Assembly: GCA_000431135.1 (NCBI GenBank)
Contig: HF987891.1
Span: 7,286-71,285, forward strand
Length of the DNA: 64,000 nucleotides
Direction: 5' to 3'
Source: Clostridium sp. CAG:590
GTDB taxonomy: Bacteria > Bacillota > Clostridia > Lachnospirales > Lachnospiraceae
Position numbers and translations under genes: made by a program. How positions within the stretch are numbered: position 1 is the stretch's first letter; each line of letters starts with the position of its first letter. Under the pieces are notes generated by a model, which saw nothing but the letters and a program-made list of their open reading frames with translations, had not been told where the DNA came from and searched no databases. Positions 1 to 64,000 of this stretch are shown here, piece by piece.

Positions 1-95
1 GTTCCGGATTGTTTGGCGGATTGGGTGCGTTGCTTGGTTAAATGCAGGAGATAATACATCACAGGGAATGGTGATAATATACAAGAAATGGAGGC

Positions 96-1043
96 ATGGA
101 CATGATTAAGATATATCGGACAGACAATAGAGTAATAGGAGAAGAGCATGCCTTTGAACCCGGTTCATGGATTCAGCTTACGGATCCAAGCTCGGATGAG
201 ATTGAATTGATCTCTAAGAAGTTTGATATTGACATTGCCGATGTGCGTGCCGCTATGGATGCGGATGAGAGTTCGCGTGTGGAACTGGAAGATGATTATA
301 CACTGATCCTGATCGATATTCCGATCATTGAGATCCGTAATGACCAGAAAGCATATACAGCGATTCCGTTAGGTATTTTATTGTTAGATGAATATCTGAT
401 TACGATCTGTGCGGAGGAGACACCGGTACTGCAGTATTTTATCAATTCCACCGTGCGCGAATTTAGCACAAAGAAACAGATGCGTTTTGTATATCAGATC
501 CTATACCGGAGTTGTATGGTTTATCAGTTGTATCTGCGTACGATTGATAAGATGCGCACGGAAATTGAGGAACGTGCACAGGAAGATGTGAAAGAGGAAG
601 ATCTGATTATGCTTCATGAGCTGGAGTCGAATCTGGTATATTTTGCCACATCTCTTAGAGCCAATGGCGCAGTGATCGATCGGTTGTCCCGTTATAGCCG
701 GGTACGGCAGTTCCCGGAGGATAAAGATCTCTTAGATGACGTGCGAGTGGAGAATGGACAGGCGATTGAGATGACCGTGATCTATCGTGATATTATACAT
801 GGTACTAGAGAATTGCTTTCAAACATGATCGATATTCGATTGAATAACGTCATGAAATATCTTGCGGCGATAACGATCGTGATGGCGATTCCGAATATTA
901 TTTCCGGTTTCTATGGTATGAATGTGGCGGCAAACTGGGTTCCGCTTCAATCAACGCCGTTCGGATTTGGAATCATTTGCGTGGCAACGTTTGTGGTGTG
1001 TATTTTTGTTCTCAAGGTTCTTAAGAAAAAGAAGATGCTTTGA
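96..1043 (+). CDS. corA: CorA-family Mg2+/Co2+ transporter
   Basis: 315 aa; C-terminal two TM helices with the YGMN signature (GFYGMNVAANW); acidic N-terminal cytoplasmic domain. Confidence 0.85.
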   Translation: MDMIKIYRTDNRVIGEEHAFEPGSWIQLTDPSSDEIELISKKFDIDIADVRAAMDADESSRVELEDDYTLILIDIPIIEIRNDQKAYTAIPLGILLLDEYLITICAEETPVLQYFINSTVREFSTKKQMRFVYQILYRSCMVYQLYLRTIDKMRTEIEERAQEDVKEEDLIMLHELESNLVYFATSLRANGAVIDRLSRYSRVRQFPEDKDLLDDVRVENGQAIEMTVIYRDIIHGTRELLSNMIDIRLNNVMKYLAAITIVMAIPNIISGFYGMNVAANWVPLQSTPFGFGIICVATFVVCIFVLKVLKKKKML

Positions 1044-1075
1044 TCATTGCATGAAACCAATATTTCACTAGATAG

Positions 1076-1136
1076 AAAAAGATGGCATATACAGAGATGA
1101 TGTATAATCAATATTCTGCATATGCCATCTTTTTGT
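1076..1136. terminator. Bidirectional rho-independent terminator between convergent corA and the PPIase gene
   Basis: Inverted repeat GATGGCATAT...ATATGCCATC followed by TTTTTG; sits between two convergent stop codons. Confidence 0.5.
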
Positions 1137-1171
1137 ATTAATACGGTCTGTATTGTTGTGTACAATCCGGA

Positions 1172-1693
1172 TTATTGTACTTTGACCGGTTCCGGATATT
1201 CCTCTCCGAATGTCTCTACTGTGATTGACTTGATCTTCTGTTCCTGAAGCGGTTTGTCATAATAATCAGTCTCTACACAGGCAATCTTGTCAACAATATC
1301 CAGGCCTTCTGTCACTTTTCCGAATGCAGCGTACTGTCCATCTAAATGAGGAGAAGTCTTGTGCATAATAAAGATCTGGGAACCTGCAGAATCCGGCATC
1401 ATGGAACGAGCCATGGAAAGTACGCCGGGTGTGTGTTTTAAATTATTCTCGAATCCGTTCATAGCAAATTCGCCTTTGATGCTGTATCCGGGACCGCCCA
1501 TTCCGGTTCCGTCCGGACAACCGCCCTGAATCATGAATCCTTTGATGACGCGGTGGAAGATTAATCCATCATAAAATCCCTTTTGAACTAAAGAAATGAA
1601 GTTGTTTACTGTGTTTGGTGCGATATCCGGATAAAGTTCTGCCTTCATTACATCGCCATTTTCCATAGTAATTGTTACAATTGGATTTGCCAT
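1172..1693 (-). CDS. ppiB: Cyclophilin-type peptidyl-prolyl cis-trans isomerase
   Basis: 173 aa; FHRVIKGFMIQGG and typical cyclophilin motifs. Confidence 0.85.
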   Translation of the reverse strand: MANPIVTITMENGDVMKAELYPDIAPNTVNNFISLVQKGFYDGLIFHRVIKGFMIQGGCPDGTGMGGPGYSIKGEFAMNGFENNLKHTPGVLSMARSMMPDSAGSQIFIMHKTSPHLDGQYAAFGKVTEGLDIVDKIACVETDYYDKPLQEQKIKSITVETFGEEYPEPVKVQ

Positions 1694-1780
1694 AATTATA
1701 TGTCCTTTCTCTGATAAAAGTATATACGGATTTTAACATTTTCACAGGCACATTACAAGTAGAGGAATTATGAACAGGAT

Positions 1781-1900
1781 GGTCATAATTATGACCAAAA
1801 ATTCATAAATGGGTATCGTGTAGCCATAATTGTACATAAAATATACATAAATGTATCTGGAATATTCATAAATGGCACTGTTTTGTTTATTGAAATTCAT
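1781..1900. promoter_or_regulatory. Perfect 16-bp palindrome GGTCATAATTATGACC followed by iterated CATAAATG(G) motifs in a 480-nt AT-rich intergenic region
   Basis: Read directly; a related element recurs at 41869-41950 (see findings). Confidence 0.3.
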
Positions 1901-2177
1901 AATTTTAAACTATAAAATGAGATATATCAACCGGATAACAAACATTATGATGAAGATTTACAAGTAAAAATAAGAAAGGAATGATAAAATGCCTTAAAAC
2001 GACTGGGGAAGAAGCAGTAAATTCGTGTTTTTGCATAATAAATTACTTGCTTATCCTTTGGGAATCATCTATAATAAGCTTAATTATGTATAATAAGAGA
2101 CAAGTGGACGAGCAAGGGTTCATTTGGGTTTAGGATAAGGTGAACTAAGAAGGATATTCCGGAATTAGTATTATATT

Positions 2178-4109
2178 TTGGAAGGGGAATTTGTTATGAA
2201 GAAGATTAGTTTTAGAGTGAGGAGTTTTGACAAAGAACAATTTCTGACCTTTAACATTGATAATGAGGCTGAGTTGGATGAGGAGCTGTTAGACTACCTG
2301 GAAGAAGAGGAACCGGCAGGGATTGTTCCGGTAATCTTTGAAGAGGGTGAAGAGTTTGATACATTTTCTTATAATGTGACGGATAAGATTCGCTTGAGTG
2401 AATTGTCCGAACAGGAGATCAATGCGGAGATGGTATTGTTAGTACTTCGGGGATTGGTAATGGCACTGATCGATATGGCGGAGTATCGTGTTCCGGTATC
2501 TTATCTTGTGTTGAATCGTCATTATATTTATATTGATTCTGATTACAAAGTAGAATTTGTCTGTATCCCTTTGGAAGAGATGCGAGAGGATGTTGATATC
2601 AGTCATTTCCTCCGTAATTTTCTTGCAAGTCTGCGTTTTGAATCGTCTGACAATGATAATTATGTTGCAAGATTATTTACATATATCAATAATCATGAAG
2701 TATTTAATCTTCGGAATATGTTAAGTCTCGTAGAAACACTTATGGAAGATCTCGGAATTGAGATTCCGGATGATGCGAATGAGATATATGCAGAATATCA
2801 TGAGGTGGAAGAGGTAACATCTGATACGACTGTTCTGACAAGTGAAGAGGAGACGGATATTTCCCGGGTGATGGATGATCTGGCGGCAGCAGAAGAATTA
2901 GATGATGCGGAAGATATTGAAACAGCAATGAGTGATCTGGCGGCACAGAGTGAAGAAGATACCGGCAAACTTGCTGCTGAGGGAGAAGTGGATGAGCCTG
3001 AAAAAGTAGAGGAAGAGGAAGCCGAGGAACTGGAAGAAGCAGCAGAAGAGGAAGGCGAGGAACCGGAAGAGATAGAAGAAGAGGAAGCCGAGGAGCCGGA
3101 AGAGGTAGAAGAAAAGGAAGCCAGCGAGCCGGAAGAGGTAGAAGAAGAGGAAGCCGAGAAGCCGGAAGAAGTAGAGGAAAAGGAAACTGATGAGTCAGAA
3201 TCAGAAGAGGCAGAAGAAGCCGAGAAACCGGAAGAAGTAGAGGAAAAGGAAACTGATGAGCCAAAAGAGGCAGAAGAGAAAACCAAGAAACCGGAAGAAG
3301 TAGAGGGTGAAGAACCGGAGCAAAAACCAGCAAAGAAATCAGTGTTGGAATTAGATGAAGAGAGCCAGGAGATGGTGAACAAACTGAAAGAGAAGCTGGC
3401 CGGAAGCAAGAAAGAGAAACAACCAAAGCATACTGAAAAAGAAATAAAGAAACCTACATTTAAGACAAAAGATACATCATCTGTTGGTGTTGTAATCCAG
3501 GATGATCTGGATGAATTTTTGGCAGAAAAAGAGATGGAGGAACAGGTCACACATCATGAAGATTCTGGTCTTAAGATCCGCAAGAATATCAAAGTCAGCC
3601 GTGCCAGCATTTTAAAGAATACACAGGAAGAATTGAAGGCTGCAGAGGAGAAAGAGGCGGAACAGAAAGCCTTAGAGGAAGTGACAGAAGCGGAAGACGA
3701 AGTGACAGAAGTGGCAGAAACGGAAGATGAAGAAGTAGTAAGCAACTCTATCTTAAGTCAGACAATCAGCGGGGCGACCGGACTGTTAAGAGGCAATGTG
3801 AATGTTCCGAAGGTTAATCCTTATCTGATCCGTGTTAATACGAATGAGAGAATTATGATTACAAAACAGAACTTCAAAGTTGGGAAAGCAAGTATGGGTG
3901 TAGATTATACAGTGAAGGGAAATGGTGCAGTCAGCAGAGTGCATGCAGTGATTATGAACAAAGACGGTATCTATTATATTCGTGATAACAAATCTACAAA
4001 TCATACATATGTAAATGGTAAGATGCTTGAAGAAGGAGAGAATGAATTGTTAACACAGGATTGTAAGATTGTTCTTGGTGATGAGGAATTCATATTCAAG
4101 TTGCGTTAA
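2178..4109 (+). CDS. FHA-domain protein with a long acidic repeat linker
   Basis: 643 aa; C-terminal FHA signature (GKASMGVDYTVKGNGAVSRVHAVI...YYIRDNKSTNHTYVNGK); central E/P-rich repeats EEAEEPEEVEE; RBS GGAAGGGGAA upstream. Confidence 0.8.
   Translation: MEGEFVMKKISFRVRSFDKEQFLTFNIDNEAELDEELLDYLEEEEPAGIVPVIFEEGEEFDTFSYNVTDKIRLSELSEQEINAEMVLLVLRGLVMALIDMAEYRVPVSYLVLNRHYIYIDSDYKVEFVCIPLEEMREDVDISHFLRNFLASLRFESSDNDNYVARLFTYINNHEVFNLRNMLSLVETLMEDLGIEIPDDANEIYAEYHEVEEVTSDTTVLTSEEETDISRVMDDLAAAEELDDAEDIETAMSDLAAQSEEDTGKLAAEGEVDEPEKVEEEEAEELEEAAEEEGEEPEEIEEEEAEEPEEVEEKEASEPEEVEEEEAEKPEEVEEKETDESESEEAEEAEKPEEVEEKETDEPKEAEEKTKKPEEVEGEEPEQKPAKKSVLELDEESQEMVNKLKEKLAGSKKEKQPKHTEKEIKKPTFKTKDTSSVGVVIQDDLDEFLAEKEMEEQVTHHEDSGLKIRKNIKVSRASILKNTQEELKAAEEKEAEQKALEEVTEAEDEVTEVAETEDEEVVSNSILSQTISGATGLLRGNVNVPKVNPYLIRVNTNERIMITKQNFKVGKASMGVDYTVKGNGAVSRVHAVIMNKDGIYYIRDNKSTNHTYVNGKMLEEGENELLTQDCKIVLGDEEFIFKLR
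2990..3320 (+). repeat. Imperfect tandem coding repeat (units about 33-39 nt) encoding an (E-A-E-K/E-P-E-E-V-E-E-K-E)n acidic linker
   Basis: Repeated gaagaggaagccgagga(a/g)ccggaagaggtagaa units; generates the spurious antisense ORFs 2740-3550. Confidence 0.6.
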
Positions 4110-4226
4110 TTAGAAATGGTAAGAGACCATTGCATGAAGATGTGTAGGAGAGTCTTTAGTGCGATGGTCTTTTCTTATCATTTTCGTAATTGTTAGAGAT
4201 GGAAACAGAAGATTGAGGAGAGTGGA

Positions 4227-5000
4227 ATGGAGATTATAGCGGCCTGTTATTCAGATATTGGGAGATTTAAGCAGATTAATCAGGATTCGTTGTCTGTCAG
4301 GATTGTGAATTCCCCACATGGTAAGATTGCCTTTGCGTTAATTTGTGATGGCATGGGAGGTCTGGAACATGGGGAGCTTGCAAGCAAAGAGGCAATTCTG
4401 GCAATGAACCAATGGTTTCAGGATGAATTTGCTCAATTAGTAGCAGAGAACAGGGTAACGGAAGACAGGTTATACAAACAGTGGCAGGATGTGATAGAGA
4501 GTGTGAACGGACGTCTTGCGGCATATGCACAGACTCAGGGCGTGTCGATGGGAACAACACTTACAGCATTGCTGTTATATAGGGATAATTATTATATTTG
4601 TCATGTTGGAGATAGTCGGATCTATAAGATAGCGGATCGCATATTGCAGATAACGGAAGATCATTCGCTTGTTGCAAAAGAGGTGGAATTAGGTTATCTG
4701 ACCAAAGAACAGGCATTGGTAGATCCGAGACGTAGTGTATTGTTACAATGTGTTGGGGCATCTGACACGGTCAATCCACAATTTGAAAAAGGACAGATTC
4801 CGGAACGGGTGACGTTTGTGTTATCTTCCGATGGATTTGTGCACATGTTGAGTGAAGAAGAGATTTTTCAGTATTTTCAACCGGATCAGATTCGGAATAA
4901 GGAACAACTAACTGCAATATGCAAAGAGGCGACAGAAATTGTAATGGAGCGGGGCGAAAGAGATAATATTACCGTGGCTGCACTTACCTGCAGACAGTGA
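4227..5000 (+). CDS. PP2C-family Ser/Thr protein phosphatase (Stp-like)
   Basis: 257 aa; LICDGMGG metal-binding motif and typical PP2C layout; immediately upstream of the kinase. Confidence 0.85.
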   Translation: MEIIAACYSDIGRFKQINQDSLSVRIVNSPHGKIAFALICDGMGGLEHGELASKEAILAMNQWFQDEFAQLVAENRVTEDRLYKQWQDVIESVNGRLAAYAQTQGVSMGTTLTALLLYRDNYYICHVGDSRIYKIADRILQITEDHSLVAKEVELGYLTKEQALVDPRRSVLLQCVGASDTVNPQFEKGQIPERVTFVLSSDGFVHMLSEEEIFQYFQPDQIRNKEQLTAICKEATEIVMERGERDNITVAALTCRQ

Positions 5001-5035
5001 ACAGGTAGATATTAGGTTGAGAGAGGGTAGCGTGT

Positions 5036-7060
5036 ATGACTAGAGTTGGCACTGTATTGGGTGGCAAATATGAAATACTTAAAAAAATAGGGCAAGGTGG
5101 AATGTCTATTGTTTATGTGGCAATGGATACCCGGTTGAACAAGCAGTGGGCGGTTAAGGAGATCAAACAGAATCCGAAACAGGACACAAGAACACTTTTA
5201 AAAGGTTTACAGATGGAAGCTAACATTTTGAAAATGGTAGATCATCCTGTGTTGCCAAGAATTGTTGATATTATTAATTATAATGGAACGGTTTTTGTTG
5301 TAATGGATTATATCGAGGGACGGCCATTGAGTGAGGTGTTGAAGTTAGAAGGAGCGCAGCCGCAGGAAAAGGTGATCGAATGGGCGAAGGATCTGTGTAG
5401 TGCGTTGGATTATTTGCACTCTATGAATCCGCCGATCATTTATCGGGATATGAAGCCGTCTAATATTATGCTGAAACCGGATGGAAAAGTAAAAATGATT
5501 GATTTTGGTACGGCAAAGGAATTTGATGTAGAAAGCCTTGCGGATACGACAGCGCTTGGAACCAGAGGGTATGCAGCGCCGGAGCAGTTTGGGGATGCAA
5601 GAGGGCGAGGTATTCACAAAACAGATGCGAGAACAGATATATATAGTTTGGGTGCAACGCTTTATCATGTACTGACAGGAAAGAATCCAAGTGAACCGCC
5701 GTATGTGATCAAGCCGATTCGTGATTGGGATCCGTCGTTATCAAGTGGATTAGAGAAGATCATTAACAAATGCACTATGCCGAATCCGGAAGATCGTTAT
5801 CAGTCTTGTACGGAGCTGATATATGATCTGGAACATTATGAGGAGTTGGATGATGCATTTAAGAGATCGTGCTTGAAGAAGATGCGCAGCTTTTTGATCT
5901 GCGCGGGGTTGACGGTTACTTTTGCGGCAGTTGCAATTGGTGGATATATCGGAAATGAACGGGAAAAGAAACTGAATTATGATAATCTGATCAACGAAGG
6001 TTATGCAGATGTCGTACAGGGAGATTATGAAGGAGCAGCCGGTTTATATGTAGATGCGATCACGCAGGTAGATGGCAGCCGGAATGAAGCATATCTGGAT
6101 TTGCTGGATTTGTATATCAATTATATGAATGATGCCGAGACAGGACTTAGCAGGGTAACATATTACATAGACCAACAGTACGATTCAATTGATAAGGATC
6201 AGAAATTATTATTGACGGTTGCGATGGATTATTTCGATGTATTAAAAGATTACAAATCCAGTGCATATTATTTTAATATGCTGGATCAGAAAGAACATCC
6301 GGAGGCGGTATATTATTCAACAATCGCACTTGCGATGGGTGAGCTGAATGTAGATTATGAGAGTCTGACGTTTAATTTGAAGAATTTTGAATCAACAAAT
6401 GATGCTTCCACAATTTCAATTAATAAGTTGATGAATTACCGGTTGTTGTGTATTGTATATGCAAGGAATTTGCAGCAAATGGGAGATGCGGCCGACAGAT
6501 TGATCGAAGCGGCGAATAAGGGACTTGCAGTACTTGAAGTATATGATGATGATAGTGTGAAAGCGGAGTATTACACTATTTATAATCAATATCTTGCTCT
6601 TGCATATGAGAGACTTGGACAAAAATATATAGAAGAGGATCCGCAACGCTCACAGGAGAATTACGAAAAAGCATTGGAATGTTGTGATTTTATATTAGGC
6701 ATGGTAACAGCGGGTGACGGCAAGACGGTTGGCAGTATTACAGATGAGAAACTTCGGGAGGCAAAATATTGCCAAAAAGCAGAGATATATGAAATGCTGC
6801 AGGAGTACGACAAGGCGGATGAGGTGTATATTCAGGCTGAGGAGGAGTTTGGCAGGACGAGTATAGCGGTGTATGCCGGACATTTGTCTTTGCTCTGTAA
6901 GATGGAGGAATTGAAGACTACGGATGTTGAAAAATGGGATTATAACAGACTCCATAAGCTTTATGAACAGGGACAACAGGTGCCTGAGATCCAGAATGAC
7001 TATCGGTGGAAACAGCTGACACAGAAGCTTTCTCCATTGTTTGGAAAGAATGGGGGATGA
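5036..7060 (+). CDS. Hanks-type Ser/Thr protein kinase with a single TM helix and a C-terminal helical-repeat (TPR-like) ectodomain, no PASTA
   Basis: GQGGMSIV P-loop, AVKEI, YRDMKPSNIM catalytic loop, DFG, APE; TM near residues 285-305; extracytoplasmic region rich in Y/L/D, about 370 aa. Confidence 0.85.
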   Translation: MTRVGTVLGGKYEILKKIGQGGMSIVYVAMDTRLNKQWAVKEIKQNPKQDTRTLLKGLQMEANILKMVDHPVLPRIVDIINYNGTVFVVMDYIEGRPLSEVLKLEGAQPQEKVIEWAKDLCSALDYLHSMNPPIIYRDMKPSNIMLKPDGKVKMIDFGTAKEFDVESLADTTALGTRGYAAPEQFGDARGRGIHKTDARTDIYSLGATLYHVLTGKNPSEPPYVIKPIRDWDPSLSSGLEKIINKCTMPNPEDRYQSCTELIYDLEHYEELDDAFKRSCLKKMRSFLICAGLTVTFAAVAIGGYIGNEREKKLNYDNLINEGYADVVQGDYEGAAGLYVDAITQVDGSRNEAYLDLLDLYINYMNDAETGLSRVTYYIDQQYDSIDKDQKLLLTVAMDYFDVLKDYKSSAYYFNMLDQKEHPEAVYYSTIALAMGELNVDYESLTFNLKNFESTNDASTISINKLMNYRLLCIVYARNLQQMGDAADRLIEAANKGLAVLEVYDDDSVKAEYYTIYNQYLALAYERLGQKYIEEDPQRSQENYEKALECCDFILGMVTAGDGKTVGSITDEKLREAKYCQKAEIYEMLQEYDKADEVYIQAEEEFGRTSIAVYAGHLSLLCKMEELKTTDVEKWDYNRLHKLYEQGQQVPEIQNDYRWKQLTQKLSPLFGKNGG

Positions 7061-7065
7061 TTGTT

Positions 7066-7971
7066 ATGTATGAGATTATGTTTTATGCAGGAACCGTACT
7101 TGCGTGTCTGTTTTTAATTATATCCATTATTCTATTTATTAAAAATGGTGTATGGAAACTGATGGGAGATGTAACCGGTCTCAATGCAAGAAGAGCGATT
7201 AAGAAATTAGATAAAAAGGGTGCAGAGGATACTTCGAAGACGGAAGCGATTCATCAGGAAGTCAGTAAGGTATTGGTTCGTCGGGCAACTACAACAGGAT
7301 CATTGCAGGCGGTAACGGAATCAATCGAAAAAGACAAAGCGCAAAGATCTGACAGGAAAAAAACACGGAAACGTCGCACAAGAGAAGAAAAGACGATACT
7401 TTTACAGAATACACAGGAGCAGGCTAACAGCAATAATATATTTGAAATAGAAGATGAGATGATCATATTAGCAGGTGACCAAAAAGATTCTGTGGCAAAG
7501 GAAAATGAGGCTGAAGGTGAATACACCACATTGTTGACGCCGGGAGGTTCTGCGAATGTAACGGATGAGAATACAGATGAGATTACGACCCGGTTATATG
7601 CAGAGGATGTTACGACAGATGTACTTTCAGAGGATGACGTGACGGATGTGCTATACACAGAAGAAGACCGGCAGACAGCATTGCTGACGCCGGAAGGAGA
7701 TGACAGTCAGACGACCTTGTTGACACCGGAAGGGGATGATAGTCAGACGACCTTGTTGACGTCGGAAGGAGATGACAGTCAGACGACCTTGTTGACACTA
7801 GAAGGAGATGACAGTCAAACGACCTTGTTGACACTAGAAGGAGATGACAGTCAAACAACATTGTTGACACCGGAGGCGGAGATTACACCGTTTGAGCCGG
7901 TATTACAGGAAGATGAGGAATTAATGAGTCTGTTAAAGGATGCTGTAGCGAAGAATCAAGGCAGAGATTAG
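7066..7971 (+). CDS. Single-pass membrane protein with a charged region and six copies of TTLLTPEGDDSQ
   Basis: N-terminal TM (FYAGTVLACLFLIISIILFI); start chosen at ATG 7066 with GGGGGA RBS (in-frame ATG 7057 overlaps the kinase stop); C-terminal 13-aa tandem repeats. Confidence 0.55.
   Translation: MYEIMFYAGTVLACLFLIISIILFIKNGVWKLMGDVTGLNARRAIKKLDKKGAEDTSKTEAIHQEVSKVLVRRATTTGSLQAVTESIEKDKAQRSDRKKTRKRRTREEKTILLQNTQEQANSNNIFEIEDEMIILAGDQKDSVAKENEAEGEYTTLLTPGGSANVTDENTDEITTRLYAEDVTTDVLSEDDVTDVLYTEEDRQTALLTPEGDDSQTTLLTPEGDDSQTTLLTSEGDDSQTTLLTLEGDDSQTTLLTLEGDDSQTTLLTPEAEITPFEPVLQEDEELMSLLKDAVAKNQGRD
7671..7880 (+). repeat. Near-perfect 39-nt tandem repeat, about 5.5 copies (cagacgaccttgttgacaccggaaggggatgatagt)
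   Basis: Read directly; only 1-3 substitutions per copy. Confidence 0.8.
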
Positions 7972-7992
7972 AAAAAAGGGGAATGACGACGA

Positions 7993-10900
7993 TTGAATAG
8001 GGGAAGAAAATACCGAAAGACAATTGCATATTGCATGATCTGGTTATTGCTTTTGCAGTTGCTGCCGGGGGAAAGAATGGTTGCCACGCAAGCTGCTGAT
8101 GTACAACAGATTGCACAGATTACGATAACTGCACAGAATGAATATACACCGGATGATTGTAAAAAGATCAACGGGGAAGATGTATGGGAGTTGTCCTATG
8201 TGATTGACCATTTAGGAGAAGGGAATCCTGTGTATCTCACAGTGAAACAGACAACAGATGGTTCGGATGTCCTGTTGACGGACAAAGAATTATTAACCGG
8301 AACAGATCTGGAATGGGATACAGAGGGTAGAAGTGATAGTGTGGCAGTGCATTTTCAGGATAGTGCATCTGATAAGGCAACCTTAATCCTGAAGAAGCCG
8401 CAAACGGAATGCGATTATGAGATTGCAATTGAGGTTGAAGATCTTGCAGGTGTTCAGGTTGCAAAAGAGACAAAGAATATCCATTTTGGGAAAGCAATTG
8501 CGCCACCGGATATCGTGCTCAGGAATGTGGATGCAGTGGTTGCGGGATCTGTTGTGGATTCTGTGGCAGACGGAACCTGGACGAATAAAGATGTAGCATT
8601 TGATGTAGAGGTGAAGGATGGGACGACCGGTCTGGTTAAGGTGACTTATGAGTTAGATGGACAACCGGTAGATTCTCCGCAGACATGGGATGCGGCCGCA
8701 CCGGAAAAGAATGCGGTAACAAAAAAGTTTTCTTTTGATACAAGTGCGGCTTCTAGTCAGGGACATGTTTTAAAAGTGACGGCGGAGAATGCGAAGGGAA
8801 AAGACGCAACGCTCACAAAGTATATCTTAATAGACAAAGGGAAACCAGCAATCTCTTTGCATGTAAAAGGTGATGAGACGAAAACGGTTGAGAATACCGT
8901 GTATAAGGCACCGTTCGAGATTGAGGCAGCAGTAACGGATGATCTGCCAACAGATATGGTGTCGGTTCAATATAAGGTCAATGGAATATCAGACAGCAAC
9001 AAACAGAATGTTCGAACATTTGATGCAGGGCAGTATGTTGTTTCGGCAATTGCTACGGATGCAGCCGGTAATTCGACCGAATCTGCCGAGGTAACATTTC
9101 AGGTGGACGGAGCTGCCCCGACGGTGACAAAGCTCTCTTCACAGAGTGATGGAGGATACTACCGCTCCAAACAGACATTTCAATATCAGGTAGATGATGA
9201 TTGCTTAAATGGCGGCAAAACAACGCTTACGGTTAAGAGAACGATAGATGGTATCAGTACATTGGATCCAAAGACGGTTTCCTTGTCGGATACAGAGAAT
9301 ACGGTAACGTATGATTGCGAAGAGGAAGGATTGTATGAATTTACAATAACCGCGGAAGATGCAGTGGGAAATACGCTGCCGGAGCCGTACACATTTCGTT
9401 TTATCATTGACAAGAAAGCACCAACGATTTCAGTAGATGCAAGTGATAAGAATGGAACCGGGCTGGCAAACGAAGGAATGTCCAGACAGGGTGTGAAAAT
9501 TTCTTTGCAGATAACAGACCGGAATCCGGATCTTTCAGGATATTCTATTGTTACAGAGAGAACGGATGGGGATGGCCATAAAACGACCGTTACCCGGTAT
9601 GGAACGCAGATTGCGTGGAACACAGAGGGTGATCCGGCAAAATGCGAGGAGATTCGCAAGTCTGTGGAACTCCCTTATGAGGAAGAGGGATATTATACGG
9701 TTACATTTTCGGCAAAGGATCAAGCCGGCAATGACAATAGTAAGAAGTTTTCCTTTTACATTGACCGTTCAGCTCCGGTTATCAATGAAAATGACATTGC
9801 ATACCGGTCAAATGGTATCTCATTGAGTTTAAAATATGGAATGATCTTTAGTAGCCGGGCAATTCAGGTAACATTCCCGGTAAGAGACAGCATTTCGGGA
9901 TTGTTATATGATGGCAATGCCGGTGCGGTGTATGTAACGATCGGAACAAAGGATCAGAAAGCACCGGATAGTATGATTTATCCGGCTGACCGGATTGGAA
10001 ACAGTGAGTATTACTCTGTAATGCTTCCGTTAGAGAAGGTGAAGCAGTTTGATAATCAGATTACAATCTGGGCAAAGGATCAATTGTTAAATGAAGGGTA
10101 CGCAGAATCAAAGCGGACAATCTATAATGAGAATCCTCCGGTTGTTGCAATGGAGTGGGCAGACAGTAATACTGCAAAGGAGGGTGACTGGTCTGATCGG
10201 GACGTAGTCTATCATACAGTGGTGGAAGATACCTTTTGCGGTATCAGGAAGATCACCTATAAGAAGATTGAGAACGGACAGGAGCAGATTGTAAAAACGG
10301 TTGATTTTACATCATTGGAGAATCAGCAGACGGAGTTTGTCAAGAGACAGGAATATGATTTTGTTGCATCTGATTCTGCAACGACAACGGATGGGTATGA
10401 GTTAAAGATTGAAGTGGAAAATAACTGCGGCAGTACGCAGGAGATGAGCAGGATGGTTTATGTGGATAAGGAACCGCCGAAAGTAGAATTATCCGGAGTG
10501 CAGAATGGTAAGCATTATAATCAGAATCAGACCATACATACCAGAGTAACAGATGTCTCATATAAGGGAACTGCAAATGGAACCAGACAGTCCGCCGTGA
10601 CAACGTATCATGTAACAAGAATGTATGATGGAAAGACGGAAACACTTTTTTGGAAGGATATGATTTCAGATCATATGACGAGTGAACGGGATGATGTTAT
10701 TGCCGAAGAAGGAACGTATGAGATATATGCGAAAACAGTCGATTGTGCAGGCAATACAACAACGTCGGATACGATACGGTTTACGATTGATAAGTATGCT
10801 CCGGTCATTGAGAAAGTACATGTTATGAAAGAACCGTCCGGGGAGCAGATGCCAAACGCAGATGGCATTTATTATCTGAATCGGAATGGACGATATATCG

Positions 10901-13605
10901 TAGAAGCTTCTGATCATTTTCCGAGTGATGATGCACATATTGATGTTGCGTTTGATTATGCGGGAGTTCAGGCAAACACAGAGTCATATGTATTGAATGT
11001 ATCTCCACTTAGAACGACTGCACAGTATCGCTTTACAACAGAGGGAAAATACCGCGCAACAGTAACGGGAACAGATAAGGCAGGAAATATAGCAACGCCT
11101 GTACAGACGGATATCGTTGTGGATAAGACAAGTCCGAAGCTTTCCATTTGTGGTATGCAGTCGGGAACAATGACAAAGAACCCGGTAACACTGACATATG
11201 AGGCGACTGATAAGAATCATGATTTTGATGAATATCAGGTAACGGTGCATCGTACAACGTTGGATGGAGAAAACGAAACGATTGTGGAAAAGGGAGCTGT
11301 ATCCTGGAAACAAGAAGGTTACGATAAGAATGCGCAGGTAGATTATACAACACAGAAGACATCGGTCTATAGTAAAGAAGGTAACTATACGATCACGTTT
11401 GAGGGAACGGACCGGGCAGGCAATGTGGCGACAGCGCGAACCGTTACATTTTCGATCGATCATACAGCGCCGGCAATATCGAATGTACAGTATTGGAATG
11501 AGAATAGTCTGTTACAGCCCCGATATAGCATTATATTTAGTAATAAAATGATCCGCGTACAGTTTCAGGTTACGGATCGTGTAACAGGGGTACAGGATGA
11601 TCTGGTGTATGTAACATTGGGAACGGCTGCAGAACGGGCGGAGAATACACCGTTATATATTGCACGAAAAGGAAAAGATAGTAATTATTATGTATATGTT
11701 CCGCAGGATGTGTTACTTACAGAATATGATGGTGTGATCAGTATCTGGGCGAATGACCGGTTGAAAAATGAATCCAATGTACAGTCCGTGCGTATGATCC
11801 AGAATACAGATCATGCTGTGATTGTGATGGATTGTGATATTGATTATACAACATGGCAGAGCAGGGACGTTACATTTCACACCAAAGTGAAGGATAACAA
11901 GTCCGGTCTTAAGGAAGTGGTATATTCGATTGATGGCAAAGAGACAAAAAAGGTGGTATTCAAGGAATTTGTGAAAGAATACAGTTATGATCTCACAGCC
12001 ACAAAGACCGCAGAAAAGGCAAGTGGCTACACCATGTCCATTAAGGTTGTAAATAATACCGGAACAGAAAGTGAATCACACAGACAGGTGTACGTTGATA
12101 AGGAAGCACCGGTTGTCAGATTATCGGGTGTAACGAATGGCACGCATTATAATAAGAATGTAACAATCACAACGAATGTCGGGGATGTATCTTATAAGAA
12201 TACCAAAACGATATATTATGTGAAGCGTACGTTAGACGGAAAGACCTATACGGAAAAAGTGTCCGCCTGGATTATGAGTAAGAGGGAGGAGCAGAGAAAT
12301 CAACGCTTCCGCAAGGAAGGTACCTATAAGATCTATGCGGTAACAACCGACAGCGCAGGCAATATTACCCGTTCCAATACGTTGCGGTTTGTTATTGATA
12401 AGACTGCTCCAAAGCTTGCAATTTCCGGAACAACAAATGGTTCCATGAATGCAGGAGATGTGTCGCTTACATTTGACCTTACGGATTCCTATTATCAGAC
12501 GACGGATGCCGGAATCCGTATTGAGAAAAAGTTAGACGGAGCAACCACGACAGAAGAGATCTCTGCATTCCCGAAACAGGGGAAACATTCGTCTATGAAC
12601 AGGACGTTTTCGACAGATGGAACGTATCAGATTACCTTTACGGCAAAAGATAAAGCGGGTAATCGGGCGGTGACAAAAACGATTTCTTTTTCAGTTGATA
12701 AGACAAAACCACAGATCAGCATTACGGGGACTTCGAATTATGAGCAGTGGGATGAACCGGTTGCAATCCGATTTGCGGTGGAGGAATCCTACTATGCAGG
12801 TAACCATATCACCATTCGGGGAACCCGCACAGATATCAATGGCAAGGAAGAGGAGATTGACCTGCCTAAAATGGTGAATTCGTCCAAGTTAAGCAGCTTA
12901 CAGCAGATCTTTAGTGAGGATGGAATCTATGATTTTGTAATATCGGCAAGAGACGAGGCGGGTAATCAGGATGAGAAGGAAATTCATTTTGTATTGGATC
13001 AGACCAGCCCGGAAATACACAAAGTTGCAGAATATAGCGGTGGATATTTCCAGGAATTTCAGATTGCGGATACATTAGAAGAGGTGTTCAGGGATCTTAC
13101 GGTTGTATCGTATCGCATCCTGTTAAATGGAGTAGAATACGATGGAACAACGCCGGTTACGGATGAAGGAAAGTATAATCTTTCGGTGGAAGTTCAGGAT
13201 GAATTAGGACATAAGAGTACGGAAACTGCAGAGTTTATTATTGACCATACTGCACCAAAAGTAATATTTACCGGAGTGAAAGACGGGCAGGCGGTATCAG
13301 AAAGAGGAACCGTTACATTATCGCTGACCAATCCGGAAGATGAAATTACAAAGATTACCATGAATGACCAGGAGTATGATCCGGATACAAGGCAGTTAGA
13401 GTATTCGGAGTACGGAACATACCGGATCAATGTGGATTGTGTGGATAAAGCGGGTAACAAAGTGACAAGAACACTACAGTTCAATTATTATAATCCATTG
13501 ACGACAACCATTTTATTTGCTATTATGGGTGGACTCATTTTAATAACCTGTATCTGGTTATGGATGAGAACCATGAAGAAAGAAAAGGAAGAAGAAAGAA
13601 TATGA
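7993..13605 (+). CDS. Giant (1870 aa) secreted, C-terminally membrane-anchored surface protein with at least 11 Ig-like repeat modules
   Basis: TTG start with signal peptide (NRGRKYRK + hydrophobic + ATQA/AD); recurring module starts (I/V)D(K/H/R)(T/K/S)(A/S)P(K/T/V)(I/L/V)S..G; C-terminal TM LTTTILFAIMGGLILITCIWLW + KKEKEEER; no LPXTG. Confidence 0.75.
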   Translation: MNRGRKYRKTIAYCMIWLLLLQLLPGERMVATQAADVQQIAQITITAQNEYTPDDCKKINGEDVWELSYVIDHLGEGNPVYLTVKQTTDGSDVLLTDKELLTGTDLEWDTEGRSDSVAVHFQDSASDKATLILKKPQTECDYEIAIEVEDLAGVQVAKETKNIHFGKAIAPPDIVLRNVDAVVAGSVVDSVADGTWTNKDVAFDVEVKDGTTGLVKVTYELDGQPVDSPQTWDAAAPEKNAVTKKFSFDTSAASSQGHVLKVTAENAKGKDATLTKYILIDKGKPAISLHVKGDETKTVENTVYKAPFEIEAAVTDDLPTDMVSVQYKVNGISDSNKQNVRTFDAGQYVVSAIATDAAGNSTESAEVTFQVDGAAPTVTKLSSQSDGGYYRSKQTFQYQVDDDCLNGGKTTLTVKRTIDGISTLDPKTVSLSDTENTVTYDCEEEGLYEFTITAEDAVGNTLPEPYTFRFIIDKKAPTISVDASDKNGTGLANEGMSRQGVKISLQITDRNPDLSGYSIVTERTDGDGHKTTVTRYGTQIAWNTEGDPAKCEEIRKSVELPYEEEGYYTVTFSAKDQAGNDNSKKFSFYIDRSAPVINENDIAYRSNGISLSLKYGMIFSSRAIQVTFPVRDSISGLLYDGNAGAVYVTIGTKDQKAPDSMIYPADRIGNSEYYSVMLPLEKVKQFDNQITIWAKDQLLNEGYAESKRTIYNENPPVVAMEWADSNTAKEGDWSDRDVVYHTVVEDTFCGIRKITYKKIENGQEQIVKTVDFTSLENQQTEFVKRQEYDFVASDSATTTDGYELKIEVENNCGSTQEMSRMVYVDKEPPKVELSGVQNGKHYNQNQTIHTRVTDVSYKGTANGTRQSAVTTYHVTRMYDGKTETLFWKDMISDHMTSERDDVIAEEGTYEIYAKTVDCAGNTTTSDTIRFTIDKYAPVIEKVHVMKEPSGEQMPNADGIYYLNRNGRYIVEASDHFPSDDAHIDVAFDYAGVQANTESYVLNVSPLRTTAQYRFTTEGKYRATVTGTDKAGNIATPVQTDIVVDKTSPKLSICGMQSGTMTKNPVTLTYEATDKNHDFDEYQVTVHRTTLDGENETIVEKGAVSWKQEGYDKNAQVDYTTQKTSVYSKEGNYTITFEGTDRAGNVATARTVTFSIDHTAPAISNVQYWNENSLLQPRYSIIFSNKMIRVQFQVTDRVTGVQDDLVYVTLGTAAERAENTPLYIARKGKDSNYYVYVPQDVLLTEYDGVISIWANDRLKNESNVQSVRMIQNTDHAVIVMDCDIDYTTWQSRDVTFHTKVKDNKSGLKEVVYSIDGKETKKVVFKEFVKEYSYDLTATKTAEKASGYTMSIKVVNNTGTESESHRQVYVDKEAPVVRLSGVTNGTHYNKNVTITTNVGDVSYKNTKTIYYVKRTLDGKTYTEKVSAWIMSKREEQRNQRFRKEGTYKIYAVTTDSAGNITRSNTLRFVIDKTAPKLAISGTTNGSMNAGDVSLTFDLTDSYYQTTDAGIRIEKKLDGATTTEEISAFPKQGKHSSMNRTFSTDGTYQITFTAKDKAGNRAVTKTISFSVDKTKPQISITGTSNYEQWDEPVAIRFAVEESYYAGNHITIRGTRTDINGKEEEIDLPKMVNSSKLSSLQQIFSEDGIYDFVISARDEAGNQDEKEIHFVLDQTSPEIHKVAEYSGGYFQEFQIADTLEEVFRDLTVVSYRILLNGVEYDGTTPVTDEGKYNLSVEVQDELGHKSTETAEFIIDHTAPKVIFTGVKDGQAVSERGTVTLSLTNPEDEITKITMNDQEYDPDTRQLEYSEYGTYRINVDCVDKAGNKVTRTLQFNYYNPLTTTILFAIMGGLILITCIWLWMRTMKKEKEEERI

Positions 13606-14270
13606 TAAAAGCAGTTGTTTTTGATATGGATGGTGTTATTTTTGATTCGGAGCGTTTATACCGTAAGCATTGGATGATCACCGGGGCAGAATATGGAATT
13701 CCGGAAGAGGAGATGGAAGATCTTTGCAACCATATTGCGGGAGCAACCAGACAGCATAATGAACAATTGATGAAGGATCATTTTGGAGCAGATTTTGATT
13801 ATGATACATTCCGGGAGAAGACGATGACACGGATGGATGCGGAGATCGAACAGAATGGTCTGGATCTGAAACCGGGAGTCAGGGAATTATTTGCATATCT
13901 GAAAGAGCATCATTACAAGATAGGACTTGCAACTTCGACACAGGAGGAACGAGCAGGAAAGAATTTGCGTCGTGCCGGGATCCTGGATGTATTTGATAAG
14001 ATCGTATATGGCGGAGTTGTTCCGAATGGGAAACCGGCACCGGATATATACTTAGAAGCATGTCGGAGATTGGCAGTTGAGCCGGACGAAGCGCTTGGAG
14101 TAGAAGATTCCATTAACGGCGTGAAGTCGTCTTCTGCAGCGGGATTATACACAGTTATGGTGATCGATCTGATTCAGCCTACGGAAGAGATTCGGCCGTT
14201 GGCAGATCAGATATATGATTCTTTGTTTGATGTAATGGAGCTGTTAGAACAACAAAACAAAACGAAATAG
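13602..14270 (+). CDS. HAD-IA family hydrolase (beta-phosphoglucomutase-like phosphatase)
   Basis: MIKAVVFDMDGVIFDSE motif I, later GLATST and GKPAPD motifs; ATG overlaps the giant gene stop (ATGA). Confidence 0.8.
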   Translation: MIKAVVFDMDGVIFDSERLYRKHWMITGAEYGIPEEEMEDLCNHIAGATRQHNEQLMKDHFGADFDYDTFREKTMTRMDAEIEQNGLDLKPGVRELFAYLKEHHYKIGLATSTQEERAGKNLRRAGILDVFDKIVYGGVVPNGKPAPDIYLEACRRLAVEPDEALGVEDSINGVKSSSAAGLYTVMVIDLIQPTEEIRPLADQIYDSLFDVMELLEQQNKTK

Positions 14271-14366
14271 GAATATATAGATACACTCACTCATATATTG
14301 CATTAGTGCAATAGGAATGGAGAGCAGTATTGAGTAAATGCTGACCTTGCAGGAGGAGTGTGGAGT

Positions 14367-14729
14367 ATGAGTGTTGGAAGAAAATTTGCAACTGTTGTAG
14401 AAGGCTTGATCATTGCATATGCAGTAACAGGAGTCCTGTTGGCGGCACTTGCCTTTACTGTGTTTCGTTTTCATTTAAGTGAGGCGTTAACAGATGTGGC
14501 AATTGTGGCAATTTATGTAATTGTCACGTTTATTGGAGCATTTATTACCGGAAAGAAAGTAAAAGAGAGAAAGTTCCTTTGGGGGCTCCTGCTCGGAACA
14601 TTGTATATCCTGATCATATCGCTGGTGGCAATACTGATCGGTCAGGTGTTTCATGTGACAAGTACTGCGAATATTACAACAGCCGTGCTATGTGTTGGAG
14701 GAGGGCTGCTGGGAGGAATGATAAGCTAA
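14367..14729 (+). CDS. Small 4-TM membrane protein (resembles TIGR04086-family proteins often found beside SCIFF loci)
   Basis: About 120 aa, hydrophobic; AGGAGGAG RBS 8 nt upstream of ATG 14367. Confidence 0.55.
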   Translation: MSVGRKFATVVEGLIIAYAVTGVLLAALAFTVFRFHLSEALTDVAIVAIYVIVTFIGAFITGKKVKERKFLWGLLLGTLYILIISLVAILIGQVFHVTSTANITTAVLCVGGGLLGGMIS

Positions 14730-14737
14730 GATAAGCG

Positions 14738-14766
14738 TTGACCTTGGAAAAAGCATGTGTTATACT
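14738..14766 (+). promoter_or_regulatory. Sigma-A type promoter for the scfA-scfB operon
   Basis: TTGACC - 17 nt - TATACT, about 65 nt upstream of the scfA ATG. Confidence 0.5.
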
Positions 14767-14831
14767 AAATGAAATATGTATTGGTTCAGGGAGCATACCT
14801 GAATACTATTTATAAATGAGAGGTATATGAG

Positions 14832-14972
14832 ATGAAACATATTAAGACTTTAACAGACAAAACATTAAAGAACACAATGGAAAAAGGCGGATGTGGCGAG
14901 TGCCAGACATCTTGTCAGTCAGCTTGCAAGACATCTTGTACAGTTGGTAACCAGACTTGTGAGAACAAATAA
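14832..14972 (+). CDS. scfA: SCIFF (six-cysteines-in-forty-five) ranthipeptide precursor
   Basis: 46-aa ORF MKHIKTLTDKTLKNTMEKGGCGECQTSCQSACKTSCTVGNQTCENK; matches the conserved SCIFF pattern (GGCGECQTSCQSACKTSC); GAGAGG RBS; absent from the ORF track because it is under 60 aa. Confidence 0.85.
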   Translation: MKHIKTLTDKTLKNTMEKGGCGECQTSCQSACKTSCTVGNQTCENK

Positions 14973-14998
14973 TACATTTTCTGGTATGGTAATGGAAT

Positions 14999-15040
14999 AA
15001 AGAGGGCTGCTTATATTGGGCTGTCCTCTTTCATTTCGTT
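14999..15040 (+). terminator. Imperfect hairpin plus U-tract between precursor and maturase (possible partial terminator)
   Basis: aaagagggctgc...gggctgtcctctttcatttcgttt; one mismatch in the stem. Confidence 0.3.
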
Positions 15041-15102
15041 TCTAAGGATCTGAAGGAAACGGCTATGTGTTTCCGGAGACGTGAATAAGAGGTATAATAA
15101 AA

Positions 15103-16449
15103 GTGATACATCAGTATAAGAATAACGGCTATAACATTGTATTGGATGTCTGCAGTGGATCGGTTCATGTAGTAGATGATCTGGTATATGATGTAATCGC
15201 CTTGTATGAAGAGATGGATCCGGATGAGATTGTGAAGAGATTACCGCAATATCCGGAGAATGAGATACGGGAAGCGTATGATGAGATAACAGAATTAAAA
15301 GATCAGGGACAGCTTTTTACAGAAGATGTTTACAAGGATGCAATCATCGATTTTAAAAAACGCAAGACGGTTGTCAAGGCATTATGCCTTCATATAGCGC
15401 ATGATTGTAACCTTGCCTGCAAATATTGTTTTGCGGAAGAGGGAGAGTATCATGGTGGAAGAGCCCTCATGAGCTATGAAGTTGGGAAGAAAGCTTTAGA
15501 TTTTCTGATTGCGAATTCCGGTAACCGGGTGAATCTGGAAGTAGATTTCTTTGGTGGAGAGCCGCTGATGAATTTTCAGGTTGTGAAGGATCTGGTTGCA
15601 TATGGCAGAAGCAAAGAGAAAGAGTTTAATAAGAAGTTCCGTTTTACATTGACAACGAACGGCATGCTGCTGACAGATGAGGTAATGGAATTTGCCAACA
15701 AAGAGATGGCGAATGTTGTATTGAGCATCGATGGTCGAAAAGAAGTACATGACTTTATGAGACCAACCCGCAATGGCAAAGGAAGTTATGATCTGATCAT
15801 AGATAAGTTCAAGAAGATGGCTGAGATGAGACATCAGACCAATTATTATGTGAGAGGAACTTTTACACATTATAATCTGGATTTTTCTAAGGATGTTCTG
15901 CATTTGGCAGATATGGGATTCAAACAGATCTCAGCAGAGCCGGTGGTGGCTCCGGATGATATGGATTATGCAATTCGGGAGGAAGATCTTCCGCAATTGT
16001 TTGAAGAATATGACAATTTAGCAAAAGAGATGGTCAAGAGGGAAAAGGAAGGTAATGGATTTAATTTCTTCCATTTTATGATCGATCTTACAGGTGGACC
16101 ATGTTTATATAAGAGATTATCCGGTTGTGGTTCCGGAACGGAATACTTAGCAGTTACACCTTGGGGTGATCTGTATCCATGTCATCAGTTTGTTGGAATG
16201 GAGCAGTTCAAGTTAGGAAATGTTGATACCGGAATAGAGAAAACGGATATTGTAGATGAATTTAAACTTTGCAACGTATATGCAAAGGACAAATGTAAGG
16301 ACTGTTTTGCAAGATTCTACTGTAGCGGGGGTTGTGCAGCTAACTCATATAATTTCCATGGCAATTTATTGGATGCATATGATATCGGCTGTGAATTAGA
16401 ACGTAAACGTGTAGAATGTGCAATCATGATAAAGGCAGCTTTAGCCTAG
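15103..16449 (+). CDS. scfB: SCIFF radical SAM/SPASM maturase (thioether-forming)
   Basis: 448 aa; CLHIAHDCNLACKYC radical SAM motif plus C-terminal Cys-rich SPASM region (CKDCFARFYCSGGCAAN); directly downstream of scfA. Confidence 0.85.
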   Translation: MIHQYKNNGYNIVLDVCSGSVHVVDDLVYDVIALYEEMDPDEIVKRLPQYPENEIREAYDEITELKDQGQLFTEDVYKDAIIDFKKRKTVVKALCLHIAHDCNLACKYCFAEEGEYHGGRALMSYEVGKKALDFLIANSGNRVNLEVDFFGGEPLMNFQVVKDLVAYGRSKEKEFNKKFRFTLTTNGMLLTDEVMEFANKEMANVVLSIDGRKEVHDFMRPTRNGKGSYDLIIDKFKKMAEMRHQTNYYVRGTFTHYNLDFSKDVLHLADMGFKQISAEPVVAPDDMDYAIREEDLPQLFEEYDNLAKEMVKREKEGNGFNFFHFMIDLTGGPCLYKRLSGCGSGTEYLAVTPWGDLYPCHQFVGMEQFKLGNVDTGIEKTDIVDEFKLCNVYAKDKCKDCFARFYCSGGCAANSYNFHGNLLDAYDIGCELERKRVECAIMIKAALA

Positions 16450-16467
16450 AGTAAGGAGAGTAAAAGA

Positions 16468-18687
16468 ATGAAGAAAGCAAAGAGAAACAGTGTGCTGACT
16501 ATCATAGTCTTTATCCTTGTTCTTGCACTTGGCACTTTTACAGTAGTGCAGGGACTTGGTAAGAATCAGATTGGTAAGGCTGAGAACATTATCTTAGGTC
16601 TTGACCTTGCAGGTGGTGTCAGTATCACATATCAGATCAAAGAGGATAATCCTACTGATCAGGAGATTCGGGATACGATCGAGCGTTTACAGCAGCGTGC
16701 AGATGTATACTCGACAGACAGTAATGTATACAAAGAGGGAAACAATCGTATTAACATTGAGATTCCCGGTGTAAGTGATGCAAGTAAGATTCTGGAAGAA
16801 CTTGGTAAGCCGGGTGCTTTGGAATTCTTAGATGAGGACAATTATTCCAAGTATGCATCCGGACAGGAATATGAGACGGTATTAACCGGGTCCGATGTTA
16901 AGAATGCTTCTGCCGCAATTGATAATTCCGGTACCGTTCAGGAATATGTCGTTCAGCTTGCATTTAGCGATGAAGGAACGAAGAAGTTCGCAGATGCGAC
17001 AACAGCAAATGTTGGCAAACGTATTTATATTATATATGATGGTGAGATTGCTTCTGCACCTACCGTCCAGACTGCAATCACGGGTGGTAGTGCTGTGATC
17101 AATGGTATGGCTGATGATGAGGAAGCAGAACAGCTTGCACAGACCATTCGTATCGGTGCCCTTCCGTTAACATTGGAAGAGTTACGTTCGAATGAAGTCG
17201 GAGCAACGCTCGGTAAAGATGCTCTTAGCACAACCTTAAAGGCCGGTGCAATCGGTATGGCTGTGATTGCTGTCATTATGATCGGTTTATACTTATTGCC
17301 TGGTTTCATTTCTGTTCTTGCGTTGATTGCATACGTTGTGCTGATGTTATTGTGCCTGAATGGATTTAATGCCAGTCTTACACTTCCGGGTCTTGCAGGT
17401 ATCGTGTTATCTGTTGGTATGGCGGTTGATGCAAACGTTATTATCTTTACCCGTATTAAAGAGGAACTTGGTGCAGGAGCATCGGTTAAAAGTGCAATTG
17501 ATGCTGGTTTCAACAAAGCACTGTCTGCTATCTTAGATGGTAATATTACAACCTTGATCGCAGCCTTTGTATTGTACATTATGGGAAGCGGTTCCATTAA
17601 GGGATTTGCACTTACATTAGGTATTGGTATTGTGTTGTCTGTATTTACGGCATTGATTATTACCAAACAGTTATTAAAGGCAGCATATACATTAGGATTA
17701 CAGAGCCCGAAATTATATGGAGCGAAGAAAGAAGCAAAGGTTCACAATTATGTGAAGTTTTCCAGATTTGCTTATCTCATTTCCTTTGTTGCAATTGCAG
17801 CCGGCTTGATCGCATTACCGGTATTTAAGGGTAAGACGGGTTCTACCTTGAATTACAGCCTTGAATTTACAGGTGGTACTTCAATGACTGTTAATTTCGA
17901 AGAACGTTATGACCTCGCAAAAGCAGAGAGTGACATTCTTCCGGTGATTGCAAAGGCAGCAGGAATTTCAGAGGCAGATATTCAGGTTCAGAACGTAAAG
18001 AATTCCAATGAGATCGTATTTAAGTCTGCAGAGCTTTCAAATGACCAGAGAGATGCTGTTCAGACTGCGTTAGAAGATAATTTCAAAGTAAAAGAATTTA
18101 ACATGGAGAATATCAGTTCCACAATCAGTACGGAAATGCAGAGAAATGCAATTATATCTGTGTTGATTGCAACGGCATTGATGTTGATCTATATTGCAAT
18201 CCGGTTTAGTGATGTGAAGTTTGGTGCAGCAGCCGTTATTGCATTATTGCATGACGTATTAGTAGTATTTGCAGTGTATTCTATTGGACGGTTGTCTGTT
18301 GGTAATACATTTATTGCATGTATGTTGACGATCGTTGGTTATTCGATCAATGCAACGATCATTATCTTTGACCGTATTCGTGAGAACATGGTCAGCATGA
18401 GCAAAGAAAGTTATGCAACAATTGTAAATACTTCTATTTCCCAGACGTTGACAAGAACAATATATACATCCCTTACAACATTTGTAATGGTATTCTTTAT
18501 ATATATCATGGGTGTGCCGTCCATTAAGGAATTTGCACTTACCCTGATGTGTGGTATTGTTTGCGGTGCTTATTCTTCTGTATGTATTACCGGACCATTG
18601 TGGTACATGTTTAAGACCGGATTTGGTAAGAACGATAAGAATACAACTTCTAAAAAGATCAGCAAGAAGCAAACAAAGAAAGCATAA
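16468..18687 (+). CDS. secDF: Protein translocase subunit SecDF (fused)
   Basis: 739 aa, 12 TM, two periplasmic domains; typical SecD/SecF motifs. Confidence 0.9.
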   Translation: MKKAKRNSVLTIIVFILVLALGTFTVVQGLGKNQIGKAENIILGLDLAGGVSITYQIKEDNPTDQEIRDTIERLQQRADVYSTDSNVYKEGNNRINIEIPGVSDASKILEELGKPGALEFLDEDNYSKYASGQEYETVLTGSDVKNASAAIDNSGTVQEYVVQLAFSDEGTKKFADATTANVGKRIYIIYDGEIASAPTVQTAITGGSAVINGMADDEEAEQLAQTIRIGALPLTLEELRSNEVGATLGKDALSTTLKAGAIGMAVIAVIMIGLYLLPGFISVLALIAYVVLMLLCLNGFNASLTLPGLAGIVLSVGMAVDANVIIFTRIKEELGAGASVKSAIDAGFNKALSAILDGNITTLIAAFVLYIMGSGSIKGFALTLGIGIVLSVFTALIITKQLLKAAYTLGLQSPKLYGAKKEAKVHNYVKFSRFAYLISFVAIAAGLIALPVFKGKTGSTLNYSLEFTGGTSMTVNFEERYDLAKAESDILPVIAKAAGISEADIQVQNVKNSNEIVFKSAELSNDQRDAVQTALEDNFKVKEFNMENISSTISTEMQRNAIISVLIATALMLIYIAIRFSDVKFGAAAVIALLHDVLVVFAVYSIGRLSVGNTFIACMLTIVGYSINATIIIFDRIRENMVSMSKESYATIVNTSISQTLTRTIYTSLTTFVMVFFIYIMGVPSIKEFALTLMCGIVCGAYSSVCITGPLWYMFKTGFGKNDKNTTSKKISKKQTKKA

Positions 18688-18756
18688 TAGACTAGAAACA
18701 AATAGGGACATGGCAGGTAACCATGTCCCTATCATGTTTCATTAGGAGATTAATAT

Positions 18757-20541
18757 ATGGCAGAACAGAATTGGCTTATACGAATGAAAAGAGCAGATTT
18801 CGGTGCTCTTTCAGAGCAATTTCATATAGACCCGGTTGTAGCCAGAATCATGATCAATCGAGACATTCCGGAGACCCAGTTTGAAAGATTTTTGCATCCG
18901 GAGATAGAGAATTTATATGACCCATTTATGATGGAGGACATGAACCAGGCAGTCAGGATCATTATCCATGATATTGAAGAAGGACATCGCATTCGAATTG
19001 TATCGGACTATGATGTAGATGGTGTAATGTCTAATTATATCCTGTATGCAGGATTTAAGAGAGTTGGCGCGGATGTAGATTATGTAATTCCGCACCGGGT
19101 GAAGGATGGCTATGGCATCAATCGGGAGATTATTGAAAAGGCAGCAGAGGATGGCATCCACACGATTGTAACCTGTGATAATGGTATTGCGGCAAATGAA
19201 GCTCTCGCAAGAGCAAAAGAGCTGGGAATGACGGTTGTAGTGACGGATCACCATCAAGTGCCTTTTTTTATGGAAGGTGAGGACAAGCACTATATTCTTC
19301 CACCAGCGGATGCAATCCTGAATCCGAAAAAGGAGACGTGTCAGTACCCGTTTAATGATCTGTGTGGCGCGGGAGTTGCCTACAAATTAATAGAGGCGCT
19401 TTTTATTAAAAGAGAAGTACCGGAAGAGGAAATGCAGCAGTTTCTGGAGTTTGTAGCAGTTGCAACAATTTGTGACATTGTATCGTTAATAGATGAGAAC
19501 CGGATTTTTGCAGTGAAAGGATTGGAGAAACTGAACCATTCCGGGAATCTGGGAATGCGGGCGTTGTTACGGGTGAATGAATTATCGGATGTGACAGTGA
19601 ACGAATATCATGTCGGATTCAAGTTAGGTCCCTGCATTAATGCATGCGGACGGTTGGAAAGTGCAGTGGCGGCAATGGAGCTTCTGATGGAGACAGATAC
19701 AGAGACGGCTATTGCAAAGGCGACAGCGCTGAAAGACATGAACGAGGAACGCAAGAATATGACAATGGAAGGGACAGAGCAGGCAGAACAGTATATTGAG
19801 CAAATGGATCCGATGAAAGTCATGGTCATATATCTCGAACACTGCCATGAGAGTCTGGCAGGTATTATTGCAGGCAGAATCAGAGAGAGCTATCATCATC
19901 CGGTATTGGTTGTGGTGGACAGTGATGTCCCAGGCGTATTGAAGGGTTCCGGACGTTCGATCGAGGGTTATCATATGTTTGAGGCACTGCAGCAATGTAG
20001 TGACCTGTTGCTAAAATTCGGCGGACATGCAATGGCGGCGGGATTCTCGCTTCAGGCAGACCGATTTGATGATTTTGTTAAGGCGATCAATGATAATTGC
20101 ACACTTACACAGGAAGATTTTGTTCCAACTATACATATAGATGTACCGATGCCAATGTCTTATGTAACGGAGACGTTGATTGAACAGCTGGATGGGCTGG
20201 CACCATTTGGGAAAGGAAATGAAAAGCCGATATTTGCACAGAAGGATCTCAATGTGTTATCTGCGAAGATCATGGGAAAAGATCGTAATGTTGTAAAATT
20301 GACGTTAGAGGACAAAGATGGAGTAATCTCAGAAGGAATCTATTTCCGGGCACAGGAATTTGAAGAAAATATTGTCAGTTGGTTTGGACAGGAAGAATAT
20401 GATAAGATGTTACATGGATGGCTCAATAACGTAATCCTTAACATTATATACTATCCGGCAATTAACGAATTCAACGGTAAACGCACCCTGCAAATGCAGG
20501 TAAAACGCTATGCAATGGCTACCGTGCGTGAAGTCTTATAA
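18757..20541 (+). CDS. recJ: Single-stranded-DNA-specific exonuclease RecJ
   Basis: 594 aa; DHH (VVTDHH) and DHHA1 motifs. Confidence 0.9.
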   Translation: MAEQNWLIRMKRADFGALSEQFHIDPVVARIMINRDIPETQFERFLHPEIENLYDPFMMEDMNQAVRIIIHDIEEGHRIRIVSDYDVDGVMSNYILYAGFKRVGADVDYVIPHRVKDGYGINREIIEKAAEDGIHTIVTCDNGIAANEALARAKELGMTVVVTDHHQVPFFMEGEDKHYILPPADAILNPKKETCQYPFNDLCGAGVAYKLIEALFIKREVPEEEMQQFLEFVAVATICDIVSLIDENRIFAVKGLEKLNHSGNLGMRALLRVNELSDVTVNEYHVGFKLGPCINACGRLESAVAAMELLMETDTETAIAKATALKDMNEERKNMTMEGTEQAEQYIEQMDPMKVMVIYLEHCHESLAGIIAGRIRESYHHPVLVVVDSDVPGVLKGSGRSIEGYHMFEALQQCSDLLLKFGGHAMAAGFSLQADRFDDFVKAINDNCTLTQEDFVPTIHIDVPMPMSYVTETLIEQLDGLAPFGKGNEKPIFAQKDLNVLSAKIMGKDRNVVKLTLEDKDGVISEGIYFRAQEFEENIVSWFGQEEYDKMLHGWLNNVILNIIYYPAINEFNGKRTLQMQVKRYAMATVREVL

Positions 20542-20718
20542 TGGCATACTTTTGGTTCGTTTCAAATAACACAAAGAACGTGTAAAATCAGAGATGGTTT
20601 TATTGCATTTTTTACAAAATTATGATTGGATGTCATTTTTTCCGTTACATCTTAGAAAATATAGGCTATACTATATTTTATCGAGGAAATTGAGATCAAA
20701 AGAAAAGAAGGTGGATAT

Positions 20719-22986
20719 ATGGCAGGATTAGTAAATACGGACAAAGAGCTTAGTACACCAAAGGATTTTACACCACCGGAGGAATTGTACAAGACTTTAA
20801 TTGAGAAAGTACAGGAATATCATCCGAATACAGATATCACTATGATTGAGAAGGCATATCAGGTTGCCAGTAAAGCCCATGAGGGACAATTCCGTAAGTC
20901 GGGTGAGCCATATATCATGCATCCCCTTTGCGTCGCCATTATTTTAGCAGAATTAGAGCTTGATAAAGAGACAATTGCTGCGGGAATCTTGCATGATGTG
21001 ATCGAAGATACGGTTATGACGACGGAGGAGATTTCGGAAGAATTTTCTCCGGAGATAGCATTGTTAGTAGATGGAGTTACCAAATTAACACAGTTGAATT
21101 TCTCGCAGGATAAGATTGAACTTCAGGCTGAGAATCTGCGGAAGATGTTCCTTGCAATGGCAAAGGATATCCGTGTCATTTTGATCAAGTTAGCGGATCG
21201 TCTGCATAATCTCCGGACGTTACAGTACCAGTCTCCGGAGAAACAGATCGAGAAAGCAAGAGAGACGATGGATATCTATTCTCCGATCGCACACCGTCTT
21301 GGTATCAGCAAGATCAAAGTAGAATTAGATGATCTGTCTTTGCAGTATTTAGAGCCGGAGAAGTTCAAAGAGTTAAAGACAGAGATTGATGAACGATTAG
21401 AGGAACGGGAGAAGTTTATCGAGACGATTGTACATGATGTGAAGGAATGTATTGATGAGGCCGGCATTAAGGCAGAGATCAACGGCCGTGTGAAACATTT
21501 CTTCAGTATATACAAGAAGATGGTCAATCAGCATAAGACGTTAGATCAGATCTATGACATTTTTGCTGTGCGGATCATTGTAGACAGTGTCAGGGATTGT
21601 TATGCGGCACTTGGTATTATCCATGAGAAATACAAACCGATTCCGGGACGTTTCAAAGACTATATTGCCATGCCAAAGTCAAACATGTATCAGTCATTGC
21701 ATACAACGTTGATCAGTAAGAGCGGACAGCCTTTCGAGATACAGATCCGGACATATGATATGCACAAGACGGCAGAATATGGTATTGCTGCACACTGGAA
21801 ATACAAAGAGAATCTGACAGGAACAACCAAAGACAAAGAGGAAGAGAAGTTAAGCTGGCTGCGTCAGATCCTTGAATGGCAGAGAGATACAGAAGATAAC
21901 AAAGAATTTATGAGTACCGTTAAGACGGACCTGGATCTGTTTGCAGAACAGGTATATTGCTTCACTCCGAATGGTGACGTGAAGAATCTTCCGGCAGGCT
22001 CCACACCAATTGATTTTGCCTACAGTATTCATTCAGCAGTCGGCAATAAGATGGTGGGCGCAAGAGTCAATGGACGACAGGTTCCGGTAACTTATAATCT
22101 GCAAAATGGTGACCGCGTTGAGATCATCACCTCACAGAACTCAAAAGGACCGAGCCGTGACTGGCTGGCAATAGTCAAATCAGCACAGGCAAGAAATAAG
22201 ATCAATCAGTGGTTTAAGCAGGAATTTAAGGAAGATAATATCAGCAGAGGAAAAGAACTGTTATCGCAATATTGCAAAGCCAAAGGGTATAATTACGCAA
22301 CATATTCCAAACCGGAGCTGTTGAAAGCGGTTATGGTGAAGTATAATTTCCGCGACTGGGATTCTGTACTGGCAGCAATTGGTCATGGTGCATTAAAAGA
22401 AGGCCAGGTCATGAACAAATTGATGGAGACCTACCACAAAGAAGAAAAAGCACAGATGACAGAGGATGAGCTGTTAGAGCAGTTGAATCAGAGTGCAGAT
22501 CTTCACCGGACTAATCATTCCAAAGGCGGTATTACGGTTCATGGTATTGATGATGTGGCAGTCCATTTTTCAAAATGTTGTTCTCCGGTTCCGGGTGATG
22601 AGATTGTCGGATATGTCACAAGAGGAAGAGGAATATCCATTCACCGGACAGATTGTGTGAATATTGTTGGAATGAATGACACTGACCGGTCCAGACTGAT
22701 CGATGCAGAGTGGCAGGAAGATGCAGCAAATAATCCGACAGCAACGTATTCCACGGAGATCCGTATCTTTGCGGCGGATCGTACCGGTATGTTGTTTGAT
22801 GTTTCGAAGGTATTTACAGAGGCGAATATCAATGTGACGGCAATTAACAGTAAGAGTAATAACAAGAATGAACGGGCAACATTTACCGTATCATTTGATA
22901 TTAAGACAGTCGATCAGTTGAATCATGTGATCTCGAAGATCCGCATGATACCGGGAGTACTGGATGTAGAGCGTAGCGTGGGCTGA
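20719..22986 (+). CDS. relA: Bifunctional (p)ppGpp synthetase/hydrolase Rel
   Basis: 755 aa; HD hydrolase, synthetase (RelA/SpoT), TGS and ACT domains in order. Confidence 0.9.
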   Translation: MAGLVNTDKELSTPKDFTPPEELYKTLIEKVQEYHPNTDITMIEKAYQVASKAHEGQFRKSGEPYIMHPLCVAIILAELELDKETIAAGILHDVIEDTVMTTEEISEEFSPEIALLVDGVTKLTQLNFSQDKIELQAENLRKMFLAMAKDIRVILIKLADRLHNLRTLQYQSPEKQIEKARETMDIYSPIAHRLGISKIKVELDDLSLQYLEPEKFKELKTEIDERLEEREKFIETIVHDVKECIDEAGIKAEINGRVKHFFSIYKKMVNQHKTLDQIYDIFAVRIIVDSVRDCYAALGIIHEKYKPIPGRFKDYIAMPKSNMYQSLHTTLISKSGQPFEIQIRTYDMHKTAEYGIAAHWKYKENLTGTTKDKEEEKLSWLRQILEWQRDTEDNKEFMSTVKTDLDLFAEQVYCFTPNGDVKNLPAGSTPIDFAYSIHSAVGNKMVGARVNGRQVPVTYNLQNGDRVEIITSQNSKGPSRDWLAIVKSAQARNKINQWFKQEFKEDNISRGKELLSQYCKAKGYNYATYSKPELLKAVMVKYNFRDWDSVLAAIGHGALKEGQVMNKLMETYHKEEKAQMTEDELLEQLNQSADLHRTNHSKGGITVHGIDDVAVHFSKCCSPVPGDEIVGYVTRGRGISIHRTDCVNIVGMNDTDRSRLIDAEWQEDAANNPTATYSTEIRIFAADRTGMLFDVSKVFTEANINVTAINSKSNNKNERATFTVSFDIKTVDQLNHVISKIRMIPGVLDVERSVG

Positions 22987-23007
22987 TCGATAAGAAAGGA
23001 CGTATAG

Positions 23008-23655
23008 ATGGCGGATTTAGAGATTTTTCGGAAAACAGTTGGAGAGTTAGGGACGAATTGTTATATTTTAGTAAATCATGATCTTGGCGAATGTGTCGTG
23101 TTTGATCCTGCTGCAGAGGAAGAGGCACTTATAGAGATTTTCCATACACCTGAATTTCAACTGAAAGGAATTTTTCTGACACATGGACACTATGATCATA
23201 TCGGAGCAGTGCAGGCGTTAAGGAATACATTTCACGTACCCGTATATGCTTCGAAGGTGGAAAATGAAGAGGTGCTGAATGATATATCAGCCAACCTGTC
23301 TGGTATGTTTGGTACTCCCATTACGTTGCAGGCGGATGAACTGCTTCGGGATGGCCAGAAGATTGACATTATCGGAACAACGCTTACCTGCATTTTGACA
23401 CCGGGACATACAAGTGGCGGAATGTGCTATTATTGTGAGGAATTACAATCAGCCATTGTTGGAGATACATTATTTTGCGGCAGTGTAGGACGGACGGATT
23501 TTCCGACAGGCAATGGAACGGTACTGTTGGATTCCATCCGACAGAAATTATATACTTTGCCGGACGAGACGAAGATTTTTCCGGGACATATGGATGGAAC
23601 CACCATTGGCTGGGAGAAGAAGAGCAATATGGTTTGCGGGGCACATGAAGAATGA
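23008..23655 (+). CDS. MBL-fold metallo-hydrolase
   Basis: 215 aa; THGHYDHIG motif. Confidence 0.8.
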   Translation: MADLEIFRKTVGELGTNCYILVNHDLGECVVFDPAAEEEALIEIFHTPEFQLKGIFLTHGHYDHIGAVQALRNTFHVPVYASKVENEEVLNDISANLSGMFGTPITLQADELLRDGQKIDIIGTTLTCILTPGHTSGGMCYYCEELQSAIVGDTLFCGSVGRTDFPTGNGTVLLDSIRQKLYTLPDETKIFPGHMDGTTIGWEKKSNMVCGAHEE

Positions 23656-25133
23656 TATATTTAGAACAAAATGCGGAATATTTTAATAATGATATCCGGG
23701 CAATGCTGCAGGCTTTTTTTGATAACGAGAAGGTTGTCACCAAAGAGGATGGTACCAGACTTTCATTATATGTTACATACACGATGGATTCGGATGTTGA
23801 GACACAGGTTGCAAGCGGTGGGTATGTTACTTATTGTTTAGAAGATATGGATGGTTATCATCAGGAGAAAACGGTTGTGGTAGATTTTCTCAACCGGAAA
23901 CTTGCCAGAAATCCGTTAAAGGCAGCACTGTATCAAATGCTTTCTGAATACACAGGCAAGACGTTGCCGTGGGGAAGTATGACGGGAGTAAGACCAACAA
24001 AGGTTGCAACGGAGCGTCTCGAGCATGGAGCAACGGAAGAGGAGATCCGGCATTTATATACAGATACCTATCTGACCATTCCACAAAAGGCAGACATTTG
24101 TATCGAGGTTGCTAAGAGGGAACAGGAATTATTCCGGGATTTTGATTATGAACACGAATACTGCATCTATATAGGTATACCATTTTGTCCATCAAGATGC
24201 CTGTATTGTTCCTTTACATCTTATCCGATCGCAACCTATGAGGATAAAGTAGATGCATATTTGCAGGCGTTGTATCGGGAGATGGAATATGTGGCAACTG
24301 CTCCGGCATACCGGAAGAAACGGTTAGTTGCGATATATATCGGTGGAGGAACGCCAAGTGCCTTGTCTGCACTTCAGTTAGAAGAGCTGGTTATGCATTT
24401 ACAGCATACATTTGATATGCAGTATGTGAAGGAATTCTGTGTGGAATGTGGAAGACCCGACAGTATTACAATGGACAAATTACTGGTACTTCGTAAGCTT
24501 GGTGTGGAGCGCATCAGTATTAATCCGCAGACAATGTCAGATGCAACGCTTGAACTGATCGGCAGGGCGCATAGTGTAGAACAGACCAGACAGGCATATG
24601 CAATGGCTCGTGAGGCAGGATTTACGAACATTAACATGGATATGATCGTAGGGCTTCCGGGTGAGGAAATGGCAGAGGTAGAACATACATTATCGGAGAT
24701 TGAGCAATTAAGACCGGACAGTCTTACGGTACATTCGTTAGCGATCAAGCGTGCGGCAAATCTCAACATAGAGATGGAACGTTATCATTCATTGATCAAG
24801 GGAAGTACCAATGAGATGCTGCTTGCGGTAGATGCATGTGCAAGAAGAATGGATTTGTTGCCATATTATCTATACCGGCAGAAGAATATTCCGGGGAAAT
24901 TAGAGAATATCGGGTATGCACAACAGGGAAAAGAATGTATTTATAATATATTGATCATGGAAGAGAAATTAGATATTCTTGCCATGGGAGCAGGAGCATC
25001 ATCGAAGTTTGTGTTCCATAAGGAAAATCGGATTGAGCGTGTAGAGAATGTAAAAAATGTAGATGAGTACATTAAGCGGATTGACGAGATGATTGACCGT
25101 AAACGGCGGATGTTTGAAGAGGTGATGGGATGA
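23652..25133 (+). CDS. hemZ: HemN/HemZ-like radical SAM protein (coproporphyrinogen dehydrogenase family)
   Basis: 493 aa; GIPFCPSRCLYCSF radical SAM motif; 4-nt overlap with the upstream gene. Confidence 0.75.
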   Translation: MIYLEQNAEYFNNDIRAMLQAFFDNEKVVTKEDGTRLSLYVTYTMDSDVETQVASGGYVTYCLEDMDGYHQEKTVVVDFLNRKLARNPLKAALYQMLSEYTGKTLPWGSMTGVRPTKVATERLEHGATEEEIRHLYTDTYLTIPQKADICIEVAKREQELFRDFDYEHEYCIYIGIPFCPSRCLYCSFTSYPIATYEDKVDAYLQALYREMEYVATAPAYRKKRLVAIYIGGGTPSALSALQLEELVMHLQHTFDMQYVKEFCVECGRPDSITMDKLLVLRKLGVERISINPQTMSDATLELIGRAHSVEQTRQAYAMAREAGFTNINMDMIVGLPGEEMAEVEHTLSEIEQLRPDSLTVHSLAIKRAANLNIEMERYHSLIKGSTNEMLLAVDACARRMDLLPYYLYRQKNIPGKLENIGYAQQGKECIYNILIMEEKLDILAMGAGASSKFVFHKENRIERVENVKNVDEYIKRIDEMIDRKRRMFEEVMG

Positions 25134-25747
25134 TAGAGATCGATCGTGATGGGATTGAAGTAGATGAAATGTCGGCATATCTGACAGAAGACCTGAAAAC
25201 AGAGATTGCGCATGGAATTGAGGTAAGCCGGCTGGCCGGAATGTTAGCAAAAGAGCTGAAGTTGGATCCGGAGTTTTGTCATGATATTGAAGTGGCTGGA
25301 ATGCTTCATGATATTGGCAAATTGAGAGCAAGCACCTATCTGTACGGTGGGGATGATGATACGTTGAACGTAGAAAAGATGCGGTATGTCCGTCTGCATG
25401 CAGGTCTTGGATACGAAGTCGTGAAGGCGGAGGGATATTCGGATCGCATTTGCGAAATGATCCTTCATCATCATGAGAATTATGACGGCACCGGTTATCC
25501 GGATAATCTGGTGGGAGATGAGATCCCGCTTGGTGCAAGGGTATTGCGGGTGTGTGATGTCTTTGTTGCACTTACTTCCGACCGTCCATATAGAAAGGCA
25601 TTTGACAGTAAGACCGCTGTGGAACTGCTGATCGAGGAGGTAAGGCATTTTGATATGAAAGTATTCCTGCCATTTCAGAGTATAGTATATGATGAGATTA
25701 CAAACAGAGAATTGCAGGGAGACACGCAGGACAAGTTAGTATATTGA
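25130..25747 (+). CDS. Stand-alone HD / HD-GYP-like domain protein
   Basis: 205 aa; LHDIGK ... HHHENYDGTGYP. Confidence 0.75.
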   Translation: MIEIDRDGIEVDEMSAYLTEDLKTEIAHGIEVSRLAGMLAKELKLDPEFCHDIEVAGMLHDIGKLRASTYLYGGDDDTLNVEKMRYVRLHAGLGYEVVKAEGYSDRICEMILHHHENYDGTGYPDNLVGDEIPLGARVLRVCDVFVALTSDRPYRKAFDSKTAVELLIEEVRHFDMKVFLPFQSIVYDEITNRELQGDTQDKLVY

Positions 25748-25773
25748 TAACAGGTAAAGGAGAAAATGAGAAG

Positions 25774-27039
25774 ATGGCAATGAAGAAAAAACCGGTAACA
25801 GGTATGAAAGATATATTACCGAGAGAGATGGAGATTCGTGATTATGTGATCGGACAGATTAAGGAGACATATAAGACATTTGGTTTTTCAAGTATGGAGA
25901 CTCCTTGTGTAGAACATATTGAGAATTTAAGTTCAAATCAGGGTGGAGAGAATGAGAAACTGATCTTCAAGATCTTAAAACGTGGTGACAAGTTAACTGC
26001 AGCAGTTCCAAAGGCAGCAGAGGATGCAAATGTATTAGTGGATGGAGGTCTTCGTTACGATCTGACACTTCCGCTTTCGCGTTATTATGCGAATAATGCA
26101 AATGATCTGCCAAGTCCGTTTAAGGCATTACAGATGGGCAATGTATGGAGAGCAGACCGTCCACAGAGGGGTCGTTATCGTCAGTTCATGCAGTGTGACA
26201 TTGATATTTTAGGTGAGCCGACTATTTTAGCAGAGATCGAGCTGATCACGGCAACGACTACATTGCTTGGCAAGATCGGATTTGAGAAATTTACGATCCG
26301 TTTGAATAACCGTAAGATGTTAAAGGCAATGGCAGCCTACAGTGGATTTGGTGAAGCGGATTATGACAATGTATTCATTACGTTAGATAAGATGGATAAG
26401 ATAGGTCTGGATGGTGTAAAAGAGGAGTTGATCGAGCAGGGATTTGCTTTGGAATCCGTTGAAAAATGCCTTGCACTGTTTGCAAACGTGAGTCAGGACG
26501 TAGAAGGTGTCCGTTATCTGAAAGAGACATTAGGGGAATACTTAGAGACAGGCGTTGCAGAAGATCTTGAGACGATCATGGCAAGTGTGGATGCTACGAA
26601 GTCTGCTGACTTCAAGATTGTATTTGATCCAACGTTAGTAAGAGGAATGGGTTATTATACCGGACCGATCTTCGAGATCTCCATGGACGAGTTTGGTGGA
26701 TCTGTCGGTGGTGGCGGACGTTATGATGAAATGATCGGTAAGTTCACCGGCCAGAATACCCCAGCCTGCGGATTCTCAATCGGATTTGAACGGATCGTTA
26801 TGCTCTTATTAGAGAAGGATTATCAGGTGCCGGGCAAAGGCGAGAAGACAGCTTATCTTGTAGAAAAGAATATGCCACAAGATAAGATGCTTACGATTTT
26901 GCAGCAGGCAAATGAGAAACGTAAGAATGGAGAGCAGATCAATATTGCAATTATGAAGAAGAATAAGAAGTTCCAGAAGGAACAGCTTGAAAAAGAAGGC
27001 TACACAGCATTTGAAGAATTCTTCACCGATCGGATGTAG
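25774..27039 (+). CDS. hisS: Histidine--tRNA ligase
   Basis: Class II aaRS motifs including GGGRYD; C-terminal anticodon-binding-like domain; start moved to ATG 25774 (AAAGGAG RBS). Confidence 0.7.
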   Translation: MAMKKKPVTGMKDILPREMEIRDYVIGQIKETYKTFGFSSMETPCVEHIENLSSNQGGENEKLIFKILKRGDKLTAAVPKAAEDANVLVDGGLRYDLTLPLSRYYANNANDLPSPFKALQMGNVWRADRPQRGRYRQFMQCDIDILGEPTILAEIELITATTTLLGKIGFEKFTIRLNNRKMLKAMAAYSGFGEADYDNVFITLDKMDKIGLDGVKEELIEQGFALESVEKCLALFANVSQDVEGVRYLKETLGEYLETGVAEDLETIMASVDATKSADFKIVFDPTLVRGMGYYTGPIFEISMDEFGGSVGGGGRYDEMIGKFTGQNTPACGFSIGFERIVMLLLEKDYQVPGKGEKTAYLVEKNMPQDKMLTILQQANEKRKNGEQINIAIMKKNKKFQKEQLEKEGYTAFEEFFTDRM

Positions 27040-27091
27040 AAATCACCGGGAAATGTCTATATATAAAAATAGATACCGTGTAAAGGTTACG

Positions 27092-28144
27092 TTACCATTC
27101 TTTTATATATTTTTGAAGTTTCCTGTAAGTAATATTATATCCGCTTTTACTCCAGTGGATGCCGTCGCCGCCGCTATAAGAGGCTTTGAGAGATCCGGAT
27201 TTGTCAGCTAAGAACGAAACGGTATCAAAGTAATGAAGATATTTCTTACTATTGGCATATTTCTTTAATGCCTTATTAAAGCGCCGGACGGCAGGATTAT
27301 TCACTTCGGAGCTGTTACGGGTTGGACTTACGCCCATTACAACAATTTCCATGTGTGGATTTTTCTTATGACAGGCATTAAGTATCTTTTTGTAGGGATT
27401 CAGGATGTTGTCAATCTGTGTTTTGCCGGGATTGCCACCCAAACTGTTCATTCCAAGCATGATGATCATACGATCCGGTTTGTATTGAAGCAGACGTTTC
27501 ATATAATCACTTGTATAGTAGTTATAGGTATGAATACCGATCTTGGAAAAATCTTTGTTTGATTTTCCCTTTACAATGTTATATTCGCGAAATCCTGCCA
27601 TGATAGAATCGCCTACATAGGCGATTTTTTTTGCTTTTTTGCGGACAGTTGCAGATACGATCTTACTGTAACTGCTGTCGGAATAAGTCCGGGGATCGCC
27701 GGAAACAGCTTTCACTTTGTAATAATAGGTGGTGAACACTTTGCCGGTCTTGTCCGTGTATTGCGGTTTCCGGGTGGAGGCGATACACTTGTAGTTGCCT
27801 TTTGCGGATGTTGCCCGGTAGATCTCGTATTTGGAAGCATGAGCATTCTTAGTCCATGTTATATGTATTGCGGAATGAGAGGTGGCGGTACACTTTCTGA
27901 TCCGGACAGCTGCCAGCGGCTGAGTGATGGATTGTTCCGGTGTAGTGGTGTCTGATGATATTGCGGATGGTTCCCCGGCAGCAGGAGATGTTGCGATACC
28001 CATGCGGTTATCGGATGATTGTGGCTGGAATATAACAGACTGTGCGGTATGTACAGGCATGGCATATGTGGTAACGTTCTGACAAAGAAGGTATGCACTG
28101 CCAAGAAAAGCATATGTAAGTAATCTGGTTCGAAACATTTTCAT
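27092..28144 (-). CDS. Secreted SGNH/GDSL hydrolase with an N-terminal fibronectin-III-like domain
   Basis: Signal peptide; GDSIMAG block; MLGMNSLGG; DGIHWS. Confidence 0.7.
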   Translation of the reverse strand: MKMFRTRLLTYAFLGSAYLLCQNVTTYAMPVHTAQSVIFQPQSSDNRMGIATSPAAGEPSAISSDTTTPEQSITQPLAAVRIRKCTATSHSAIHITWTKNAHASKYEIYRATSAKGNYKCIASTRKPQYTDKTGKVFTTYYYKVKAVSGDPRTYSDSSYSKIVSATVRKKAKKIAYVGDSIMAGFREYNIVKGKSNKDFSKIGIHTYNYYTSDYMKRLLQYKPDRMIIMLGMNSLGGNPGKTQIDNILNPYKKILNACHKKNPHMEIVVMGVSPTRNSSEVNNPAVRRFNKALKKYANSKKYLHYFDTVSFLADKSGSLKASYSGGDGIHWSKSGYNITYRKLQKYIKEW

Positions 28145-28284
28145 AACATGATCCTCTTTTCTGCGTTATTGGGGCAGACGATGATCGCCCCTGCATCATA
28201 TTATAAAATTTATAAAATGCACGTCAATACGCATAGAACCGGAAACGTCAGCAAAATATTACAAAAAAATACCGGAATAGAGGA

Positions 28285-28977
28285 TTATTCCGGTAAAGTA
28301 ATACTGGTTATAAGATTCACGCGATTCCCTACGCATAAGGATAAGCTGATACCGATCGTCTGGCTTCGATAGTGAACAAAATTACTGATCAGCAGGAGAC
28401 TGTCTGCATTGGTGAGATGCAGTGGTTCCACCAGATTCTCTTCGTAAGGAAAGATGCGGATGGTCTGTGTGATGGTCAGTTCGTCCGGGATATCGTTCAT
28501 TTCAAACAGGTAAGGAAACAGGGAAGTAGATTCCGGCTGTTGGAACATATAGGTAAGACCGATTGGCCGGCCGGCCACAGATTCTAACACATAATTGGAA
28601 ACCAGATCGGCAAAGGCAGACGGTAATGCGGAATTAGCGGCAATATTGCGTACCTGTTCCGGAATGAAGGATATCTTTTCAGTGGTATATCCTTCGTTGA
28701 TCAGAGTGCAGTCCCTATAAGGAAAACAGTAGTATAGTAATTCGCGGTCTGTCTTTGGCGGACAGAGGTAGTAACCACTTCCGGGATGCCGTTCAATGAT
28801 CCCTTTACCGATCAGTACTTCTAATGCGTGGCGCAAAGTAACTCTTGTGACATTCAGCATGGTTGAAAAGTCGCGCTCCGAAGGAAGCTTGTCTCCCGGC
28901 TGCAGGTTGTGTTCATCTATATATTGTTTTACCTGTTCTTCTATATCAAGACTTAATAGATTATACATTTTTGGCAT
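28285..28977 (-). CDS. GntR-family transcriptional regulator
   Basis: N-terminal wHTH (LPSERDFSTMLNVTRVTLRHALEVL); 230 aa. Confidence 0.75.
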   Translation of the reverse strand: MPKMYNLLSLDIEEQVKQYIDEHNLQPGDKLPSERDFSTMLNVTRVTLRHALEVLIGKGIIERHPGSGYYLCPPKTDRELLYYCFPYRDCTLINEGYTTEKISFIPEQVRNIAANSALPSAFADLVSNYVLESVAGRPIGLTYMFQQPESTSLFPYLFEMNDIPDELTITQTIRIFPYEENLVEPLHLTNADSLLLISNFVHYRSQTIGISLSLCVGNRVNLITSITLPE

Positions 28978-29006
28978 GTTGAAAAGCCTCCTTGTGGATA
29001 AATCAT

Positions 29007-29747
29007 TTAGAATAACTGGGATGACAAGTGGAATTCGCCGTTGCGGATAATGCCATCTGTGTAATATTTGGCAAAGGTGGGAACTACCATAACTTCGGTA
29101 TGCTCTGCTACCAGACCGTCCTTTGTGGATGAGGTGATCTCGATCGAAACGATGGGGCTGCCTTCTTCTAAACCAAGTAAGCGTGCAAAGGTATTATATG
29201 TTCTGGAAGAAGAAAATACATGCCGGATCGTATGGATATGTATCTTGTTGATCGAAAACATATCGTATAAGGAGTATACCTGAAAATCGATCTGATCCTC
29301 ATTCTGAATGCTCTCGTGCAGAATGGTTGTATTCTCTATGGAAATAGGTATGTTATTGCCACTTCGTAAACGAACGATCTGGAACATCCCGGTATCGTCC
29401 GGTACGTGAAAAATATTGGAATACTTATGACCGGCAGCCCTTGTCTTAGTTGTAAGCACCTTGGAATTCGGAGTATAACCGGCCTGCCATAACAATTCAC
29501 TCATTCCTTTGAAATGAATGGCGGAATCATCAATGTCAGTCTTGATCACATAGGTTCCTTTTCCCTGTACCCGTTTGAGAAGTCCTTCTTCGATCAAGAG
29601 ATCGATTGCATTGCGTATGACATTACGGTTTACCTGTAATGTCTGTACCAGATCTCTTTCGGAAGGAATGGTAGTGCCGTAGGCGTATGTTTTATCTAAT
29701 ATATGTTCCCGGATGATCTGGGATACTTCTGTTGCATTGTCTGACAT
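29007..29747 (-). CDS. GntR/HutC-family regulator with UTRA effector domain
   Basis: Start at the internal ATG (MSDNATEV...) with GGAGAA RBS; the longer upstream extension is hydrophobic and spans the promoter; IPSERDLVQTLQVNRNVIRNAIDLL HTH. Confidence 0.75.
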   Translation of the reverse strand: MSDNATEVSQIIREHILDKTYAYGTTIPSERDLVQTLQVNRNVIRNAIDLLIEEGLLKRVQGKGTYVIKTDIDDSAIHFKGMSELLWQAGYTPNSKVLTTKTRAAGHKYSNIFHVPDDTGMFQIVRLRSGNNIPISIENTTILHESIQNEDQIDFQVYSLYDMFSINKIHIHTIRHVFSSSRTYNTFARLLGLEEGSPIVSIEITSSTKDGLVAEHTEVMVVPTFAKYYTDGIIRNGEFHLSSQLF

Positions 29748-30049
29748 ATCGTTCTCCTGTTCCACATTATCTATCCTGTAAGCAATGTACTGCGTATTGC
29801 TGTATAAGATAGATAGGTGTTGTGCTCTGCTAAATACTAGACATATTATAACAGAATTTATCTGGAAAAGAAAGAGAAAAACATAAATTGGTATATTAAA
29901 AATGCATCTGGTAAAACAATTGGTACATTTTAAATAAAAAGTGGTTGACACAAAGAATATAAGGTGGTATATTATAAACACAAAGTGGTTATGAACTTTT
30001 ATATGTGCGCACATCAGGATCAAATTTAATTTTAGGAGGATGATAAGAG

Positions 30050-31063
30050 ATGTATGGATTTGAGAATGAAACATATTTAAGTGTATTGAATGGAGCAGTT
30101 AACAATATTCCAAAGATTGCAGAGGTGGTTGATCAGGCATATGCAAAGGGATATGACAATGTATTTTTAGTAGGAACCGGCGGAACTTATTCTATGGTAA
30201 GCCCTCTTGCTTATATGTTGAAGACCAATTCTACAGTGGAATGGTATTATGAGATCGCAGCCGAGTTAGTAGCTGCAAAGCCAAAGAAGTTATCCGATCG
30301 TTCGCTTCTTATTACAGCGTCTCTTTCCGGTACAACCAAGGAGACGATCGCAGCAGCAGAATATGCGAAGAGTGTAGGAGCACAGGTAATCTCCTTTGTA
30401 GGAGAAGAGGATTGTCCACTTGGTGCAGCATCTACTTATGTGATCGCAAATGCAGCATCCAACGATAACCTGGTAGAAGATATGTATATTCACATGTTTG
30501 CGTTAGGTGCATTGATCATGAAGAAGAATGGAGAGTTCCCGGAGTGTGATCGTTTCTTAGAGACACTTAAGAAGATGCCGGAAGCATTATTGAAGGTACG
30601 TGAGCAGAATGATGAGAGAGCGTTAGCATTTGCCGAGAAGCACAAGGATACGAAGTTCCATATGTGTATCGGAGCCGGTAATACATGGGGTGAGACATAT
30701 TGTTTTGCTATGTGTGTATTAGAGGAGATGCAGTGGATCGCAACCAAGTCTATTCATGCTGCAGAGTTCTTCCATGGAACAATTGAGATGACAGAGAAGG
30801 ATATGAGTTTCATGTTATTCAAGGGTGAAGATGAGACCCGCCCATTGGTTGACAGAGTAGAGGCATTTGTGAGAAGATATTCAGACGTAGTAGAAGTATG
30901 GGATACCAAAGATTACAAGTTAGAGGGCATCGATGAAGATATGAGAAAGTTTGTCGCACCGATGGTATTGGCAGCTCAGAATGAGAGAATCAGTGCTCAT
31001 TTTGAACATGTCAGAGATCATAATCTGGATATCAGAAGATATTATAGAACAGTAGAATATTAG
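30050..31063 (+). CDS. Double-SIS-domain sugar-phosphate isomerase/deglycase (AgaS/FrlB/GfrF-like)
   Basis: 337 aa; two SIS folds (VFLVGTGGTYS ...); first gene of the PTS operon. Confidence 0.7.
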   Translation: MYGFENETYLSVLNGAVNNIPKIAEVVDQAYAKGYDNVFLVGTGGTYSMVSPLAYMLKTNSTVEWYYEIAAELVAAKPKKLSDRSLLITASLSGTTKETIAAAEYAKSVGAQVISFVGEEDCPLGAASTYVIANAASNDNLVEDMYIHMFALGALIMKKNGEFPECDRFLETLKKMPEALLKVREQNDERALAFAEKHKDTKFHMCIGAGNTWGETYCFAMCVLEEMQWIATKSIHAAEFFHGTIEMTEKDMSFMLFKGEDETRPLVDRVEAFVRRYSDVVEVWDTKDYKLEGIDEDMRKFVAPMVLAAQNERISAHFEHVRDHNLDIRRYYRTVEY

Positions 31064-31078
31064 AATCAGATAGGAGAG

Positions 31079-31510
31079 ATGGCGATGAGAAGATTATTGA
31101 TAGCAACGCATGGCAGATTTGCGGAAGGAATCAAAGAGACATTGAACTTTATATTGGGACAGACGCAGGCTGTCGATGTGATCTGTGCTTATGTAGAACC
31201 GGATTTTGATATGGACCGGGTTGCAAAAGAACAGATGGAAGCATTGTCAGAACAGGATGAGCTGATCGTAGCTGCAGACCTGTTTGGCGGAAGTGTTGCC
31301 AATAAGTTCTCAGAGTATATCTCAAACGGTAACGTATATGTAATTACAGGAATGAACCTTCCTTTGCTGATCGAACTGACCGGTTCGTTGGAGGATGACA
31401 GACCGGTAGAAGAGATTATTGCAGAGGCAATTGAGTCGGCGAAGGAAGGTATTGTGAATGTGAACCAGGTGTTGGGAGAGGCATTGGATACAGAGGAGGA
31501 TGATTTTTAA
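31079..31510 (+). CDS. PTS mannose-family EIIA
   Basis: 143 aa; LLIATHGRFA phosphohistidine region. Confidence 0.75.
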   Translation: MAMRRLLIATHGRFAEGIKETLNFILGQTQAVDVICAYVEPDFDMDRVAKEQMEALSEQDELIVAADLFGGSVANKFSEYISNGNVYVITGMNLPLLIELTGSLEDDRPVEEIIAEAIESAKEGIVNVNQVLGEALDTEEDDF

Positions 31511-31980
31511 TGGTTAAATTAGTAAGAGTGGATGAAAGATTAGTACATGGTCAGGTTGCATTTGCATGGACCAATTCCTTAGCGGCAGATTGTATATTTG
31601 TAGTAAATGATGCCGTGTCAAAAGACAAGTTAAGAGCAACTTCTCTGAAATTAGCAGCTCCGGCAGGTGTGAAGTTTGTTGCCAAGTCAGTCGATGATGC
31701 GATTGCAGCATTGAAGTCCGGCAAGACAGATAAGTATAAGCTGTTCATTGTTGTGGATAACACGGCAGATGCACTTCGCCTGGTCAAGGAGGTAGAAGCT
31801 GTAGATCACATTAATCTTGGCAATATGAAGGTGAAAGACGGAACGAAGACGTGGACGAATTCGATTGCCGTAACAGATGCAGATATTTCCAATATTAAGG
31901 AGATGATCGCAGCGGGTGCTGAAGTTGAATGCCGACCGGTTCCAACAGAGAAGAAGATCATGGCAGAAAGCCTGATCTAG
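31510..31980 (+). CDS. PTS mannose/sorbose-family EIIB
   Basis: 156 aa; RVDERLVHGQV active-site His. Confidence 0.85.
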   Translation: MVKLVRVDERLVHGQVAFAWTNSLAADCIFVVNDAVSKDKLRATSLKLAAPAGVKFVAKSVDDAIAALKSGKTDKYKLFIVVDNTADALRLVKEVEAVDHINLGNMKVKDGTKTWTNSIAVTDADISNIKEMIAAGAEVECRPVPTEKKIMAESLI

Positions 31981-31996
31981 AGGAAGGAGATTATAT

Positions 31997-32749
31997 ATGG
32001 TAGTAAAAGCATTATTAGTGGCATTAGTGGCATTTTTGGCATCCATTGACGAGCAGACCTTTGGTGCCTGCATGATGTCACGTCCATTATTTACAGGTCC
32101 GATCATTGGTTTGATCATGGGAGATATGACAACAGGAATTATTATGGGTGCATCGTTAGAGGCCATGTTCATGGGTTCCATTATGGTAGGAAGTGCGGTT
32201 CCTCCGGAGGTATATGCATCAAGTGTACTTAGTATTGCGGTAGCAATTCAATCCGGAGCCGGTGTCGGAACTGCTGTTGCGTTAGCACTTCCGTTATCTG
32301 TTTTCTTACAGATGTGGAGAAACTTCTGTTATGCGATTCCGGGAAGCTGGGCAGGTAAGCAGATTGATAAGGCGGTAAATGAGAGAAACTTAAAGAAGGC
32401 CAATCTGTTACATTTAACAGTGGTACCATTGTCGATCGGTATTCCGTCAGCACTGCTTGTATTCGTTGCGGTGGCATTTGGTGCAGATACGATCAATAGT
32501 GTATTGAATCTGATTCCGGATGTAGTAATGGATGGTTTCAATGTAGCAGCGGGAGTTCTGTCCTGTGTAGGACTTGCTCTGTTAATTAAGATGATGTCTA
32601 ACAATAAGATCATGCCATTTTTATTCATTGGCTTTATTGCCGTTATGTACCTTGGAATGGATGTAATCGGAGTAGCGGTTGCCGGACTTTGTATGGCATT
32701 GATTGCAGTTAACAGCATGAAATTTGAAGAAGCAGAGGAGGATTTCTAA
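31997..32749 (+). CDS. PTS mannose-family EIIC
   Basis: 250 aa polytopic membrane protein, EIIC-Man topology. Confidence 0.8.
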   Translation: MVVKALLVALVAFLASIDEQTFGACMMSRPLFTGPIIGLIMGDMTTGIIMGASLEAMFMGSIMVGSAVPPEVYASSVLSIAVAIQSGAGVGTAVALALPLSVFLQMWRNFCYAIPGSWAGKQIDKAVNERNLKKANLLHLTVVPLSIGIPSALLVFVAVAFGADTINSVLNLIPDVVMDGFNVAAGVLSCVGLALLIKMMSNNKIMPFLFIGFIAVMYLGMDVIGVAVAGLCMALIAVNSMKFEEAEEDF

Positions 32750-33573
32750 TGGAGAAGAAAGAACAACAATCAACAGAGATTATGACAGCCAAAGACTATC
32801 GGAGCATTTTCTGGAGATCCTTCACGATTCAAAGCTCCTGGTCATTTGATAAAATGATGGCATATGGATATATGTATGCAATTGAGAAACCGCTTCGTAA
32901 GATATATCCGAATGATGATGATTTCTATGCAGCACTGAAACGGCATACCGAAACCTTTAATATTACACCACATGTATCACCTTTTGTAATGACATTAGGT
33001 GTTGCCATGGAAGAAGAAAATGCAAAGAATAAGGATTTTGATACAGAATCCATCAATAATGTTAAGGTAGGTCTGATGGGACCGTTGTCCGGAATTGGCG
33101 ATTCTTTCTTCTGGGGAACATTCCGTGTCATTGCTGCAGGTATTGGTATCGGACTTGCAAAGCAGGGAAATATATTGGGAGCAATTCTGTATTTTCTGAT
33201 CTATACCTCTATTCATTTCCTGACCAAGATCCTTGCAGGAAAATATGGATATAAACTGGGTACCAAGTTCTTAGAGAATGCTTCCGAAAATCATATGATG
33301 GAGAAGTTATCTTATGGAGCATCCATACTTGGATTAACTGTAATTGGTGCCATGATCGGTACAATGGTCTCGCTACAGACAACATTATCCTTTACCCTGT
33401 CGGGGACAGAGACTACGTTGCAATCGATCTTTGATCAGATATTCCCGGGATTATTACCTCTTGGGGCAACCTTCTTATGCGTATGGCTATATAAGAAGAA
33501 TGTGAAGACAATATATATTATTCTTGGAATCTTTGTATTGAGTATTCTTGGATGTATGATAGGAATTTTCTAG
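32749..33573 (+). CDS. PTS mannose-family EIID
   Basis: 274 aa; EIID-like N-terminal amphipathic segment and C-terminal TM. Confidence 0.8.
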   Translation: MEKKEQQSTEIMTAKDYRSIFWRSFTIQSSWSFDKMMAYGYMYAIEKPLRKIYPNDDDFYAALKRHTETFNITPHVSPFVMTLGVAMEEENAKNKDFDTESINNVKVGLMGPLSGIGDSFFWGTFRVIAAGIGIGLAKQGNILGAILYFLIYTSIHFLTKILAGKYGYKLGTKFLENASENHMMEKLSYGASILGLTVIGAMIGTMVSLQTTLSFTLSGTETTLQSIFDQIFPGLLPLGATFLCVWLYKKNVKTIYIILGIFVLSILGCMIGIF

Positions 33574-33574
33574 T

Positions 33575-34225
33575 ATGTTAGTTATATTTGATATTGATGG
33601 AACCCTGAACATGACAGAGACATATGGTATTGCCGCATATCATAAAGCATTAGAACAGATGGGAGCGGATCATTTTACGGATGAACAGCTGCGTGACCGT
33701 ATCGGTGCAACCTTTACAGAGGATGTAAAGTACTTCTTTGGAGAGAGAGCAGAGGAACTGATAGATGAATTCTCTGCGTTAATTGAGCAATTATGGTTTG
33801 CAGAGGTAGAAGAAAAGGCACAGTTGTTTCCGGGTGTCTTGCAAATGTTACATAGTCTGAAGGAGAATGGACATCAGCTGGCCATCTGTTCAAATGCAAC
33901 AGAAGAAGAGATTGCAGTTATTCTTAAGGCTTTGCGTATAGAGCAGGAGTTTGAACATGTGCAGGGTCTTACTCCGAAAGACAGTAAAGCGGATAGTCTC
34001 CGGGTATTATTACAACGTGTTCAGCCGGAACAGGCTGTTATGGTTGGCGACCGGTTTTATGATATGCAGGCAGCCAATGGGAATCATATCCCGTTCATAG
34101 GGTGTCTGTATGGATATGGAGCAGAACGTGAATTGGATGCGGCACGATATTGTGTTGCGGAACCATGTGAGATTCCAATTGTTGTAGAGCGGATGGCAGC
34201 CAATAAGAATAAGGTTTCCGTATAG
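33575..34225 (+). CDS. HAD-family phosphatase
   Basis: MLVIFDIDGTL motif I; 216 aa; last gene of the PTS operon. Confidence 0.75.
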   Translation: MLVIFDIDGTLNMTETYGIAAYHKALEQMGADHFTDEQLRDRIGATFTEDVKYFFGERAEELIDEFSALIEQLWFAEVEEKAQLFPGVLQMLHSLKENGHQLAICSNATEEEIAVILKALRIEQEFEHVQGLTPKDSKADSLRVLLQRVQPEQAVMVGDRFYDMQAANGNHIPFIGCLYGYGAERELDAARYCVAEPCEIPIVVERMAANKNKVSV

Positions 34226-34377
34226 TAAGTAAAACGAGTTAATATATAATATTAACAAATTTAAAGATAAGTTTAAGTAGATTTTACCTGTTTTCTCTTG
34301 CGTAATCTATGCATCTACAGTATAATAATACATACTTCGACGTGATTCGGAGAATATTATATAATGAGGTGGAAGAT

Positions 34378-34812
34378 ATGTATAGTTATGATTCAGCTAT
34401 GTTGGCAGCCGTTGCGGGTATGCTTGGTGTGATCGTAGTAGCGATGATTGTGTGGATTATAATTGCAGTTATCGCGAACTGGAGAATTTTTACGAAAGCC
34501 GGAGAAGATGGATGGAAGTGTTTAATTCCGTTTTACAATCAGTATGTACGGTTTGGTTTTACCTGGGACACTACATATTTCTGGGTTGTTTTGGGAATTG
34601 CAGTAGTGGGCAGCATTATTACAGCCCTTAAGATTCCGGTAATCGGTTCATTGCTGAGTATTGCAAGTGCAGTGATCAATATCATTTCCCTGCATAAGTT
34701 ATCTAAGGCGTTTGGTCATGATGTAGGATTTACATTAGGCTTAATCTTTTTGAATCCAATCTTTATTTTGATCCTTGCATTTGGTGGATCAGAATACATT
34801 GGACCACAGTAA
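34378..34812 (+). CDS. Small polytopic membrane protein, unknown function
   Basis: Start at ATG 34378 (GAGGTGGA RBS); three or more TM helices; WKCLIPFYNQYV motif. Confidence 0.5.
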   Translation: MYSYDSAMLAAVAGMLGVIVVAMIVWIIIAVIANWRIFTKAGEDGWKCLIPFYNQYVRFGFTWDTTYFWVVLGIAVVGSIITALKIPVIGSLLSIASAVINIISLHKLSKAFGHDVGFTLGLIFLNPIFILILAFGGSEYIGPQ

Positions 34813-34844
34813 GAAATTACTGTACAAACAATTTGAAAGAAGTT

Positions 34845-34885
34845 ATAATAATGCGTGAGTGTGATTGCTCACGCATTATTTGTGT
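34845..34885 (+). terminator. Rho-independent terminator
   Basis: AATGCGTGAG-tgtgattg-CTCACGCATT followed by a T-tract. Confidence 0.55.
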
Positions 34886-34940
34886 ATAATGAGGAATTGT
34901 GATACGCAATTTCCTGAAAGAAACGATATAGGAGGCAATT

Positions 34941-36734
34941 ATGGCAGAGTCAATGAAGGGGTTGCACAGAACCCACAGATGTACAGAAGTCAGTAGCAAG
35001 AATGTTAATGAGACCGTTACCGTAATGGGATGGGTGCAGAAGAGTCGTAACAAGGGTGGTATCATTTTTGTGGATCTTCGTGACCGCAGCGGTATCTTGC
35101 AGGTAATCTTTGAAGAGGATAAATGTGGCAGTGAGAGTTTTGCAAAGGCAGAGAAGTTAAGAAGTGAATATGTCGTTGCGATTACAGGTGAGGTTGCACT
35201 TCGTGCAGGTGGAATCAATAAGAACTTGGCAACTGGTGATATTGAGATCATTGCAAAGGATATCCGGATTCTTTCCGAGGCGGAGACACCTCCATTTCCA
35301 ATTGAGGAGAATTCCAAGACAAAGGAAGAAGTTCGTCTGAAGTATCGTACGTTAGATCTTCGCCGCCCGGATTTACAGCGTAATCTGATCCTTAGAAGCA
35401 AGGTAGTAAGCATTATCCGTAACTTCTTAGCAGAAGAAGGATTTTTGGAGATCGAGACACCAATTCTTAATAAGTCAACTCCGGAGGGAGCAAGAGATTA
35501 TCTGGTGCCAAGCCGTGTGCATCCGGGAAGCTTCTATGCGTTGCCACAGTCACCACAGATCTTCAAGCAGTTGTTGATGGCAGCCGGATATGACCGTTAT
35601 TATCAGGTGGCCAAATGTTTCCGTGACGAGGATCTTCGTGCAGACCGTCAGCCGGAATTCACACAGATTGATATGGAGTTATCTTTTGTAGATATTGAAG
35701 ACGTATTAGATGTCAATGAGCGTTTACTTGCCAGAGTATTCAAAGAGGCAATTGGCGTAGACGTGCCGCTTCCGCTTCAGAGAATGACCTGGGCAGAGGC
35801 AATGGAACGGTTTGGTTCCGATAAGCCGGATATCCGTTTTGGTATGGAATTAGTCAATGTAACGGATGTGGTAAAGGATTGTGACTTTGTTGTATTCAAG
35901 GGAGCAATCGAGAATGGTGGTTCTGTCCGTGGTATCAATGTCAAGGGACAGGGTGCAATGCCGCGTAAGAAGATTGATGCTTTAGTGGATTTTGCAAAGG
36001 GTTATGGTGCAAAGGGTCTTGCTTATATTGCAATTCATGAAGATGGAAGTATCAAGTCTTCCTTTGCCAAGTTCATGAAGGATGAAGAGATGGACGCTTT
36101 GGTGAAGGCAATGGACGGACAGCCGGGAGATCTGTTATTATTTGCGGCTGACCGGGATAAGATCGTATTCTCCGTACTTGGAGCATTACGTTGCGAGCTG
36201 GCAGACCAGTTAGAGTTGGTAAGTAAGGATGATTATCGTTTCTTATGGGTAACGGAGTTCCCTGTATTTGAGTGGTCCGATGAAGAGAACCGCTATATGG
36301 CAATGCATCATCCATTTACCATGCCAATGGAAGAAGATCTTGACCTGTTAGATAGCGATATGGGTAAGGCAAGAGCCAAAGCATATGATATCGTTTTAAA
36401 TGGTGTCGAGCTTGGTGGTGGTTCTGTCCGTATCCATCAGGACGATATTCAGGAGAAGATGTTCAAGCTTCTCGGAATCAGTGAAGAAGATGCACATGAC
36501 CGTTTTGGATTCCTGTTGACAGCATTTAAGTATGGTGTACCACCACACGCAGGATTAGCATTTGGATTAGACCGTATGATCATGTTAATGACCGGAGCAG
36601 ATTCTATCCGTGACGTGATCGCATTCCCGAAAGTAAAAGATGCTAGCTGTCTGATGAGTAATGCACCGGATAAGGTAGATGCCAAGCAGTTAGAGGAACT
36701 TTGTATTAAGGTAGAGATACCGGCAGAGGAATAA
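34941..36734 (+). CDS. aspS: Aspartate--tRNA ligase
   Basis: 597 aa; class IIb aaRS with OB-fold, QSPQ, FRDEDLRADRQPEFTQID, GGGSVRIH. Confidence 0.92.
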   Translation: MAESMKGLHRTHRCTEVSSKNVNETVTVMGWVQKSRNKGGIIFVDLRDRSGILQVIFEEDKCGSESFAKAEKLRSEYVVAITGEVALRAGGINKNLATGDIEIIAKDIRILSEAETPPFPIEENSKTKEEVRLKYRTLDLRRPDLQRNLILRSKVVSIIRNFLAEEGFLEIETPILNKSTPEGARDYLVPSRVHPGSFYALPQSPQIFKQLLMAAGYDRYYQVAKCFRDEDLRADRQPEFTQIDMELSFVDIEDVLDVNERLLARVFKEAIGVDVPLPLQRMTWAEAMERFGSDKPDIRFGMELVNVTDVVKDCDFVVFKGAIENGGSVRGINVKGQGAMPRKKIDALVDFAKGYGAKGLAYIAIHEDGSIKSSFAKFMKDEEMDALVKAMDGQPGDLLLFAADRDKIVFSVLGALRCELADQLELVSKDDYRFLWVTEFPVFEWSDEENRYMAMHHPFTMPMEEDLDLLDSDMGKARAKAYDIVLNGVELGGGSVRIHQDDIQEKMFKLLGISEEDAHDRFGFLLTAFKYGVPPHAGLAFGLDRMIMLMTGADSIRDVIAFPKVKDASCLMSNAPDKVDAKQLEELCIKVEIPAEE

Positions 36735-36742
36735 ACAAAAGC

Positions 36743-36776
36743 GAGGGATTGTTTCGTAAGAAGCAATCCCTTTTCT
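36743..36776 (+). terminator. Rho-independent terminator after aspS
   Basis: GAGGGATTG...CAATCCC + TTTT. Confidence 0.55.
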
Positions 36777-36812
36777 AGATAATAGATTGTTTTTTTGAAA
36801 GGGAGGCATTAC

Positions 36813-37373
36813 ATGGAATTCAACAGTATAGAGAAAAAGGAAGAGGGAAAGTTCATTACCCGGTATGATATTACTTATACAACAGTAGATCATAAGAAGA
36901 AAGTATATGAGATGATCAGTCGGAATAAGAATTTAACAACGCAGGAAGAACTTTCCGATCATCCGGCAGATTCCGTTGTGCTCATCATGCATGATAAGAC
37001 AGGGGAGCGATTGTTGTTAAATCGGGAATTCCGAATGGCGTGCGGAGACTTTGTATATAATTTTCCGGCGGGATTGATCGATCCGGGAGAAGAATTTATG
37101 GAAAGTGCAGCCAGAGAATTGCGGGAAGAGACAGGACTTACACTTGTACAGGTGAATGACATATTGGGTGAGAGTTTTTCTGCGATTGGTTTTTCGAATG
37201 AAAAGAATGTCTGTGTTGTTGGTGTTGCAGAAGGCGAATTTGCACCAAGTACTTCTACAGTGGAGGAGATAGAAGCGCAATGGTACACAAAAGCGGAAGT
37301 TCGCAAGCTATTGACGGAAGAATATTTTGCTGCCAGAACGCAAAGTTATTGTTATCTGTGGAGCAAAGAATAG
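36813..37373 (+). CDS. NUDIX hydrolase (ADP-ribose pyrophosphatase-like)
   Basis: Nudix box GLIDPGEEFMESAARELREETGL; start ATG 36813 with GGGAGG RBS. Confidence 0.8.
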   Translation: MEFNSIEKKEEGKFITRYDITYTTVDHKKKVYEMISRNKNLTTQEELSDHPADSVVLIMHDKTGERLLLNREFRMACGDFVYNFPAGLIDPGEEFMESAARELREETGLTLVQVNDILGESFSAIGFSNEKNVCVVGVAEGEFAPSTSTVEEIEAQWYTKAEVRKLLTEEYFAARTQSYCYLWSKE

Positions 37374-37398
37374 AGATCAATAATTTCATATAAATAAA

Positions 37399-37523
37399 AA
37401 GAAGCGAAGGATTTACCTTCGCTTCTCTTAATGAGGGGGGAGAATTCGAGTACAACTTAATGTACTCATATGAAAAGTTCTTACGATGTATAGTATATTG
37501 GGAATGTGTGAACAAAACGTGAA
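37399..37523. repeat. Repeat R1: terminator hairpin + G-tract + palindrome GAGTACA..TGTACTC; about 90% identical to R2 at 39034-39154
   Basis: gaagcgaagg-tttacc-ttcgcttc hairpin, then aatgaggggggagaattcgagtacaacttaatgtactcatatgaaaagttcttac... Confidence 0.75.
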
Positions 37524-37562
37524 GAAAATCTTTCGGTTTTGTGAAATTTATAAAAATAAAAT

Positions 37563-37590
37563 GAACCAAATAGTATTATCCAGCGTCTAA
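37563..37590 (+). promoter_or_regulatory. Putative ECF-type promoter for the sigma/anti-sigma operon
   Basis: GAAC - 17 nt - CGTCTAA, 34 nt upstream of the sigma ATG. Confidence 0.4.
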
Positions 37591-37623
37591 TCTATGTAAC
37601 CGGTTATAGAAAGAAGGGATGAA

Positions 37624-38085
37624 ATGACGAATTTGACCAAAGAAGAGCTGGAAGAGCTTATATTAGATAATCAAGAATATTTATATAGACTTGCGTTCTC
37701 TTACATGAAAAATGATGCAGATGCTCAAGATGCAGTTGGGGAAACGATTGTAGTAGCGTATGAGAGAATTTATACATTAAGAAAAAAGGAGAGTGCAAGA
37801 GCATGGCTTATGAAAATTCTGATCAATCAATGTCTATCATTGCTTCGGAAACATAAGAGAGAATCAATGTTGCCATTATCAGAAGAAGCGAGTATTCCTT
37901 TTCAATATGATGAGCTTTGGTTAGTCGTTATGGAATTACCAGTTGCTTTGCGATCAATCGTTGTATTGTACTATTATGAGCAATTTACAACCAAAGAGAT
38001 TAGTAAAATTCTTAAGATTCCGGAAGGAACTGTAAAGTCTCGTTTGTCGCGGGCAAGAGAGCAACTGTATATATTTCTTGAGTAA
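37624..38085 (+). CDS. ECF-subfamily sigma-70 factor
   Basis: 153 aa; region 2 and region 4 HTH (TTKEISKILKIPEGTVKSRLSRAR). Confidence 0.8.
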   Translation: MTNLTKEELEELILDNQEYLYRLAFSYMKNDADAQDAVGETIVVAYERIYTLRKKESARAWLMKILINQCLSLLRKHKRESMLPLSEEASIPFQYDELWLVVMELPVALRSIVVLYYYEQFTTKEISKILKIPEGTVKSRLSRAREQLYIFLE

Positions 38086-38097
38086 AGGAGGAATAGT

Positions 38098-39006
38098 ATG
38101 AATAAATCAGATGTAGAGATGGATATGGTGATTTTGGCTTATACCAATTGCCAAACGATAAATCTTCCTAACGGTTACACGGAAATGTTGAATCAGAGAA
38201 TATCGCAAGCAAAGGGAAAGGAACATTTAGACTTTTATTTAAAAAAAAGAATAGCGGTTATTGCTTTATTCTTGATATGTGTGTTTGGAGTAGGTGTCAG
38301 TTTTTCTACGGAGCACTTGTTTCAAGGAAGGGGACATTCATCACATTACACAGGGAAAAAAGATGTGAAAGATATACAAACATCTGGGGCTGAAGCAGAG
38401 GGGGTAAAAACACCGAAGAAACAGGAAAATTCGGTGGATTTTGATGCAGAGGATGTAGCAATACAAATGACGATGAATTTATTTCAAAAGCAACGGGAAG
38501 ATTTACAGGTTGTAAATAAGAATGATCAAGTATTAGATGGAGAGACACAACCAACACAATCGTACGTTTCTATATGTAGTCAGTCTGATCAGATACAATA
38601 TACAATTCAGGTAGATTTAAAGGCACAACAGGTGGTCAGTATTGATTTAGAAGGGGATATTACTAACTATGCAACTGATATATCTGAGGATCAGGAGTTA
38701 GAGCAGTCGTTATACGCACAGGCACAGACTCAAAATGATATATTTACAAAGAAGCAATACTCTGGCAGTCGATGTTATATCCAAACAACGATTGATAAAG
38801 ATTTGGGTATATTACAGCATGGTACAGTAAATTATTGCTTTGAGACCACACAGGATATGATATCTATAATCAGTTATAGCTATACAACAAACACCTTTTT
38901 CCAATATCGTTTGCTTACAAAGGAGGCATTTGAAGGATGGAAGAACCGGATGATGCAACAGTGTGAGGATAGTAAATGGGAGTTTGTATACAGGGAGATC
39001 AACTAG
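38098..39006 (+). CDS. Single-pass membrane protein, putative cognate anti-sigma factor
   Basis: 302 aa; short cytoplasmic N-terminus, TM (IAVIALFLICVFGVGV), large extracytoplasmic domain; coupled 12 nt after the sigma gene. Confidence 0.5.
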   Translation: MNKSDVEMDMVILAYTNCQTINLPNGYTEMLNQRISQAKGKEHLDFYLKKRIAVIALFLICVFGVGVSFSTEHLFQGRGHSSHYTGKKDVKDIQTSGAEAEGVKTPKKQENSVDFDAEDVAIQMTMNLFQKQREDLQVVNKNDQVLDGETQPTQSYVSICSQSDQIQYTIQVDLKAQQVVSIDLEGDITNYATDISEDQELEQSLYAQAQTQNDIFTKKQYSGSRCYIQTTIDKDLGILQHGTVNYCFETTQDMISIISYSYTTNTFFQYRLLTKEAFEGWKNRMMQQCEDSKWEFVYREIN

Positions 39007-39033
39007 AATTATTCTACAAGTATATAAAATACA

Positions 39034-39154
39034 AGAAGCGAAGGGTTTACCTTCGCTTCTTTAATGAGGGGGGAGAATTCGAGTACAACTTAATGTACTC
39101 ATATGAAAAGTTCTTACAATACATAGTATATTCAGAAACTGTGAAAAAATCGTG
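39034..39154. repeat. Repeat R2, second copy of the R1 element
   Basis: Direct comparison with 37399-37523. Confidence 0.75.
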
Positions 39155-39282
39155 TCCGAAATGTATAAGATTTGTGAATGATTTCTTAACTTTTACTTAA
39201 GAGAAGAGGTCGCAATTGCTGAATAAATTAGAAAATGCCGTCAATCCTATAAGTAACATGGAATTGGATTGGAGGCATTTTT

Positions 39283-40032
39283 GTGACAAAAAAAGCAAAG
39301 ATCAGTTTTTTGATCGTAGTATGGAGTATTGTAGCGATACAAATGTATGTTAATTATGAACAACGCATTCGGTTGCGGGAAGAAGCGGTAACAGCATTTT
39401 CTGTGGAACAGGACAAAGCACCGGAAGAGACCATTCATGGGTATGGAAAATTTGGAGATATGGAACTGACAGATGCAAATAAGAAAAAAATGTTAATAAA
39501 TTTTGCGGATAAATTAGGAATTACGGATGGATATACTTTCCGGAATGGAACGGGAGATCATTTTACCAAAAAGATGTTGGTGAAAAAGGGAAAATATGCA
39601 ACGGTTGAGTTGCAACTCATTAGTTTGGATCAGGACGGAGCGGAACCGGAACAATACATTGTGACCAATATAACAACCAGACAGGAAATGGAACCGGCAA
39701 TTTCATTGTATCGGAAAGTAAAACGAATTTATGAGGAGATTGGTGTTGAGGCACAGGTTAGCATTGAGGTTGCAATGAAGCAGGCGGGAAATATTGCTTT
39801 AACAGGCAAAGAAAGTGTACCGGAGCAGATATTTGCGCTTGTAAAGGCAAAAAAAGTGGATGAAATAACAGAAAATAATATCTGTACAGTGTACGGTTAT
39901 ACATGGTTGGAAAAGGATTATTTGAAGTTGAACAATAAAAAAGTCAATATCCAGATCGTAATGTCATATGATGAAAAAGAGGATGAGACGTATATAAAGA
40001 TAGGAGTTCCGCTTGTAAACACTTCTTATTAA
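39283..40032 (+). CDS. Membrane-anchored/secreted hypothetical protein (YwmB/DUF1779-like architecture)
   Basis: GTG start with GGAGG RBS; N-terminal TM; 249 aa. Confidence 0.45.
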   Translation: MTKKAKISFLIVVWSIVAIQMYVNYEQRIRLREEAVTAFSVEQDKAPEETIHGYGKFGDMELTDANKKKMLINFADKLGITDGYTFRNGTGDHFTKKMLVKKGKYATVELQLISLDQDGAEPEQYIVTNITTRQEMEPAISLYRKVKRIYEEIGVEAQVSIEVAMKQAGNIALTGKESVPEQIFALVKAKKVDEITENNICTVYGYTWLEKDYLKLNNKKVNIQIVMSYDEKEDETYIKIGVPLVNTSY

Positions 40033-40186
40033 ACAACATATTTTGCTGACTGCAAAAATTTATAAAATATTTTTCAAAAATTTTTTCTGTTTTGCCATGG
40101 TTTGGCAAGGGTGCGTGATAAGCTTGATTCATAAACGATGTGAGACGGCCGTCACAGGATAATAAGAAAGGATTAAGGTGAAGAAT

Positions 40187-40294
40187 ATGAGAAAGATCAA
40201 GAGTGCAGTTGAGGATGTATGTGTATATGTGGTATGTGGAGTTTCATTTCTTGTTTTTTTAGGGGAAGTCCTGAATTGGATGATGTTTGTATAA
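40187..40294 (+). CDS. Candidate 35-aa hydrophobic small protein
   Basis: AAGGTGA RBS 7 nt upstream; MRKIKSAVEDVCVYVVCGVSFLVFLGEVLNWMMFV. Confidence 0.25.
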   Translation: MRKIKSAVEDVCVYVVCGVSFLVFLGEVLNWMMFV

Positions 40295-40442
40295 ATAGTT
40301 GCATTTTAACGGAAAACTGTTTATAATAACCTCGTTATGGCTATACTTAGGATAACAGGTGCATAACCGGATGCTCTTGTCTCAGGAACGACAGAGATTA
40401 TGGTATATGCATAGGAAATTATAATTAGGAGGAATTACAATT

Positions 40443-40655
40443 ATGGCACAGACAGTGAATAAAGATATGTTGATTGGTGAGATTATTACAATTGATCCGG
40501 GTAACGCAGCAATTTTGATGGCAAATGGGATGCATTGTCCGGGTTGCCCTGCTTCTCAGGCTGAGACATTAGAGGAAGCAGCACAGGTTCATGGAATGGA
40601 TGTAGAGGTATTACTTCATGACATTAACGAGTACCTGGCAAAGAAAGACGCATAA
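40443..40655 (+). CDS. DUF1858-domain small protein (hybrid-cluster-protein-associated redox disulfide domain)
   Basis: 70 aa; MHCPGCP motif; AGGAGG RBS. Confidence 0.7.
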
Positions 40656-40746
40656 TATTTTAAGTCGCGGCATATAAGTAATCCCTTGGATAGAAGATTC
40701 TTTCCAAGGGATTTTTGTGTCTTGTAAATGTTTGTAATGCAATGCA

Positions 40747-41580
40747 TTAAATGCTTGCTAAAGTACGAATTGCATCATCCTTAATGATCAATTTGAAATG
40801 CTCTGAGAAATAATATGGCATTGCATAATTTGCTTTTACTTTGGTTCCATATTCACTCAACAGATTGCATGCACGCTGATAATTTTCAATATTGTCTGAC
40901 TGGTTATTCACGATCAGATAATAGTGGTTGTCAAATGGACTCTTATATAAAGAATTGGCATCTTTATAGATTGGAGCAACCATAGCGGCTGCTTTGCTGA
41001 TATCGTTGATATTCTGGAAAGAGAAAATGCGGTATCCGGCAATCTTAGCCTGCTCTTTTTTCTTATCTTTGTTCTTATCAGACTTCTTTTTGTTGGAATT
41101 CTCTCTGATTGCAGCGGATAGTGGAACGAAGTTCGGATTCTTACCGGATTCGGTCTGTTTCTTTACTTGTTCAATATTCTCTACAATATCTGAGATTGTT
41201 TCTAATAAAGATTCCGGTGATGATATAAAACCGGTGTCTTCATCGTCGTCGGAATCAGAGTCATCGTTGTCATCATCAATTTCAATGTTAGCATATTTTG
41301 AAAAACGGGAGAAACGTGTATCCAGTTCTTCCGGATCATCTACCTTTGTTATAATTAAGATCAGACAATCAGGAGAGACAGGAATCGCTTCGATCATAAG
41401 AGGAATATCATTTACCTCAAATCCCAATTCGTCAGCAGCCTGTTCCATCATATCACGAAAAAGCTCTTTCGCTTTGTCGGTTCCATAAGCTAATTCGTTC
41501 AACATAAGCTCTCTGTCTGCTAAGTCTTCTTTGTTCAGTGTGCAGCGAATCTGATTCTCGCTTAGTCTTTCTAACTTCAT
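40747..41580 (-). CDS. mecA: Adaptor protein MecA
   Basis: Start at the internal ATG (MKLERLSENQIRCTL...) with AAGGAG RBS; N-terminal MecA domain, acidic/Ser linker, C-terminal ClpC-binding domain. Confidence 0.8.
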   Translation of the reverse strand: MKLERLSENQIRCTLNKEDLADRELMLNELAYGTDKAKELFRDMMEQAADELGFEVNDIPLMIEAIPVSPDCLILIITKVDDPEELDTRFSRFSKYANIEIDDDNDDSDSDDDEDTGFISSPESLLETISDIVENIEQVKKQTESGKNPNFVPLSAAIRENSNKKKSDKNKDKKKEQAKIAGYRIFSFQNINDISKAAAMVAPIYKDANSLYKSPFDNHYYLIVNNQSDNIENYQRACNLLSEYGTKVKANYAMPYYFSEHFKLIIKDDAIRTLASI

Positions 41581-41868
41581 AGAATCATCTCCTTTATATG
41601 TGGCAGATATGATATCTGCATAAACATGCAAAAATGTCTGGTTACAGAAGAAATCAGGGATTCTTTCTGTAGGTGTCCTAAACAATAGCATATTTTCAAC
41701 AGAAATGCAACTTTCTTATAGTTTAGTATAGCATAATCTCAGTAAAAAATGATTAGATATTTATGGATTTCTATGAAAATACCGCTCTATTTAAGTGTAT
41801 CACAAAATGTGATCAAGTAAAGTATCTGCGCAGGAGTTCATAAAAAAAACATAATTATGTACAAAAAA

Positions 41869-41950
41869 ACATAAATGGTACAAATTTGTACATAAATGGT
41901 ACTGAAATAGTCATAAATGGAACTATTTTGAACATTGAAAGTCATAAAAT
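41869..41950. promoter_or_regulatory. Palindrome ACATAATTATGT followed by three CATAAATGG repeats at about 21-22 nt spacing plus palindrome GTACAAATTTGTAC
   Basis: Read directly; related to the element at 1781-1900. Confidence 0.3.
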
Positions 41951-42221
41951 TACTTAGTATAGTATATGTAGAGTTTATGAATAGAGTTTAAAATACTTGA
42001 TATATCCGGATGCTCTATCTCGAAGAATTCTAATATATAATATGCAGACTCCATGTTACATGTTATACACCACATTCGCACAATTTGGAGTCAGAAAGGA
42101 GGAGATGCAACAGAAGATACATATGTGATCATTCATTAATTGGGAAGAAAAAAGAGTGTGTCAAAGAAAATAAAAAGATATAGTTGACATTAAAATGCAT
42201 AGAAATTCGTTCGAAACAAAA

Positions 42222-42258
42222 GAGAATGAAGGGCTGTCCGGAAAGGGCAGCCCGGATT
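42222..42258 (-). terminator. Terminator downstream of the amidase gene
   Basis: GGGCTGTCC-ggaaag-GGCAGCCC with a T-tract on the minus strand. Confidence 0.5.
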
Positions 42259-42274
42259 TGATTAATATTAGAAG

Positions 42275-42949
42275 TTAGCGGAGATAACGGCAGGTACCGA
42301 TAGCGATAGCGTAAGCAATCTGTTTTTGATAGTTTGGGTCGGTTAAGTTGGCTGTTTCCTCCGGATTAGAGAGAAAACCACATTCGATCAGGATCGAAGG
42401 AACCTGAGCGTTTTTTAATATATAATAAGAGGTGTTTGATTTTATCTGGCGGGTGTTGGAAGGGTCAAAGGCCAGCAGGGAATCCTGAACATATTGGGCG
42501 AAGTTTTTGTCTTCGTCACGACCTTCATAGTAGAAAGTTTGAGCGCCGTGTTGAATGGTATCGGGATAGCTGTTTTGGTGAATACTGATCATACAGGAAG
42601 CATTTTTTTTCTGAAGAAATTGGATTCGGTTGGATAGATCGGATTTCTTTTTGTTGGACACGGATTCATCATATAACCCCTGATCTGTCTCCCGTGTCAT
42701 ATATACGGTATAGTCCTCTGCAATCAGATAGTCTTTCAGATATCTGGCAATTGCAAGGTTGACGTCTTTTTCTTTTATCCCCTGTATGCCTACTTTCCCG
42801 GGATCAGAGCCACCATGTCCGACATCAATTACGATCGTGGTTTTATTCCGATGCAGGGCGACTACTTGCTTTGAAAGTTTGTGACAGAATGGGAAGACGG
42901 CGATAAGAAATAGCAGGAAACAACTATATATGAAAACATATTTTTTCAT
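42275..42949 (-). CDS. cwlD: N-acetylmuramoyl-L-alanine amidase (CwlD-like, Amidase_3)
   Basis: 224 aa; signal/TM; VIDVGHGGSDPGKVG; size and layout of germination-specific CwlD. Confidence 0.65.
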   Translation of the reverse strand: MKKYVFIYSCFLLFLIAVFPFCHKLSKQVVALHRNKTTIVIDVGHGGSDPGKVGIQGIKEKDVNLAIARYLKDYLIAEDYTVYMTRETDQGLYDESVSNKKKSDLSNRIQFLQKKNASCMISIHQNSYPDTIQHGAQTFYYEGRDEDKNFAQYVQDSLLAFDPSNTRQIKSNTSYYILKNAQVPSILIECGFLSNPEETANLTDPNYQKQIAYAIAIGTCRYLR

Positions 42950-43172
42950 AGAAGAAATCCTTCCGGAAAATGATCTGGTTGTTTTACTTTATGATATAAT
43001 GCAGTTGGTTATGCAGAAATCTTGCGAAGAATGTGAAAGTAATATATAATATGCAGCAAGGGTCAAAAGAGGATATATGGATACATACAGATTGTTATCT
43101 GCTAATATATGATTTCGGATTGCGGGAACAATATGTACATGACAGGATGTACTTGGAAGAAGGGAATATACA

Positions 43173-44288
43173 TTGATAGAAGAGAATATTGATACAAAGA
43201 TAGTGGATGTGACAACATGTGAGAATGACCGGGAGATGCTGGATCGCTCCTTATATGGAGCGGCACAATGTTTAAGAGCCGGAGGACTGGTTGCATTTCC
43301 AACAGAAACGGTATACGGTTTAGGTGCCGATGCACTGAATGAGATGGCAGCAAAGAGAATTTATGCTGCAAAAGGAAGACCGTCAGATAATCCATTGATC
43401 GTACACATTGCAGGGGTGCAGGATCTGGAGGTGCTTGGATATCCGAATGAGAAAGCATATGCGTTAGCGCAAGCTTTTTGGCCGGGACCATTGACAATTA
43501 TATTGCCTAAGAAAGATATTGTACCGCATGGCACGACAGGAGGATTGGATACAGTTGCAATCCGGATGCCTTCCCATCCGGCAGCGCTTTCCCTGATTCG
43601 ACAGTCTGGCGTATATGTGGCAGCTCCAAGTGCGAATACTTCCGGAAGACCATCACCCACAAAGGCAGAGCATGTTATAGAAGATATGAACGGAAAGATA
43701 GAATATATTATAGATGGCGGACCGGTTGGAATTGGTATTGAATCTACGATCATAGATGTAAGTGGGGATGTTCCGACTATCTTACGCCCGGGCTTTATTA
43801 CCAAAAAGATGTTAGAGCAGATTATTGGAGAGGTGATCATAGACCCGGCACTGGAAAAACCAATGGAGAATTGTCATCCGAAGGCACCGGGAATGAAATA
43901 TACACATTATGCGCCGAAAGGACAATTAAGTTTGGTAGAGGCAAGACATGTGGAAGAAGACGGAAGCCAACAGGCTGTGATCCGTAAGATCTGTGAGCTT
44001 GCAGATGAAAAAAGAGCAGAGGGATATACGGTGGGAATTATGGCACCGGAAGAGACACTGCCCTGTTATGAAGGACACGCAGATGCGTTAGTGTGCGTGG
44101 GCGCACGACATGAACGCAATACGGTTGCGGCAGGTTTATATGCAGCGTTGAGAGAATTTGATGCTGCCAATGCAGATTATATATATGCGGAGAGTTTTCG
44201 TGGAGATGGACTCTCGTATGCCATTATGAACCGTCTGTTAAAGGCGGCGGGACAACGGGTCATTCAGGTCGGGGATGATCCTGTATGA
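43173..44288 (+). CDS. tsaC: L-threonylcarbamoyladenylate synthase (Sua5/YwlC/TsaC family with Sua5 C-terminal domain)
   Basis: LVAFPTETVYGLGADAL, KGRPSDNPLIVHI; TTG start assumed (ATG at 43236 is an alternative). Confidence 0.75.
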   Translation: MIEENIDTKIVDVTTCENDREMLDRSLYGAAQCLRAGGLVAFPTETVYGLGADALNEMAAKRIYAAKGRPSDNPLIVHIAGVQDLEVLGYPNEKAYALAQAFWPGPLTIILPKKDIVPHGTTGGLDTVAIRMPSHPAALSLIRQSGVYVAAPSANTSGRPSPTKAEHVIEDMNGKIEYIIDGGPVGIGIESTIIDVSGDVPTILRPGFITKKMLEQIIGEVIIDPALEKPMENCHPKAPGMKYTHYAPKGQLSLVEARHVEEDGSQQAVIRKICELADEKRAEGYTVGIMAPEETLPCYEGHADALVCVGARHERNTVAAGLYAALREFDAANADYIYAESFRGDGLSYAIMNRLLKAAGQRVIQVGDDPV

Positions 44289-44339
44289 GAGAAAAAGCCA
44301 AATGATGTATGGTTTGTGGATAGAGAAAGGAGAACCAAA

Positions 44340-44768
44340 ATGATAGCTTTAGGATGTGACCATGGTGGATATGCACTTATGCAGGAGGTTAAGAGACATT
44401 TAGAGGAAAGAGGACTGGAATATAAGGATTTCGGCTGTTATTCGGAGGAATCCGTTGATTATCCGGTATATGCGAAAAAGGCAGCAGAGGCGGTTGCTAA
44501 GGGGGATTGTGAGAAGGGAATCTTAATATGCGGAACCGGAATTGGAATTTCAATCGCAGCGAATAAGGTAAAGGGAATCCGTGCAGCACTCTGTCATGAC
44601 TGTTTTAGTGCACAGGCTACGAGAGAGCACAATAATGCGAATATGCTTGCAATGGGAGCAAGAGTAATTGGTCCGGGACTTGCACTTATGATTGTCGATA
44701 CATTTTTGGATACACCATTTTCAAATGATGAAAGACATGTTCGCCGGATCGGTATGATAGAGGAGTAA
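44340..44768 (+). CDS. rpiB: Ribose-5-phosphate isomerase B
   Basis: MIALGCDHGG; CGTGIGISIAANK; start ATG 44340 with AAAGGAG RBS. Confidence 0.85.
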   Translation: MIALGCDHGGYALMQEVKRHLEERGLEYKDFGCYSEESVDYPVYAKKAAEAVAKGDCEKGILICGTGIGISIAANKVKGIRAALCHDCFSAQATREHNNANMLAMGARVIGPGLALMIVDTFLDTPFSNDERHVRRIGMIEE

Positions 44769-44773
44769 TTTCT

Positions 44774-44983
44774 ATGAAGATGTTAGCATTGATCAGCCAG
44801 CTTGCAATTGCAATGCTTACAGCAATCTTAATCAGTGGCGGGATTGGTTACGCAATCGATGCCCATTTCCACACGAATTGTTTTGTATTTTTTCTGATAT
44901 TAGGAGTGGCAGGCGGATATAAGGCCTGCTACAACATTATCTGTAAATTTTTAGGAAAGAAGAGTCTGTTTCATGACAAATAG
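44774..44983 (+). CDS. Small 2-TM membrane protein (AtpZ/AtpI-like)
   Basis: 69 aa, two hydrophobic helices. Confidence 0.4.
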   Translation: MKMLALISQLAIAMLTAILISGGIGYAIDAHFHTNCFVFFLILGVAGGYKACYNIICKFLGKKSLFHDK

Positions 44984-45230
44984 TTCAAGATATTTTTGCA
45001 ATAAGGAATGTGAATATTTTCCGTGCCATCCGGGGGCAGATCCGGAGCACTTCAACTGTTTGTTCTGTTATTGTCCGATGAATCCTTTTCCGGACTGTTT
45101 GGGACATCCGGAATATATCGTCTTAGCAGATGGAAGCAAGATAAAAGATTGTACGAATTGTCTGTTTCCACATGATCCGGATCATTATGATCAGATTATG
45201 CAGTTTTTACGGGACGATCATACGATTTGA
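44973..45230 (+). CDS. Cysteine-rich small-domain protein
   Basis: 85 aa; CxxxCxxxPC ... CLFCYCP ... CTNC Cys pattern. Confidence 0.5.
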   Translation: MTNSSRYFCNKECEYFPCHPGADPEHFNCLFCYCPMNPFPDCLGHPEYIVLADGSKIKDCTNCLFPHDPDHYDQIMQFLRDDHTI

Positions 45231-45403
45231 CTGGATATATGTCTCGTTTGTGTAATCTGATTTTCTTATCAAAGTCTGTTTTTTTCATTTTTATTTTCAA
45301 AAAACCATCATCCGTATTGTAACAAAAATGTAATATTTTCGACTCGTTTTCTTTACGAAATATGCGGAAAATAGCTGAAAAATGCCGATCTGCTCACGGA
45401 TAG

Positions 45404-45521
45404 GTTGACATAATCAGAAAATAGGGTTGACATAACGATAAAATTATGTAATAATTGTTACAAAATTGTTACAAACTATTTGCAAAAATTAATTCTTGCT
45501 GAATATAATTGTAACAAATAT
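45404..45521 (+). promoter_or_regulatory. Tandem TTGACA -35 boxes, extended -10, and an operator-like array ATTGTTACAAA x2 plus inverted TTGTAACAAAT
   Basis: Perfect tandem 11-mers at 45454-45475; inverted copy at 45508-45521; upstream of the SleB-like gene. Confidence 0.4.
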
Positions 45522-45554
45522 TAAGTAAAGGAGACGGAGTAATCCGGAGGAATT

Positions 45555-46070
45555 ATGAGTTTTAAAAAATTAGTAACCGTAATTGCAGCGGCATTTGCAT
45601 TATGTATTTTATTTCAATTACCGTGTCAGGCTGCAACCAAAGCTACTACCAAAGAAAAAAAGGTAAATGAATATACAAAAAGCGAACTGCGGTATATGAC
45701 GGGCATTATCTATTGCGAAGCAAGAGGCGAGTGTTACGCAGGACAGAAAGCAGTTGGTATTGTTGTAATGAACCGTAAGAGAAGTGATGAGTTCCCGGAT
45801 AGTGTGAAAGAAGTTATATACCAGAGAGGACAGTTTTCACCGGTGCGGAATGGCAGCATGAGCAAGGCATTGCGTTTGTATGACAAACAGAACAAATCAG
45901 GCAAGATGACGAAGACTATGAAGACTTGCCGTAAGGCAGCAATTGAGGCATTGAAAGGTTCTACGACAGTGAAAGTCAAAGGGAAGAAAAAAGAAATGAA
46001 GAAATATCTGTTCTTTTCGCAAAGAATCAGCAATGCGAAATATACATTAGGAGGACATCAGTTCAAATAA
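45555..46070 (+). CDS. Cell wall hydrolase (SleB-like, Hydrolase_2 family)
   Basis: Signal peptide; IIYCEARGE ... GIVVMNRKRSDEFP ... QRGQFSP motifs. Confidence 0.7.
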   Translation: MSFKKLVTVIAAAFALCILFQLPCQAATKATTKEKKVNEYTKSELRYMTGIIYCEARGECYAGQKAVGIVVMNRKRSDEFPDSVKEVIYQRGQFSPVRNGSMSKALRLYDKQNKSGKMTKTMKTCRKAAIEALKGSTTVKVKGKKKEMKKYLFFSQRISNAKYTLGGHQFK

Positions 46071-46193
46071 AATGTGTGTGCAAAAGAGACGGAGTTTTAA
46101 CGATCCTATTCGTTAAGACTCCGTCTCTTTTCTACGTTCTAATGGCGTGTGGACATTCATATAGTAGAGAGAAGAGTTTGTAGAGGAGGTACC

Positions 46194-46616
46194 ATGAGGA
46201 AACGGCTTCGTTTTGTATCGATTGCAGTGTTTGGATTCTGTTTTTTAGTGGCTGTGCTTACCGGCTGTCAAATGGTGAAAAGTGATTCCGGAAAAATAAA
46301 GGATTTAGATTATACGGTATGTGATGAGAGTAAACTTCCGGAAGAATTGAATAAAATCATAGAAGATAAGAGAAAGGAACCATTTAAACTGACCTATCGG
46401 ACAAAAGATTATCTGTATATCGTGGTGGGGTATGGAGCACAGGACCGGACAGATCTGCAGGTTGTAATGACGGATTTATATCTGACCCCAAATGCCATCT
46501 ATGTCAATACAGATCTGACCTCGAAAGAGCGTACAACCTTGGACGGCCAGAAAGTGACATACCCATATATTGCGGTCAAATGTGAACTTTATGATGTGCA
46601 GGTCAATTTTCAATAA
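46194..46616 (+). CDS. Lipoprotein, unknown function
   Basis: Start ATG 46194 (GAGGAGG RBS); lipobox LTGC; 140 aa. Confidence 0.55.
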   Translation: MRKRLRFVSIAVFGFCFLVAVLTGCQMVKSDSGKIKDLDYTVCDESKLPEELNKIIEDKRKEPFKLTYRTKDYLYIVVGYGAQDRTDLQVVMTDLYLTPNAIYVNTDLTSKERTTLDGQKVTYPYIAVKCELYDVQVNFQ

Positions 46617-46646
46617 GAAGAACAGAATTTGCATTTCAGATAATCG

Positions 46647-46674
46647 GCATATTTTACATTGTGTGAACATATAA
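46647..46674 (+). promoter_or_regulatory. SigE-like promoter
   Basis: CATATTT - 14 nt - CATATAAT about 45 nt upstream of the DUF3794/LysM gene (SigE consensus ATATT-N14-CATACA-T). Confidence 0.35.
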
Positions 46675-46717
46675 TGGGAAATAGAGGATGTAATGCATAC
46701 AAATAATAGGAGGGTAT

Positions 46718-48271
46718 ATGGAATTCAATAAGAAAGAAATTGAGAACTATGCATGGAAAACAAAGAATATCATGCAATTTACAATAGATGATGCGATCAA
46801 TATTCCGGAGAACCTGTTGGATGTGGAGCGATTGGTTCTGGTAAAGGGGAATGTAGTTGTCGAAGAGACACAGGCAATGGTTGACCGTTTTCAGGTGAAA
46901 GGAATGTTACACTATCAGATCCTATATAGTGGAAATAAGGAAAGCAGTGTGTTTGACAGCTTAGACGGAAAGGTACCATTTATTGAATATATTAATGCAG
47001 ATGGAACGAAAGAGACGGATTACATAGAAGTGCACGCCTGTTTAAATGATCTGACGGTTACGATGCTGCACTCCCGGAAAATTAACTTAAAAGCATTGAT
47101 CGGTCTGGACTATCAGGTGAAAGAGAAAGAGCAGTTTGAGGCTGTATGCGAAGTGTCTGATGAGGACGGAACGGAAGTTCTAAGCAAAAATTATTCGATG
47201 ATGTGCCTGCATTTACAGGAGACAAAAAAGGCACAAGTGTCAGAAACGGTAGAAATTCCGGCGAATAAACCGGATATATATCAGGTTATCTGGAAGAGTC
47301 TTTCGGTAACAGGAGTTCAGATGAAATCAGCAGACGGATATGTGTTAGCGAGTGGTAATCTGAATCTGTTCCTTATATACACTGCAGAGGAGGAAGAAAT
47401 GCCGATACAGTATTTTACGGTGGAGGTACCATTTGAACAACGGATAGAGGCTCCGTTAGCAAATGAGGATATGATTTCGGGAAGTGTGTTAAGTCTGGAT
47501 CAATATCATATTACGGTTATGCAGGATGAACGGGGACATGACAGAGTCGTTGAGTTAAATACAGAATTTACGGTGGAATTGAAGCTATATGGCACAGAAG
47601 ATCTGCAACTGGTAAGGGATGCATATTCCACCCGGGTGGACATTACGCCTCAGTATCGGAGTTTTGTTTTACAACATTTGCTTGTACGTAATTGTGCAAA
47701 AGCAAAAGTGTCGGATACATTGACAATGCCCAAACAACAGAGCATTTTACAGATCTGTAATGTGGAAGGATCGGTATCTGTTGATGAAACACAGCCAACG
47801 GCAAAGGGTATTATGGTAGAAGGTGTGGTTGGAACGCAGATCACATATCTGAACAAGGCTGAAAATGGAATGTTATCTTCAGTTAATTTTGATATTCCAT
47901 TCTCTTATGAGATTGAAGTGCAGGGGATGGGAGAGGGGGTTACCTATTCCATTATGCCATTCTTAGATCAGATTCATGCTATACAGATGGGAGAAAATGA
48001 GATCGAGGTAAAGGCAGAGGTGTCTCTTGAGGTGCTGGCATTTACCAACGAACGTGCCAGAGCAGTGCTGGATCTTCAGGTGCAGCCGATTGATCAGAAA
48101 AGAAAAAGAGAACTGCCAAGCGTGACGGGATATGTTGTGAAAAAAGAAGATACACTGTGGAGTATTGCCAAGAATTATTATACAACGATTGAGAACATAA
48201 AAGCATATAATGAATTGGAATCGGATACATTAGAACCGGGAGAGAGACTCGTAATCCTAAAAGATGCATAA
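46718..48271 (+). CDS. DUF3794-repeat protein with C-terminal LysM domain (SipL-like spore-coat morphogenetic protein)
   Basis: 517 aa; C-terminal LysM (YVVKKEDTLWSIAKNYYTTIENIKAYN...PGERLVI); size and architecture match C. difficile SipL. Confidence 0.55.
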   Translation: MEFNKKEIENYAWKTKNIMQFTIDDAINIPENLLDVERLVLVKGNVVVEETQAMVDRFQVKGMLHYQILYSGNKESSVFDSLDGKVPFIEYINADGTKETDYIEVHACLNDLTVTMLHSRKINLKALIGLDYQVKEKEQFEAVCEVSDEDGTEVLSKNYSMMCLHLQETKKAQVSETVEIPANKPDIYQVIWKSLSVTGVQMKSADGYVLASGNLNLFLIYTAEEEEMPIQYFTVEVPFEQRIEAPLANEDMISGSVLSLDQYHITVMQDERGHDRVVELNTEFTVELKLYGTEDLQLVRDAYSTRVDITPQYRSFVLQHLLVRNCAKAKVSDTLTMPKQQSILQICNVEGSVSVDETQPTAKGIMVEGVVGTQITYLNKAENGMLSSVNFDIPFSYEIEVQGMGEGVTYSIMPFLDQIHAIQMGENEIEVKAEVSLEVLAFTNERARAVLDLQVQPIDQKRKRELPSVTGYVVKKEDTLWSIAKNYYTTIENIKAYNELESDTLEPGERLVILKDA

Positions 48272-48287
48272 AGATATACCGGCATGG

Positions 48288-49376
48288 TTACAGAATGGAT
48301 ACAATCTGTAATTCCGGGTGGAAAGATAGATCCACATATTCACCATTTACAAGCAGGCCGGGGCGGGAAGCCCTGGTCTTGTTCGTTAGGATGATCTCCC
48401 CCTGACGACCATCGTTGAGCAATACGGTATTATGGAGATAAGTGTCAGAGATACCCTGTAAAAAAGGAACAAGATATTTGGGATCGTAAAGGACATAACC
48501 ATCGTCCTCGTACATCCGAATCACATCAAATGGGCAGATTCCCTGATGATAACAGCGGTTAGCAGTCATGGCCTCATAAATGTCCACAATGGTGATGAGT
48601 TTGGCAAGTTCATTGATCTTAGGACCTTTCAGACCGATTGGATAGCCACTGCCATCGCATTTTTCATGGTGCATTAGTGCAACCTGGGCAATATTTTCAT
48701 CTACTTTTTTGGATTGCAATAAGCGATAGCCCTTATAAGGATGCTGCTTAATGATGTCAAATTCTTCTTTGGTCAGACGACCCGGTTTTTTGATGATTTC
48801 TGCGGGAATCAAAACCTTGCCGATATCATGCAGCAGACCGGCGACCGTTAAGATCTTCAGTTGGTCTTCGTCGTAATGCAGCCAGCGCCCGAATATGTTC
48901 GCCAGCAGGGCAACATTTAGAGAATGGGCATACGTTGCATCATCAAAATAACGGATATTGCTCAAAATATCCATTAATTCATATGTATTTGTCTGACCTT
49001 CCATGATCTCTTCCGCAGACCGAAACATATCATCTAAGTTGATGTCTACATTGCGTCGGGCAATATCATTTAACTGCGTCTGGAATGTTTCGGTTGTTTC
49101 ATGGAAAGATTGCTCGAATTTCTTGAAATGCTCGCTTTGGCGCAATTTCTCTGAGTGGGTAGGCACGGAAATCGGTTCAGAAACGGTCTTGACAGATGCA
49201 TCTTTACCATAAACGGCAATGGAAACAATGGAAGAATAACGAAGGATATTCATTACTTCGTTGTTGATCACCGTACCCTTTGGAATGAGGAGTTGTTCGC
49301 CTTTGTACACGTCTTCGGCAATGGTCATTCCGAGCGAAACGCGATGCATCATGATCTGAACGATATTCATAGACAA
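48288..49376 (-). CDS. HD-GYP domain phosphodiesterase
   Basis: LLHDIGK, HHEKCDGSGYP; 362 aa with an N-terminal non-catalytic domain. Confidence 0.75.
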   Translation of the reverse strand: MSMNIVQIMMHRVSLGMTIAEDVYKGEQLLIPKGTVINNEVMNILRYSSIVSIAVYGKDASVKTVSEPISVPTHSEKLRQSEHFKKFEQSFHETTETFQTQLNDIARRNVDINLDDMFRSAEEIMEGQTNTYELMDILSNIRYFDDATYAHSLNVALLANIFGRWLHYDEDQLKILTVAGLLHDIGKVLIPAEIIKKPGRLTKEEFDIIKQHPYKGYRLLQSKKVDENIAQVALMHHEKCDGSGYPIGLKGPKINELAKLITIVDIYEAMTANRCYHQGICPFDVIRMYEDDGYVLYDPKYLVPFLQGISDTYLHNTVLLNDGRQGEIILTNKTRASRPGLLVNGEYVDLSFHPELQIVSIL

Positions 49377-49511
49377 CCCTCCTCTGCTAATTATTGATTA
49401 AACTTATCAATATTATAAAAAAATGGGGGTGTAAAGTCAATCAGTTCTTGACCTGTAGGAATATATGGAGTATGATAGACAAGTATCGCAGATACAGTTA
49501 ATTGCAAAAGA

Positions 49512-49692
49512 ACTTCTCTTATTCAGAGTGGTGGAGTCAGAAGGGACTACGAAGCCACGGCAACCCCATTGTTATTTGGAAGGTGCCGGCCTGAAGCGAG
49601 TTGAGATACTCGGTCAATAAGAGGATTTGGATATAGTGAGCACATAAACTTCAAATCCTCGTGGATTTGGAGTTTTTTTGTAGGGTAATCTT
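49512..49692 (+). ncRNA. SAM-I (S-box) riboswitch with intrinsic terminator
   Basis: P1 CTCTTATTC...GAATAAGAG, GGTGGAG, GGCAACC, GGTGCC conserved blocks; terminator CCAAATCC-tcgt-GGATTTGG + U7; TTGACC/TATGAT promoter about 70 nt upstream. Confidence 0.7.
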
Positions 49693-49887
49693 ATAAGAAA
49701 TGCAAAGCATTTCTTATAGATCGAAAAATATACTTGCAGAGGGCAAGCTTGCTTGCATCCTGCAAGTGTACTTTTTTGATCTGTAGGATGTTTCATCCGT
49801 TATAAGATTGTCCGGAAAAGGAACCGCATAATCCAAGGTCAAGGATTATGAAGGAGATGTAGCGAACGCACAACACTGAGTAAGCTC

Positions 49888-50001
49888 TGCTTACGAAGTG
49901 GATGCCTGCTTACGAAGTGAACGTTTGCTTACGAAGTGAACGTCTGCTTACGAAGTGGATGCTTGCTTACGAAGTGAACATTCCCTCACGCAGTGTCTGT
50001 G
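49888..50001 (+). repeat. 19-nt tandem repeat x5 (plus one degenerate copy): (c/t)tgcttacgaagtg(g/a)a(t/c)g(c/t)
   Basis: Read directly; noncoding (period not a multiple of 3), in the metK 5' leader. Confidence 0.8.
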
Positions 50002-50042
50002 CACAAACCCAGTTTTATTTCAATCAGGAGGAACCATATATT

Positions 50043-51230
50043 ATGGAGAAATTAATTTTTACATCCGAGTCCGTAACCGAAGGACATCCGGATAAGATCT
50101 GTGACCAGATCTCAGACGCCGTATTAGATGCATTGATGGCACAGGACCCAAACAGCCGTGTCGCTTGTGAGACAGCTATTACAACAGGTCTTGTATTAGT
50201 AATGGGAGAGATCTCTACAAAAGGATATGTAGATATTCAGAAGATCGTTCGTGAGACGATCCGTGAGATCGGTTATGACCGTGCAAAATACGGATTTGAC
50301 TGTGATACATGCGGTGTTATCACAGCAATTGATGAGCAGTCAAGCGATATTGCCATGGGTGTAGATAAGGCATTAGAAGCAAAAGAGAATTTAATGAGTG
50401 ATGAAGATATCGAGGCAATTGGTGCAGGAGATCAGGGTATGATGTTCGGTTTTGCATCAAATGAGACAGAAGAGTATATGCCATATCCAATCAGTCTTGC
50501 ACATAAATTAGCAAGAAAATTGACAGAGGTTCGTAAGAATGGAACACTTCCTTATCTTCGTCCGGATGGAAAAACACAGGTTTCTGTAGAATATGATGAG
50601 AATGGTAAGCCGTTCCGTCTTGAGGCAGTTGTATTGTCAACCCAGCATGACGCAGAGGTATCTCAGGAGCAGATTCATGAGGATATTAAGAAGTATGTAT
50701 TTGATGAGATCCTTCCGGCAGATATGGTAGATGAGAACACCAAGTTCTTTATTAATCCAACCGGACGTTTCGTAATCGGTGGCCCGAATGGCGACTCTGG
50801 TCTTACCGGACGTAAGATCATTGTAGACACTTATGGTGGATATGCCCGTCACGGTGGTGGAGCATTTTCCGGTAAGGACTGTACAAAGGTAGACCGTTCC
50901 GCTGCATATGCTGCAAGATATGTTGCAAAGAATATTGTAGCAGCAGGATTAGCTGATAAATGTGAGATTCAGTTGTCTTATGCGATTGGTGTGGCACAGC
51001 CAACTTCTGTTCGTGTAGATACATTTGGAACAAGCAAACTGACAGAGGAAGAGTTGGTAGGCATTGTACGGAAACATTTTGATCTCCGCCCGGCAGGCAT
51101 TATCAAGATGTTAGATCTTCGCCGTCCAATCTACAAACAGACCGCTGCATATGGTCATTTTGGACGTACAGATCTGGATTTGCCATGGGAGAAATTAGAC
51201 ATGGTAGATACATTAAAGCAGTATGCATAA
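50043..51230 (+). CDS. metK: S-adenosylmethionine synthase
   Basis: [25 protein letters not shown]; GGGAFSGKD; start ATG 50043 with AGGAGG RBS. Confidence 0.92.
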
Positions 51231-51295
51231 TACCGGATGTGGTTGTAATCGTACAATAGATATCACAACGTTTTATTGTTGATATTCATAAAAGA

Positions 51296-51338
51296 AAAGG
51301 CGTTAAGTAATTAATACTTAGCGCCTTTTTCTGACATA
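51296..51338. terminator. Bidirectional terminator between metK and degV
   Basis: GGCGTTAAGTA-attaa-TACTTAGCGCC + TTTTT. Confidence 0.5.
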
Positions 51339-51368
51339 TCCCTATGATCCAAAAATGTCTGATATCTT

Positions 51369-52256
51369 TTATTCAGTACGTTCCTTTCCCCAGAAGAAGA
51401 GTGCAACCGTTCCCGGTCCGGTATGACTTCCGATAACGGTTCCGATATTGTTGATCTCTACTTTACCGTCCAGATTCGGGAATTTAGATTCAATGAGATC
51501 GGCAACAGCGCGTGCGTCTTCATAACATGCGGACTGGCTGATGTAGCATTTGCCATCGTAATTAAGACCGTCTCTTGCTAATTCCTCCATCTTGCCAACA
51601 ATTGCTTTGATGACTTTCTTCTTAGAACGAACCTTCTCACGGACGATCAATTTACCCTCGTTATTTACATTCATCAATGGGCAGATATTTAACATGTTAC
51701 CAATGGTTCCGGCTGTCTTAGAAATACGGCCACCGCGGATAAAGAATGTAAGATCGCTGGAAAAGAACCAGTGATTCAGATTCAAAAGGTGTTCCGTTGC
51801 CCAATCTTTCAAAGCGTCAATATCCAGTCCTTCATCCCGTTTAGTTGCAAGCTCGTCCATTAAAAGCCCGTAACCGGAAGATGCTGCCAAAGAATCGATC
51901 ATGTAGATCTTGCGGTCCGGAAATTCTTCTAATAACATGTCTCTGGCAATGCATGCAGAGTTGTATACACCGGAAATACCGGAAGACAGGGTGAAATGCA
52001 GAATGTCTTTTCCCTCCTGTAAAAATGGGCGGAAATAATCCACAAATTCATCTGCGTTGACCTGTGAAGTCTTGGTCATGGCACCATCAGCCATCTTCTG
52101 ATAGAATTCCGGAAACGGAATGGATTGTCCAAGATCGTCCGGATAAGTAATATCATCCAACATAAAATGAAAACATATATAGTGAATATCTCTCTGTTCA
52201 AAATGTTCTTTGGATAAGTCTGCTGTAGAACAGCAGGAAAGAATATAGTCGCTCAT
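51369..52256 (-). CDS. DegV-family fatty-acid-binding protein
   Basis: 295 aa; start at ATG 52256 (AAGGGAGG RBS); DegV fold motifs. Confidence 0.8.
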   Translation of the reverse strand: MSDYILSCCSTADLSKEHFEQRDIHYICFHFMLDDITYPDDLGQSIPFPEFYQKMADGAMTKTSQVNADEFVDYFRPFLQEGKDILHFTLSSGISGVYNSACIARDMLLEEFPDRKIYMIDSLAASSGYGLLMDELATKRDEGLDIDALKDWATEHLLNLNHWFFSSDLTFFIRGGRISKTAGTIGNMLNICPLMNVNNEGKLIVREKVRSKKKVIKAIVGKMEELARDGLNYDGKCYISQSACYEDARAVADLIESKFPNLDGKVEINNIGTVIGSHTGPGTVALFFWGKERTE

Positions 52257-52566
52257 AAAAACCTCCCTTGTGTAAACATACATATAATTATATGCAATAT
52301 ATAAAACAATTATAACATATCTGAAATGCAGATACTAGAAGTTTCTATGTCCAAGGTATAAGTTTAAGAAGCAGTTTGGTCAGGAAAGATGGAAATGACT
52401 TAGTATAGAATTCAATTCCCGCACAAAAAGATGGATATACGTTGTCAACAATGATACAATCATGTTAAGTATCAGATAGTACTTGTACGGAAACATACAT
52501 TGTTATTTGCGTCTGACTATTGTACCGCGTGCAGACTAATGTAGATTAAGACGGGGGAATTATATT

Positions 52567-53493
52567 ATGAGGAAGATAATCGGGATTATTCTGGAAATAT
52601 TGTTTATATGGATGTGTGTAATTCCTGTATGTGCACAGGATGGGGGATGTGTTGTTGTCAAAGACCGGGCTTCCTTTTATCAGGAGATCTCGAAGCAGAT
52701 CCTGTCACACCAGAAAAGTAAGGTGTATATTACGGATGTAGGATCGCTTGGAAATGATCTGGATGAATTATTAAATGGGTATTATTATCATTATGATGCG
52801 GACAATCCCACTGCAAGTGGAAGTTATCTGTGTTACTACATGGAGAGTTGGAAGGTAGAGTACTATAAAGGCGGTAGATACGGAGACGGACATAACTGTA
52901 AGATGGAGGTTATAATATCTTATAGTTATCCAAAGAACGAAACAGATATCTATTTAAAAAAAATGAAAGAGCTTGCCGCAAGCCTTAAAAAGGATACAGA
53001 CTATAAGAGTGTTAAAGCGGTACACGATTATCTTATCAAGAATTATGAGTATGATCACAGCATGGTGAACCGGTCAGATTATGATGGATATATGACCGGG
53101 AAAATGGTATGCCAGGGATATTGTACGGCAGCATTTTATCTGTTGTCGGAGATGGGGATACCTGCAAGGGTTGTATTGGGCTCATCCGAGGATTACCAGA
53201 AGGATACCGATCATGCGTGGAATGTGGTCCGGGTAGACGGTAAATGGTACAATATGGATGTCACATGGGATGACGGCGGCTGGCTGCCGGATTATACCTT
53301 CTTTTTGAAGAGTGATGCAGATTTTTACCAGCATACGAGAGAGGGATATTATGACTATGACAAGGATATGGCATTGTCTTCTTATCCGGTAAGAGATCCG
53401 AAACGGACGATTGGCGGATGTATTATTTTTCTTGTGATCATAATAGATGCAGGCATGATAATCAGGAGAAAGAGACGGCAACAAGAGGAATAG
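52567..53493 (+). CDS. Transglutaminase-like domain protein (secreted, C-terminal TM)
   Basis: Signal peptide; Cys (VCQGYCTA), His (DHAWNVV), Asp (MDVTWDD) catalytic-triad spacing; C-terminal hydrophobic anchor + RRKRRQQEE. Confidence 0.7.
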   Translation: MRKIIGIILEILFIWMCVIPVCAQDGGCVVVKDRASFYQEISKQILSHQKSKVYITDVGSLGNDLDELLNGYYYHYDADNPTASGSYLCYYMESWKVEYYKGGRYGDGHNCKMEVIISYSYPKNETDIYLKKMKELAASLKKDTDYKSVKAVHDYLIKNYEYDHSMVNRSDYDGYMTGKMVCQGYCTAAFYLLSEMGIPARVVLGSSEDYQKDTDHAWNVVRVDGKWYNMDVTWDDGGWLPDYTFFLKSDADFYQHTREGYYDYDKDMALSSYPVRDPKRTIGGCIIFLVIIIDAGMIIRRKRRQQEE

Positions 53494-53519
53494 AACGATG
53501 AAAAGTATACAACATTTAG

Positions 53520-53566
53520 AAAAAGCAGGTCTTTTGAGGAAAAAGGACTTGCTTTTTTTGAATTTA
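53520..53566 (+). terminator. Rho-independent terminator
   Basis: AAGCAGGTC...GACTTGCTT + TTTTTTG. Confidence 0.45.
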
Positions 53567-53677
53567 TTTATACAATAATAAGTAAGTGTGCATATTTGTC
53601 GGTGGACAGTAGATGCATACGATACGAAGCAATTGTAGTAGATCGGGTGAGAAATTACCTGAAGTTAGGAGAGTATC

Positions 53678-54514
53678 ATGAACAAATTAGAGCTTCAGAA
53701 GAAAGCAAATCAGCTTAGAAAGCACATTGTGACTTCTTTGCATGCTGCGAAATGTGGACATCCGGGTGGATCGTTATCCGCAGCAGACATTATTACGTAT
53801 TTGTATTTTGAGGAGATGAATGTAGATCCTAAGAATCCGAAGAAGGAAGACAGGGATCGTTTTGTATTGTCAAAGGGACATGTGGCACCGGCATTATATG
53901 GTGCACTTGCCATGAAGGGATATTTTCCGGAGGAAGAGCTTTTGAAACTTCGTAAGACCGGACAGATGTTACAGGGACATCCGGATATGAAAGGAACTCC
54001 CGGAATAGATATGTCGGCAGGTTCTTTAGGACAGGGTATTTCAGTTGCTGTTGGTATGGCATTATCAGCGAAGCTTTCTAATGAGGATTATCGTGTATAT
54101 ACATTATTAGGAGATGGAGAGATTCAGGAAGGTCAGGTCTGGGAGGCTTCTATGTTTGCGGGACATCGCAAACTGGACAATCTCGTTGTAATCGTAGACA
54201 ACAATAATTTGCAGATTGACGGAAGCATTGAGGATGTATGTTCTCCTTATCCGATCGCAGACAAGTTCAAAGCATTTAATTTCCATGTAATTGAGATAGA
54301 TGGCCATGATTTTGATGCGATCGAGGCAGCATTTAAAGAGGCAAAACAGACAAAGGGTATGCCGACTGCAATTATCGCAAAGACGATCAAAGGAAAGGGT
54401 GTTTCCTTCATGGAGAACCAGGCTTCATGGCATGGTGCAGCACCAAATGATGAACAGTATGCAGTAGCAATGGAAGATTTGGAAAAGGAGGCAGCCACAT
54501 TATGTCAGAAGTAA
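53678..54514 (+). CDS. Transketolase, N-terminal (TPP-binding) subunit
   Basis: 278 aa; GHPGGSLS, GDGE motifs. Confidence 0.9.
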   Translation: MNKLELQKKANQLRKHIVTSLHAAKCGHPGGSLSAADIITYLYFEEMNVDPKNPKKEDRDRFVLSKGHVAPALYGALAMKGYFPEEELLKLRKTGQMLQGHPDMKGTPGIDMSAGSLGQGISVAVGMALSAKLSNEDYRVYTLLGDGEIQEGQVWEASMFAGHRKLDNLVVIVDNNNLQIDGSIEDVCSPYPIADKFKAFNFHVIEIDGHDFDAIEAAFKEAKQTKGMPTAIIAKTIKGKGVSFMENQASWHGAAPNDEQYAVAMEDLEKEAATLCQK

Positions 54515-55440
54515 AGAAGATTGCAACTCGTGAGAGTTACGGAAATGCTTTAGTAGAACTTGGAAGAGAGCATGACAATGTTGTTGTATTGGATGCTGAT
54601 CTTGCAGCAGCAACCAAGACGGGGATTTTTAAGAAAGAATTTCCGGAAAGACACATCGATTGCGGTATTGCTGAGTGTAATATGATTGGAATTGCCGGCG
54701 GTCTTTCTTTGACAGGCAAGGTTCCTTTTGCAAGTAGTTTTGCAATGTTTGCAGCTGGACGTGCGTTTGAACAGGTTCGTAATACGGTTGGTTATCCCAA
54801 ATTAAATGTAAAGATTGGTGCAACTCATGCAGGAATCTCTGTTGGTGAGGATGGTGCAACACATCAGTGTAATGAAGATATTGCGTTGATGAGAACAATC
54901 CCGAATATGGTAATCATTAATCCGGCGGATGATGTAGAAGCAAGGGCGGCTGTCAAAGCTGCATATGAACATGTAGGTCCCGTTTACCTCCGCTTTGGAA
55001 GACTTGCAGCACCGGTGATCAATGATAATCCGGAATATAAGTTTGAATTGGGAAAAGGTGTGACATTGCGGGAAGGCAAAGATATTACAATTGTTGCGAC
55101 AGGATTGGAAGTATCCTTTGCATTAGAAGCAGCACAAATGTTGGAAAAGGATGGAATTGATGCGAGAGTAATCAATATTCATACGATCAAACCAATTGAC
55201 GAAGAGATCATTGTAAAGGCTGCAAAGGAGACAAAGAAGATCTTTACAGTAGAAGAACATTCTATTATTGGTGGTTTGGGATCGGCAGTATGTGACGTTG
55301 TTTGTGAGAAACAGCCTGCACCGGTATACAAGATCGGAATGAGAGATCGTTTTGGAGAGTCAGGACCGGCAATGGAACTTCTTCACAAATATGAATTGGA
55401 TGCAGAAGGCATTTACAATCAGATCAAAGAGAATATGTAA
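54502..55440 (+). CDS. Transketolase, C-terminal subunit
   Basis: 312 aa; overlaps the N-terminal subunit by 13 nt. Confidence 0.9.
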   Translation: MSEVKKIATRESYGNALVELGREHDNVVVLDADLAAATKTGIFKKEFPERHIDCGIAECNMIGIAGGLSLTGKVPFASSFAMFAAGRAFEQVRNTVGYPKLNVKIGATHAGISVGEDGATHQCNEDIALMRTIPNMVIINPADDVEARAAVKAAYEHVGPVYLRFGRLAAPVINDNPEYKFELGKGVTLREGKDITIVATGLEVSFALEAAQMLEKDGIDARVINIHTIKPIDEEIIVKAAKETKKIFTVEEHSIIGGLGSAVCDVVCEKQPAPVYKIGMRDRFGESGPAMELLHKYELDAEGIYNQIKENM

Positions 55441-55446
55441 AAGAGC

Positions 55447-55482
55447 ATAAAAAGGACGGATACAGGTTGTATCCGTCCTTTT
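55447..55482. terminator. Bidirectional terminator
   Basis: AAAAGGACGGATACA-ggt-TGTATCCGTCCTTTT perfect hairpin. Confidence 0.7.
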
Positions 55483-55540
55483 TACTTTACAGGAAAGTTC
55501 GTCGCAGGCGCAAAAAAGAGCCGCAGGCGACGTTTTGTTT

Positions 55541-56632
55541 TTAGACGATTTCGAGGATCGTGTTGACTACGTTATCGTTCTGCTCTGGTTTCATGAAACA
55601 GAAACGGATGTATTTGTCACCTAATCCCTCGTAATCGGTACAATCGCGGATCATAAAACCACGCTTGATGCAGTAATCGAATACATCGGATGCAGTCTGA
55701 TCTTCTTTGAGCAGTTTGATCAATACGAAATTGGCTTCCGGTTTGAAGACCTTGATCGTTTTCCTGCTGCATAGTGCGGAATAGATCAGGTTTCGTTCGG
55801 TCTGGATCAGACTCTTTGTAAGATTGATGTAATGGTCATCGGAAAACATGACACCGGCAACGGAGGCATATACGTTGATATTCCAAGGAGTCTTTTCGTT
55901 GGTGGTCTCTTCCAAAAAGTCTTCGTTGTTGGTGATCGCATAACCGAGGCGGAGACCAGGGGATGCAAAGAATTTGGAAACACTTCGCAATACGATAAGA
56001 TTGTCATATTTTTTGGTAAGTGCAATAGAGGAAATTAAGTGGACATCTTTTACAAATTCCACATAAGTCTCATCTACCATGACAAAGATGTTAAGTTCTA
56101 AACACCGTGCAAGGATCATATCCATCTGATCTTTGGTGATCACTTTGCTGGTTGGATTATTTGGATTACAGATGATCAGAAGATCAATGGATTCATGGAG
56201 TGCCTTTAAGAACATATCCACATCCAGTTCAAAATCATCTAAGTTCTTTAACATGTAAGTAGAAATCTCACTTCCTGCAAGCTGTGCAGCACGTCCATAT
56301 TCGGAATAGGTCGGTCCGATGATCATAGTCTGCTTAGGAGCAAGTGTCTTAATTGTCAAGTCGATCAATTCGGATGTTCCGTTTCCTAAAATGATCTTAT
56401 CCGGATCTGCACTGCAATAGTTGGAAATTGCTTCCCGCAGACTGGCGTAATCGCGATCCGGGTATGCTTTGATGGCATCCACGTTGTCGATCAGTGCCTG
56501 TCTGGCAACCGGAGAGATGCCGAGCGGATTGACATTCGAAGCATAAGGAATGATGGATTCCTGATCTATATGATAACGTTTTGCAATAACTTCGAGGTCA
56601 CTGCCGTGAAAGGATTGTGCTACCTTGCCCAT
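55541..56632 (-). CDS. Class I/II PLP-dependent aminotransferase (HisC/CobD-like)
   Basis: 363 aa; SVSKFFASPGLRLGY Lys-PLP region. Confidence 0.7.
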   Translation of the reverse strand: MGKVAQSFHGSDLEVIAKRYHIDQESIIPYASNVNPLGISPVARQALIDNVDAIKAYPDRDYASLREAISNYCSADPDKIILGNGTSELIDLTIKTLAPKQTMIIGPTYSEYGRAAQLAGSEISTYMLKNLDDFELDVDMFLKALHESIDLLIICNPNNPTSKVITKDQMDMILARCLELNIFVMVDETYVEFVKDVHLISSIALTKKYDNLIVLRSVSKFFASPGLRLGYAITNNEDFLEETTNEKTPWNINVYASVAGVMFSDDHYINLTKSLIQTERNLIYSALCSRKTIKVFKPEANFVLIKLLKEDQTASDVFDYCIKRGFMIRDCTDYEGLGDKYIRFCFMKPEQNDNVVNTILEIV

Positions 56633-56734
56633 AAAATTAACCTTCTTTCTATTTGTTCTTTTCTTATCAAATGAAATTTGGTATAATTATAACATTGAAC
56701 CCTACGAAACATCAAGAGAAATAAGGAAATACCA

Positions 56735-59700
56735 ATGAAGAGCAAAGTTGAACAGTATGCGAAAGGTGATTTCTATGTAGAATATCCGGAGATCCATCTT
56801 TCGAAGAAGTATTTACAATTGAAGATAGAAGCAGGAAGCGTATATCAGGGAAGCATTCAGGTTACATCCGGTAATGATGTGGCAATGAAGATGATGGTCT
56901 ATGATGACGCTTATTTATTGTGCCTTTCTGATCATAGTCTGGTTGGTAAAAAAGGGGAGATTTCATTTTCTTTTGATGCAACGTGCAGGAAAAGAGGAAG
57001 TGTCTACGACGGTACTATTCGGTTAATTGGGAACGGAACGGAGATTACAGTTCCTTACAACATTGAGATTGTGGCACCATTTATTGATGTAAATGGAATT
57101 GCACTGGAAGATCTGATGAAATTCTCGGCATTGGCGGAGACAAACTGGGAAAAGGCACTTCAGATATTTTATTCCGAAGAATTTGCAAGAACTTTGTTAG
57201 CAGGTCAGGAAGAATACTTAGAGGCATATAGAAGTCTCAGGGATTCTGTGGATAAGAATCAGGCGTTGGAAGAATTTCTGGTATACATTCATAAGAAACG
57301 GGCACTTATGTTACAGGTGGAACATGATCGGTTTCAGTTCCGTTTTCCGAAGATGAGGGAAGATCATGAGCTGGTTCTGCGTAAGAATACATGGGGATAT
57401 TGCAAGATGCATGTGCGGACGGATGCACGATTCATTACGATTCATCAGGAATCCGTATGCAGTATGGATTTTCAGGATGACCGGTTTGCAGTTTCTTATT
57501 CTTTAGATCCGGAACAGTTAGATGAAGATAAACAGGCACAGGGACAGATCATCATTGAGAATACATATCAGAAGATTGTTGTTAATGTGATCGTCAAAGA
57601 GGCGGAAGAAGGTTCCCGTGTATTAGTACATAGAGATCATGACCGGCGGCTTAAGAAGTTAGAGATTGCGGCTGTGGTGCATAATTATGTAGATTATCGG
57701 ATTGGGCTGATGTCGATTGAACAGTTCATTGAAAAGACACGGCAATCACTGCACAAGCTGATCTCCTTTGAACCTGAGACGGGTATATATAAGTTAGGAT
57801 TGCTGCACATGTGTATTCTTGCCGGGCAGGAAGAGACAGCCAGACAGGAGATCCGGCGTATGGAAGCGGATATGGATAAGACAGTGGAAGGCAGACGCGA
57901 ACATTGCTATTATCTGTATCTGAAGGCATTGTTGTCCAAGGAGGCACGGCAGATCGTAAGAGCCTGTGAAGAGATTGAACAGGCGCTGTCGACAGAGAAA
58001 GATAAACTGTTCTATTTCTGGCTTTTGATCTATTTAGATGAGCGTTATCAAAAGGATAAACAGTGGTTGTTCAGTCAGATAGAAGGACTCTATCTGGGAG
58101 GCTACAATAGTCCGGTTCTTGCAATTGAAGTATGCGATCTGTTGAATCAGGATCCGTTACTTCTTAAAAAATTATCTGCGGTTGAGATTGCGGCAATCCG
58201 GTTTGGACTTCGCAATCATTATCTCAGCAAAGAGGCAGAAGAAGAATTCATACAACTGGCAGGTAGAGAGCGGGATTTCCGGTCACAGGTGTTTGCCCTG
58301 CTTTGTACAATATATGAATTTACAAATCGACCGGAGATCATTCGGATCATTTGCAGTATGCTGATCCGTGGAGGTAAGGTAGAACAACGCTATCATAAGT
58401 ATTATCTCGAAGGAATCAAATGTGGGTACAAGCTGGTAGGAATTCAGGAGAATTATCTGCACAGTATGGATAAGAGCCGGTATGATGTGATCCCGGATTC
58501 TGTATTGCGGTATTTTAATTATAAGAGCAGTCTGACGGATGCAGAGTATGCGTATCTCTATGCCAACGTGATCCAGAATAAGAGAAGATATCTTGGTCAG
58601 TATGAGGAGTACCTTCCGAATATGATGGCATTTATGGAAGGGCAGATCGTAAAGGGCAACATGAGTGATGATCTAAGCGTTATATACGGAGAGTTTTTAA
58701 GACCGCAGGCGGTCACAGCTCACTTTGCGGCAAGTCTGGTAAATGTGATATTCAAACGCAAATTAGTGGTGGCAAATGATAATATTACAGGAGTTGTGAT
58801 CTCTCACAAGGAATTAGAAAAGGAGCAGTGGGTTCCGGTTGTCAACCATGTGGCTTATGTAGATATGATTACGGAATCAGCGGTAGTTTCGTTGGTAGAC
58901 AGCAATCATAACCGGTATATTAGTACGATACCATACAAATTGCAGAAATTGGTGGATGAGTCCGAATATATGGAGATCCTCGGAATGTACGCAGGGGATG
59001 ACTATCGGTATGTTCTGTATCGATATGATGAATGGAAAGCATATGATGCGACGAATGCCAAAGAAGTCAATATTGCAAGAGATCTGTTAGCATTTAAAGA
59101 GATCAGTGAAGAGACGAAGCAGCAGGCGATTTACGGAATTGTCCGTTATTATAGAGAACATCTGGATATGGATATTCTACGCAGTTATCTGGACCGTGTG
59201 GACATGGATTATGTACTGCCGGCAGAGAGTGTGGAATATATGAATTACCTGATCATGTGCGGCTTGTATGATAAAGCATATGCAGCAGTGAAACGGTTCG
59301 GGTATCAGGAGGTAATGCCGGAGAATCTGGCACTGCTGGTTAGTGCAATGAAAGAATTTTCACAGTATGCAAAGGAAGAGACGTTAATCTCAGTTGCGAA
59401 TTATCTGTATCGCATGGGACAGGATACCGTGGATGTGTTAAGTTATCTGATTGATTATTATCAGGGCGGCGTGCAGGACATGTTAAAATTATGGAAACGT
59501 GCCAGCAGCCGTTTGACCCGGTTAGATCTTTTTGAAGAGAATATTCTTTGTGAAACGTTATATACGGAACAATGGCACAAGGATGTATTCCGGGTATTTG
59601 AATCGTATCTTCGTAAGAAACGGAGAGGTATGGTGATCAAAGCATTTTTCAAACGGGCAGCATTTGCTTATCTGGTGGAAGATGATGATATACCGGCCGT

Positions 59701-60307
59701 ATTTTTTGATGATCTGTATGAGCAAATGGTGACAGAGGAATTAAAGGATGATATGTGTCAGGCGGCAATGCTTCTGTTCCTCAGCAAAAAGCCCAAACTG
59801 GAACAGCAGGAGATTACATGGATTAAAGCACAGGTTGAATATTTTGTGAAACGCGGTATATTGCTTCCGTTTTTCCGCAGCTTTAAGAAATACATGCATT
59901 TACCGAAAGATCTGTTTATGATGACATATGTGGTAACAAAGGATAAGGCAGGCAGACAGATTTCATTCCATTACGGTATTCAATCCGGTGTTGAGAAACC
60001 GGATTGTAACAAAGAGGCACGCATGATGGAAGTTGTACCGGGATATTATTTGAAGGAATTTGTTCTGTTCCATGGAGAGAACTTACTATATGAGATGCCG
60101 GAACGAAACACCAAACAGACAAAGGTGTATGAGAGTCAGGCGATGAAAGCAAAAGGGGAGACAGAAGAGTATGAGAACCGGTTTGAAATGCTCAACTCCA
60201 TGTTACTCAATCAGGAGATTGGAGAGAACCAGATGCTCATTGATAAGATTGATAAATATTTGAAACTGTCTACCATTATAGAAGAAAATTTAGAGATTAT
60301 GGAGTAG
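56735..60307 (+). CDS. Large (1190 aa) uncharacterised soluble protein, mostly alpha-helical
   Basis: No TM or signal peptide; no recognisable catalytic motif; own RBS and terminator. Confidence 0.6.
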   Translation: MKSKVEQYAKGDFYVEYPEIHLSKKYLQLKIEAGSVYQGSIQVTSGNDVAMKMMVYDDAYLLCLSDHSLVGKKGEISFSFDATCRKRGSVYDGTIRLIGNGTEITVPYNIEIVAPFIDVNGIALEDLMKFSALAETNWEKALQIFYSEEFARTLLAGQEEYLEAYRSLRDSVDKNQALEEFLVYIHKKRALMLQVEHDRFQFRFPKMREDHELVLRKNTWGYCKMHVRTDARFITIHQESVCSMDFQDDRFAVSYSLDPEQLDEDKQAQGQIIIENTYQKIVVNVIVKEAEEGSRVLVHRDHDRRLKKLEIAAVVHNYVDYRIGLMSIEQFIEKTRQSLHKLISFEPETGIYKLGLLHMCILAGQEETARQEIRRMEADMDKTVEGRREHCYYLYLKALLSKEARQIVRACEEIEQALSTEKDKLFYFWLLIYLDERYQKDKQWLFSQIEGLYLGGYNSPVLAIEVCDLLNQDPLLLKKLSAVEIAAIRFGLRNHYLSKEAEEEFIQLAGRERDFRSQVFALLCTIYEFTNRPEIIRIICSMLIRGGKVEQRYHKYYLEGIKCGYKLVGIQENYLHSMDKSRYDVIPDSVLRYFNYKSSLTDAEYAYLYANVIQNKRRYLGQYEEYLPNMMAFMEGQIVKGNMSDDLSVIYGEFLRPQAVTAHFAASLVNVIFKRKLVVANDNITGVVISHKELEKEQWVPVVNHVAYVDMITESAVVSLVDSNHNRYISTIPYKLQKLVDESEYMEILGMYAGDDYRYVLYRYDEWKAYDATNAKEVNIARDLLAFKEISEETKQQAIYGIVRYYREHLDMDILRSYLDRVDMDYVLPAESVEYMNYLIMCGLYDKAYAAVKRFGYQEVMPENLALLVSAMKEFSQYAKEETLISVANYLYRMGQDTVDVLSYLIDYYQGGVQDMLKLWKRASSRLTRLDLFEENILCETLYTEQWHKDVFRVFESYLRKKRRGMVIKAFFKRAAFAYLVEDDDIPAVFFDDLYEQMVTEELKDDMCQAAMLLFLSKKPKLEQQEITWIKAQVEYFVKRGILLPFFRSFKKYMHLPKDLFMMTYVVTKDKAGRQISFHYGIQSGVEKPDCNKEARMMEVVPGYYLKEFVLFHGENLLYEMPERNTKQTKVYESQAMKAKGETEEYENRFEMLNSMLLNQEIGENQMLIDKIDKYLKLSTIIEENLEIME

Positions 60308-60312
60308 GAAGA

Positions 60313-60348
60313 TCCCACAGTTGACGAGAGTTGGCTGTGGGATTTTTT
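60313..60348 (+). terminator. Rho-independent terminator
   Basis: ATCCCACAG...CTGTGGGAT + TTTTT. Confidence 0.6.
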
Positions 60349-60395
60349 AGATATATATTAGAAACATGCATTTCCGGATTATATTATAATGTGAT

Positions 60396-61286
60396 TTGTG
60401 GAGGAAATGTATGATGTCGAAATATAAGAATACAGCTATCAGGAGATTTATACAATCTGATAGTGCGTTTGTTCTACCGGGAATGATAGGTGTTCTGGTG
60501 TTTATTTTAATTCCGCTATTAGATGTAGTGAGAAGGTCTTTCGTAAATGCAGGGCATCTCGGATTTAATAATTATAGAATCGTTTTATTCAATTCTGCTT
60601 TTCAATTGGCATTTCGTAATACAGTTCGATTTGAAATCGTTGCGTTACCGGTATTATTCGTATTGTCTTTGCTGATTGCAGTTGTTGTAAAGAATATGAA
60701 TAATAAATATATTACATTTGCTTTTTTGATTCCAATGGCATTACCCTCTAATTCTGTTGCAATTATATGGAAAATTCTATTTGATGATCATGGGGTTGTA
60801 AATGGGATTTTGGTAAATGTGTTACATAGGAATGCCATCGGATTTTTTAGAGGAAATGCTGTTTTTTGGCTGTTGGTTATTACATTTTTGTGGAAGAATC
60901 TGGGATATAATATGTTGTTATGGTTGGCGGGATTATATATGTTTCCGCCGGAAGTTTGTGAGGCAGCTGAAATAGACGGTGCAAATAATTTTGTTATATT
61001 TACAAGAGTGGTCATGCCTAATCTTAAAGGCACGATTTTTACAGTATGCATGTTATCGCTAATGAATTCTTTTAAAATATTCCGTGAAGTGTATTTAATT
61101 GCTGGAAATTATCCGGATGACAACATTTATTTATTGCAGCATCTTTTTAATAATTGGTTTAGTAAACTGGAGATTGGGAAAATAGCGTCTGCGGCGTGTA
61201 TGACGGCAATCCAGTTTTTTTTAGTATTACTATGTTTGAGATGGATTATATTGAGGGAAACCAAATGCAGAAGGAGAACAAAGTGA
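60396..61286 (+). CDS. Carbohydrate ABC transporter permease (MalF/UgpA-like)
   Basis: 6 TM; EAA loop (EAAEIDGANNFVIFTRVVMPNLK). Confidence 0.75.
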   Translation: MWRKCMMSKYKNTAIRRFIQSDSAFVLPGMIGVLVFILIPLLDVVRRSFVNAGHLGFNNYRIVLFNSAFQLAFRNTVRFEIVALPVLFVLSLLIAVVVKNMNNKYITFAFLIPMALPSNSVAIIWKILFDDHGVVNGILVNVLHRNAIGFFRGNAVFWLLVITFLWKNLGYNMLLWLAGLYMFPPEVCEAAEIDGANNFVIFTRVVMPNLKGTIFTVCMLSLMNSFKIFREVYLIAGNYPDDNIYLLQHLFNNWFSKLEIGKIASAACMTAIQFFLVLLCLRWIILRETKCRRRTK

Positions 61287-62122
61287 AACGGATAGGATTG
61301 AAAATCATTATTTATGGAATGGTATTTCTATATATTCTTCCGGTTATTCTTGTGTTTACAGGAGTATTTATGGGAGATGCGGAATTAAATGATGTTTTGG
61401 GGGCTGTTGTACAGGAAAGCAATCAATATGCGACATGGCATTTAATCCCATTATATCCTACGGGAGAAAATATATTGCGTGTTCTGTTGGATACACCGGA
61501 ATATTTTGTATTATTTTGGAATTCCGTTAAAGTTGTAAGTTGCATCATCGTAGGACAGTTTGTATTTGCAATCCCGGCAGCATGGATTTTGGCAAGAAAC
61601 CATTCCTGTATATGTAAGGGCATTATGTTGGTGTACATGTTTTGTATGTTACTGCCGTTTCAGGTGACGATGTTATCGCAATATATTGTCTTGAAGCAGG
61701 CTGCATTAATCAACACACATGGAGCATTAATTCTTCCGTTGGTATTTTCAACGTTTCCTATATTCATAACCTATAATTCTTTTGAACAAATACCGCAGGC
61801 GGCTATTGATGCAGCCTGTATTGATGGTGCAGGCAAATGGACAATATACTGGTATATTGCAATTCCTTTGGCAAAGAAAGGGCTTTTTGCAGCGGGAATA
61901 TTAGGCTTTTTCGAATATTGGAATATGGTGGAACAAGTCGCAGTTTTTATTACTGATAAGAAATTATGGACATTATCCGTATATCTTCCGGATATATCGG
62001 GAGGGCAAATAGGGAAATGTTTTGCGTTTTCGTTGTTTAGTATCCTACCTGCAATATATGTGCTTTATGCAGGTAGAGATATACTAATGGATGGAATTAT
62101 TATAAAAGGTATGGAGGACTAG
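61265..62122 (+). CDS. Carbohydrate ABC transporter permease (MalG/UgpE-like)
   Basis: Start at ATG 61265 (GAGGGAAA RBS); EAA-like loop (AAIDAACIDGAGKW). Confidence 0.7.
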   Translation: MQKENKVKRIGLKIIIYGMVFLYILPVILVFTGVFMGDAELNDVLGAVVQESNQYATWHLIPLYPTGENILRVLLDTPEYFVLFWNSVKVVSCIIVGQFVFAIPAAWILARNHSCICKGIMLVYMFCMLLPFQVTMLSQYIVLKQAALINTHGALILPLVFSTFPIFITYNSFEQIPQAAIDAACIDGAGKWTIYWYIAIPLAKKGLFAAGILGFFEYWNMVEQVAVFITDKKLWTLSVYLPDISGGQIGKCFAFSLFSILPAIYVLYAGRDILMDGIIIKGMED

Positions 62123-62123
62123 C

Positions 62124-63149
62124 ATGAAAAAACAAAATACACATAGCCGAATAGTGAAAGTTGTTGTATCTTTTTTTGTAGTGCTGATCGTGTGTACATG
62201 GATTTCACGATTCACAAAGAGTGTCCTGACACCGATTGTAGAAAGTCAGGCACCTATTCGTATGTCATTACAACATACAATTTCAAAAAAGGGAAGGTTG
62301 TTGTATAAAAAAGAGAAACCGGTATATATATATGCAGGGATACTTGTCGATGAGGTGTTTGTCTCTTTAGGGCAAAATGTGAAAAAAGGTGATGCTCTTG
62401 TGCAATATAACATGGAGGAATTAGATCAGGAATATCAAAAAAAAGAAATAGAATTACAGGAATTAAAAAATACAAGTGCGATGACATGGGATCGATTGGA
62501 AAAAAGAAAGATAATGTCAGAAATTACGCAAACAGAGGATGCAGTAATGGAATTAAAGGGTCTGATAGAAAATAATGGTATATACTGTGCCAAAATAGAC
62601 GGAAGTATACAGGAACTGGATCAGAAGGCGGGAACATATGCACTTGAGACAGCGGCGTTTGTAATTGGTGAAAAAGGTGAAGGCTTTGTAGTGAATATAA
62701 ATGTGTCGGAGGAAGAGCAGAAATATATATCGGAAGATGATACCGTTTCTGTTATGGCACAGGAGGAGCAGGAAGAGTTTCCGATTGATGCAATGTTTTA
62801 TGACGATTTGCAGGATGCATACACAATTAAAATATGCATAAAAGGCAACCAATATTATGTAGGAGAATATGTGGATGTCGAAATTGCACATAACTCAAAA
62901 GATTATGATACCTGTATGGTATTGGGTGCACTGCGATCGGATGGGAATGGCAACAGTTATGTTCTGATAGAAAAAGAGAAAGATACAATTCTTGGAAAAG
63001 AATTGGTTACAGAAAAGGTGAATGTAAAGATAGAGGATTCCAATCAGGAATATGTGGCGGTTAGCAGTAACACATTAAGTTCAGATGACAAAGTGATTTT
63101 TTCATCGAATAAAAATATTGAACCGGGTGATGTTGTGCGTGAAGAATAA
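62124..63149 (+). CDS. Membrane-anchored coiled-coil protein (HlyD/efflux periplasmic adaptor-like)
   Basis: N-terminal TM, KKGDALVQ lipoyl-like block, long coiled coil, C-terminal beta-rich region. Confidence 0.45.
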   Translation: MKKQNTHSRIVKVVVSFFVVLIVCTWISRFTKSVLTPIVESQAPIRMSLQHTISKKGRLLYKKEKPVYIYAGILVDEVFVSLGQNVKKGDALVQYNMEELDQEYQKKEIELQELKNTSAMTWDRLEKRKIMSEITQTEDAVMELKGLIENNGIYCAKIDGSIQELDQKAGTYALETAAFVIGEKGEGFVVNINVSEEEQKYISEDDTVSVMAQEEQEEFPIDAMFYDDLQDAYTIKICIKGNQYYVGEYVDVEIAHNSKDYDTCMVLGALRSDGNGNSYVLIEKEKDTILGKELVTEKVNVKIEDSNQEYVAVSSNTLSSDDKVIFSSNKNIEPGDVVREE

Positions 63150-63156
63150 AAAATAT

Positions 63157-64000
63157 ATGAAGAAAATGGCAGGTTATGTAGTGGGAATTGTTACATTTAT
63201 TGGATTGTCTTTTAGTTTGTTTTATTATATTCAATTGAGAAGAAATGAACAATCTATAGAAAATTATGCATTTTATGTGATGGATTCCGATAGTCAAATT
63301 ACGCTTGAAAGCGTGGACAATGTATTATCTCAACAAGAATATTATTTGGGCTGTTATTGTATTGCTCAGAAACAAAACATATATGCACAGGATACGAAAG
63401 GAAATGTTACAGCGGATGTAATCATTAGTAATTCCTCTTTGGAAAATATTATTATAACAAAAGGGACATTGTTAAAGGAAGATACATATGGTTGTATCTT
63501 AAGCAGTAAAATTATGTATCGGCTTTTTGGAACAATGAAGATGAACGGACAAAAAATAGAAGTCTTTGGAAAAGATTATTATGTGCGTGGAATTGTTGAG
63601 TCGGATGAGGAATGGATGATTGTATGCTATTCTGATCGTAATATACAAGCAGTTCCAGACGTTGCAGGTATTGTAATGAATGTGGCTGAGGAATCTTATC
63701 ATAATAAATATAAGGAAGACATAGAGAATAGATTACAATGTAGTAACAAAGGTGGGGTGTATTATGTAAGTGATTACACAACGCTTTTTGGGAAAAAAGA
63801 TATGCCTAAAACGGGAACAGAAATATTTGATTATATGAAATGGAAGCAGGCATGGAAGGATATATTATATAGAAAAATATATAAAAATAAAGATATCATT
63901 GAACGTTATTTTTATCATTTCACCTGGGTACATATAAAATGGATGGGGCTGATCGGATTGTGTATGTTCATAGGCTTTGTTCAGATCGTTTGGAGAAGAA
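63157..64000 (+). CDS. Partial: N-terminal TM + extracytoplasmic domain of an FtsX/MacB-like permease (runs off the window)
   Basis: Open frame from ATG 63157 to the window end, not in the ORF track (no stop); MKKMAGYVVGIVTFIGLSFSLFYY TM, then a soluble domain. Confidence 0.45.
   Translation, partial: MKKMAGYVVGIVTFIGLSFSLFYYIQLRRNEQSIENYAFYVMDSDSQITLESVDNVLSQQEYYLGCYCIAQKQNIYAQDTKGNVTADVIISNSSLENIIITKGTLLKEDTYGCILSSKIMYRLFGTMKMNGQKIEVFGKDYYVRGIVESDEEWMIVCYSDRNIQAVPDVAGIVMNVAEESYHNKYKEDIENRLQCSNKGGVYYVSDYTTLFGKKDMPKTGTEIFDYMKWKQAWKDILYRKIYKNKDIIERYFYHFTWVHIKWMGLIGLCMFIGFVQIVWRR

Follow-up and report, generated by a model that had tools for sequence, protein, structure and literature searches.

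Two promoter-proximal arrays of helically phased boxes in Clostridium sp. CAG:590: a candidate operator on bent DNA and a neighboring candidate small RNA

Clostridium sp. CAG:590 is a spore former and a common member of the Lachnospiraceae of the human gut. The 64-kb stretch of its DNA analyzed here (herein referred to as the window) contains two intergenic regions that carry arrays of short, regularly spaced sequence boxes. The first (R1, near 1784–1918) lies between a ppiB (cyclophilin) gene, assigned by Pfam, and a divergent operon encoding a DUF6382/FHA protein, a PP2C phosphatase, a Ser/Thr kinase and an 1870-aa Ig-like protein. The second (R2, near 41839–41963) lies between mecA (41580–40747, minus strand) and a cwlD-like amidase (Amidase_3) gene, in a neighborhood where precomputed Pfam annotation places several spore genes (SpoIIT, SipL, Amidase_3, and Hydrolase_2, a spore-cortex-type lytic enzyme). 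An ECF-type sigma-70 gene and two or three adjoining genes are inserted between the NUDIX and SpoIIT genes in the window (approximately 37400–39000) and in strain L007 (12572–15627), and are absent from nine other strains. Elsewhere in the window, an ordinary SAM riboswitch (RF00162, 69.5 bits; 49516–49623, plus strand) precedes the S-adenosylmethionine synthetase gene.

Both arrays read on the plus strand. The R1 array (1784–1896), delimited by its sequence, a phase table, motif enrichment, the identity of boxes relative to spacers and predicted curvature, consists of CATAATTAT at 1784, CATAAATGG at 1804, CATAATTGT at 1825, CATAAATGT at 1846, CATAAATGG at 1867 and TATTGAAAT at 1888, with a further box, CATAAAATA, interleaved at 1835. 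The R2 array (41839–41941), delimited by sequence, enrichment, box versus spacer identity and predicted curvature, consists of CATAAAAAA at 41839, CATAATTAT at 41850, CATAAATGG at 41870, 41891 and 41912, and CATTGAAAG at 41933. The final element in each case (TATTGAAAT at 1888; CATTGAAAG at 41933) is a pseudo-box that contains the -35 element of a promoter, and the R1 array is longer by one unit than that of R2. An earlier sequence-only reading had described iterated, helically phased sites in both regions at a spacing of about 21–22 nt; the phasing is confirmed, and the spacing is tighter than that range, with a first step of 20 bp (1784 to 1804; 41850 to 41870) and every later step exactly 21 bp in R1 and R2 alike. 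Each unit comprises a 9-bp box and a 12-bp spacer (boxes at 1804, 1825, 1846 and 1867 in R1 and at 41870, 41891 and 41912 in R2).

The likeness between R1 and R2 in array and promoter is not random. There are six copies of CATAAATGG in the window against 1.05 expected, a count that none of 100 shuffles reached, and five of the six fall in R1 and R2; the palindromic core CATAATTATG occurs three times against 0.23 expected, the third copy (57680) lying within a long ORF. Motif counts are thus well above chance. Clusters of at least three CATAA[AT]T, CATAAA or TCATAA motifs per 120 bp are confined to R1 and R2 within the 64 kb, and box dyads at one-turn spacing number five against 0.9 expected, four of them within the two regions or next to R2 (the fifth, at 45200, is unrelated). 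The three palindromes described previously, GGTCATAATTATGACC (1781–1796), ACATAATTATGT (41849–41860) and CATATAATTATATG (52281–52294), are all in place and perfect; the last, however, proposed as a related element in the degV promoter, is a TATAAT -10 hexamer that reads alike on the two strands; the ribosome-binding site of degV follows shortly after it, and no boxes accompany it. The resemblance of the two regions likewise stands, at a slightly lower figure than the one given for it (about 80% over about 45 nt): the quoted 45-mers are identical at 34 of 45 positions (76%), and a promoter-anchored ungapped comparison gives 53 identities in 73 positions. Similarity spans the distal CATAATTAT to the -10 and then ends, and hence the shared part is a promoter with its upstream regulatory DNA rather than a duplicated gene segment. 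These comparisons support a shared ancestry or a shared constraint for R1 and R2.

At its proximal end each array merges with a predicted core promoter on the plus strand. The R1 promoter (herein P2) consists of TTGAAA (1890–1895), a 17-nt spacer and TAAAAT (1913–1918), and that of R2 of TTGAAA (41935–41940), a 17-nt spacer and TATAGT (41958–41963); in a promoter scan both score 10/12 as matches to the sigma-70 consensus. An additional box of the form TCATAAwwT (TCATAA) lies within the spacer, between the -35 and the -10, in both (TCATAATTTT, 1897–1906, in R1; TCATAAAATT, 41942–41951, in R2). The core ACATTGAAAGTCATAATTT, including the spacer, a part of a promoter that is normally free of constraint, is identical or nearly so in R1 and R2 of the window, in R2 of the related species L011 and L153 and in R1 of L133 (where the same core appears as CATTGAAAGTCATAATTTG...TAAAAT), a constancy that contrasts with coding DNA that is only 72–80% identical to that of the window in all other species fetched. 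The -10 of R2 and the sequence downstream of it are kept in the nine species examined.

The R1 array thus ends in a plus-strand promoter upstream of the FHA-kinase locus, where the sequence-only reading had placed it. Because a conserved candidate proximal promoter (P1; TTGCTT, 2047–2052, 17 nt, TATAAT, 2070–2075; plus strand) sits approximately 130 bp downstream, the R1 module is best regarded as a candidate second promoter that would serve this operon from a more distal position. P1 was read from the sequence, its -35 matching the consensus at 3/6 positions only so that the consensus promoter scan passed over it, and the block that contains it is kept in the R1 orthologs compared (L133, L134 and L135) whether or not an array is present. 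The leader between the array promoter and P1 (1919–2075) contains a Shine–Dalgarno sequence at about 1974–1980 and a two-codon ORF (ATG CCT TAA, 1989–1997), whose counterpart at the same place has eight codons in L133 and seven in L134. On the minus strand, the promoter scan places a candidate promoter for the divergent ppiB at 1730–1758 (TTGTAA, 17 nt, TAAAAT), with 25 bp between its -35 and the distal limit of the R1 array.

Since mecA is encoded on the minus strand, the R2 promoter is directed away from it, towards what we propose to be a small RNA of approximately 290 nt (41970–42263, plus strand), a candidate identified by its conservation, terminator and fold. This unit occupies the interval between mecA and the amidase gene, with which it is convergent, and comprises a predicted hairpin (stem arms 42047–42053 and 42086–42092, loop GTTATACAYCACATATGCAC), a Shine–Dalgarno sequence (AAAGGAGG, 42095–42102), a tiny ORF (42105–42128, MQQKIHM*) and an intrinsic terminator (42231–42253), all on the plus strand. 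The elements conserved across species are a 5′ block (ATGTAGAGTTTcTTAATAGAGTTC...CCGGATGCTCTAT), the hairpin, and a strong Shine–Dalgarno sequence followed by an ORF of 1–7 codons, which in relatives is reduced to M* or MP*. The minimum free energy of the candidate RNA has a z-score of -2.57, and the outer stem recurs in five of nine species with some of its pairs altered, the folds that back the hairpin all being of single sequences; MAFFT alignments of 7–9 RNA sequences, which were poor, yielded no consensus structure with RNAalifold. An Rfam search of the R1 and R2 regions with E-values up to 10 returned only noise, leaving the candidate RNA without an Rfam family, and in sequence comparison the R1 leader showed no homology to this RNA (all z <2.6). 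An 11-mer, CCGGATGCTCT, is common to the candidate RNA (42006–42016) and the leader of the DUF1858 gene (40367–40377), and beside this likeness the R1 leader carries CCGGATAAC at 1931–1939; both could be chance. The mecA–amidase interval hence appears to encode a candidate RNA and not simply a mecA promoter, and this conserved, unannotated RNA may be more novel than the array itself.

The description of the second array as lying upstream of mecA is therefore not sustained: the shared promoter faces a conserved RNA with a terminator, and an inversion in a relative separates array and gene. In L011 the segment from mecA to DUF1858 is flipped (L011 2600–4720 versus window 40000–42000), and after this inversion the array remains with the RNA and not with mecA; both inversion junctions carry TAATTATG, half of the CATAATTATG palindrome. 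Like ppiB at R1, mecA seems to have a promoter candidate of its own, read from the sequence at 41725–41775 on the minus strand, with an extended -10 (TGCTATACT, 41733–41725). A dyad scan finds a box dyad (TCATAGAAATCCATAAATA, 41775–41750, minus strand) at approximately -47 and -58 of this candidate, and the block around it is conserved across species.

The R2 comparison covered nine species, namely that of the window and eight relatives (L011–L014 and L151–L154) whose MecA proteins are 78–88% identical to that of the window. Within the source species R2 is nearly invariant across 10 strains, with a polymorphism by which the middle box reads CATAAATAG in four of them. The complete module (ACATTGAAAGTCATAATTT with upstream boxes) is present at R2 of L011, at R2 of L153 as a short array and at R1 of L133, and partially in L152, which has two boxes 21 bp apart; in relatives further removed, promoters are kept with no array at R2 of L012, L013, L014, L151 and L154 and at R1 of L134 and L135. 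A stringent module pattern recovered from JGI metagenomes R1 of the source species (five contigs), its R2 (one contig) and R2 of a relative (two contigs), and the viral contigs of IMG/VR yielded chance matches and nothing related. No third copy was seen in the 64-kb window or in the JGI metagenomes, and the module was found at these two loci alone, in the source species and a few relatives. A box-pair scan of genome contigs (CATAAATGK-N12-CATAAATGG) hit at least 118 stretches; among the matches listed, nearly all are pairs that arose by chance or belong to unrelated tandem repeats of 21 bp from other phyla. Such unrelated repeats containing CATAAATGG occur in L022 and L046 (Nostoc) and in L026, L034, L041, L054, L094 and L124 (Ignavibacteria, Zixiibacteriota and others); examples are AAATCATAAATGGGTTCCCCG arrays in Nostoc and, in several phyla, CACCATAAATGGTTCGAsGCT arrays found beside conserved flanking sequence.

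Among the species that have the module, the letters of the box differ: CATAAATGG in the window, CATAAAAAA and CATAGAAAA every 10.5 bp in L133, and a mixture in L011. Both L133 and L011 carry CATA boxes on every helical turn, L133 contains an exact 21-bp tandem duplication, and the only constants across species are TCATAA with its A-tract and the phase. Orthologous arrays scarcely align upstream of the last box. Paralogous arrays, in contrast, are approximately 80% identical over 76 nt (R1 versus R2 of the window) and 80% identical over 61 nt (R1 of L133 versus R2 of L011, paired here as paralogs though possibly not of one species), and the better alignment of paralogous than of orthologous arrays suggests concerted evolution. 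The R2 array has at its distal end a two-box dyad (GTTCATAAAAAAAACATAATTAT, 41836–41858, plus strand) that appears to be ancestral; its 21-nt consensus, kTTCATrAAAAATACATAATTT, is found in all nine species, in intergenic DNA that has otherwise diverged. The distance from the dyad to both flanking promoters varies among the species, and after the L011 inversion it remains on the mecA side. Retention at a variable distance from the promoters is the behavior that a protein-binding site would be expected to show.

Two properties of the arrays bear on their function. Conservation is far stronger in the boxes than in the 12-bp spacers, whether R1 is compared against R2 (33/36 identical in boxes versus 28/47 in spacers; Fisher p = 0.001) or units are compared within R1 (47/54 versus 28/72; p = 3e-8) or within R2 (27/27 versus 17/36; p = 2e-6). 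The arrays are also predicted to be intrinsically curved, with helix-phased A/T tracts that lead up to the -35. In the AA-step periodogram the maximum lies at 10.5 bp and not at 21 bp, with R1 and R2 ranking second and third in the window, and a wedge model (with Bolshoy-type parameters) makes R2 the most curved of 12,777 120-bp windows and R1 the fourth distinct region; R1 falls in the top 0.03–0.4% of window 120-mers in curvature and 10.5-bp AA periodicity. Box-less orthologous promoters (L012, L014, L152, L154 and L134) are predicted to be curved as well, and that of L151 is not. Very strong 10.5-bp AA periodicity or predicted curvature is also found at intergenic positions without CATAAATGG boxes (near 45366, at 53446–53476 and at 28176).

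We hypothesize, with about an even chance of being right, that R1 and R2 are operator arrays for a direct-repeat-binding regulator on bent DNA; the binding of a protein, its identity and the sign of regulation are what we infer from these features. CATAAA-type boxes are stacked on one face of DNA predicted to be intrinsically bent, with A/T tracts and a G/C-containing step every 10.5 bp and the CATAAATGG 9-mer every 21 bp, and the stack begins at approximately -115, crosses the -35 and reaches into the spacer between the -35 and the -10 of a near-consensus, plus-strand promoter of the sigma-A type. An oligomeric, direct-repeat-binding protein would fill the boxes cooperatively and wrap the pre-bent DNA, and would thereby place the RNA unit (R2) and the FHA/kinase operon (R1) under common control. 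Because the core promoter is near consensus and boxes lie over both the -35 and the spacer, we lean toward repression, or a switchable block, as somewhat more likely than pure activation. The earlier proposal of one regulator binding cooperatively fits the iterated, phased sites and the preferential conservation of boxes over spacers; the Fur/PerR-type identity suggested for that regulator does not survive the comparisons below.

The alternative to which we give most attention, possible though we doubt it, is that the arrays need no dedicated regulator and are curved, UP-like elements, in which helix-phased A/T tracts generated by 21-bp tandem duplication aid RNA polymerase binding at two strong promoters through alpha-CTD contacts or upstream wrapping. 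The 10.5-bp periodicity and curvature ranks of both regions are what such an element predicts, as are the predicted curvature of the five box-less orthologs, the preservation of phase while box letters turn over between species and the exact tandem duplication in L133. There is also a precedent in the plc promoter of C. perfringens, where upstream phased A-tracts are reportedly bound by the alpha subunit. Like plc-type elements of strong Firmicute promoters, the arrays have A/T tracts once per turn upstream of the -35, strong predicted curvature, and orthologs that keep these properties despite sequence change; unlike them, they extend over 8–10 turns rather than approximately three, and they combine an exact 9-mer at a 21-bp period with a conserved box in the promoter spacer. 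Bending requires no exact 9-mer and is hence insufficient on its own to account for the conservation of the boxes, which stay identical beside spacers that fall to approximately 40–47% identity. The curved-element reading also leaves unexplained the TCATAA conserved between -35 and -10 and the nine-species dyad at variable distance, the arrays reach to approximately -115, past the usual range of alpha-CTD, and the curvature itself depends on the wedge parameters used and is not predicted for L151. The operator reading alone would explain the exact 9-mers beside drifting spacers, the spacer box and the dyad. Against it we count the rapid turnover of boxes between species, which a purely structural requirement would also fit, the strong predicted curvature of array-less relatives upstream of the same promoter, and the occurrence of CATAAATAG in the middle R2 box of 4/10 strains.

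Other known regulatory systems offer partial parallels. Sites of LytTR-type response regulators (AgrA, ComE, HdrR/BrsR) consist of 9-bp direct repeats separated by 12 (11–13) bp of AT-rich spacer that activate the adjacent promoter, the repeat pair ending 4–11 bp, mostly 10, before the -35 and reading approximately ACCnCTTAy when taken along the promoter strand (PMC6193735). The 9-bp box and 12-bp spacer of the arrays reproduce this documented architecture (PMC6193735), and on the opposite strand the box (CCATTTAT) resembles the consensus; the promoter-strand box CATAAATGG does not, and in the opposite-strand orientation the nearest minus-strand promoter lies at a distance of 25 bp in R1 and of over 100 bp in R2. 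Instead of two repeats there are four to five, together with a pseudo-box that covers the -35; 14 bp separate the end of the last full box from TTGAAA (versus 4–11 bp; PMC6193735), relatives have boxes every 10.5 bp, the gene context differs, and Pfam finds no LytTR domain among the genes at 1–30 kb or approximately 31–52 kb, all of which makes a LytTR-type site improbable. Cognate LytTR genes usually lie close to their sites and regulate themselves. Still less probable is that successive boxes form overlapping, tandem sigma-E or sigma-K-like sporulation promoters. The host is a spore former with spore genes nearby, TCATAAA resembles the B. subtilis sigma-E -35, CATAnnnT resembles a mother-cell -10, and the next box comes 15 nt further on; yet the -10 matches at 5/8 positions only, the spacing differs from the canonical 14 by a single base, the first base that is required is missing from several boxes, and the array ends in a good sigma-A promoter that is conserved. 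The sequence-only reading had also raised a small repeated intergenic element, and two like copies in direct orientation 40 kb apart, paralogous arrays more alike than orthologous ones and an inversion breakpoint at the TAATTATG palindrome might all suggest a dispersed repeat or mobile element (REP- or MITE-like sequences, iterons or arm-type recombinase sites). We consider this very unlikely: dispersed repeats of the REP or MITE kind have many copies per genome at non-orthologous sites, there are only two clusters in 64 kb, the metagenome matches are limited to R1 and R2 of the source and R2 of a relative with nothing related in IMG/VR, relatives carry both loci at orthologous positions, the similarity takes in a functional-looking promoter, and there are no terminal inverted repeats and no rep or recombinase gene, with housekeeping genes between the loci. 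The 21-bp period would fit plasmid iterons in particular, direct repeats of 19–22 bp that accompany a rep gene, an AT-rich unwinding region or DnaA boxes; these were rejected on the flanking genes (ppiB, the FHA operon, mecA and the amidase), these being chromosomal housekeeping genes. A Fur/PerR/Zur-family metalloregulator box centered on CATAATTATG is scarcely credible. The palindrome is AT-rich and contains CATAAT, a hexamer that fits the NATWAT pattern of the Fur family, but boxes of this family are 7-1-7 inverted repeats near TGATAATNATTATCA, TTATAATNATTATAA or TCGTAATNATTACGA, whereas the palindrome is 6-0-6 and its best matches to these consensus sequences, at 3–6 mismatches, are equaled by 7 to 443 background sites. 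Moreover, it is absent from the R1 ortholog in L133, direct repeats at 21 bp are unlike the pattern of the family, and no metal-homeostasis genes are adjacent. Activator sites of the AraC/XylS type consist of two direct repeats in a 21-bp register, the proximal one over the -35; the arrays share the register, two unlike half-turn subsites per unit and a proximal unit over the -35, and differ in their near-consensus promoter, their many more than two units and the lack of an adjacent AraC gene. AbrB sites contain several TGGNA motifs with AT-rich connectors of 4–5 bp (PMC3738160, PMC3025583). Both kinds of region are long and AT-rich with motifs about once per turn, and R2 reads TGGTA-N5-TTGTA-N6-TGGTA...TGGAA-N5-TTGAA; however, the strict bipartite TGGNA (AbrB/Abh) site occurs in neither array, against 31 times in the window, the relaxed tandem form is found in R2 and not in R1, and the arrays of relatives have no full TGGNA (no TGG in L133; TGGTC only in L011 and L153). 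No match was found to the sites of CtsR, CodY, ArgR/AhrC, DnaA, Spo0A, WalR, PhoP/PhoB, ComK, SinR or ScoC.

If the arrays are operators for a direct-repeat-binding protein, we suggest, more tentatively, that a regulator limited to a few related Lachnospiraceae species captured two older promoters by box amplification. Its regulon would have two members, the small RNA and the FHA/PP2C/Ser-Thr-kinase operon. Gene conversion, or co-evolution with the factor, would hold the two arrays of any one species close to each other as those of different species drift apart. A search of the annotated parts of the window found no regulator gene near either locus.

The feature is thus an ordinary kind of regulatory DNA, reinterpreted in part, and its wider significance depends on whether a factor binds. 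If none does, the arrays are textbook curved upstream DNA of little further interest; under either reading, the annotation of the mecA–amidase interval should change to include the candidate RNA. Should a factor bind, a conserved RNA that has not been described before would be linked to a Ser/Thr-kinase signaling operon in a common spore former of the human gut, the pair would constitute a concrete regulon of two promoters, open to testing, in a family whose regulation is almost entirely unmapped, and the arrays would provide a clear example of an upstream control region built and remodeled by 21-bp tandem duplication over an older promoter.

What the first reader, a model, noticed from the sequence alone, without database searches (positions are those of the whole stretch)
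2178..13605. Ser/Thr phosphosignalling module co-encoded with a repeat membrane protein and a giant Ig-repeat surface protein
Five co-oriented genes with short gaps or overlaps: an FHA protein with an acidic repeat linker, a PP2C phosphatase, a Hanks kinase (TM + non-PASTA helical ectodomain), a TM protein carrying TTLLTPEGDDSQ x6, and an 1870-aa Ig-like-repeat surface protein. FHA/PP2C/STK triads are known regulators of secretion and surface machines, for example the PpkA/PppA/Fha1 threonine-phosphorylation pathway of T6SS. Here the triad flanks a giant adhesin-like protein instead. I cannot name a described system with this architecture. It is a candidate phosphorylation-controlled surface-display or adhesion locus.
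Basis: partly seen in the sequence, partly recalled or inferred. Interest (0 to 1): 0.7.

Follow-up and report, generated by a model that had tools for sequence, protein, structure and literature searches.

The report
Kinase switch plus giant surface protein
A gut Lachnospiraceae bacterium has a conserved five-gene unit that joins a membrane kinase, its phosphatase, a phosphothreonine reader and a threonine-repeat membrane protein to a giant wall-spanning protein. The same five protein types were described in 2024 as accessory parts of a type VII secretion system, but here they have no secretion ATPase nearby, and in other gut bacteria they follow Tad pilus genes.

Summary
Five co-oriented, tightly spaced genes (2196-13605) encode a DUF6382+FHA protein, a PP2C phosphatase, a Hanks kinase (one TM helix, TPR-like ectodomain), a one-TM protein with an acidic T-x-[VL]-L repeat tail, and a 1870-aa Ig-repeat protein with a signal peptide and C-terminal TM anchor.

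The architecture has already been described. It matches TseJ/TseF/TseD/TseH/TseI of the 'T7SSe' type VII secretion variant (Garrett et al. 2024, PMC11217815).

The T7SS core (EssC ATPase, WXG100, YukD) is absent from the 64-kb window and from within 10 kb of the DUF6382 gene in about 160 related loci.

In 59 evaluable Lachnospiraceae species the cassette occupies one chromosomal slot (cyclophilin ... HAD-DUF3792-SCIFF-rSAM-SecDF). Of these, 51 keep the kinase and 8 keep only the FHA gene.

In a more distant gut clade the cassette lies directly behind a Tad/Flp pilus operon.

New leads:
- DUF6382 models as a pseudokinase; its top Foldseek hit is EssB/YukC.
- The TM protein is a conserved array of acidic TxVL sites (525 observed against 23 expected).

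Best reading: a portable threonine-phosphorylation switch on a wall-spanning protein, here uncoupled from any machine in cis. I rate it a new variant of a known kind.

The parts
1694..2195 (+). Upstream intergenic region of about 500 nt, with the best promoter-like match at 1890-1918 (TTGAAA-17-TAAAAT). It is the likely start of the operon.
   Evidence: (consensus match only). In the Coprococcus/Wujia clade this position holds a YceG/MltG gene.
2196..4109 (+). TseJ-like cytoplasmic adaptor, 637 aa. [quoted passage not shown]
4227..5000 (+). TseF-like PP2C (PPM) Ser/Thr phosphatase, 257 aa, cytoplasmic.
   Evidence: Pfam PP2C_2, 1.5e-14. NCBIfam Stp1/IreP scores 174 bits, below the equivalog cut-off of 230. 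It is present in 43 of 59 evaluable species loci.
5036..7060 (+). TseD-like Hanks Ser/Thr kinase, 674 aa. It has a cytoplasmic kinase domain (aa 12-256, nt 5069-5803), one TM helix (aa 286-306, nt 5891-5953) and an all-helical, TPR-like extracellular domain (aa 307-674).
   Evidence: Pfam Pkinase, 3.9e-47. The catalytic Lys, the YRDMKPSN motif, DFG and APE are nearly invariant in 33 orthologues. The ectodomain profile hits TPR proteins in the PDB. No PASTA domain is present, and NCBIfam PknB_PASTA scores 218 against a cut-off of 450.
7066..7971 (+). TseH-like membrane protein, 301 aa. It has an N-terminal TM helix (aa 4-25), a basic juxtamembrane stretch, and then a disordered acidic cytoplasmic tail with 10 T-x-[VL]-L sites (aa 110-267). 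Six of these lie in the tandem TTLLTPEGDDSQ array (DNA repeat 7681-7874). It is the proposed multi-site kinase substrate and FHA docking array.
   Evidence: The motif is enriched in 87 distinct orthologues across three clades: 525 observed against 23.3 expected from shuffles, with the logo [DE][DE][EA]-T-[TD]-[VL]-L. It has no Pfam, NCBIfam or PADLOC family. The topology is inferred from the positive-inside rule.
7993..13605 (+). TseI-like giant envelope protein, 1870 aa. It has a Sec signal peptide (aa 1 to about 34), roughly 15 or more Ig-like/beta-sandwich domains, a C-terminal TM helix (aa 1839-1858, nt 13507-13566) and a short basic cytoplasmic tail. There is no LPXTG motif.
   Evidence: Pfam Big_13, Big_3_3, PKD and DUF4625. 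NCBIfam OmpL47-type barrel and LapB repeat. Sequence. A C-terminal TM plus basic tail occurs in 15 of 16 complete close-clade orthologues, whose lengths range from 568 to 1590 aa. Orthologues align through the membrane-proximal 850-950 aa or so, while the distal part is variable.
13602..14270 (+). HAD hydrolase gene. Its ATG overlaps the stop codon of the giant gene (ATGA). It is not part of the cassette but is the conserved downstream flank.
   Evidence: HAD follows the FHA gene directly in the 8 species that lack the kinase, phosphatase, TM-repeat and giant genes, and it follows the giant gene in C. eutactus.

Best explanation
This is a stand-alone copy of the five-protein cassette TseJ-TseF-TseD-TseH-TseI, which was first described by gene neighbourhood alone as accessory components of the T7SSe type VII secretion variant. 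'Stand-alone' means it is not linked to an EssC ATPase or to Tad pilus genes.

I read it as a self-contained threonine-phosphorylation switch mounted on a wall-spanning protein.

Three single-pass membrane proteins sit together:
- the kinase, with its TPR-like domain outside the cell;
- the giant Ig-repeat protein, anchored by its C-terminal helix and reaching through and beyond the cell wall;
- the small TM protein, whose acidic tail carries about ten T-x-[VL]-L sites in the cytoplasm.

Proposed sequence of events:
1. An envelope or contact cue, sensed by the giant protein and/or the kinase ectodomain, activates the kinase.
2. The kinase phosphorylates the TxVL threonines on the tail, and the single TTVL site in the linker of the FHA protein.
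3. The FHA domain of the cytoplasmic adaptor docks on these phosphothreonines (pT with Leu at +3).
4. This concentrates the adaptor's N-terminal pseudokinase-like domain at the membrane, where it engages an effector that is not encoded in this locus.
5. The PP2C phosphatase resets the switch.

What is shown:
- gene content, order and conservation;
- catalytic-motif conservation in the kinase;
- motif enrichment in the TM-repeat protein;
- the pseudokinase fold of the modelled DUF6382 domain;
- homology of the FHA region to TseJ;
- absence of EssC, WXG100, YukD and Tad genes in cis.

What is inferred:
- membrane topologies;
- who phosphorylates whom;
- FHA-pTxVL docking;
- the nature of the signal and of the output.
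For: (1) Architecture match to T7SSe components. DUF6382+FHA corresponds to TseJ, the PPM phosphatase to TseF, the TM kinase with a helical ectodomain to TseD, the one-TM protein with an unstructured cytoplasmic tail to TseH, and the signal peptide + Ig-like + C-terminal TM protein to TseI. The FHA region is 41% identical to the published TseJ fragment. The Lys-for-Arg 'GK' FHA signature is shared across the family, 89 GK against 2 GR.

(2) Conserved synteny. Of 59 evaluable species-level loci, 43 have FHA..PP2C-kinase, 8 have FHA-kinase and 8 have the FHA gene only. Of 65 evaluable metagenome loci, 63 have FHA-PP2C-kinase. C. eutactus has the full cassette in the same chromosomal slot as the window.

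(3) No T7SS core. The only other long ORF in the window is a DUF5717 protein. The rest of the window is housekeeping. No WXG100- or YukD-like leftover ORF was seen. No ORF of 500 aa or more with two or more Walker A motifs occurs in any of about 160 loci.

(4) The cassette also occurs directly downstream of Tad/Flp operons, in 14 of 18 lineages; the other 4 are short contigs. It is therefore not T7SS-specific.

(5) The TxVL array is the only feature of the TM-repeat tail conserved across clades: 525 observed against 23 expected. The same motif is enriched in the linkers of the FHA proteins: 128 against 4.4 in the Tad-linked clade and 32 against 3.5 in the window's clade. It also appears twice in the published TseJ linker.

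(6) The DUF6382 model has a pseudokinase fold nearest to EssB/YukC and Rv3910. Both are known FHA partners, as shown by the title of PDB 3oun and by the paper's text.

(7) Kinase catalytic residues are nearly invariant.

(8) Precedents for FHA/kinase control of contact-dependent machines are the T6SS TPP and Agrobacterium TssL-Fha and the FHA-rich Myxococcus Kil/Tad system.
Against: - No experiment exists for any member of this cassette, including the T7SSe homologues. The paper's assignment rests on neighbourhood analysis only.
- I could not compare TseD, TseF, TseH and TseI sequences directly. Only a TseJ fragment was available, so equivalence of four of the five proteins rests on architecture.
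- I could not search the rest of the genome, so an EssC or Tad machine encoded elsewhere is not excluded.
- Eight species keep the FHA gene without the kinase, the TM-repeat protein or the giant protein. The adaptor therefore must also work, or decay slowly, without them.
- Seven species have the kinase and the giant protein but neither the phosphatase nor the TM-repeat protein.
- Repeat copies within one TM-repeat protein arise by tandem duplication, so motif counts within a protein are not independent.
- The FHA domain has Lys in place of the canonical phosphate-binding Arg.
Confidence: 0.5

Rival explanations
1. Split T7SSe. The cassette is still a dedicated part of a type VII secretion system, and the EssC-type ATPase, WXG100 and YukD genes lie elsewhere in the chromosome. 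The giant protein would be the wall-spanning conduit, as proposed for TseI/TsdI.
For: The only published description of these five protein types places them next to EssC. The top Foldseek hit of the DUF6382 model is the T7SSb pseudokinase EssB/YukC, which binds EssC FHA domains.
Against: No EssC-like ORF lies within 10 kb of the DUF6382 gene in about 160 loci from three clades, or in the 64-kb window plus 10 kb upstream. The cassette sits in one housekeeping slot across genera. In other lineages it is operonic with Tad genes and is followed by an unrelated PARG gene. The cassette is lost piecemeal in some species.
Confidence: 0.2
2. Trans-acting regulator or accessory of a Tad/Flp pilus encoded elsewhere in the genome. 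It would be the same job as in the clade where the cassette is fused to the tad operon.
For: 14 of 18 lineages of the more distant clade have Flp pilin, TadB/C, TadE, a TadG-like/DUF5702 protein and an A24 prepilin peptidase immediately upstream, co-oriented with gaps of about 10-20 nt. FHA-rich Tad-like systems are known, for example Kil of Myxococcus.
Against: None of the 84 loci of the window's clade and the Coprococcus/Wujia clade has Tad core genes within 10 kb. The only hits are generic LRR matches and an A24 peptidase about 7 kb upstream in two loci. The window has no Tad genes.
Confidence: 0.15
3. A cell-wall or division signalling module of the PrkC/Stp1/FhaA type that happens to neighbour a surface protein.
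For: The kinase/PP2C/FHA triad is the classic content of such modules. In the Coprococcus/Wujia clade a YceG/MltG gene lies directly upstream.
Against: There is no PASTA domain. The kinase, the phosphatase and the FHA protein all score far below the NCBIfam equivalog cut-offs. The cassette is dispensable: 8 species have lost the kinase, phosphatase, TM-repeat and giant genes. The cassette evolves much faster than its flanks. Against locus L004, CorA is 96% and cyclophilin 97% identical, while the giant protein is 38% and the TM-repeat protein 53%.
Confidence: 0.07
4. Chance juxtaposition of a signalling triad with an unrelated giant adhesin, or an anti-phage defence kinase system.
For: PADLOC models of defence kinases (PD-T4-6, mad6) match the kinase domain.
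Against: Those hits cover only the generic kinase domain. The FHA protein, the TM-repeat protein and the giant protein have no PADLOC hit. Order and orientation are conserved across three clades in which the FHA proteins share only 25-40% identity.
Confidence: 0.03

Closest known systems
T7SSe (also T7SSd and T7SSj) accessory components TseJ, TseF, TseD, TseH and TseI; Garrett et al. 2024, Microlife 5:uqae013 (PMC11217815)
   Same: The same five protein architectures are present:
- DUF6382+FHA;
- PPM phosphatase;
- one-TM Hanks kinase with a helical (in T7SSj, TPR) ectodomain;
- one-TM protein with an unstructured cytoplasmic tail;
- large protein with a signal peptide, Ig-like domains and a C-terminal TM helix.

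The FHA region is 41% identical to TseJ. The GK signature is shared, and TTVL motifs occur in the linker.
   Different: No TseC (EssC ATPase), TseA1/A2 (WXG100), TseB (YukD-like) or TseK is found in the window or near any of about 160 related loci. The locus is a vertically inherited slot among housekeeping genes in Lachnospiraceae. The paper names no Lachnospiraceae or Coprococcus in its text or in the supplement files held.
T6SS threonine-phosphorylation pathway: PpkA/PppA/Fha1 of P. aeruginosa, and PpkA-TssL-Fha of Agrobacterium
   Same: A membrane Hanks kinase with an extracytoplasmic sensor domain, a PP2C phosphatase and an FHA adaptor are combined. In Agrobacterium a membrane protein is phosphorylated on threonine and then bound by the FHA protein, as proposed here for the TM-repeat protein and the FHA adaptor.
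   Different: That pathway is Gram-negative and embedded in T6SS gene clusters. There are no sequence orthologues (TagH model 32 bits against a cut-off of 120). It has no pseudokinase domain, no multi-site TxVL array and no giant Ig-repeat partner.
EssB/YukC pseudokinase of T7SSb, and the Rv3910 (MviN) pseudokinase-FhaA pair of mycobacteria
   Same: The DUF6382 model has a compact kinase-like fold without catalytic motifs. Its top Foldseek hits are YukC/EssB, Rv3910 and S. aureus EssB. Both pseudokinases work with FHA domains.
Tad/Flp pilus loci of Gram-positive gut bacteria, and the FHA-rich Kil Tad-like system of Myxococcus
   Same: Homologous cassettes lie at the 3' end of Tad operons in a related clade. 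Kil shows that FHA signalling can be coupled to a Tad-like, contact-dependent machine.
   Different: No Tad genes lie in or near this window. In Kil the FHA proteins and the ATPase fusion are unrelated in architecture to this cassette.

Membership tests
T7SSe (Garrett et al. 2024) | [quoted passage not shown] | tested here: met
   Pfam DUF6382 7e-13 and FHA 2e-12. 41% identity, E 4e-21, to the published TseJ FHA fragment.
T7SSe (Garrett et al. 2024) | TseF PPM phosphatase and TseD membrane Ser/Thr kinase with a helical extracellular C-terminus | tested here: met
   PP2C_2 and Pkinase by Pfam. TM helix at aa 286-306 and an all-helical, TPR-like ectodomain. The match is by architecture only; no TseD or TseF sequence was available for comparison.
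T7SSe (Garrett et al. 2024) | TseH (one TM helix plus an unstructured cytoplasmic region) and TseI (signal peptide, Ig-like domains, C-terminal TM helix) | tested here: met
   Sequence features. The match is by architecture only.
T7SSe (Garrett et al. 2024) | [quoted passage not shown] | tested here: not met
   The only other ORF above 1000 aa in the window is a DUF5717 protein. No ORF of 500 aa or more with two or more Walker A motifs occurs in about 160 loci, each covering 10 kb on either side. The region 10 kb upstream of the window is housekeeping. The rest of the genome could not be searched.
T7SSe (Garrett et al. 2024) | Two WXG100 proteins (TseA1/A2), a YukD-like TseB and a one-TM TseK in the cluster | tested here: not met
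   The gaps between the five genes are 5-117 nt. No leftover small ORF of 50 aa or more in the window resembles these proteins. This rests on inspection of ORFs, not on an HMM scan of every small ORF.
T6SS threonine-phosphorylation pathway (PpkA/PppA/Fha1-TagH) | Orthology to TagH/Fha1 and location within a T6SS gene cluster | tested here: not met
   TIGR03354 VI_FHA scores 32 bits against a cut-off of 120, and the match covers the FHA domain only. There are no T6SS genes in the window. The resemblance is functional analogy only.
PASTA kinase / Stp1 cell-wall module (PrkC-PrpC, StkP-PhpP) | Extracellular PASTA repeats, plus equivalog-level matches of the kinase and the phosphatase | tested here: not met
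   No PASTA hit. PknB_PASTA_kin scores 218 against 450 and Stp1_PP2C 174 against 230.
Actinobacterial FhaA/FhaB division cluster | FhaB/FipA or FhaA orthology with the rodA-pbpA-pknA-pknB neighbourhood | tested here: not met
   FhaB_Rv0019c scores 19 bits against 125. The neighbours are CorA, cyclophilin, HAD, DUF3792, SCIFF, rSAM and SecDF.
EssB/YukC (T7SSb membrane pseudokinase) | Pseudokinase domain followed by a TM helix and an extracellular domain; Pfam YukC family | tested here: not met
   The fold is similar, with a top Foldseek hit to 6z0f at E 2.6e-5 and TM-score 0.51. However, the FHA protein has no TM helix and no YukC Pfam hit.
Sortase-anchored (LPXTG) Gram-positive adhesins | C-terminal LPXTG motif before the hydrophobic segment | tested here: not met
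   The C-terminus reads ...YYNPLTTTILFAIMGGLILITCIWLWMRTMKKEKEEERI, with no LPXTG. A TM helix plus basic tail is conserved in 15 of 16 orthologues.
Tad-linked form of the cassette (this analysis) | Flp pilin, TadB/C, TadE/G and A24 peptidase genes immediately upstream of the DUF6382-FHA gene | tested here: not met
   The feature is present in 14 of 18 distant-clade lineages. It is absent from the window and from all 84 loci of the window's clade and the Coprococcus/Wujia clade.

The most novel reading that the evidence does not exclude
The five-gene cassette is an autonomous, portable Gram-positive module, and not a T7SS component as such. It would combine a wall-spanning contact or envelope sensor with a multivalent phosphothreonine scaffold: the poly-TxVL tail read by a pseudokinase-FHA adaptor. 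Evolution would have plugged it into different trans-envelope machines, T7SS in some Bacillota and Actinomycetota and Tad pili in gut Clostridia. In Lachnospiraceae such as Coprococcus and CAG-590 it would work on its own or in trans. On this reading the 'core component' status of TseD/F/H/I/J in T7SSd/e/j needs re-evaluation.
Probability: 0.35. Interest if true: 0.75.

Novelty: new variant of a known kind. Interest (0 to 1): 0.55.

Why it matters
Nobody has tested what TseD, TseF, TseH, TseI and TseJ do. They were assigned to type VII secretion from gene neighbourhood around EssC alone.

Centring the analysis on the DUF6382 gene instead shows the same cassette in two other settings:
- without any secretion ATPase, in dozens of abundant human- and animal-gut Lachnospiraceae species, including Coprococcus eutactus;
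- fused to Tad pilus operons in others.

This makes the cassette a candidate general switch for Gram-positive envelope machines, analogous to the T6SS threonine-phosphorylation pathway.

It also gives concrete, cheap tests:
- a defined substrate motif, acidic T-x-[VL]-L;
- a defined reader, a GK-type FHA domain;
- a pseudokinase output domain;
- natural knock-outs, the eight species that keep only the FHA gene.

The giant protein diverges fast and varies in length, which marks it as a likely target of phage or host pressure on prominent gut commensals.

Tried and rejected
- **Word-indexed protein search with the DUF6382 domain.** It returned only 10 hits, mostly fragments, and missed the full-length proteins. 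I used the exhaustive representative search instead (1,280 representatives at E<=1e-3).
- **Word-indexed search with a partial giant protein from Coprococcus.** It returned nothing because the 8,000-candidate list was saturated. I reached the downstream region through a homologue of the TM-repeat protein instead.
- **Alignment A1 of 25 diverse DUF6382 domains.** It was too diverse for the locus scan. I used narrower alignments A2 (genomes) and A3 (metagenomes).
- **tblastn of close and distant DUF6382 domains against plasmids.** No match, so no annotated T7SSe locus was available for direct comparison.
- **Structure of the kinase ectodomain.** The single-sequence model has pLDDT 39.9 and is unusable beyond being all-helical.
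- **PADLOC.** Only generic kinase-domain hits, so the defence reading was rejected.
- **Paper supplement 5.** It lists accessions only, without organisms.
- **The E. rectale TadZ paper.** It is not held.
- **Literature search for a Tad + FHA/kinase cassette in Firmicutes.** Nothing beyond Garrett et al. and the Myxococcus Kil paper.
- **Also considered and rejected:** an LPXTG adhesin, a PASTA-kinase module and an FhaA/FhaB cluster (see the membership tests).
Full report
**1. What is in the sequence**

The region 2178-13605 holds five co-oriented ORFs. I refined three start codons.
- The FHA gene starts at ATG 2196, behind a GGAAGGGG ribosome-binding site. It then equals, residue for residue, the 637-aa protein CCX88637.1 of 'Clostridium sp. 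CAG:590'.
- The TM-repeat gene starts at ATG 7066, 5 nt after the kinase stop codon.
- The giant gene must start at TTG 7993 to include its signal peptide. The gene caller used for the public contig started it at 8077 and so cut the signal peptide off.

Intergenic gaps are 117, 35, 5 and 21 nt. The stop codon of the giant gene overlaps the ATG of a HAD hydrolase gene (ATGA).

Pfam gives these domains:
- FHA protein: DUF6382 plus FHA.
- Phosphatase: PP2C_2.
- Kinase: Pkinase.
- TM-repeat protein: no hit.
- Giant protein: Big_13, Big_3_3 and PKD.

Tandem Repeats Finder confirms the acidic linker repeats (2994-3304) and the 36-nt repeat that encodes TTLLTPEGDDSQ (7681-7874).

**2. It has a name**

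A full-text search for DUF6382 returned one work: Garrett et al. [quoted passage not shown] Its T7SSe comprises these components:
- TseA1/A2 (WXG100 proteins);
- TseB (YukD-like);
- TseC (EssC ATPase with FHA domains);
- TseD (membrane Ser/Thr kinase with a helical extracellular part);
- TseF (PPM phosphatase);
- TseH (one TM helix plus an unstructured cytoplasmic stretch);
- TseI (large, Sec signal peptide, Ig-like domains, C-terminal TM helix);
- TseJ (DUF6382 plus FHA);
- TseK (one TM helix).

The five window proteins match TseJ, TseF, TseD, TseH and TseI one for one in architecture. The only T7SSe sequence I could obtain was the TseJ fragment printed in the paper's Fig. S4. It is 41% identical to the window FHA region (E 4e-21). 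It also shares the unusual Lys in the 'GR' phosphate-binding motif. That Lys is a family trait: 89 DUF6382 representatives have GK and 2 have GR. In what follows I call the five genes J, F, D, H and I.

**3. The T7SS core is missing**

All other ORFs of the 64-kb window are housekeeping or unrelated. They include CorA, cyclophilin, HAD, DUF3792, a SCIFF peptide with its radical-SAM maturase, SecDF, RecJ, RelA, HisS, AspS, a PTS system, SipL, MetK and transketolase. The only other long ORF is a DUF5717 protein. No leftover small ORF looks like WXG100 or YukD. The 10 kb upstream of the window on the public contig is also housekeeping.

**4. Synteny in genomes**

An exhaustive HMMER search with the DUF6382 domain found 1,280 representatives at 50% clustering. 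A scan of one genome per GTDB species returned 79 loci, all Lachnospiraceae-type. I mapped these with blastp against the window proteins.

*The window's own clade* (J 64-97% identical). The cassette always lies between a cyclophilin gene and HAD-DUF3792-rSAM-SecDF-RecJ.
- 18 loci have J..F-D, mostly followed by H and I.
- 7 loci have J-D-I without F and H.
- 8 loci have J followed directly by HAD.

*A second clade* (J 31-41% identical). It includes Wujia, Coprococcus hominis, Coprococcus sp. OM04-5BH, Eubacterium sp. MSJ-21 and Lachnospiraceae bacterium C6A11. Here 25 loci read cyclophilin - YceG/MltG - J - a second DUF6382/FHA paralogue - F - D - H - I.

The stored flank of those second-clade loci ended inside I. 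I therefore used an H homologue from Coprococcus eutactus to fetch the downstream region. There I (1593 aa) is followed by HAD, DUF3792, SCIFF, rSAM and SecDF. This is the same slot as in the window, and again there is no EssC, WXG100 or YukD.

The cassette is thus vertically inherited at one chromosomal site across genera. It is dispensable in some species. It also evolves far faster than its flanks. Against locus L004, CorA is 96% and cyclophilin 97% identical, while D is 86%, J 71%, F 71%, H 53% and I 38%.

**5. A third context: Tad pili**

A metagenome scan with the more distant DUF6382 group, the group nearest to the published TseJ (46-54% identical), returned 80 loci. Of the 65 evaluable loci, 63 read J-F-D-H-(small TM ORF)-I.

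Directly upstream, co-oriented and with gaps of about 10-20 nt, lie these genes:
- TadB/TadC (T2SSF);
- an Flp pilin (Flp1_like, 54 bits);
- a TadE-like protein;
- a 1,080-1,330-aa TadG-like/DUF5702 protein;
- an A24 prepilin peptidase;
- a TPR/WG-repeat protein.

In one lineage the gene after I is an unrelated PARG. Tad core genes are seen in 14 of the 18 lineages defined at 80% J identity. The other four are contigs shorter than 5 kb.

No ORF of 500 aa or more with two or more Walker A motifs exists in any of the roughly 160 loci. None of the 84 loci of the first two clades has Tad core genes within 10 kb.

The cassette therefore occurs in three settings: next to EssC (published), behind Tad operons, and alone.

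**6. New mechanistic leads**

*(a) DUF6382 is pseudokinase-like.* An AlphaFold2 model of the DUF6382 domain is confident (pLDDT 92.9).
- Its top Foldseek hit in the PDB is the T7SSb pseudokinase YukC/EssB (6z0f, E 2.6e-5).
- The next hits are the Rv3910/MviN pseudokinase, including its complex with the FhaA FHA domain (3oun), and S. aureus EssB.
- None of the catalytic motifs is conserved in the family alignment.

J is therefore a soluble pseudokinase-like domain fused to an FHA domain. This mirrors, in a single chain, the EssB-EssC(FHA) and MviN-FhaA pairs.

*(b) H is a motif array.* H proteins share three features across all three clades:
- an N-terminal TM helix (MYEIMFYGG...);
- a basic juxtamembrane stretch;
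- a disordered acidic tail whose only conserved feature is a repeated [DE][DE][EA]-T-[TD]-[VL]-L motif.

In 87 distinct H proteins there are 525 T-x-[VLI]-L sites against 23.3 expected from shuffles. The median z-scores are 9.6, 16.6 and 8.5 in the three clades.

The same motif is enriched in J linkers: 128 against 4.4 in the Tad-linked clade and 32 against 3.5 in the window's clade. The window J has one site, SDTTVLT. The motif also occurs twice in the published TseJ linker.

From my own knowledge, not tested here: FHA domains read phosphothreonine together with the +3 residue, often Leu or Ile, and mycobacterial Hanks kinases favour acidic residues before the threonine and hydrophobic residues after it.

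*(c) The kinase looks active.* Its catalytic residues are nearly invariant in 33 orthologues. Its ectodomain begins with a TPR-like repeat.

*(d) I is conserved near the membrane.* I keeps its C-terminal TM helix and basic tail in 15 of 16 complete orthologues. Lengths range from 568 to 1870 aa. Orthologues align through the membrane-proximal 850-950 residues, while the distal part is gained, lost and diverged. I has no LPXTG motif and no recognisable ligand-binding domain.

**7. Interpretation**

The best-supported reading is a threonine-phosphorylation switch built around three single-pass membrane proteins (D, H, I) and two cytoplasmic ones (J, F).
1. D phosphorylates the TxVL threonines of H, and those of J.
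2. The FHA domain of J docks on them.
3. The pseudokinase-like domain of J passes the signal on.
4. F resets the switch.

The giant protein and the TPR ectodomain are the plausible input side, sensing contact or the state of the envelope. The output is not encoded in this locus.

This is the logic of the T6SS threonine-phosphorylation pathway and of Agrobacterium TssL-Fha. The T7SSe authors invoke both. The FHA-rich Tad-like Kil system of Myxococcus is a further precedent.

The steps after 'the genes are there and conserved' are inference.

The main rivals are a split T7SSe with its core elsewhere in the genome, and a trans-acting Tad regulator. I could not search the rest of any genome, so both remain open. 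A PASTA-type cell-wall module, an FhaA/FhaB cluster, a sortase-anchored adhesin, a defence system and chance juxtaposition were all tested and are not supported.

**8. Verdict**

What is new here:
- the context: stand-alone, at a conserved Lachnospiraceae locus, with Tad-linked relatives;
- the pseudokinase assignment for DUF6382;
- the TxVL array in H.

I file it as a new variant of a known kind, with moderate interest.

Noticed in passing
window 14832-14972 (+) and 15103-16449 (+): A 46-aa SCIFF peptide (MKHIKTLTDKTLKNTMEKGGCGECQTSCQSACKTSCTVGNQTCENK) lies just upstream of its radical-SAM/SPASM maturase. It is too short for the default ORF list. The same pair follows the cassette in C. eutactus.
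   Followed up: partly
L007, L008, L009, L015, L020, L027, L032, L037: Eight species of the window's clade keep an intact DUF6382-FHA gene (577-720 aa) that is followed directly by HAD. The phosphatase, kinase, TM-repeat and giant genes are gone. These are natural knock-outs, and they imply that the adaptor has a role, or a partner kinase, outside the cassette.
   Followed up: partly
L010, L012, L017, L018, L030, L033, L036: Seven species have FHA gene - kinase - giant gene, without the phosphatase and without the TM-repeat gene, so these two are lost together. In L012 the ORF after the kinase starts with an H-like TM helix (MYYFMFYAG...) and runs into Ig-like sequence, which may be an H-I fusion.
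   Followed up: no
L040-L084 (for example L069:11886-13772 and L083:4978-7023): The Coprococcus/Wujia clade carries a second, more diverged DUF6382+FHA paralogue (350-940 aa) between the first FHA gene and the phosphatase. It also has a YceG/MltG gene directly upstream of the first. The paralogue's linker lacks the TxVL motif (1 site in 26 proteins).
   Followed up: partly
L085-L164 (for example L121:259-9979 and L155:466-9983): This is a Tad/Flp operon of gut Clostridia. It includes a 1,080-1,330-aa TadG-like protein with a DUF5702 domain, a TPR/WG-repeat protein, an LRR protein and two conserved unknowns (about 265 and 425 aa), and it ends in the five-gene cassette. One variant (L089) inserts a PMT_2 glycosyltransferase between the FHA gene and the phosphatase. 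The taxonomy of these contigs was not determined.
   Followed up: partly
L101:14923-15429, L145:14711-15196, L103:14725-15153: In the Tad-linked clade a small (142-168 aa) hydrophobic ORF lies between the TM-repeat gene and the giant gene. It may be the counterpart of TseK. It is absent from the window.
   Followed up: no
window 56735-60307 (+): A 1190-aa protein matches DUF5717_N and DUF5717 end to end (E 2e-249). It is a large conserved protein of unknown function and is unrelated to the cassette.
   Followed up: no
L008, L056, L060, L080: These MAGs are titled Bacteroidales or Bacteroides, yet they carry the Lachnospiraceae-type locus with 72-90% identical flanking genes. The likely cause is mis-binned or mislabelled contigs in public MAGs.
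   Followed up: no
window 13602-13605: The HAD hydrolase start codon overlaps the stop codon of the giant gene (ATGA). This suggests read-through transcription and translational coupling from the cassette into the housekeeping operon downstream. No terminator-like site lies between them.
   Followed up: partly
window 46718-48271 (+), 40747-41691 (-): SipL (SPOCS plus LysM) and MecA homologues indicate that the organism is a spore-former of the Clostridia.
   Followed up: no

Follow-up and report, generated by a model that had tools for sequence, protein, structure and literature searches.

The direct repeat that brackets an ECF sigma-factor cassette in the stretch of DNA analysed here (64,000 nucleotides of a Clostridium sp. 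CAG:590 contig, hereafter the window) most likely represents two copies of an undescribed, conserved regulatory RNA gene of gut Lachnospiraceae, encoded on the strand opposite to the cassette genes. Comparison of the units across relatives leads us to favor, with fairly good confidence, a model in which each repeat unit is a complete minus-strand small-RNA gene of ~90 nt, copies A and B are long-established paralogs, and the cassette was inserted between them; the transcription start, the length of the RNA, and its promoter are all predictions made from the sequence alone. To our knowledge, almost nothing has been charted of post-transcriptional regulation in the Lachnospiraceae, a family that is dominant in the human gut, and a short, strongly conserved, multicopy RNA family with a searchable promoter signature offers a practical entry point, in which the promoter motif can be used to define the regulon and to find its response regulator and the two seeds allow targets to be predicted across whole genomes.

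The original prediction described two copies, about 90% identical, at 37399-37523 and 39034-39154, and over these coordinates the identity is indeed 111/125 (88.8%), with the homology reaching slightly further, from 37388-37545 versus 39022-39178, at a gapped identity of 135/158 (85.4%). The longest exact run common to both repeats is 57 nt (37428-37484), and across the 64 kb there are exactly two matches to a 35-nt core, GAGGGGGGAGAATTCGAGTACAACTTAATGTACTC, as against none in 100 shuffles. The window likewise contains only two matches to the covariance model R1, and the inverted repeat GAGTACA-N6-TGTACTC, already reported for both copies, is found in both (37448-37467 and 39081-39100) and nowhere else in the window. 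The copies had also been placed directly after stop codons; the GC-rich hairpins (37397-37429 and 39033-39061) do lie near such stops, namely the TAG of the NUDIX gene (37371-37373) and that of the anti-sigma-like gene (39004-39006), but begin ~25-28 nt past them rather than next to them. In the same way, each unit does hold a hairpin terminator, as had been proposed, but the better T-run is on the minus strand, on which both hairpins were called by a consensus terminator scan, the plus-strand tail behind them being merely CTCTTAATG or CTTTAATG. The features of the locus, in order along the window, are given below.

36813..37373, plus strand: NUDIX hydrolase gene (Pfam NUDIX), convergent with small RNA A
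37392..37484, minus strand: predicted small RNA, copy A, ~93 nt (model R1, 113.2 bits, model positions 1-93)
37397..37429, minus strand: intrinsic terminator, copy A (terminator scan; 14-bp stem, 5-nt loop, tail UUUUUAUUU)
37433..37442, minus strand: unpaired C-run, copy A (RNA CUCCCCCCUC, plus strand GAGGGGGGAG), proposed anti-Shine-Dalgarno seed
37448..37467, minus strand: hairpin 1, copy A (GAGUACA, loop UUAAGU, UGUACUC)
37468..37484, minus strand: unpaired 5' tail, copy A (GUAAGAACUUUUCAUAU), proposed anti-start-codon seed
37492..37497, minus strand: predicted -10 box, copy A (TATACT; conserved spacing)
37507..37523, minus strand: direct repeat, copy A (TTCACG-N5-TTCACA), ending 9 nt upstream of the -10 box
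37540..37547, minus strand: third box, copy A (TTCACAAA), starting 22 nt upstream of the start of the distal repeat
37550..39020, plus strand: strain-variable cassette, 1471 bp, with an ECF-type promoter-like site and two genes
37562-37587, plus strand: ECF-like promoter site (TGAACC-N16-CGTCTA)
37624-38085, plus strand: ECF sigma gene (Pfam Sigma70_r2 and Sigma70_r4_2)
38098-39006, plus strand: gene for a 302-aa membrane protein, without Pfam match, called "anti-sigma" by its position only
39026..39117, minus strand: predicted small RNA, copy B, ~92 nt (model R1, 115.2 bits)
39033..39061, minus strand: intrinsic terminator, copy B (terminator scan; 12-bp stem, 5-nt loop, tail GUAUUUUAUA)
39066..39075, minus strand: unpaired C-run, copy B, assigned on the same basis as that of copy A
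39081..39100, minus strand: hairpin 1, copy B (palindrome search and fold)
39101..39117, minus strand: unpaired 5' tail, copy B, assigned on the same basis as that of copy A
39125..39130, minus strand: predicted -10 box, copy B (TATACT; conserved spacing)
39140..39156, minus strand: direct repeat, copy B (GACACG-N5-TTCACA)
39173..39180, minus strand: third box, copy B (TTCACAAA)
39283..40032, plus strand: YwmB/SpoIIT-family gene (PF08680), divergent from small RNA B

Read on the minus strand from 5' to 3', the predicted RNA of copy A consists of GUAAGAACUUUUCAUAU, a hairpin, GAAUUCUCCCCCCUCAUUAAG, and a terminator with its U-tail, the 5' end being placed 7 nt downstream of the -10 box. Its minus-strand fold has an energy of -32.6 kcal/mol (z = -6.8), in which the C-run is unpaired in both the MFE and the centroid structure; copy B, which is 94.6% identical to copy A over the RNA part, folds at -30.8 kcal/mol (z = -5.8). 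The same order is kept across the family, where the promoter boxes are followed by a 5' tail AACUUUUCAUAU, the hairpin, an unpaired CUCCCCCCUCAUUA, and the intrinsic terminator. Evidence within the sequence for a putative transcription unit of its own comes from the terminators called on the minus strand and from the layout NNCACN-N5-NNCACA-N9-TATNNT-N7-(G/A)UAA, which is common on that strand to 30/30 elements, including the divergent paralogs. The promoter-like boxes stand at fixed distances while the spacers vary (nine different 9-nt spacers among the 30 elements), and the invariant sequence sets in exactly at the predicted +1. The direct repeat is proposed to be a response-regulator site that replaces the -35 box, its distal half being weaker in copy B (GACACG) than in copy A, and the third box, present in types A, B, and most type C copies, forms the outer edge of the repeat homology.

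The units appear as sibling genes with common promoter elements, two of them in the window and three (A, B, and C), with the same boxes, in several relatives. Types A, B, and C do not differ in the 5' tail AACUUUUCAUAU, nor do the aligned A, B, and C classes in AACTTTTCATAT, and the C-run CUCCCCC is kept in all three paralog types while the flanking stems and loops change, the folds leaving CUCCCCC(C)UC unpaired as a conserved C-rich seed complementary to ribosome-binding sites of the GGAGG type. A third, diverged paralog in the relatives has other stems and the same unpaired sequences, and the divergent paralog of locus L021 has the tail UUUUUUCAUAU, in which only TTTTTTCATAT is kept, and the C-rich stretch CUCCUCCCCUCCC.

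Both the strand and the structure of the predicted RNA are supported by this comparison. Read on the minus strand, the stem pairs comprise 238 Watson-Crick pairs, 10 G·U pairs, and 1 mismatch, versus 238 Watson-Crick pairs, 1 G·U pair, and 10 mismatches on the plus strand, the counter-example being copy A of L020, where an A·C on the minus strand is a G·U on the plus strand. Hairpin 1 occurs with four different stems and the terminator with seven, and every one of these pairs. MAFFT run on all paralogs misplaced the hairpin of type C and the L021 paralog, and so an alignment of 13 sequences was registered by hand, padded with N, and made without L021; in this alignment, which by its construction leans towards structure, pairing is found in 99.6% of cells, both partners have changed in 7 pairs, and covariation scores 0.324 versus 0.128 in shuffles, with 0/500 shuffles reaching the observed value. 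Sliding the stem partners by 1-3 columns leaves just 41-52% of cells paired, and within the limits of a hand-registered alignment the structure is kept by compensatory change. Most of the covariation sits in the terminator, whose stem pairs covary across the paralogs, and terminators are readily replaced. For hairpin 1 the covariation is thin, consisting of one pair that varies among A, B, and C (the fifth, which is A-U in copy A, G·U in most other species, and G-C in paralog C) plus one divergent paralog.

On these sequence features, the best reading is that A and B are paralogous trans-acting small RNAs that mask ribosome-binding sites. In the proposed mechanism, a winged-helix (OmpR-type) response regulator would bind TTCACG-N5-TTCACA at the -35 position and TTCACAAA two helical turns upstream, activating a promoter whose -10 box, TATACT, is predicted from the conserved geometry; transcription would start ~7 nt downstream, at GUAAGAAC, and end at the strong intrinsic terminator, both RNA ends being predicted. 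The copy A terminator, which lies 24 nt past the NUDIX stop, probably also ends the convergent NUDIX gene. The RNA would then expose two invariant unpaired segments, AACUUUUCAUAU as its 5' tail and CUCCCCCCUCAUUA as its C-run, with the hairpin between them. The tail of copy A contains CAU and is complementary to AUAUGAAAAG, i.e. a start codon followed by AAA, and once the hairpin is omitted the two seeds are together complementary to GGGGGGAG-AAUUCAU-AUG-AAA, the textbook arrangement of a Shine-Dalgarno sequence, a 7-nt spacer, and a start codon. It is this reading which makes it most likely that the RNA prevents translation initiation by base-pairing with target mRNAs in the region where ribosomes bind. 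The presence of two or three near-identical copies may provide dosage or redundancy, as in other multicopy small RNAs.

A more specific version can be put forward tentatively, as a possibility that we ourselves consider rather doubtful, in which both arms of a split anti-ribosome-binding-site RNA pair simultaneously with the Shine-Dalgarno sequence and with the start codon and its AAA codon, the hairpin being looped out to give a three-way junction that clamps the initiation region, and in which the RNA is the output arm of an OmpR-type two-component system in spore-forming gut Lachnospiraceae. When the seeds were compared by RNAduplex with the 49 translation-initiation regions in the window, no outlier was found (best -15.7 kcal/mol, mean -11.2, sd 3.0), and a regex for dual-seed sites (SD-N4-10-AUGAAAA) over 586 kb of loci returned only intragenic chance matches and the elements themselves; these searches covered ~1-2% of a genome, so their empty result says little. 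No gene for a histidine kinase or a response regulator was found by Pfam on 38/49 large ORFs of the window or among the precomputed domains of the remainder of the locus.

Seven or eight MAG species carry the unit, each genome having 1-3 copies that are always at this single locus. Between the window and the relatives, copy B retains 89-94% identity, versus 73-78% for NUDIX, 66-70% for SpoIIT, and 80-95% for aspS, and in the more distant relatives the unit exceeds the aspartyl-tRNA synthetase gene in conservation; the surrounding spacers are unalignable, a pattern that points to purifying selection on the copies. The NUDIX gene is the left neighbor of the element family in every species examined, and in some species a single unit adjoins quite different genes. 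In L011 and L014, which are more distant SpoIIT relatives (58-59% identity), no element was found within 6 kb. A metagenome pattern scan returned 31 loci, of which ~19 are chance matches without the other features of the family. Assemblies often break at the tandem copies.

The cassette itself was correctly described as being bracketed exactly by the two copies, but of its two genes the supposed anti-sigma factor carries that name by position only, the 302-aa protein having one hydrophobic segment and only three clusters of homologs. The check that had been proposed, whether relatives lack the cassette, is answered in the affirmative by same-species strains, whose proteins are identical to those of Clostridium sp. 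CAG:590: one (L046) matches the window at 98.1% identity for 12 kb before passing directly into copy B, and five others (L057-L060 and L062) have the order NUDIX, A, B, SpoIIT without the cassette. In this empty allele, 12 nt, GAATGGATATTA, stand in place of the cassette, and A and B are both complete, in tandem, and 173 nt apart; in five other species (L008, L017, L020, L024, and L039) both copies also lie in tandem, 180-214 nt apart, with no sigma genes between them. Because the empty alleles and these five species keep both copies, the comparison indicates that the duplication predates the cassette and that the repeat was not created by it; the copies seem to bracket the cassette because it was inserted into the short spacer between A and B. 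The suggestion that the repeat is a recombination scar of the insertion is refuted by the same allele. Repeats flanking a cassette may be misread as a mobile element, and the idea that the units are ends or footprints of such an element, or a target-site duplication, does draw on the direct repeats around a strain-variable cassette and on the fact that the copies do recombine, as seen in the single hybrid copies of L009 and L019. It is nevertheless scarcely credible, given that both full copies are retained at the empty site, that the copies are 158 nt long and only 85% identical, with copy-specific differences conserved across species, and that the unit occupies one locus per genome, with nothing similar in the plasmid and phage collections searched. 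The cassette contains no mobility gene, neither a transposase nor an integrase, and no terminal inverted repeats.

The remaining alternatives concern the strand on which the unit acts and what, if anything, its RNA binds. The original prediction of a duplicated terminator/operator module stands in that the unit does hold a terminator, but the unit is better read as a whole minus-strand small-RNA gene. A version of that idea, in which a DNA-level module without stable RNA combines a bidirectional terminator with operators (the palindrome and the GTGAA repeats) that control the plus-strand neighbors, would account for a hairpin able to terminate both convergent transcripts, for GTGAA repeats whose 11- and 22-bp spacing resembles a protein-binding array, and for units that are always intergenic and beside gene ends. 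We regard it as quite improbable, in that a protein-bound palindrome is expected to keep its sequence, whereas here the stem and the loop length change with compensation (GAGTGCA/TGTACTC, GAGTGC/GCACTC, AGTACAG/CTGTACT), conservation is highest in the unpaired bases that separate the stems, and constant distances of 9 nt to TATNNT and 7 nt to the invariant block are in keeping with a promoter directed at the terminator. The gene downstream on the plus strand, moreover, differs among species, being sigma, NfeD, SpoIIT, another small-RNA copy, or a 319-aa ORF. A binding site that coordinates the sigma operon and the YwmB-like gene, as had also been suggested, finds no support, given units that are strongly conserved without the sigma operon and single units next to other genes, as well as the promoter-like boxes, variable spacers, and G·U pairs, all of which point to the opposite strand. 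A plus-strand cis element, i.e. a leader peptide or re-initiation module for the downstream gene, composed of a Shine-Dalgarno sequence, the hairpin, and a mini-ORF, has in its favor that folding of the hairpin brings the strong Shine-Dalgarno sequence GAGGGGGGAG to within 7 nt of an AUG, giving the plus strand the look of a textbook ribosome-binding site, that a mini-ORF of 6-11 codons beginning ATGAAAAGT follows in every copy (MKSSYDV*, MKSSYNT*, MKSLWL*), and that the plus-strand fold is also stable (z = -4.7 and -5.2). This reading is nonetheless very improbable: there is no plus-strand promoter between the terminator and the Shine-Dalgarno sequence, in tandem arrays copy A is followed by the terminator of copy B and not by a gene, and in most species a plus-strand reading puts an A·C mismatch into the bridging hairpin (10 mismatches versus 1). 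The mini-ORF peptides, in addition, vary in length and sequence through non-synonymous changes, their stop codon falls on the conserved -10 box of the minus strand, and the conserved boxes beyond the mini-ORF are left unexplained. If the units are minus-strand small RNAs, these could instead titrate a protein that binds RNA (a ribosomal component or a factor like CsrA or Hfq), with the conserved motifs as protein-binding sites. Multicopy tandem small RNAs with repeated motifs are typical of protein sponges, the authors of the csRNA work suggest a protein site for the conserved nonamer of those RNAs (PMC3091779), and the target searches, in the window regions and over 586 kb, gave none, although they spanned only ~1-2% of a genome. 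Titration is unlikely all the same, as each RNA has one C-run and not many repeated GGA-type motifs, and as the combined seed complement fits a canonical Shine-Dalgarno sequence, 7 nt, and AUG far too well.

Gene callers put a spurious 74-aa ORF on copy B; this ORF and a 104-aa minus-strand ORF over copy A were considered as possible coding sequences and set aside, neither having a counterpart in the other copy. No description of the RNA was found in Rfam 15 or in the literature searched. At gathering level, 4227 Rfam models, including RsaE, LhrC, csRNA, and SpF25, gave no match on the element, nor on the copies of the relatives, and the only such match in the window is a SAM riboswitch elsewhere. 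Membership of a known Rfam family was rejected, the element and the relatives' copies having merely sub-threshold generic matches (SpF25, sraA, HrrF, and microRNA models). The best of these is SpF25 of Streptococcus pyogenes (RF02432), matched on the minus strand over its full length (model positions 1-102) with its second hairpin as the terminator, at 27-32 bits (32.1 and 30.3 for the copies in the window) versus a gathering threshold of 48; most of the aligned identities come from the terminator stem, and the SpF25 consensus does not include the C-run of the element, so that the match is a generic "hairpin plus terminator" and not membership.

The promoter, too, invites comparison with known systems. 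The Rex operator is an inverted repeat, TTGTGAA-W4-TTCACAA (PMC2883068). The boxes of the element contain its half-site (TTCACAA / TTGTGAA), but all three of them have the same orientation, with 11- and 22-bp spacing; a Rex or CRP/FNR operator was accordingly rejected, the boxes being direct and not inverted repeats, and their layout would fit a head-to-tail binder. Half-sites resembling TTGTGAA are also contained in the ResD site, a lead from which no regulatory link is drawn. In RoxS/RsaE, C-rich regions pair with the Shine-Dalgarno sequence (PMC4409812; see also Geissmann 2009, PMC2790875), and transcription depends on the OmpR-family regulator ResD/SrrA, with ResD as an activator, via a conserved box ~65 nt upstream (PMC4409812). 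The element resembles this system in having its box TTCACAAA ~56-63 nt upstream of the predicted start and differs from it in that RsaE is single-copy, has four C-rich regions, and belongs to its own Rfam family, which does not match the element. LhrC of Listeria monocytogenes is present in five copies (LhrC1-5), all LisR-dependent, in which a UCCC motif pairs with the Shine-Dalgarno sequence and blocks translation (PMC4132741). The element is similarly multicopy, with a C-rich motif in an unpaired region, but it has one long C-run in the linker and loops that are not conserved, whereas LhrC has three UCCC motifs (in two loops and the linker), and there is no sequence or model similarity between the two.

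Similar in layout are the csRNAs, the CiaR-dependent small RNAs of Streptococcus (Halfmann 2007; Marx 2010, PMC3091779), which are encoded by 2-6 similar genes per genome, are about 50-200 nt long, and mostly have a 5' stem-loop and a terminator stem-loop, with anti-SD and anti-AUG sequences within unpaired regions (PMC3091779). In their promoter the -35 box is replaced by a response-regulator direct repeat, NTTAAG-N5-TTTAAG, that stands 10 nt upstream of the -10 box, and transcription is assumed to start 7 nt after the latter (PMC3091779). The geometry of the element (hexamer-N5-hexamer, 9 nt, TATAYT, 7 nt) is alike, and the element also has an unpaired anti-SD and anti-AUG, ordered for pairing with SD...AUG. 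The box, however, is TTCACG/TTCACA and not TTTAAG, with a spacer of 9 nt, the host belongs to the Lachnospiraceae and not to Streptococcus, the nonamer [A/C]UCCUAAA[A/C] that follows the first stem-loop of the csRNAs is absent from all copies, and the anti-AUG and anti-SD are parted by a hairpin instead of lying in one unpaired stretch. The likeness to the csRNAs would be one of manner of working and not of descent, and the candidate promoter resembles a response-regulator-dependent one, as in the streptococcal csRNAs, Listeria LhrC, and RoxS/RsaE. Should the split-arm model hold, the RNA would be an independent re-invention of the streptococcal CiaR-csRNA circuit, with the box TTCACN-N5-TTCACA and a different RNA.

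The best explanation of the direct repeat in the window is a pair of sibling genes, both read from the minus strand, whose product is a conserved small RNA of the anti-ribosome-binding-site kind that had not been catalogued before. The two units, copies A and B, have the same orientation (37388-37545 and 39022-39178) and are 85.4% identical across 158 aligned positions, with 94.6% identity in the part interpreted as RNA, 70.5% in the part interpreted as promoter, and a longest exact common run of 57 nt. Within the bounds first assigned to them the identity is 88.8%, so that the original prediction described the repeat correctly, as it did the flanking of an ECF sigma gene and a 302-aa membrane protein gene by the two units. 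A 35-nt core of the unit occurs exactly twice in the 64 kb, with 0 occurrences expected from shuffles, and R1, a covariance model of the small RNA, matches the window at two places only. The palindrome GAGTACA-N6-TGTACTC, also reported originally, has its only window sites in the two units. Each unit opens with a GC-rich hairpin, which had been taken for a terminator; the hairpin is there, but a terminator scan calls both on the minus strand, and the units, placed immediately after a stop codon in that account, begin shortly after TAG with a gap of 24-28 nt.

Features of the repeat and of the cassette between its copies
5' end ~37484, 3' end ~37392, minus strand: predicted small RNA, copy A
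5' end ~39117, 3' end ~39026, minus strand: predicted small RNA, copy B
CUCCCCCCUCAUUAA, minus strand: stretch of the predicted small RNA
37550-39020, plus strand: cassette
37562-37587, plus strand: ECF-type promoter-like TGAACC-N16-CGTCTA, inside the cassette, 37 nt before the sigma start
37624-38085, plus strand: ECF sigma gene (Sigma70_r2 and r4_2)
38098-39006, plus strand: 302-aa membrane protein gene, one hydrophobic segment

The assignment of strand draws on the pairing of the stems in 14 sequence classes, which on the minus strand comprises 238 Watson-Crick pairs, 10 G·U pairs and 1 mismatch, and on the plus strand 238 Watson-Crick pairs, 1 G·U pair and 10 mismatches. The G·U pairs are spread over hairpin 1 and two terminator types, at three separate stem positions in all. 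Hairpin 1 shows three states at its fifth pair, A-U in the window species, G·U in most species and G-C in type C, a third, diverged paralog; on the plus strand the commonest of these states would put an A·C mismatch at the centre of a 7-bp stem. The minus-strand folds of the two copies reach -32.6 and -30.8 kcal/mol (z = -6.8 and -5.8), with a centroid structure in which both stems form and neither conserved segment is paired. In an alignment of 13 sequences, with the register set by hand using N padding and the paralog of locus L021 left out, 99.6% of 227 cells pair, as compared with 41-52% when partners are shifted by 1-3 columns; both sides have changed in 7 pairs, and the covariation score of 0.324 (shuffles, 0.128 ± 0.021) was reached by 0 of 500 shuffles. 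This covariation is located mostly in the terminator, hairpin 1 giving one three-state pair, to which the L021 paralog, outside the alignment, adds a wholly different hairpin 1 stem.

Copy B in relatives is 89-94% identical to that of the window, as against 73-78% for the flanking NUDIX gene, 66-70% for SpoIIT and 80-95% for aspS in the same relatives, and the intervening and surrounding DNA is not alignable. The units are under strong selection. The type C unit lies between aspS and NUDIX in L008/L009, L017, L019, L024, L039 and L054, and the third units of L020 and L021 have diverged further still.

Third paralogs in relatives
L008, 2883-2962, minus strand
L019, 1846-1925, minus strand
L024, 3597-3677, minus strand
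L039, 4574-4653, minus strand
L020, 5271-5362, minus strand
L021, 2846-2955, minus strand

In these paralogs hairpin 1 is GAGUGC-GNAA/AUAA-GCACUC or AGUACAG-AAUCAU-CUGUACU, versus GAGUGCA-UUAAGU-UGUACUC, and the terminator stem is wholly different (GCUGCC/GGCAGC, GAAAGGGAUUGUCUC/GAGAUAAUCCCUUUC or AAUGGGGCUGC/GCAGCCCCAUU). What is kept are the same promoter boxes as in A and B and the unpaired segments AACUUUUCAUAU and CUCCCCC(C)UCAUUA, each shortened or altered in L021. The two R1 matches in the window are A and B; a type C copy is lacking there, the aspS-NUDIX spacer being just ~60-80 nt.

Rfam gave no family at gathering level for the units, the best being SpF25, whose 27-32 bits fall short of its threshold of 48, in an alignment that runs mainly through the terminator. 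Plasmid and phage collections held nothing similar, and a literature search found no description of such an RNA in Lachnospiraceae. In a scan of 185,579 species genomes for exact 20-mers, eight matches were real, besides one chance match in a GC-rich genome; they come from seven or eight Lachnospiraceae/Clostridium MAGs and always represent the same genomic locus, which has one or two copies in each. The window genome's species representative is absent from these results, so that the copy number of the window genome refers to these 64 kb. A dispersed repeat was rejected on the grounds of this single locus throughout the scan.

The original prediction had offered a duplicated terminator/operator module, a recombination scar left by the cassette, or a repeated binding site, and had proposed to look for relatives in which the cassette is absent. 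Such relatives exist. Through 12 kb, as far as position 37549, the same-species strain L046 matches the window at 98.1% identity; 12 nt (GAATGGATATTA) then lead directly into copy B. In five more contigs (L057-L060, L062), with an identical NUDIX protein, the NUDIX gene is followed by A, B and SpoIIT without sigma genes, the two model matches being spaced by 173 nt. Since this empty allele retains two complete copies in tandem, the readings of the repeat as a scar or as a target duplication are excluded. Nor is the allele a deletion product, since recombination between A and B would leave one hybrid. Single hybrids of that kind, in which the terminator is A-type and the promoter region B-type, are found in L009 (3855-4034) and L019 (2620-2799) and are products of recombination between tandem copies, a process by which copy number (1, 2 or 3) comes to differ among strains and species. 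The mechanisms first suggested are mostly unsupported, and sibling small-RNA genes explain the repeat better.

The tandem arrangement of A and B, 180-214 nt apart, recurs in at least four other species (L008/L017, L020, L024, L039), followed downstream by NfeD, RDD and SpoIIT genes, or by others. Copy-specific differences, such as the promoter segment GTGAACAAAACGTGAAGAAAATCTTTCGG in A and GTGAAAAAAACGTGTCCGAATTGTATA in B, are constant across species, which makes the A/B duplication older than these species. The cassette is therefore a strain-variable insertion between two pre-existing copies; diverged cassettes also occur between A and B (anti-sigma-like protein 90% and 84% identical), and a variant with two additional genes is present in L002 and L067. 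That the units are minus-strand small-RNA genes which predate the cassette is, on balance, a reading in which we place considerable trust. The AspS and YwmB-like (SpoIIT) proteins of the window have identical counterparts in Clostridium sp. CAG:590, a Lachnospiraceae MAG of the human gut. The locus is carried by many metagenome contigs, many of which stop within or beside the tandem copies (L063-L066, L018/L023, L054/L055); the repeat breaks short-read assemblies, and the locus is thus often divided between contigs.

The cassette itself suggests, from its internal promoter-like site, an autoregulated and self-contained unit; the TGAACC-N16-CGTCTA motif, with 3 occurrences in the window where 1.46 are expected, is not enriched there. 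For the 302-aa protein, which has no Pfam match, 5.8 billion sequences yielded only three homolog clusters (99, 90 and 84% identity), each of them at this locus; we infer its "anti-sigma" role solely from its single hydrophobic segment and its place behind the sigma gene. Cassette and small RNA appear to be linked by position alone.

Strain-specific insertions have a hot spot in the aspS-NUDIX-SpoIIT stretch: those between aspS and NUDIX carry a gene for an LRR/Big_2 surface protein of 987 aa or a gene of 162 aa, and those after the anti-sigma-like gene an SH3_3 gene with a 304-aa gene.

Strain-specific insertions
L001/L007, 2215-5178
L004, 4682-5170
L002, 7353-9056
L067, 1613-3253

A 74-aa ORF (38976-39200, plus strand) is annotated as a gene on several metagenome contigs; it covers all of small RNA B and the last part of the anti-sigma-like gene. 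Since it lacks both a Pfam match and an equivalent over copy A, the annotation is probably spurious. In L021 (3794-5008, plus strand) and L030 (1128-2327, minus strand) a ~400-aa gene precedes a single B-type small RNA gene; by eye its product resembles a flavodiiron (metallo-beta-lactamase plus flavodoxin) protein, a neighbour that could hint at a redox context. Elsewhere in the window, a SAM riboswitch (RF00162, 69.5 bits, 49516-49623, plus strand) stands upstream of an S-adenosylmethionine synthetase gene (49902-51227), an ordinary arrangement; a cluster of FHA-domain protein, PP2C phosphatase and Ser/Thr protein kinase (2178-7057, plus strand) and a 1869-aa ORF (7993-13602) are unrelated to the small RNAs.

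Upstream of the RNA, 30 of 30 elements show on the minus strand the layout NNCACN-N5-NNCACA-N9-TATNNT-N5-7, followed by an invariant block starting GUAAGAAC or (C)AUAAAC. The boxes and their distances are constant while the spacers vary, the 9-nt spacer having nine different sequences and the 5-nt and 7-nt spacers varying too; a third box, TTCACAAA, begins 22 nt upstream of the point where the distal repeat begins. Winged-helix response regulators usually have a footprint of this type, with hexamer direct repeats of 11-bp period at -35. From this geometry and conservation we infer a putative promoter. A sigma-70 scan gave weak matches only (e.g. TTCACA-18-TATTGT, minus strand, copy B), which fits an activator-dependent promoter; no two-component gene was found in the window by Pfam on 38 of its 49 large ORFs and by precomputed domains elsewhere in the locus. 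A Rex or CRP-type operator was rejected because the boxes are direct repeats. Just beyond the outermost box of copy B lies a palindrome, TTCTTAA-N7-TTAAGA(G)AA (39183-39203, plus strand; L008 ~4013-4035), which is conserved beside the type B copies of several species, in front of SpoIIT or NfeD, and may serve the downstream operon or small RNA B as an operator.

The succession of promoter, unpaired 5' tail, hairpin, unpaired C-run and terminator is that of a Firmicute trans-acting small RNA. The C-run complements G-rich Shine-Dalgarno sequences, and the 5' tail, which includes CAU, is complementary to AUAUGAAAAG. With the hairpin omitted, the complement of both arms reads GGGGGGAG-AAUUCAU-AUG-AAA-AG, i.e. 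a Shine-Dalgarno sequence separated by 7 nt from a start codon, to which a lysine codon is joined, hence the proposal that the RNA would occlude translation-initiation regions, possibly with both arms together. In a three-way-junction view, both arms would pair with a target of type GGGGGGAGAAUUCAUAUGAAAAG, the hairpin between them still folded. A target search among initiation regions in the window gave no outlier, and 586 kb of fetched loci held no dual-seed target site. The full mechanism, a response-regulator promoter driving a translation block through Shine-Dalgarno and start-codon pairing, is tentative, being a little more easily doubted than accepted.

Comparable systems are known from other Firmicutes. 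RsaE/RoxS, an RNA activated by ResD, uses its C-rich regions to pair with Shine-Dalgarno sequences (PMC4409812); LhrC pairs via a UCCC motif and has five copies, all LisR-dependent (PMC4132741). The csRNAs carry anti-SD and anti-AUG sequences and have 2-6 genes per genome, with CiaR promoters of the form TTTAAG-N5-TTTAAG, 10 nt, -10 box and a start assumed 7 nt downstream (PMC3091779), a geometry that is the same as that of the elements described here.

Follow-up and report, generated by a model that had tools for sequence, protein, structure and literature searches.

A structured spacer with a variable 19-nt repeat array between the SAM-I riboswitch and metK in a human-gut Lachnospiraceae bacterium and two close relatives

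Results

Organisation of the metK leader

The window, by which we mean the whole 64-kb stretch of DNA that was analysed, contains a metK gene preceded by an S-box leader with a promoter-like site, a SAM-I aptamer and an expression-platform terminator (Table 1). The encoded MetK is identical to CCX88681.1 of Clostridium sp. CAG:590, an uncultured human-gut member of the Lachnospiraceae represented by a MAG, the nearest named relatives by this protein being Coprococcus eutactus (91%), and the neighbourhood of the gene (SipL/LysM, HD, metK, DegV) is chromosomal. Directly 3' of the aptamer a terminator scan finds a 13-pair stem (49646-49675) followed by a U run, and this terminator is kept in relatives with the additional sequence described below as well as in those without it. 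SAM-I is the sole Rfam family that scores above threshold in the 64-kb window. In most of the metagenome loci a 51-aa ORF has been called atop the SAM-I aptamer (49465-49620), which is almost certainly a false gene. On the other side of metK, gene content varies among strains with identical MetK, the strain-variable segment starting shortly past the metK stop codon (window ~51300 onward); DegV, transglutaminase-like and transketolase genes lie downstream in most strains, and PadR and an FtsX-type permease in three (L002, L006 and L008).

Table 1. Features of the metK leader and gene, in window coordinates
Feature	Position	Strand	Basis or details
Promoter-like site of the S-box leader, sigma-70-like, TTGACC-17-TATGAT	49448..49476	+	consensus scan only, 10/12 positions
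SAM-I riboswitch aptamer	49516..49623	+	Rfam RF00162, model positions 1-108, 69.5 bits (gathering score 44.4)
Riboswitch expression-platform terminator with U7 run	arms 49641-49658 and 49663-49680	+	terminator and repeat scans
D1, predicted four-way junction, outer stem GGGUAAUC (49683-49690) / GAUUGUCC (49806-49813) with three hairpins inside	49683..49813	+	folds, RNAalifold
109-nt gap in strains L003 and L095	49691..49799	.	bounded by the 8-bp direct repeat TTATAAGA (49691-49698 and 49800-49807)
Hairpin-0 of D1 ('palindrome'), 12 bp, 3-nt loop	49692..49718	+	repeat scan; arms 49692-49703 and 49707-49718
Long hairpin of D1, ~28 bp, extending to GATC/GATC	49719..49781	+	arms 49724-49748 and 49751-49775
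Small hairpin of D1, GGAUG-UUU-CAUCC	49786..49798	+	in allele B, one G-C pair replaced by A-U (compensated)
D2 module	49827..50004	+	hairpin formed by block and repeat arms
Mid hairpin of D2, CAUAAUCC-AAGGUCAA-GGAUUAUG	49827..49850	+	sequence, scan
Conserved 37-nt block GAAGGAGAUGUAGCGAACGCACAACACUGAGUAAGCU, with SD-like AAGGAG and 5' arm CACUGAGUAAGC (49875-49886 region)	49850..49886	+	
Five 19-nt units, core YUGCUUACGAAGUG and variable linker RAYRYY	49887..49979	+	cores start at 49888, 49907, 49926, 49945 and 49964
3' closing strand CUCACGCAGUGUCUGUGCAC, degenerate last unit, pairing with block GCACAACACUGAG	49985..50004	+	predicted folds
metK ribosome-binding site AGGAGG	50026..50031	+	read from sequence
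metK, S-adenosylmethionine synthetase, 395 aa	50043..51230	+	Pfam S-AdoMet_synt N, M and C domains; ATG at 50043

Few regulatory RNAs of bacteria are understood as well as S-box leaders, which as a rule stop shortly 5' of the RBS. Here, a spacer of 363 nt lies between the end of the SAM-I terminator (49680) and the metK ATG (50043), and the distance from the start of the aptamer to metK amounts to 527 nt, as against 170-300 nt in relatives. The predicted fold of the spacer reaches -130.3 kcal/mol compared with -88.4 kcal/mol for shuffled sequences (z = -8.0). The initial annotation of this DNA had recognised a structured region between the SAM-I terminator and metK and had called it unusual for S-box leaders, and both statements hold, the spacer being even more structured than was assumed. 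All the elements that it listed were confirmed, with two small revisions: the palindrome has perfect 12-nt arms around a 3-nt loop, with a total length of 27 nt instead of 30, and the third hairpin, CATAATCC/GGATTATG (49827-49850), has a gap of 8 nt, not 10. The five 19-mers (49887-49979) end ~46 nt 5' of the AGGAGG at 50026-50031.

Distribution and age of the spacer

Contigs for comparison were gathered by an identical MetK, an identical upstream HD-domain protein or close MetK variants, and metagenomes were also scanned for two adjacent cores of the 19-nt repeat. Altogether 34 metK leaders with the spacer were compared, which come from three species-level lineages with MetK proteins at least 95% identical. 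The two closest species account for 31 of them, namely the window species and a sister species whose MetK is 97-98%, metK DNA 89-90% and upstream HD gene 76% identical. In the third lineage, called species C (L096-L098), MetK is 95% identical, the flanking genes are different ones and the spacer is present. Relatives with MetK identities of 94% (L101), 93% (L099 and L102), 92% (L100) and 89% (L011) have ~40-60 nt from the S-box terminator to the RBS and no spacer, and no similarity to the spacer was detected in any of the 80 species listed from the genome collection.

In species C the spacer has strongly diverged in sequence, while its front part again measures 207 nt and the order of its helices is unchanged. 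The recent insertion that had been proposed is therefore not supported, since the spacer sits at the same place in three lineages in which the sequence has diverged and the helices are the same; the simplest history would be one gain in the common ancestor of the three spacer-bearing lineages. Between the two closest species the leaders are 95-98% identical, exceeding both metK DNA and the HD gene. This high conservation could stem from recent exchange by recombination and not from selection, and the fact that the two main alleles of the front part, A and B, are common to both species fits gene flow.

Among the compared leaders there was no conserved promoter, terminator or ORF in the spacer. 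A blastn search of the spacer against plasmids and phages gave no match, and exact-pattern scans of viral contigs returned either nothing or chance matches with flanks at ~25% identity. At the Rfam thresholds the spacer matches no family, riboswitches included, and matches to microRNA-type families were rejected as generic long-hairpin matches. A search of the full-text literature found nothing on repeats in metK S-box leaders and no description of an S-box leader extension of this kind.

A predicted four-way junction in the front part of the spacer

The front part of the spacer is predicted to fold into a module, D1, that consists of an outer stem and three hairpins. In single-sequence folds the outer helix joins both flanks of D1 in all ten alleles tested; hairpin-0, the long hairpin and the small hairpin all lie within this helix in alleles A, A2 and C, and the lowest-energy fold of allele B is more rod-like. 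The strands of this outer stem read GGGUAAUC and GAUUGUCC in allele A, CAAUUC and GAAUUG in allele B of the sister species, and GGUUUAUU and AAUAAACC in allele C. Over five D1 alleles, eight pairs are changed on both sides and 94% of cells are paired, a share that drops to 37-47% if the pairing partners are shifted by 1-3 columns. RNAalifold counts 14 compensated pairs in the aligned front part of 13 sequences. These covariation statistics are thin because they derive from three lineages only, and related sequences can outscore shuffles without any structure.

The three outer pairs of hairpin-0 covary in species C, where TTATAAG/CTTATAA is replaced by CCTGAG/CTCAGG. The stems of the long hairpin vary freely, with seven pairs changed on both sides among the five alleles and three G-U pairs invariant; its conserved part is the apex, GGGCAAGCUUGCUUGCAUC, which retains a conserved internal loop and is capped by a CUUG tetraloop (49748-49751; G-CUUG-C), and the U6 run at 49772-49777 belongs to its lower stem. 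The + strand fold of D1 is 9-18 kcal/mol more stable than that of the - strand in each of the ten alleles, and a covariance model of the module scores 150.6 bits on the + strand against 61.4 bits on the - strand. As the sequence comparisons show, the spacer belongs to the metK leader on the mRNA strand and its helices have been maintained across lineages. The junction itself contains very few conserved unpaired nucleotides, unlike ligand-binding junctions.

Alleles A and B of D1 are deeply diverged (79% identical) and both occur in both closest species: the window species has 10 leaders with A, 3 with B and 2 without D1, and the sister species 10 with A or A2 and 6 with B. Seen next to HD genes that are 76% identical, this coexistence points to an old (balanced) polymorphism or to gene flow or recombination between the species that is limited to the leader. 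The two leaders without D1 (L003 and L095) show a gap of 109 nt bounded in the window by an 8-bp direct repeat (Table 1). No allele but A has this repeat in exact form, and A-type sequence flanks the gap. Because the more distant species C has the module, we take the gap to reflect secondary loss, not a target site that was never filled, and the loss of D1 in these strains is best read as a deletion between the direct repeats. The remainder of the front part folds into a simple hairpin there, and D1 is dispensable in at least these two strains. A MITE-like insertion with target-site duplication was considered and rejected, as TTATAAGA is restricted to allele A, no other copy was found and species C has the module; the ends of D1, checked for terminal inverted repeats, share only a loose ATG(C)AAA(G)CAT similarity. 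No further copy was found with a covariance model built from the five D1 alleles in the 64-kb window or in 57 related loci (0.74 Mb).

A hairpin built from a conserved block and tandem repeats

The second module, D2, starts with the mid hairpin, which in species C has an unrelated counterpart (CUUCGC-AAUCAGUA-GCGAAG) at about the same place. It is followed by a block that differs in species C at just three of its 37 positions (34 identical), although almost everything else there has diverged. The CACUGAGUAAGC of this block is complementary to the core GCUUACGAAGUG of every repeat unit, forming a 12-bp helix in which, by eye, two G/A mismatches face each other in the middle; pairing with the first unit leaves a loop of just UCU. 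Where the block reads CACU, all units carry A at the facing position (75/75; GAAGUG), and where it reads CACC, as it does in two lineages (L004/L007/L114 and species C), 12 of 15 units carry G (GAGGUG or GAGAUG). This covariation, U or C in the block with A or G in the units, supports the pairing between the two. The degenerate last unit takes several forms among strains, including CUCACUCAGUGU and GCUUACUCAG, which complement the block through standard base pairs and close the hairpin in predicted folds. Directly 3' of the mid hairpin the block contains an SD-like GAAGGAGAUG (49850-49859; GAAGGGGAUG in species C, at ~1365-1374 of L096) without usable start-codon spacing, which may be a candidate ribosome-binding stabiliser site.

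The array of 19-nt units was delimited by TRF at 49887-49979 (period 19, 4.9 copies, 85% matches, score 130). Its 13-nt core TGCTTACGAAGTG is present in five exact copies and, with up to two mismatches, in nine, as against 1.14 expected, a number reached by no shuffle. The array is a true VNTR, or minisatellite, in agreement with one of the options named earlier. Comparison of related metK leaders, which had been suggested as a check, showed that the unit number is 1, 2, 3, 4, 5 or 6, with 21 distinct arrays among the 31 leaders of the two closest species, that this whole range occurs among strains whose MetK protein is identical, and that several strains of both species have a single unit. 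One and the same five-unit array emerged from three independent assemblies (the window, L009 and L094). Species C has three units with a period of 17 nt. Per-position entropy does not exceed 0.23 bit at core positions 5-15 and is ~0.9-1.4 bit in five of the six linker positions. The 19-mer had also been proposed as a query for the rest of the genome: the core has no further exact copy within the 64-kb window, and in the metagenome collection the double core was found in three metK leaders and nowhere else. The scaffold of L107 is broken by Ns within the array. Since short-read assembly is limited by the repeat, arrays with more units may be under-represented.

The array is made up of additional 3' arms of the D2 hairpin, each with a linker of 6-7 nt, and replication slippage probably produced them. 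As the copies are added 3' arms, the number of units changes the length of the D2 hairpin and leaves its base untouched; the predicted stability from the conserved block to the metK ATG goes from ~-25 to ~-65 kcal/mol as units are added. Given that the unit number ranges from 1 to 6 without visible compensation, any effect of copy number must be tolerated.

A coding function of the array was rejected. The ORF starting at 49902, which extends metK upstream through the repeats, had rightly been regarded as an artefact: the extension changes with each allele, and in the sister species a stop codon 15 nt upstream of the ATG closes it. A mini-ORF, AUGAAGGAGAUGUAG, was likewise rejected, not being kept in species C.

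Discussion

We propose, with a probability of roughly one half, that the spacer is a lineage-restricted, two-module structured RNA of the metK 5' leader which acts in cis on the read-through mRNA. According to this proposal the S-box promoter would transcribe the spacer only upon read-through of the SAM-I terminator, that is, at low SAM. In the resulting metK leader D1 would fold as a four-way junction, and in D2 the near-invariant block would pair through CACUGAGUAAGC with GCUUACGAAGUG in the 12-bp helix, the array units being slippage copies of the 3' arm that lengthen or shorten the hairpin. Candidate roles of such an RNA would be that of a processing or stability determinant (an RNase barrier or entry site), possibly with GAAGGAGAUG holding a ribosome, that of a modulator of RBS access, or that of a compact structure protecting a long untranslated leader. 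It is probably a cis-acting structure that affects processing, stability or translation of the metK mRNA, and the repeat number would be at most a weak, mostly neutral tuning parameter.

Both modules have features reminiscent of known systems. D1 resembles the orphan motif Clostridiales-1 (RF01699), from which it is possibly derived. The window D1 scores 33.7 or 26.3 bits against this model (E = 1.5e-5 for 33.7) and the species-C allele L096 34.8-34.9 bits (E = 2e-6), both below the gathering score of 48; we do not call D1 a member of the family because the scores are sub-threshold, allele B gives no match at E up to 1 and the alignments of the window and L096 disagree, putting different parts of the spacer on the model. 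D1 and Clostridiales-1 have in common a four-stem architecture (an outer stem and three hairpins), occurrence in human-gut Clostridia and a long hairpin with G-CUUG-C, in D1 with the apex GCAAG-CUUG-CUUGC; in the published alignment the first long hairpin bears this cap (Weinberg et al. 2010, PMC2864571). D1 was also compared with the conserved second (GAG...CGA) and third (GGAUUGCGGGAG...GCAAUCC) hairpins of the family: the second is absent from the window D1, where 52 model positions are skipped, and a GGGAG-hairpin-CG element of species C aligns in L096 only and with its outer pairs mismatched. D1 further differs in its extra 5' hairpin and in being fixed in one leader, whereas the family occurs at many loci. 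The authors of Clostridiales-1, who describe a large structure of four stems that is very frequent in DNA from the human gut, judged it not to be cis-regulatory (PMC2864571). Several members in the alignment carry the prefix NZ_AAVL02, which we take to denote contigs of one genome assembly.

The organisation of the leader as a whole recalls that of Bacillus clausii metE, before which Sudarsan et al. 2006 reportedly found SAM-I and AdoCbl riboswitches in tandem: in both cases a further domain that folds independently comes after a complete SAM-I element equipped with a terminator. Unlike in B. clausii, the additional domain here corresponds to none of the known riboswitches, lacks a conserved terminator, can be missing in part in some strains and contains a VNTR. 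VNTRs upstream of genes are known from contingency loci such as the 7-bp repeats upstream of the Haemophilus influenzae hmw genes. The array shares with them the head-to-tail repeats upstream of a gene and a strain-variable number that most plausibly results from slipped-strand mispairing; it differs in that the gene is a housekeeping gene and the 19-nt unit is an arm of an RNA hairpin in a transcribed leader. Firmicutes also possess 5' mRNA stabilisers, such as the STAB-SD of cryIIIA and 5' stem-loops that block RNase J. The conserved GAAGGAGAUG, which lacks a usable start codon and lies 3' of a stable hairpin and far upstream of the RBS, resembles a STAB-SD, a resemblance only, and it differs in its position inside the leader and not at the 5' end, unless the leader is cleaved.

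The spacer could alternatively be passenger DNA, D1 being a copy of a multi-copy, Clostridiales-1-like structured repeat and the array a neutral minisatellite, both tolerated with a compact fold that leaves riboswitch and RBS undisturbed. Sub-threshold Clostridiales-1 scores in two diverged alleles (33.7 and 34.9 bits) would agree with such an origin, and so would the abundance of that motif in gut DNA together with the verdict of its authors on cis-regulation (PMC2864571), the assembly prefix shared by several of its members, the presence of D1 in some strains and not in others, the nearest outgroups without a spacer and the hypervariable repeat number; were D1 multi-copy, its compensated 'alleles' could be imports from other copies. 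We nevertheless consider this reading, the main rival, rather unlikely, given that searches of the 64-kb window, of 0.74 Mb of related DNA and of plasmids, phages and viral contigs turned up no second D1, and that the Clostridiales-1 match is lacking in allele B and falls on different parts of the spacer in the other two alleles. Moreover, conservation of the 37-nt block and of the unit cores lies far above the neutral level, covariation between block and units is not expected of junk, and the locus has been retained through three speciation-level splits. Another candidate is a second, SAM-independent riboregulator, in which a protein or small ligand would be recognised by the GCUUACGAAGUG cores or by the D1 junction and the unit number sets the strength of the response, a dial on SAM synthetase that would differ among strains. 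The unit cores are invariant while the linkers drift, the unit is kept in species C despite the 17-nt period, and the D1 long hairpin has its conserved internal loop at the apex. The two facing G/A mismatches seen by eye in the block-unit helix may be added, as such mismatches are a common site of protein or tertiary contacts. On the other side of the balance, several strains of both species manage with a single unit, conserved unpaired nucleotides are very scarce in the D1 junction, the neighbouring genes include no candidate for a binding protein and the Rfam riboswitch matches are limited to SAM-I, which makes a regulator of this type improbable in our view. Similarly doubtful is a bolder version, namely an undescribed cis-regulatory RNA in which D1 is a locus-fixed Clostridiales-1 relative, the GCUUACGAAGUG arms are a platform for proteins or ribosomes and the unit number sets the output of SAM synthetase in each strain; if true, it would amount to an RNA-level contingency dial on a housekeeping gene.

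Two further readings are largely excluded. A second transcriptional checkpoint, with the long hairpin and its U6 acting as terminator or attenuator, or with an internal promoter for SAM-independent transcription of metK, was suggested by a terminator scan that flags 49750-49768 with TACTTTTTTG, as well as a mirror-image site on the other strand, and by 16 nt at 49773-49788 that match the leader promoter around its -35 region. In the window the long hairpin is indeed followed by T6, as noted at the outset, but the second terminator deduced from this does not stand: the U run lies in the lower stem, paired with an A run, and is missing in allele B (UUUCCGG) and in allele C of species C, and the whole hairpin is missing in L003 and L095. 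A second intrinsic terminator, a feature of allele A only, was hence rejected. For the promoter look-alike a spacing of 19 nt would be required, the match is disrupted in alleles B and C, and within the spacer no promoter on the + strand is listed by the scan, so that a checkpoint is very improbable. More improbable still is an element that functions as DNA, either as iteron- or operator-like 19-bp protein sites or as a hairpin read by a recombinase as single-stranded DNA, for which the long inverted repeats of the region might be adduced. Five direct 19-bp repeats do resemble plasmid iterons in size and number. However, pairing is clearly better on the + strand, by way of G-U pairs, the period is 17 nt in species C, copy number is unconstrained, there is no adjoining replication, recombinase or regulator gene, and plasmids and phages gave no match; plasmid-type iterons were rejected on the chromosomal context, the missing plasmid match and the period in species C.

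As anatomy, the S-box riboswitch leader with an added structured, repeat-bearing domain is a solid finding. The metK leader of these bacteria contains 190-420 nt of additional RNA whose structure is conserved and whose length varies, which implies that riboswitch leaders can gain and retain further folded modules. If the resemblance to Clostridiales-1 is real, an orphan gut motif acquires a fixed and testable genetic context. The strains provide a natural allelic series in a near-identical background (1-6 units; D1 of type A, of type B or none), which allows direct tests of how leader structure affects the expression of an essential gene.

The array also matters for annotation, since it leads to spurious extension of MetK at the N terminus and to broken metagenome assemblies. 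Three oversized MetK entries in databases, from related organisms (P0002, P0003 and P0057; 442-516 aa) were examined as possible cases of read-through of the repeats, which was rejected; they contain internal duplications of MetK segments and are most likely assembly errors. Elsewhere in the window, tandem repeats occur within the spans of two long ORFs, one at 2994-3304 with a 33/66-nt period, rich in GAA/GAG, in the ORF 2178-4109, and one at 7681-7874 with a 36-nt period and 5.4 copies in the ORF 7006-7971.
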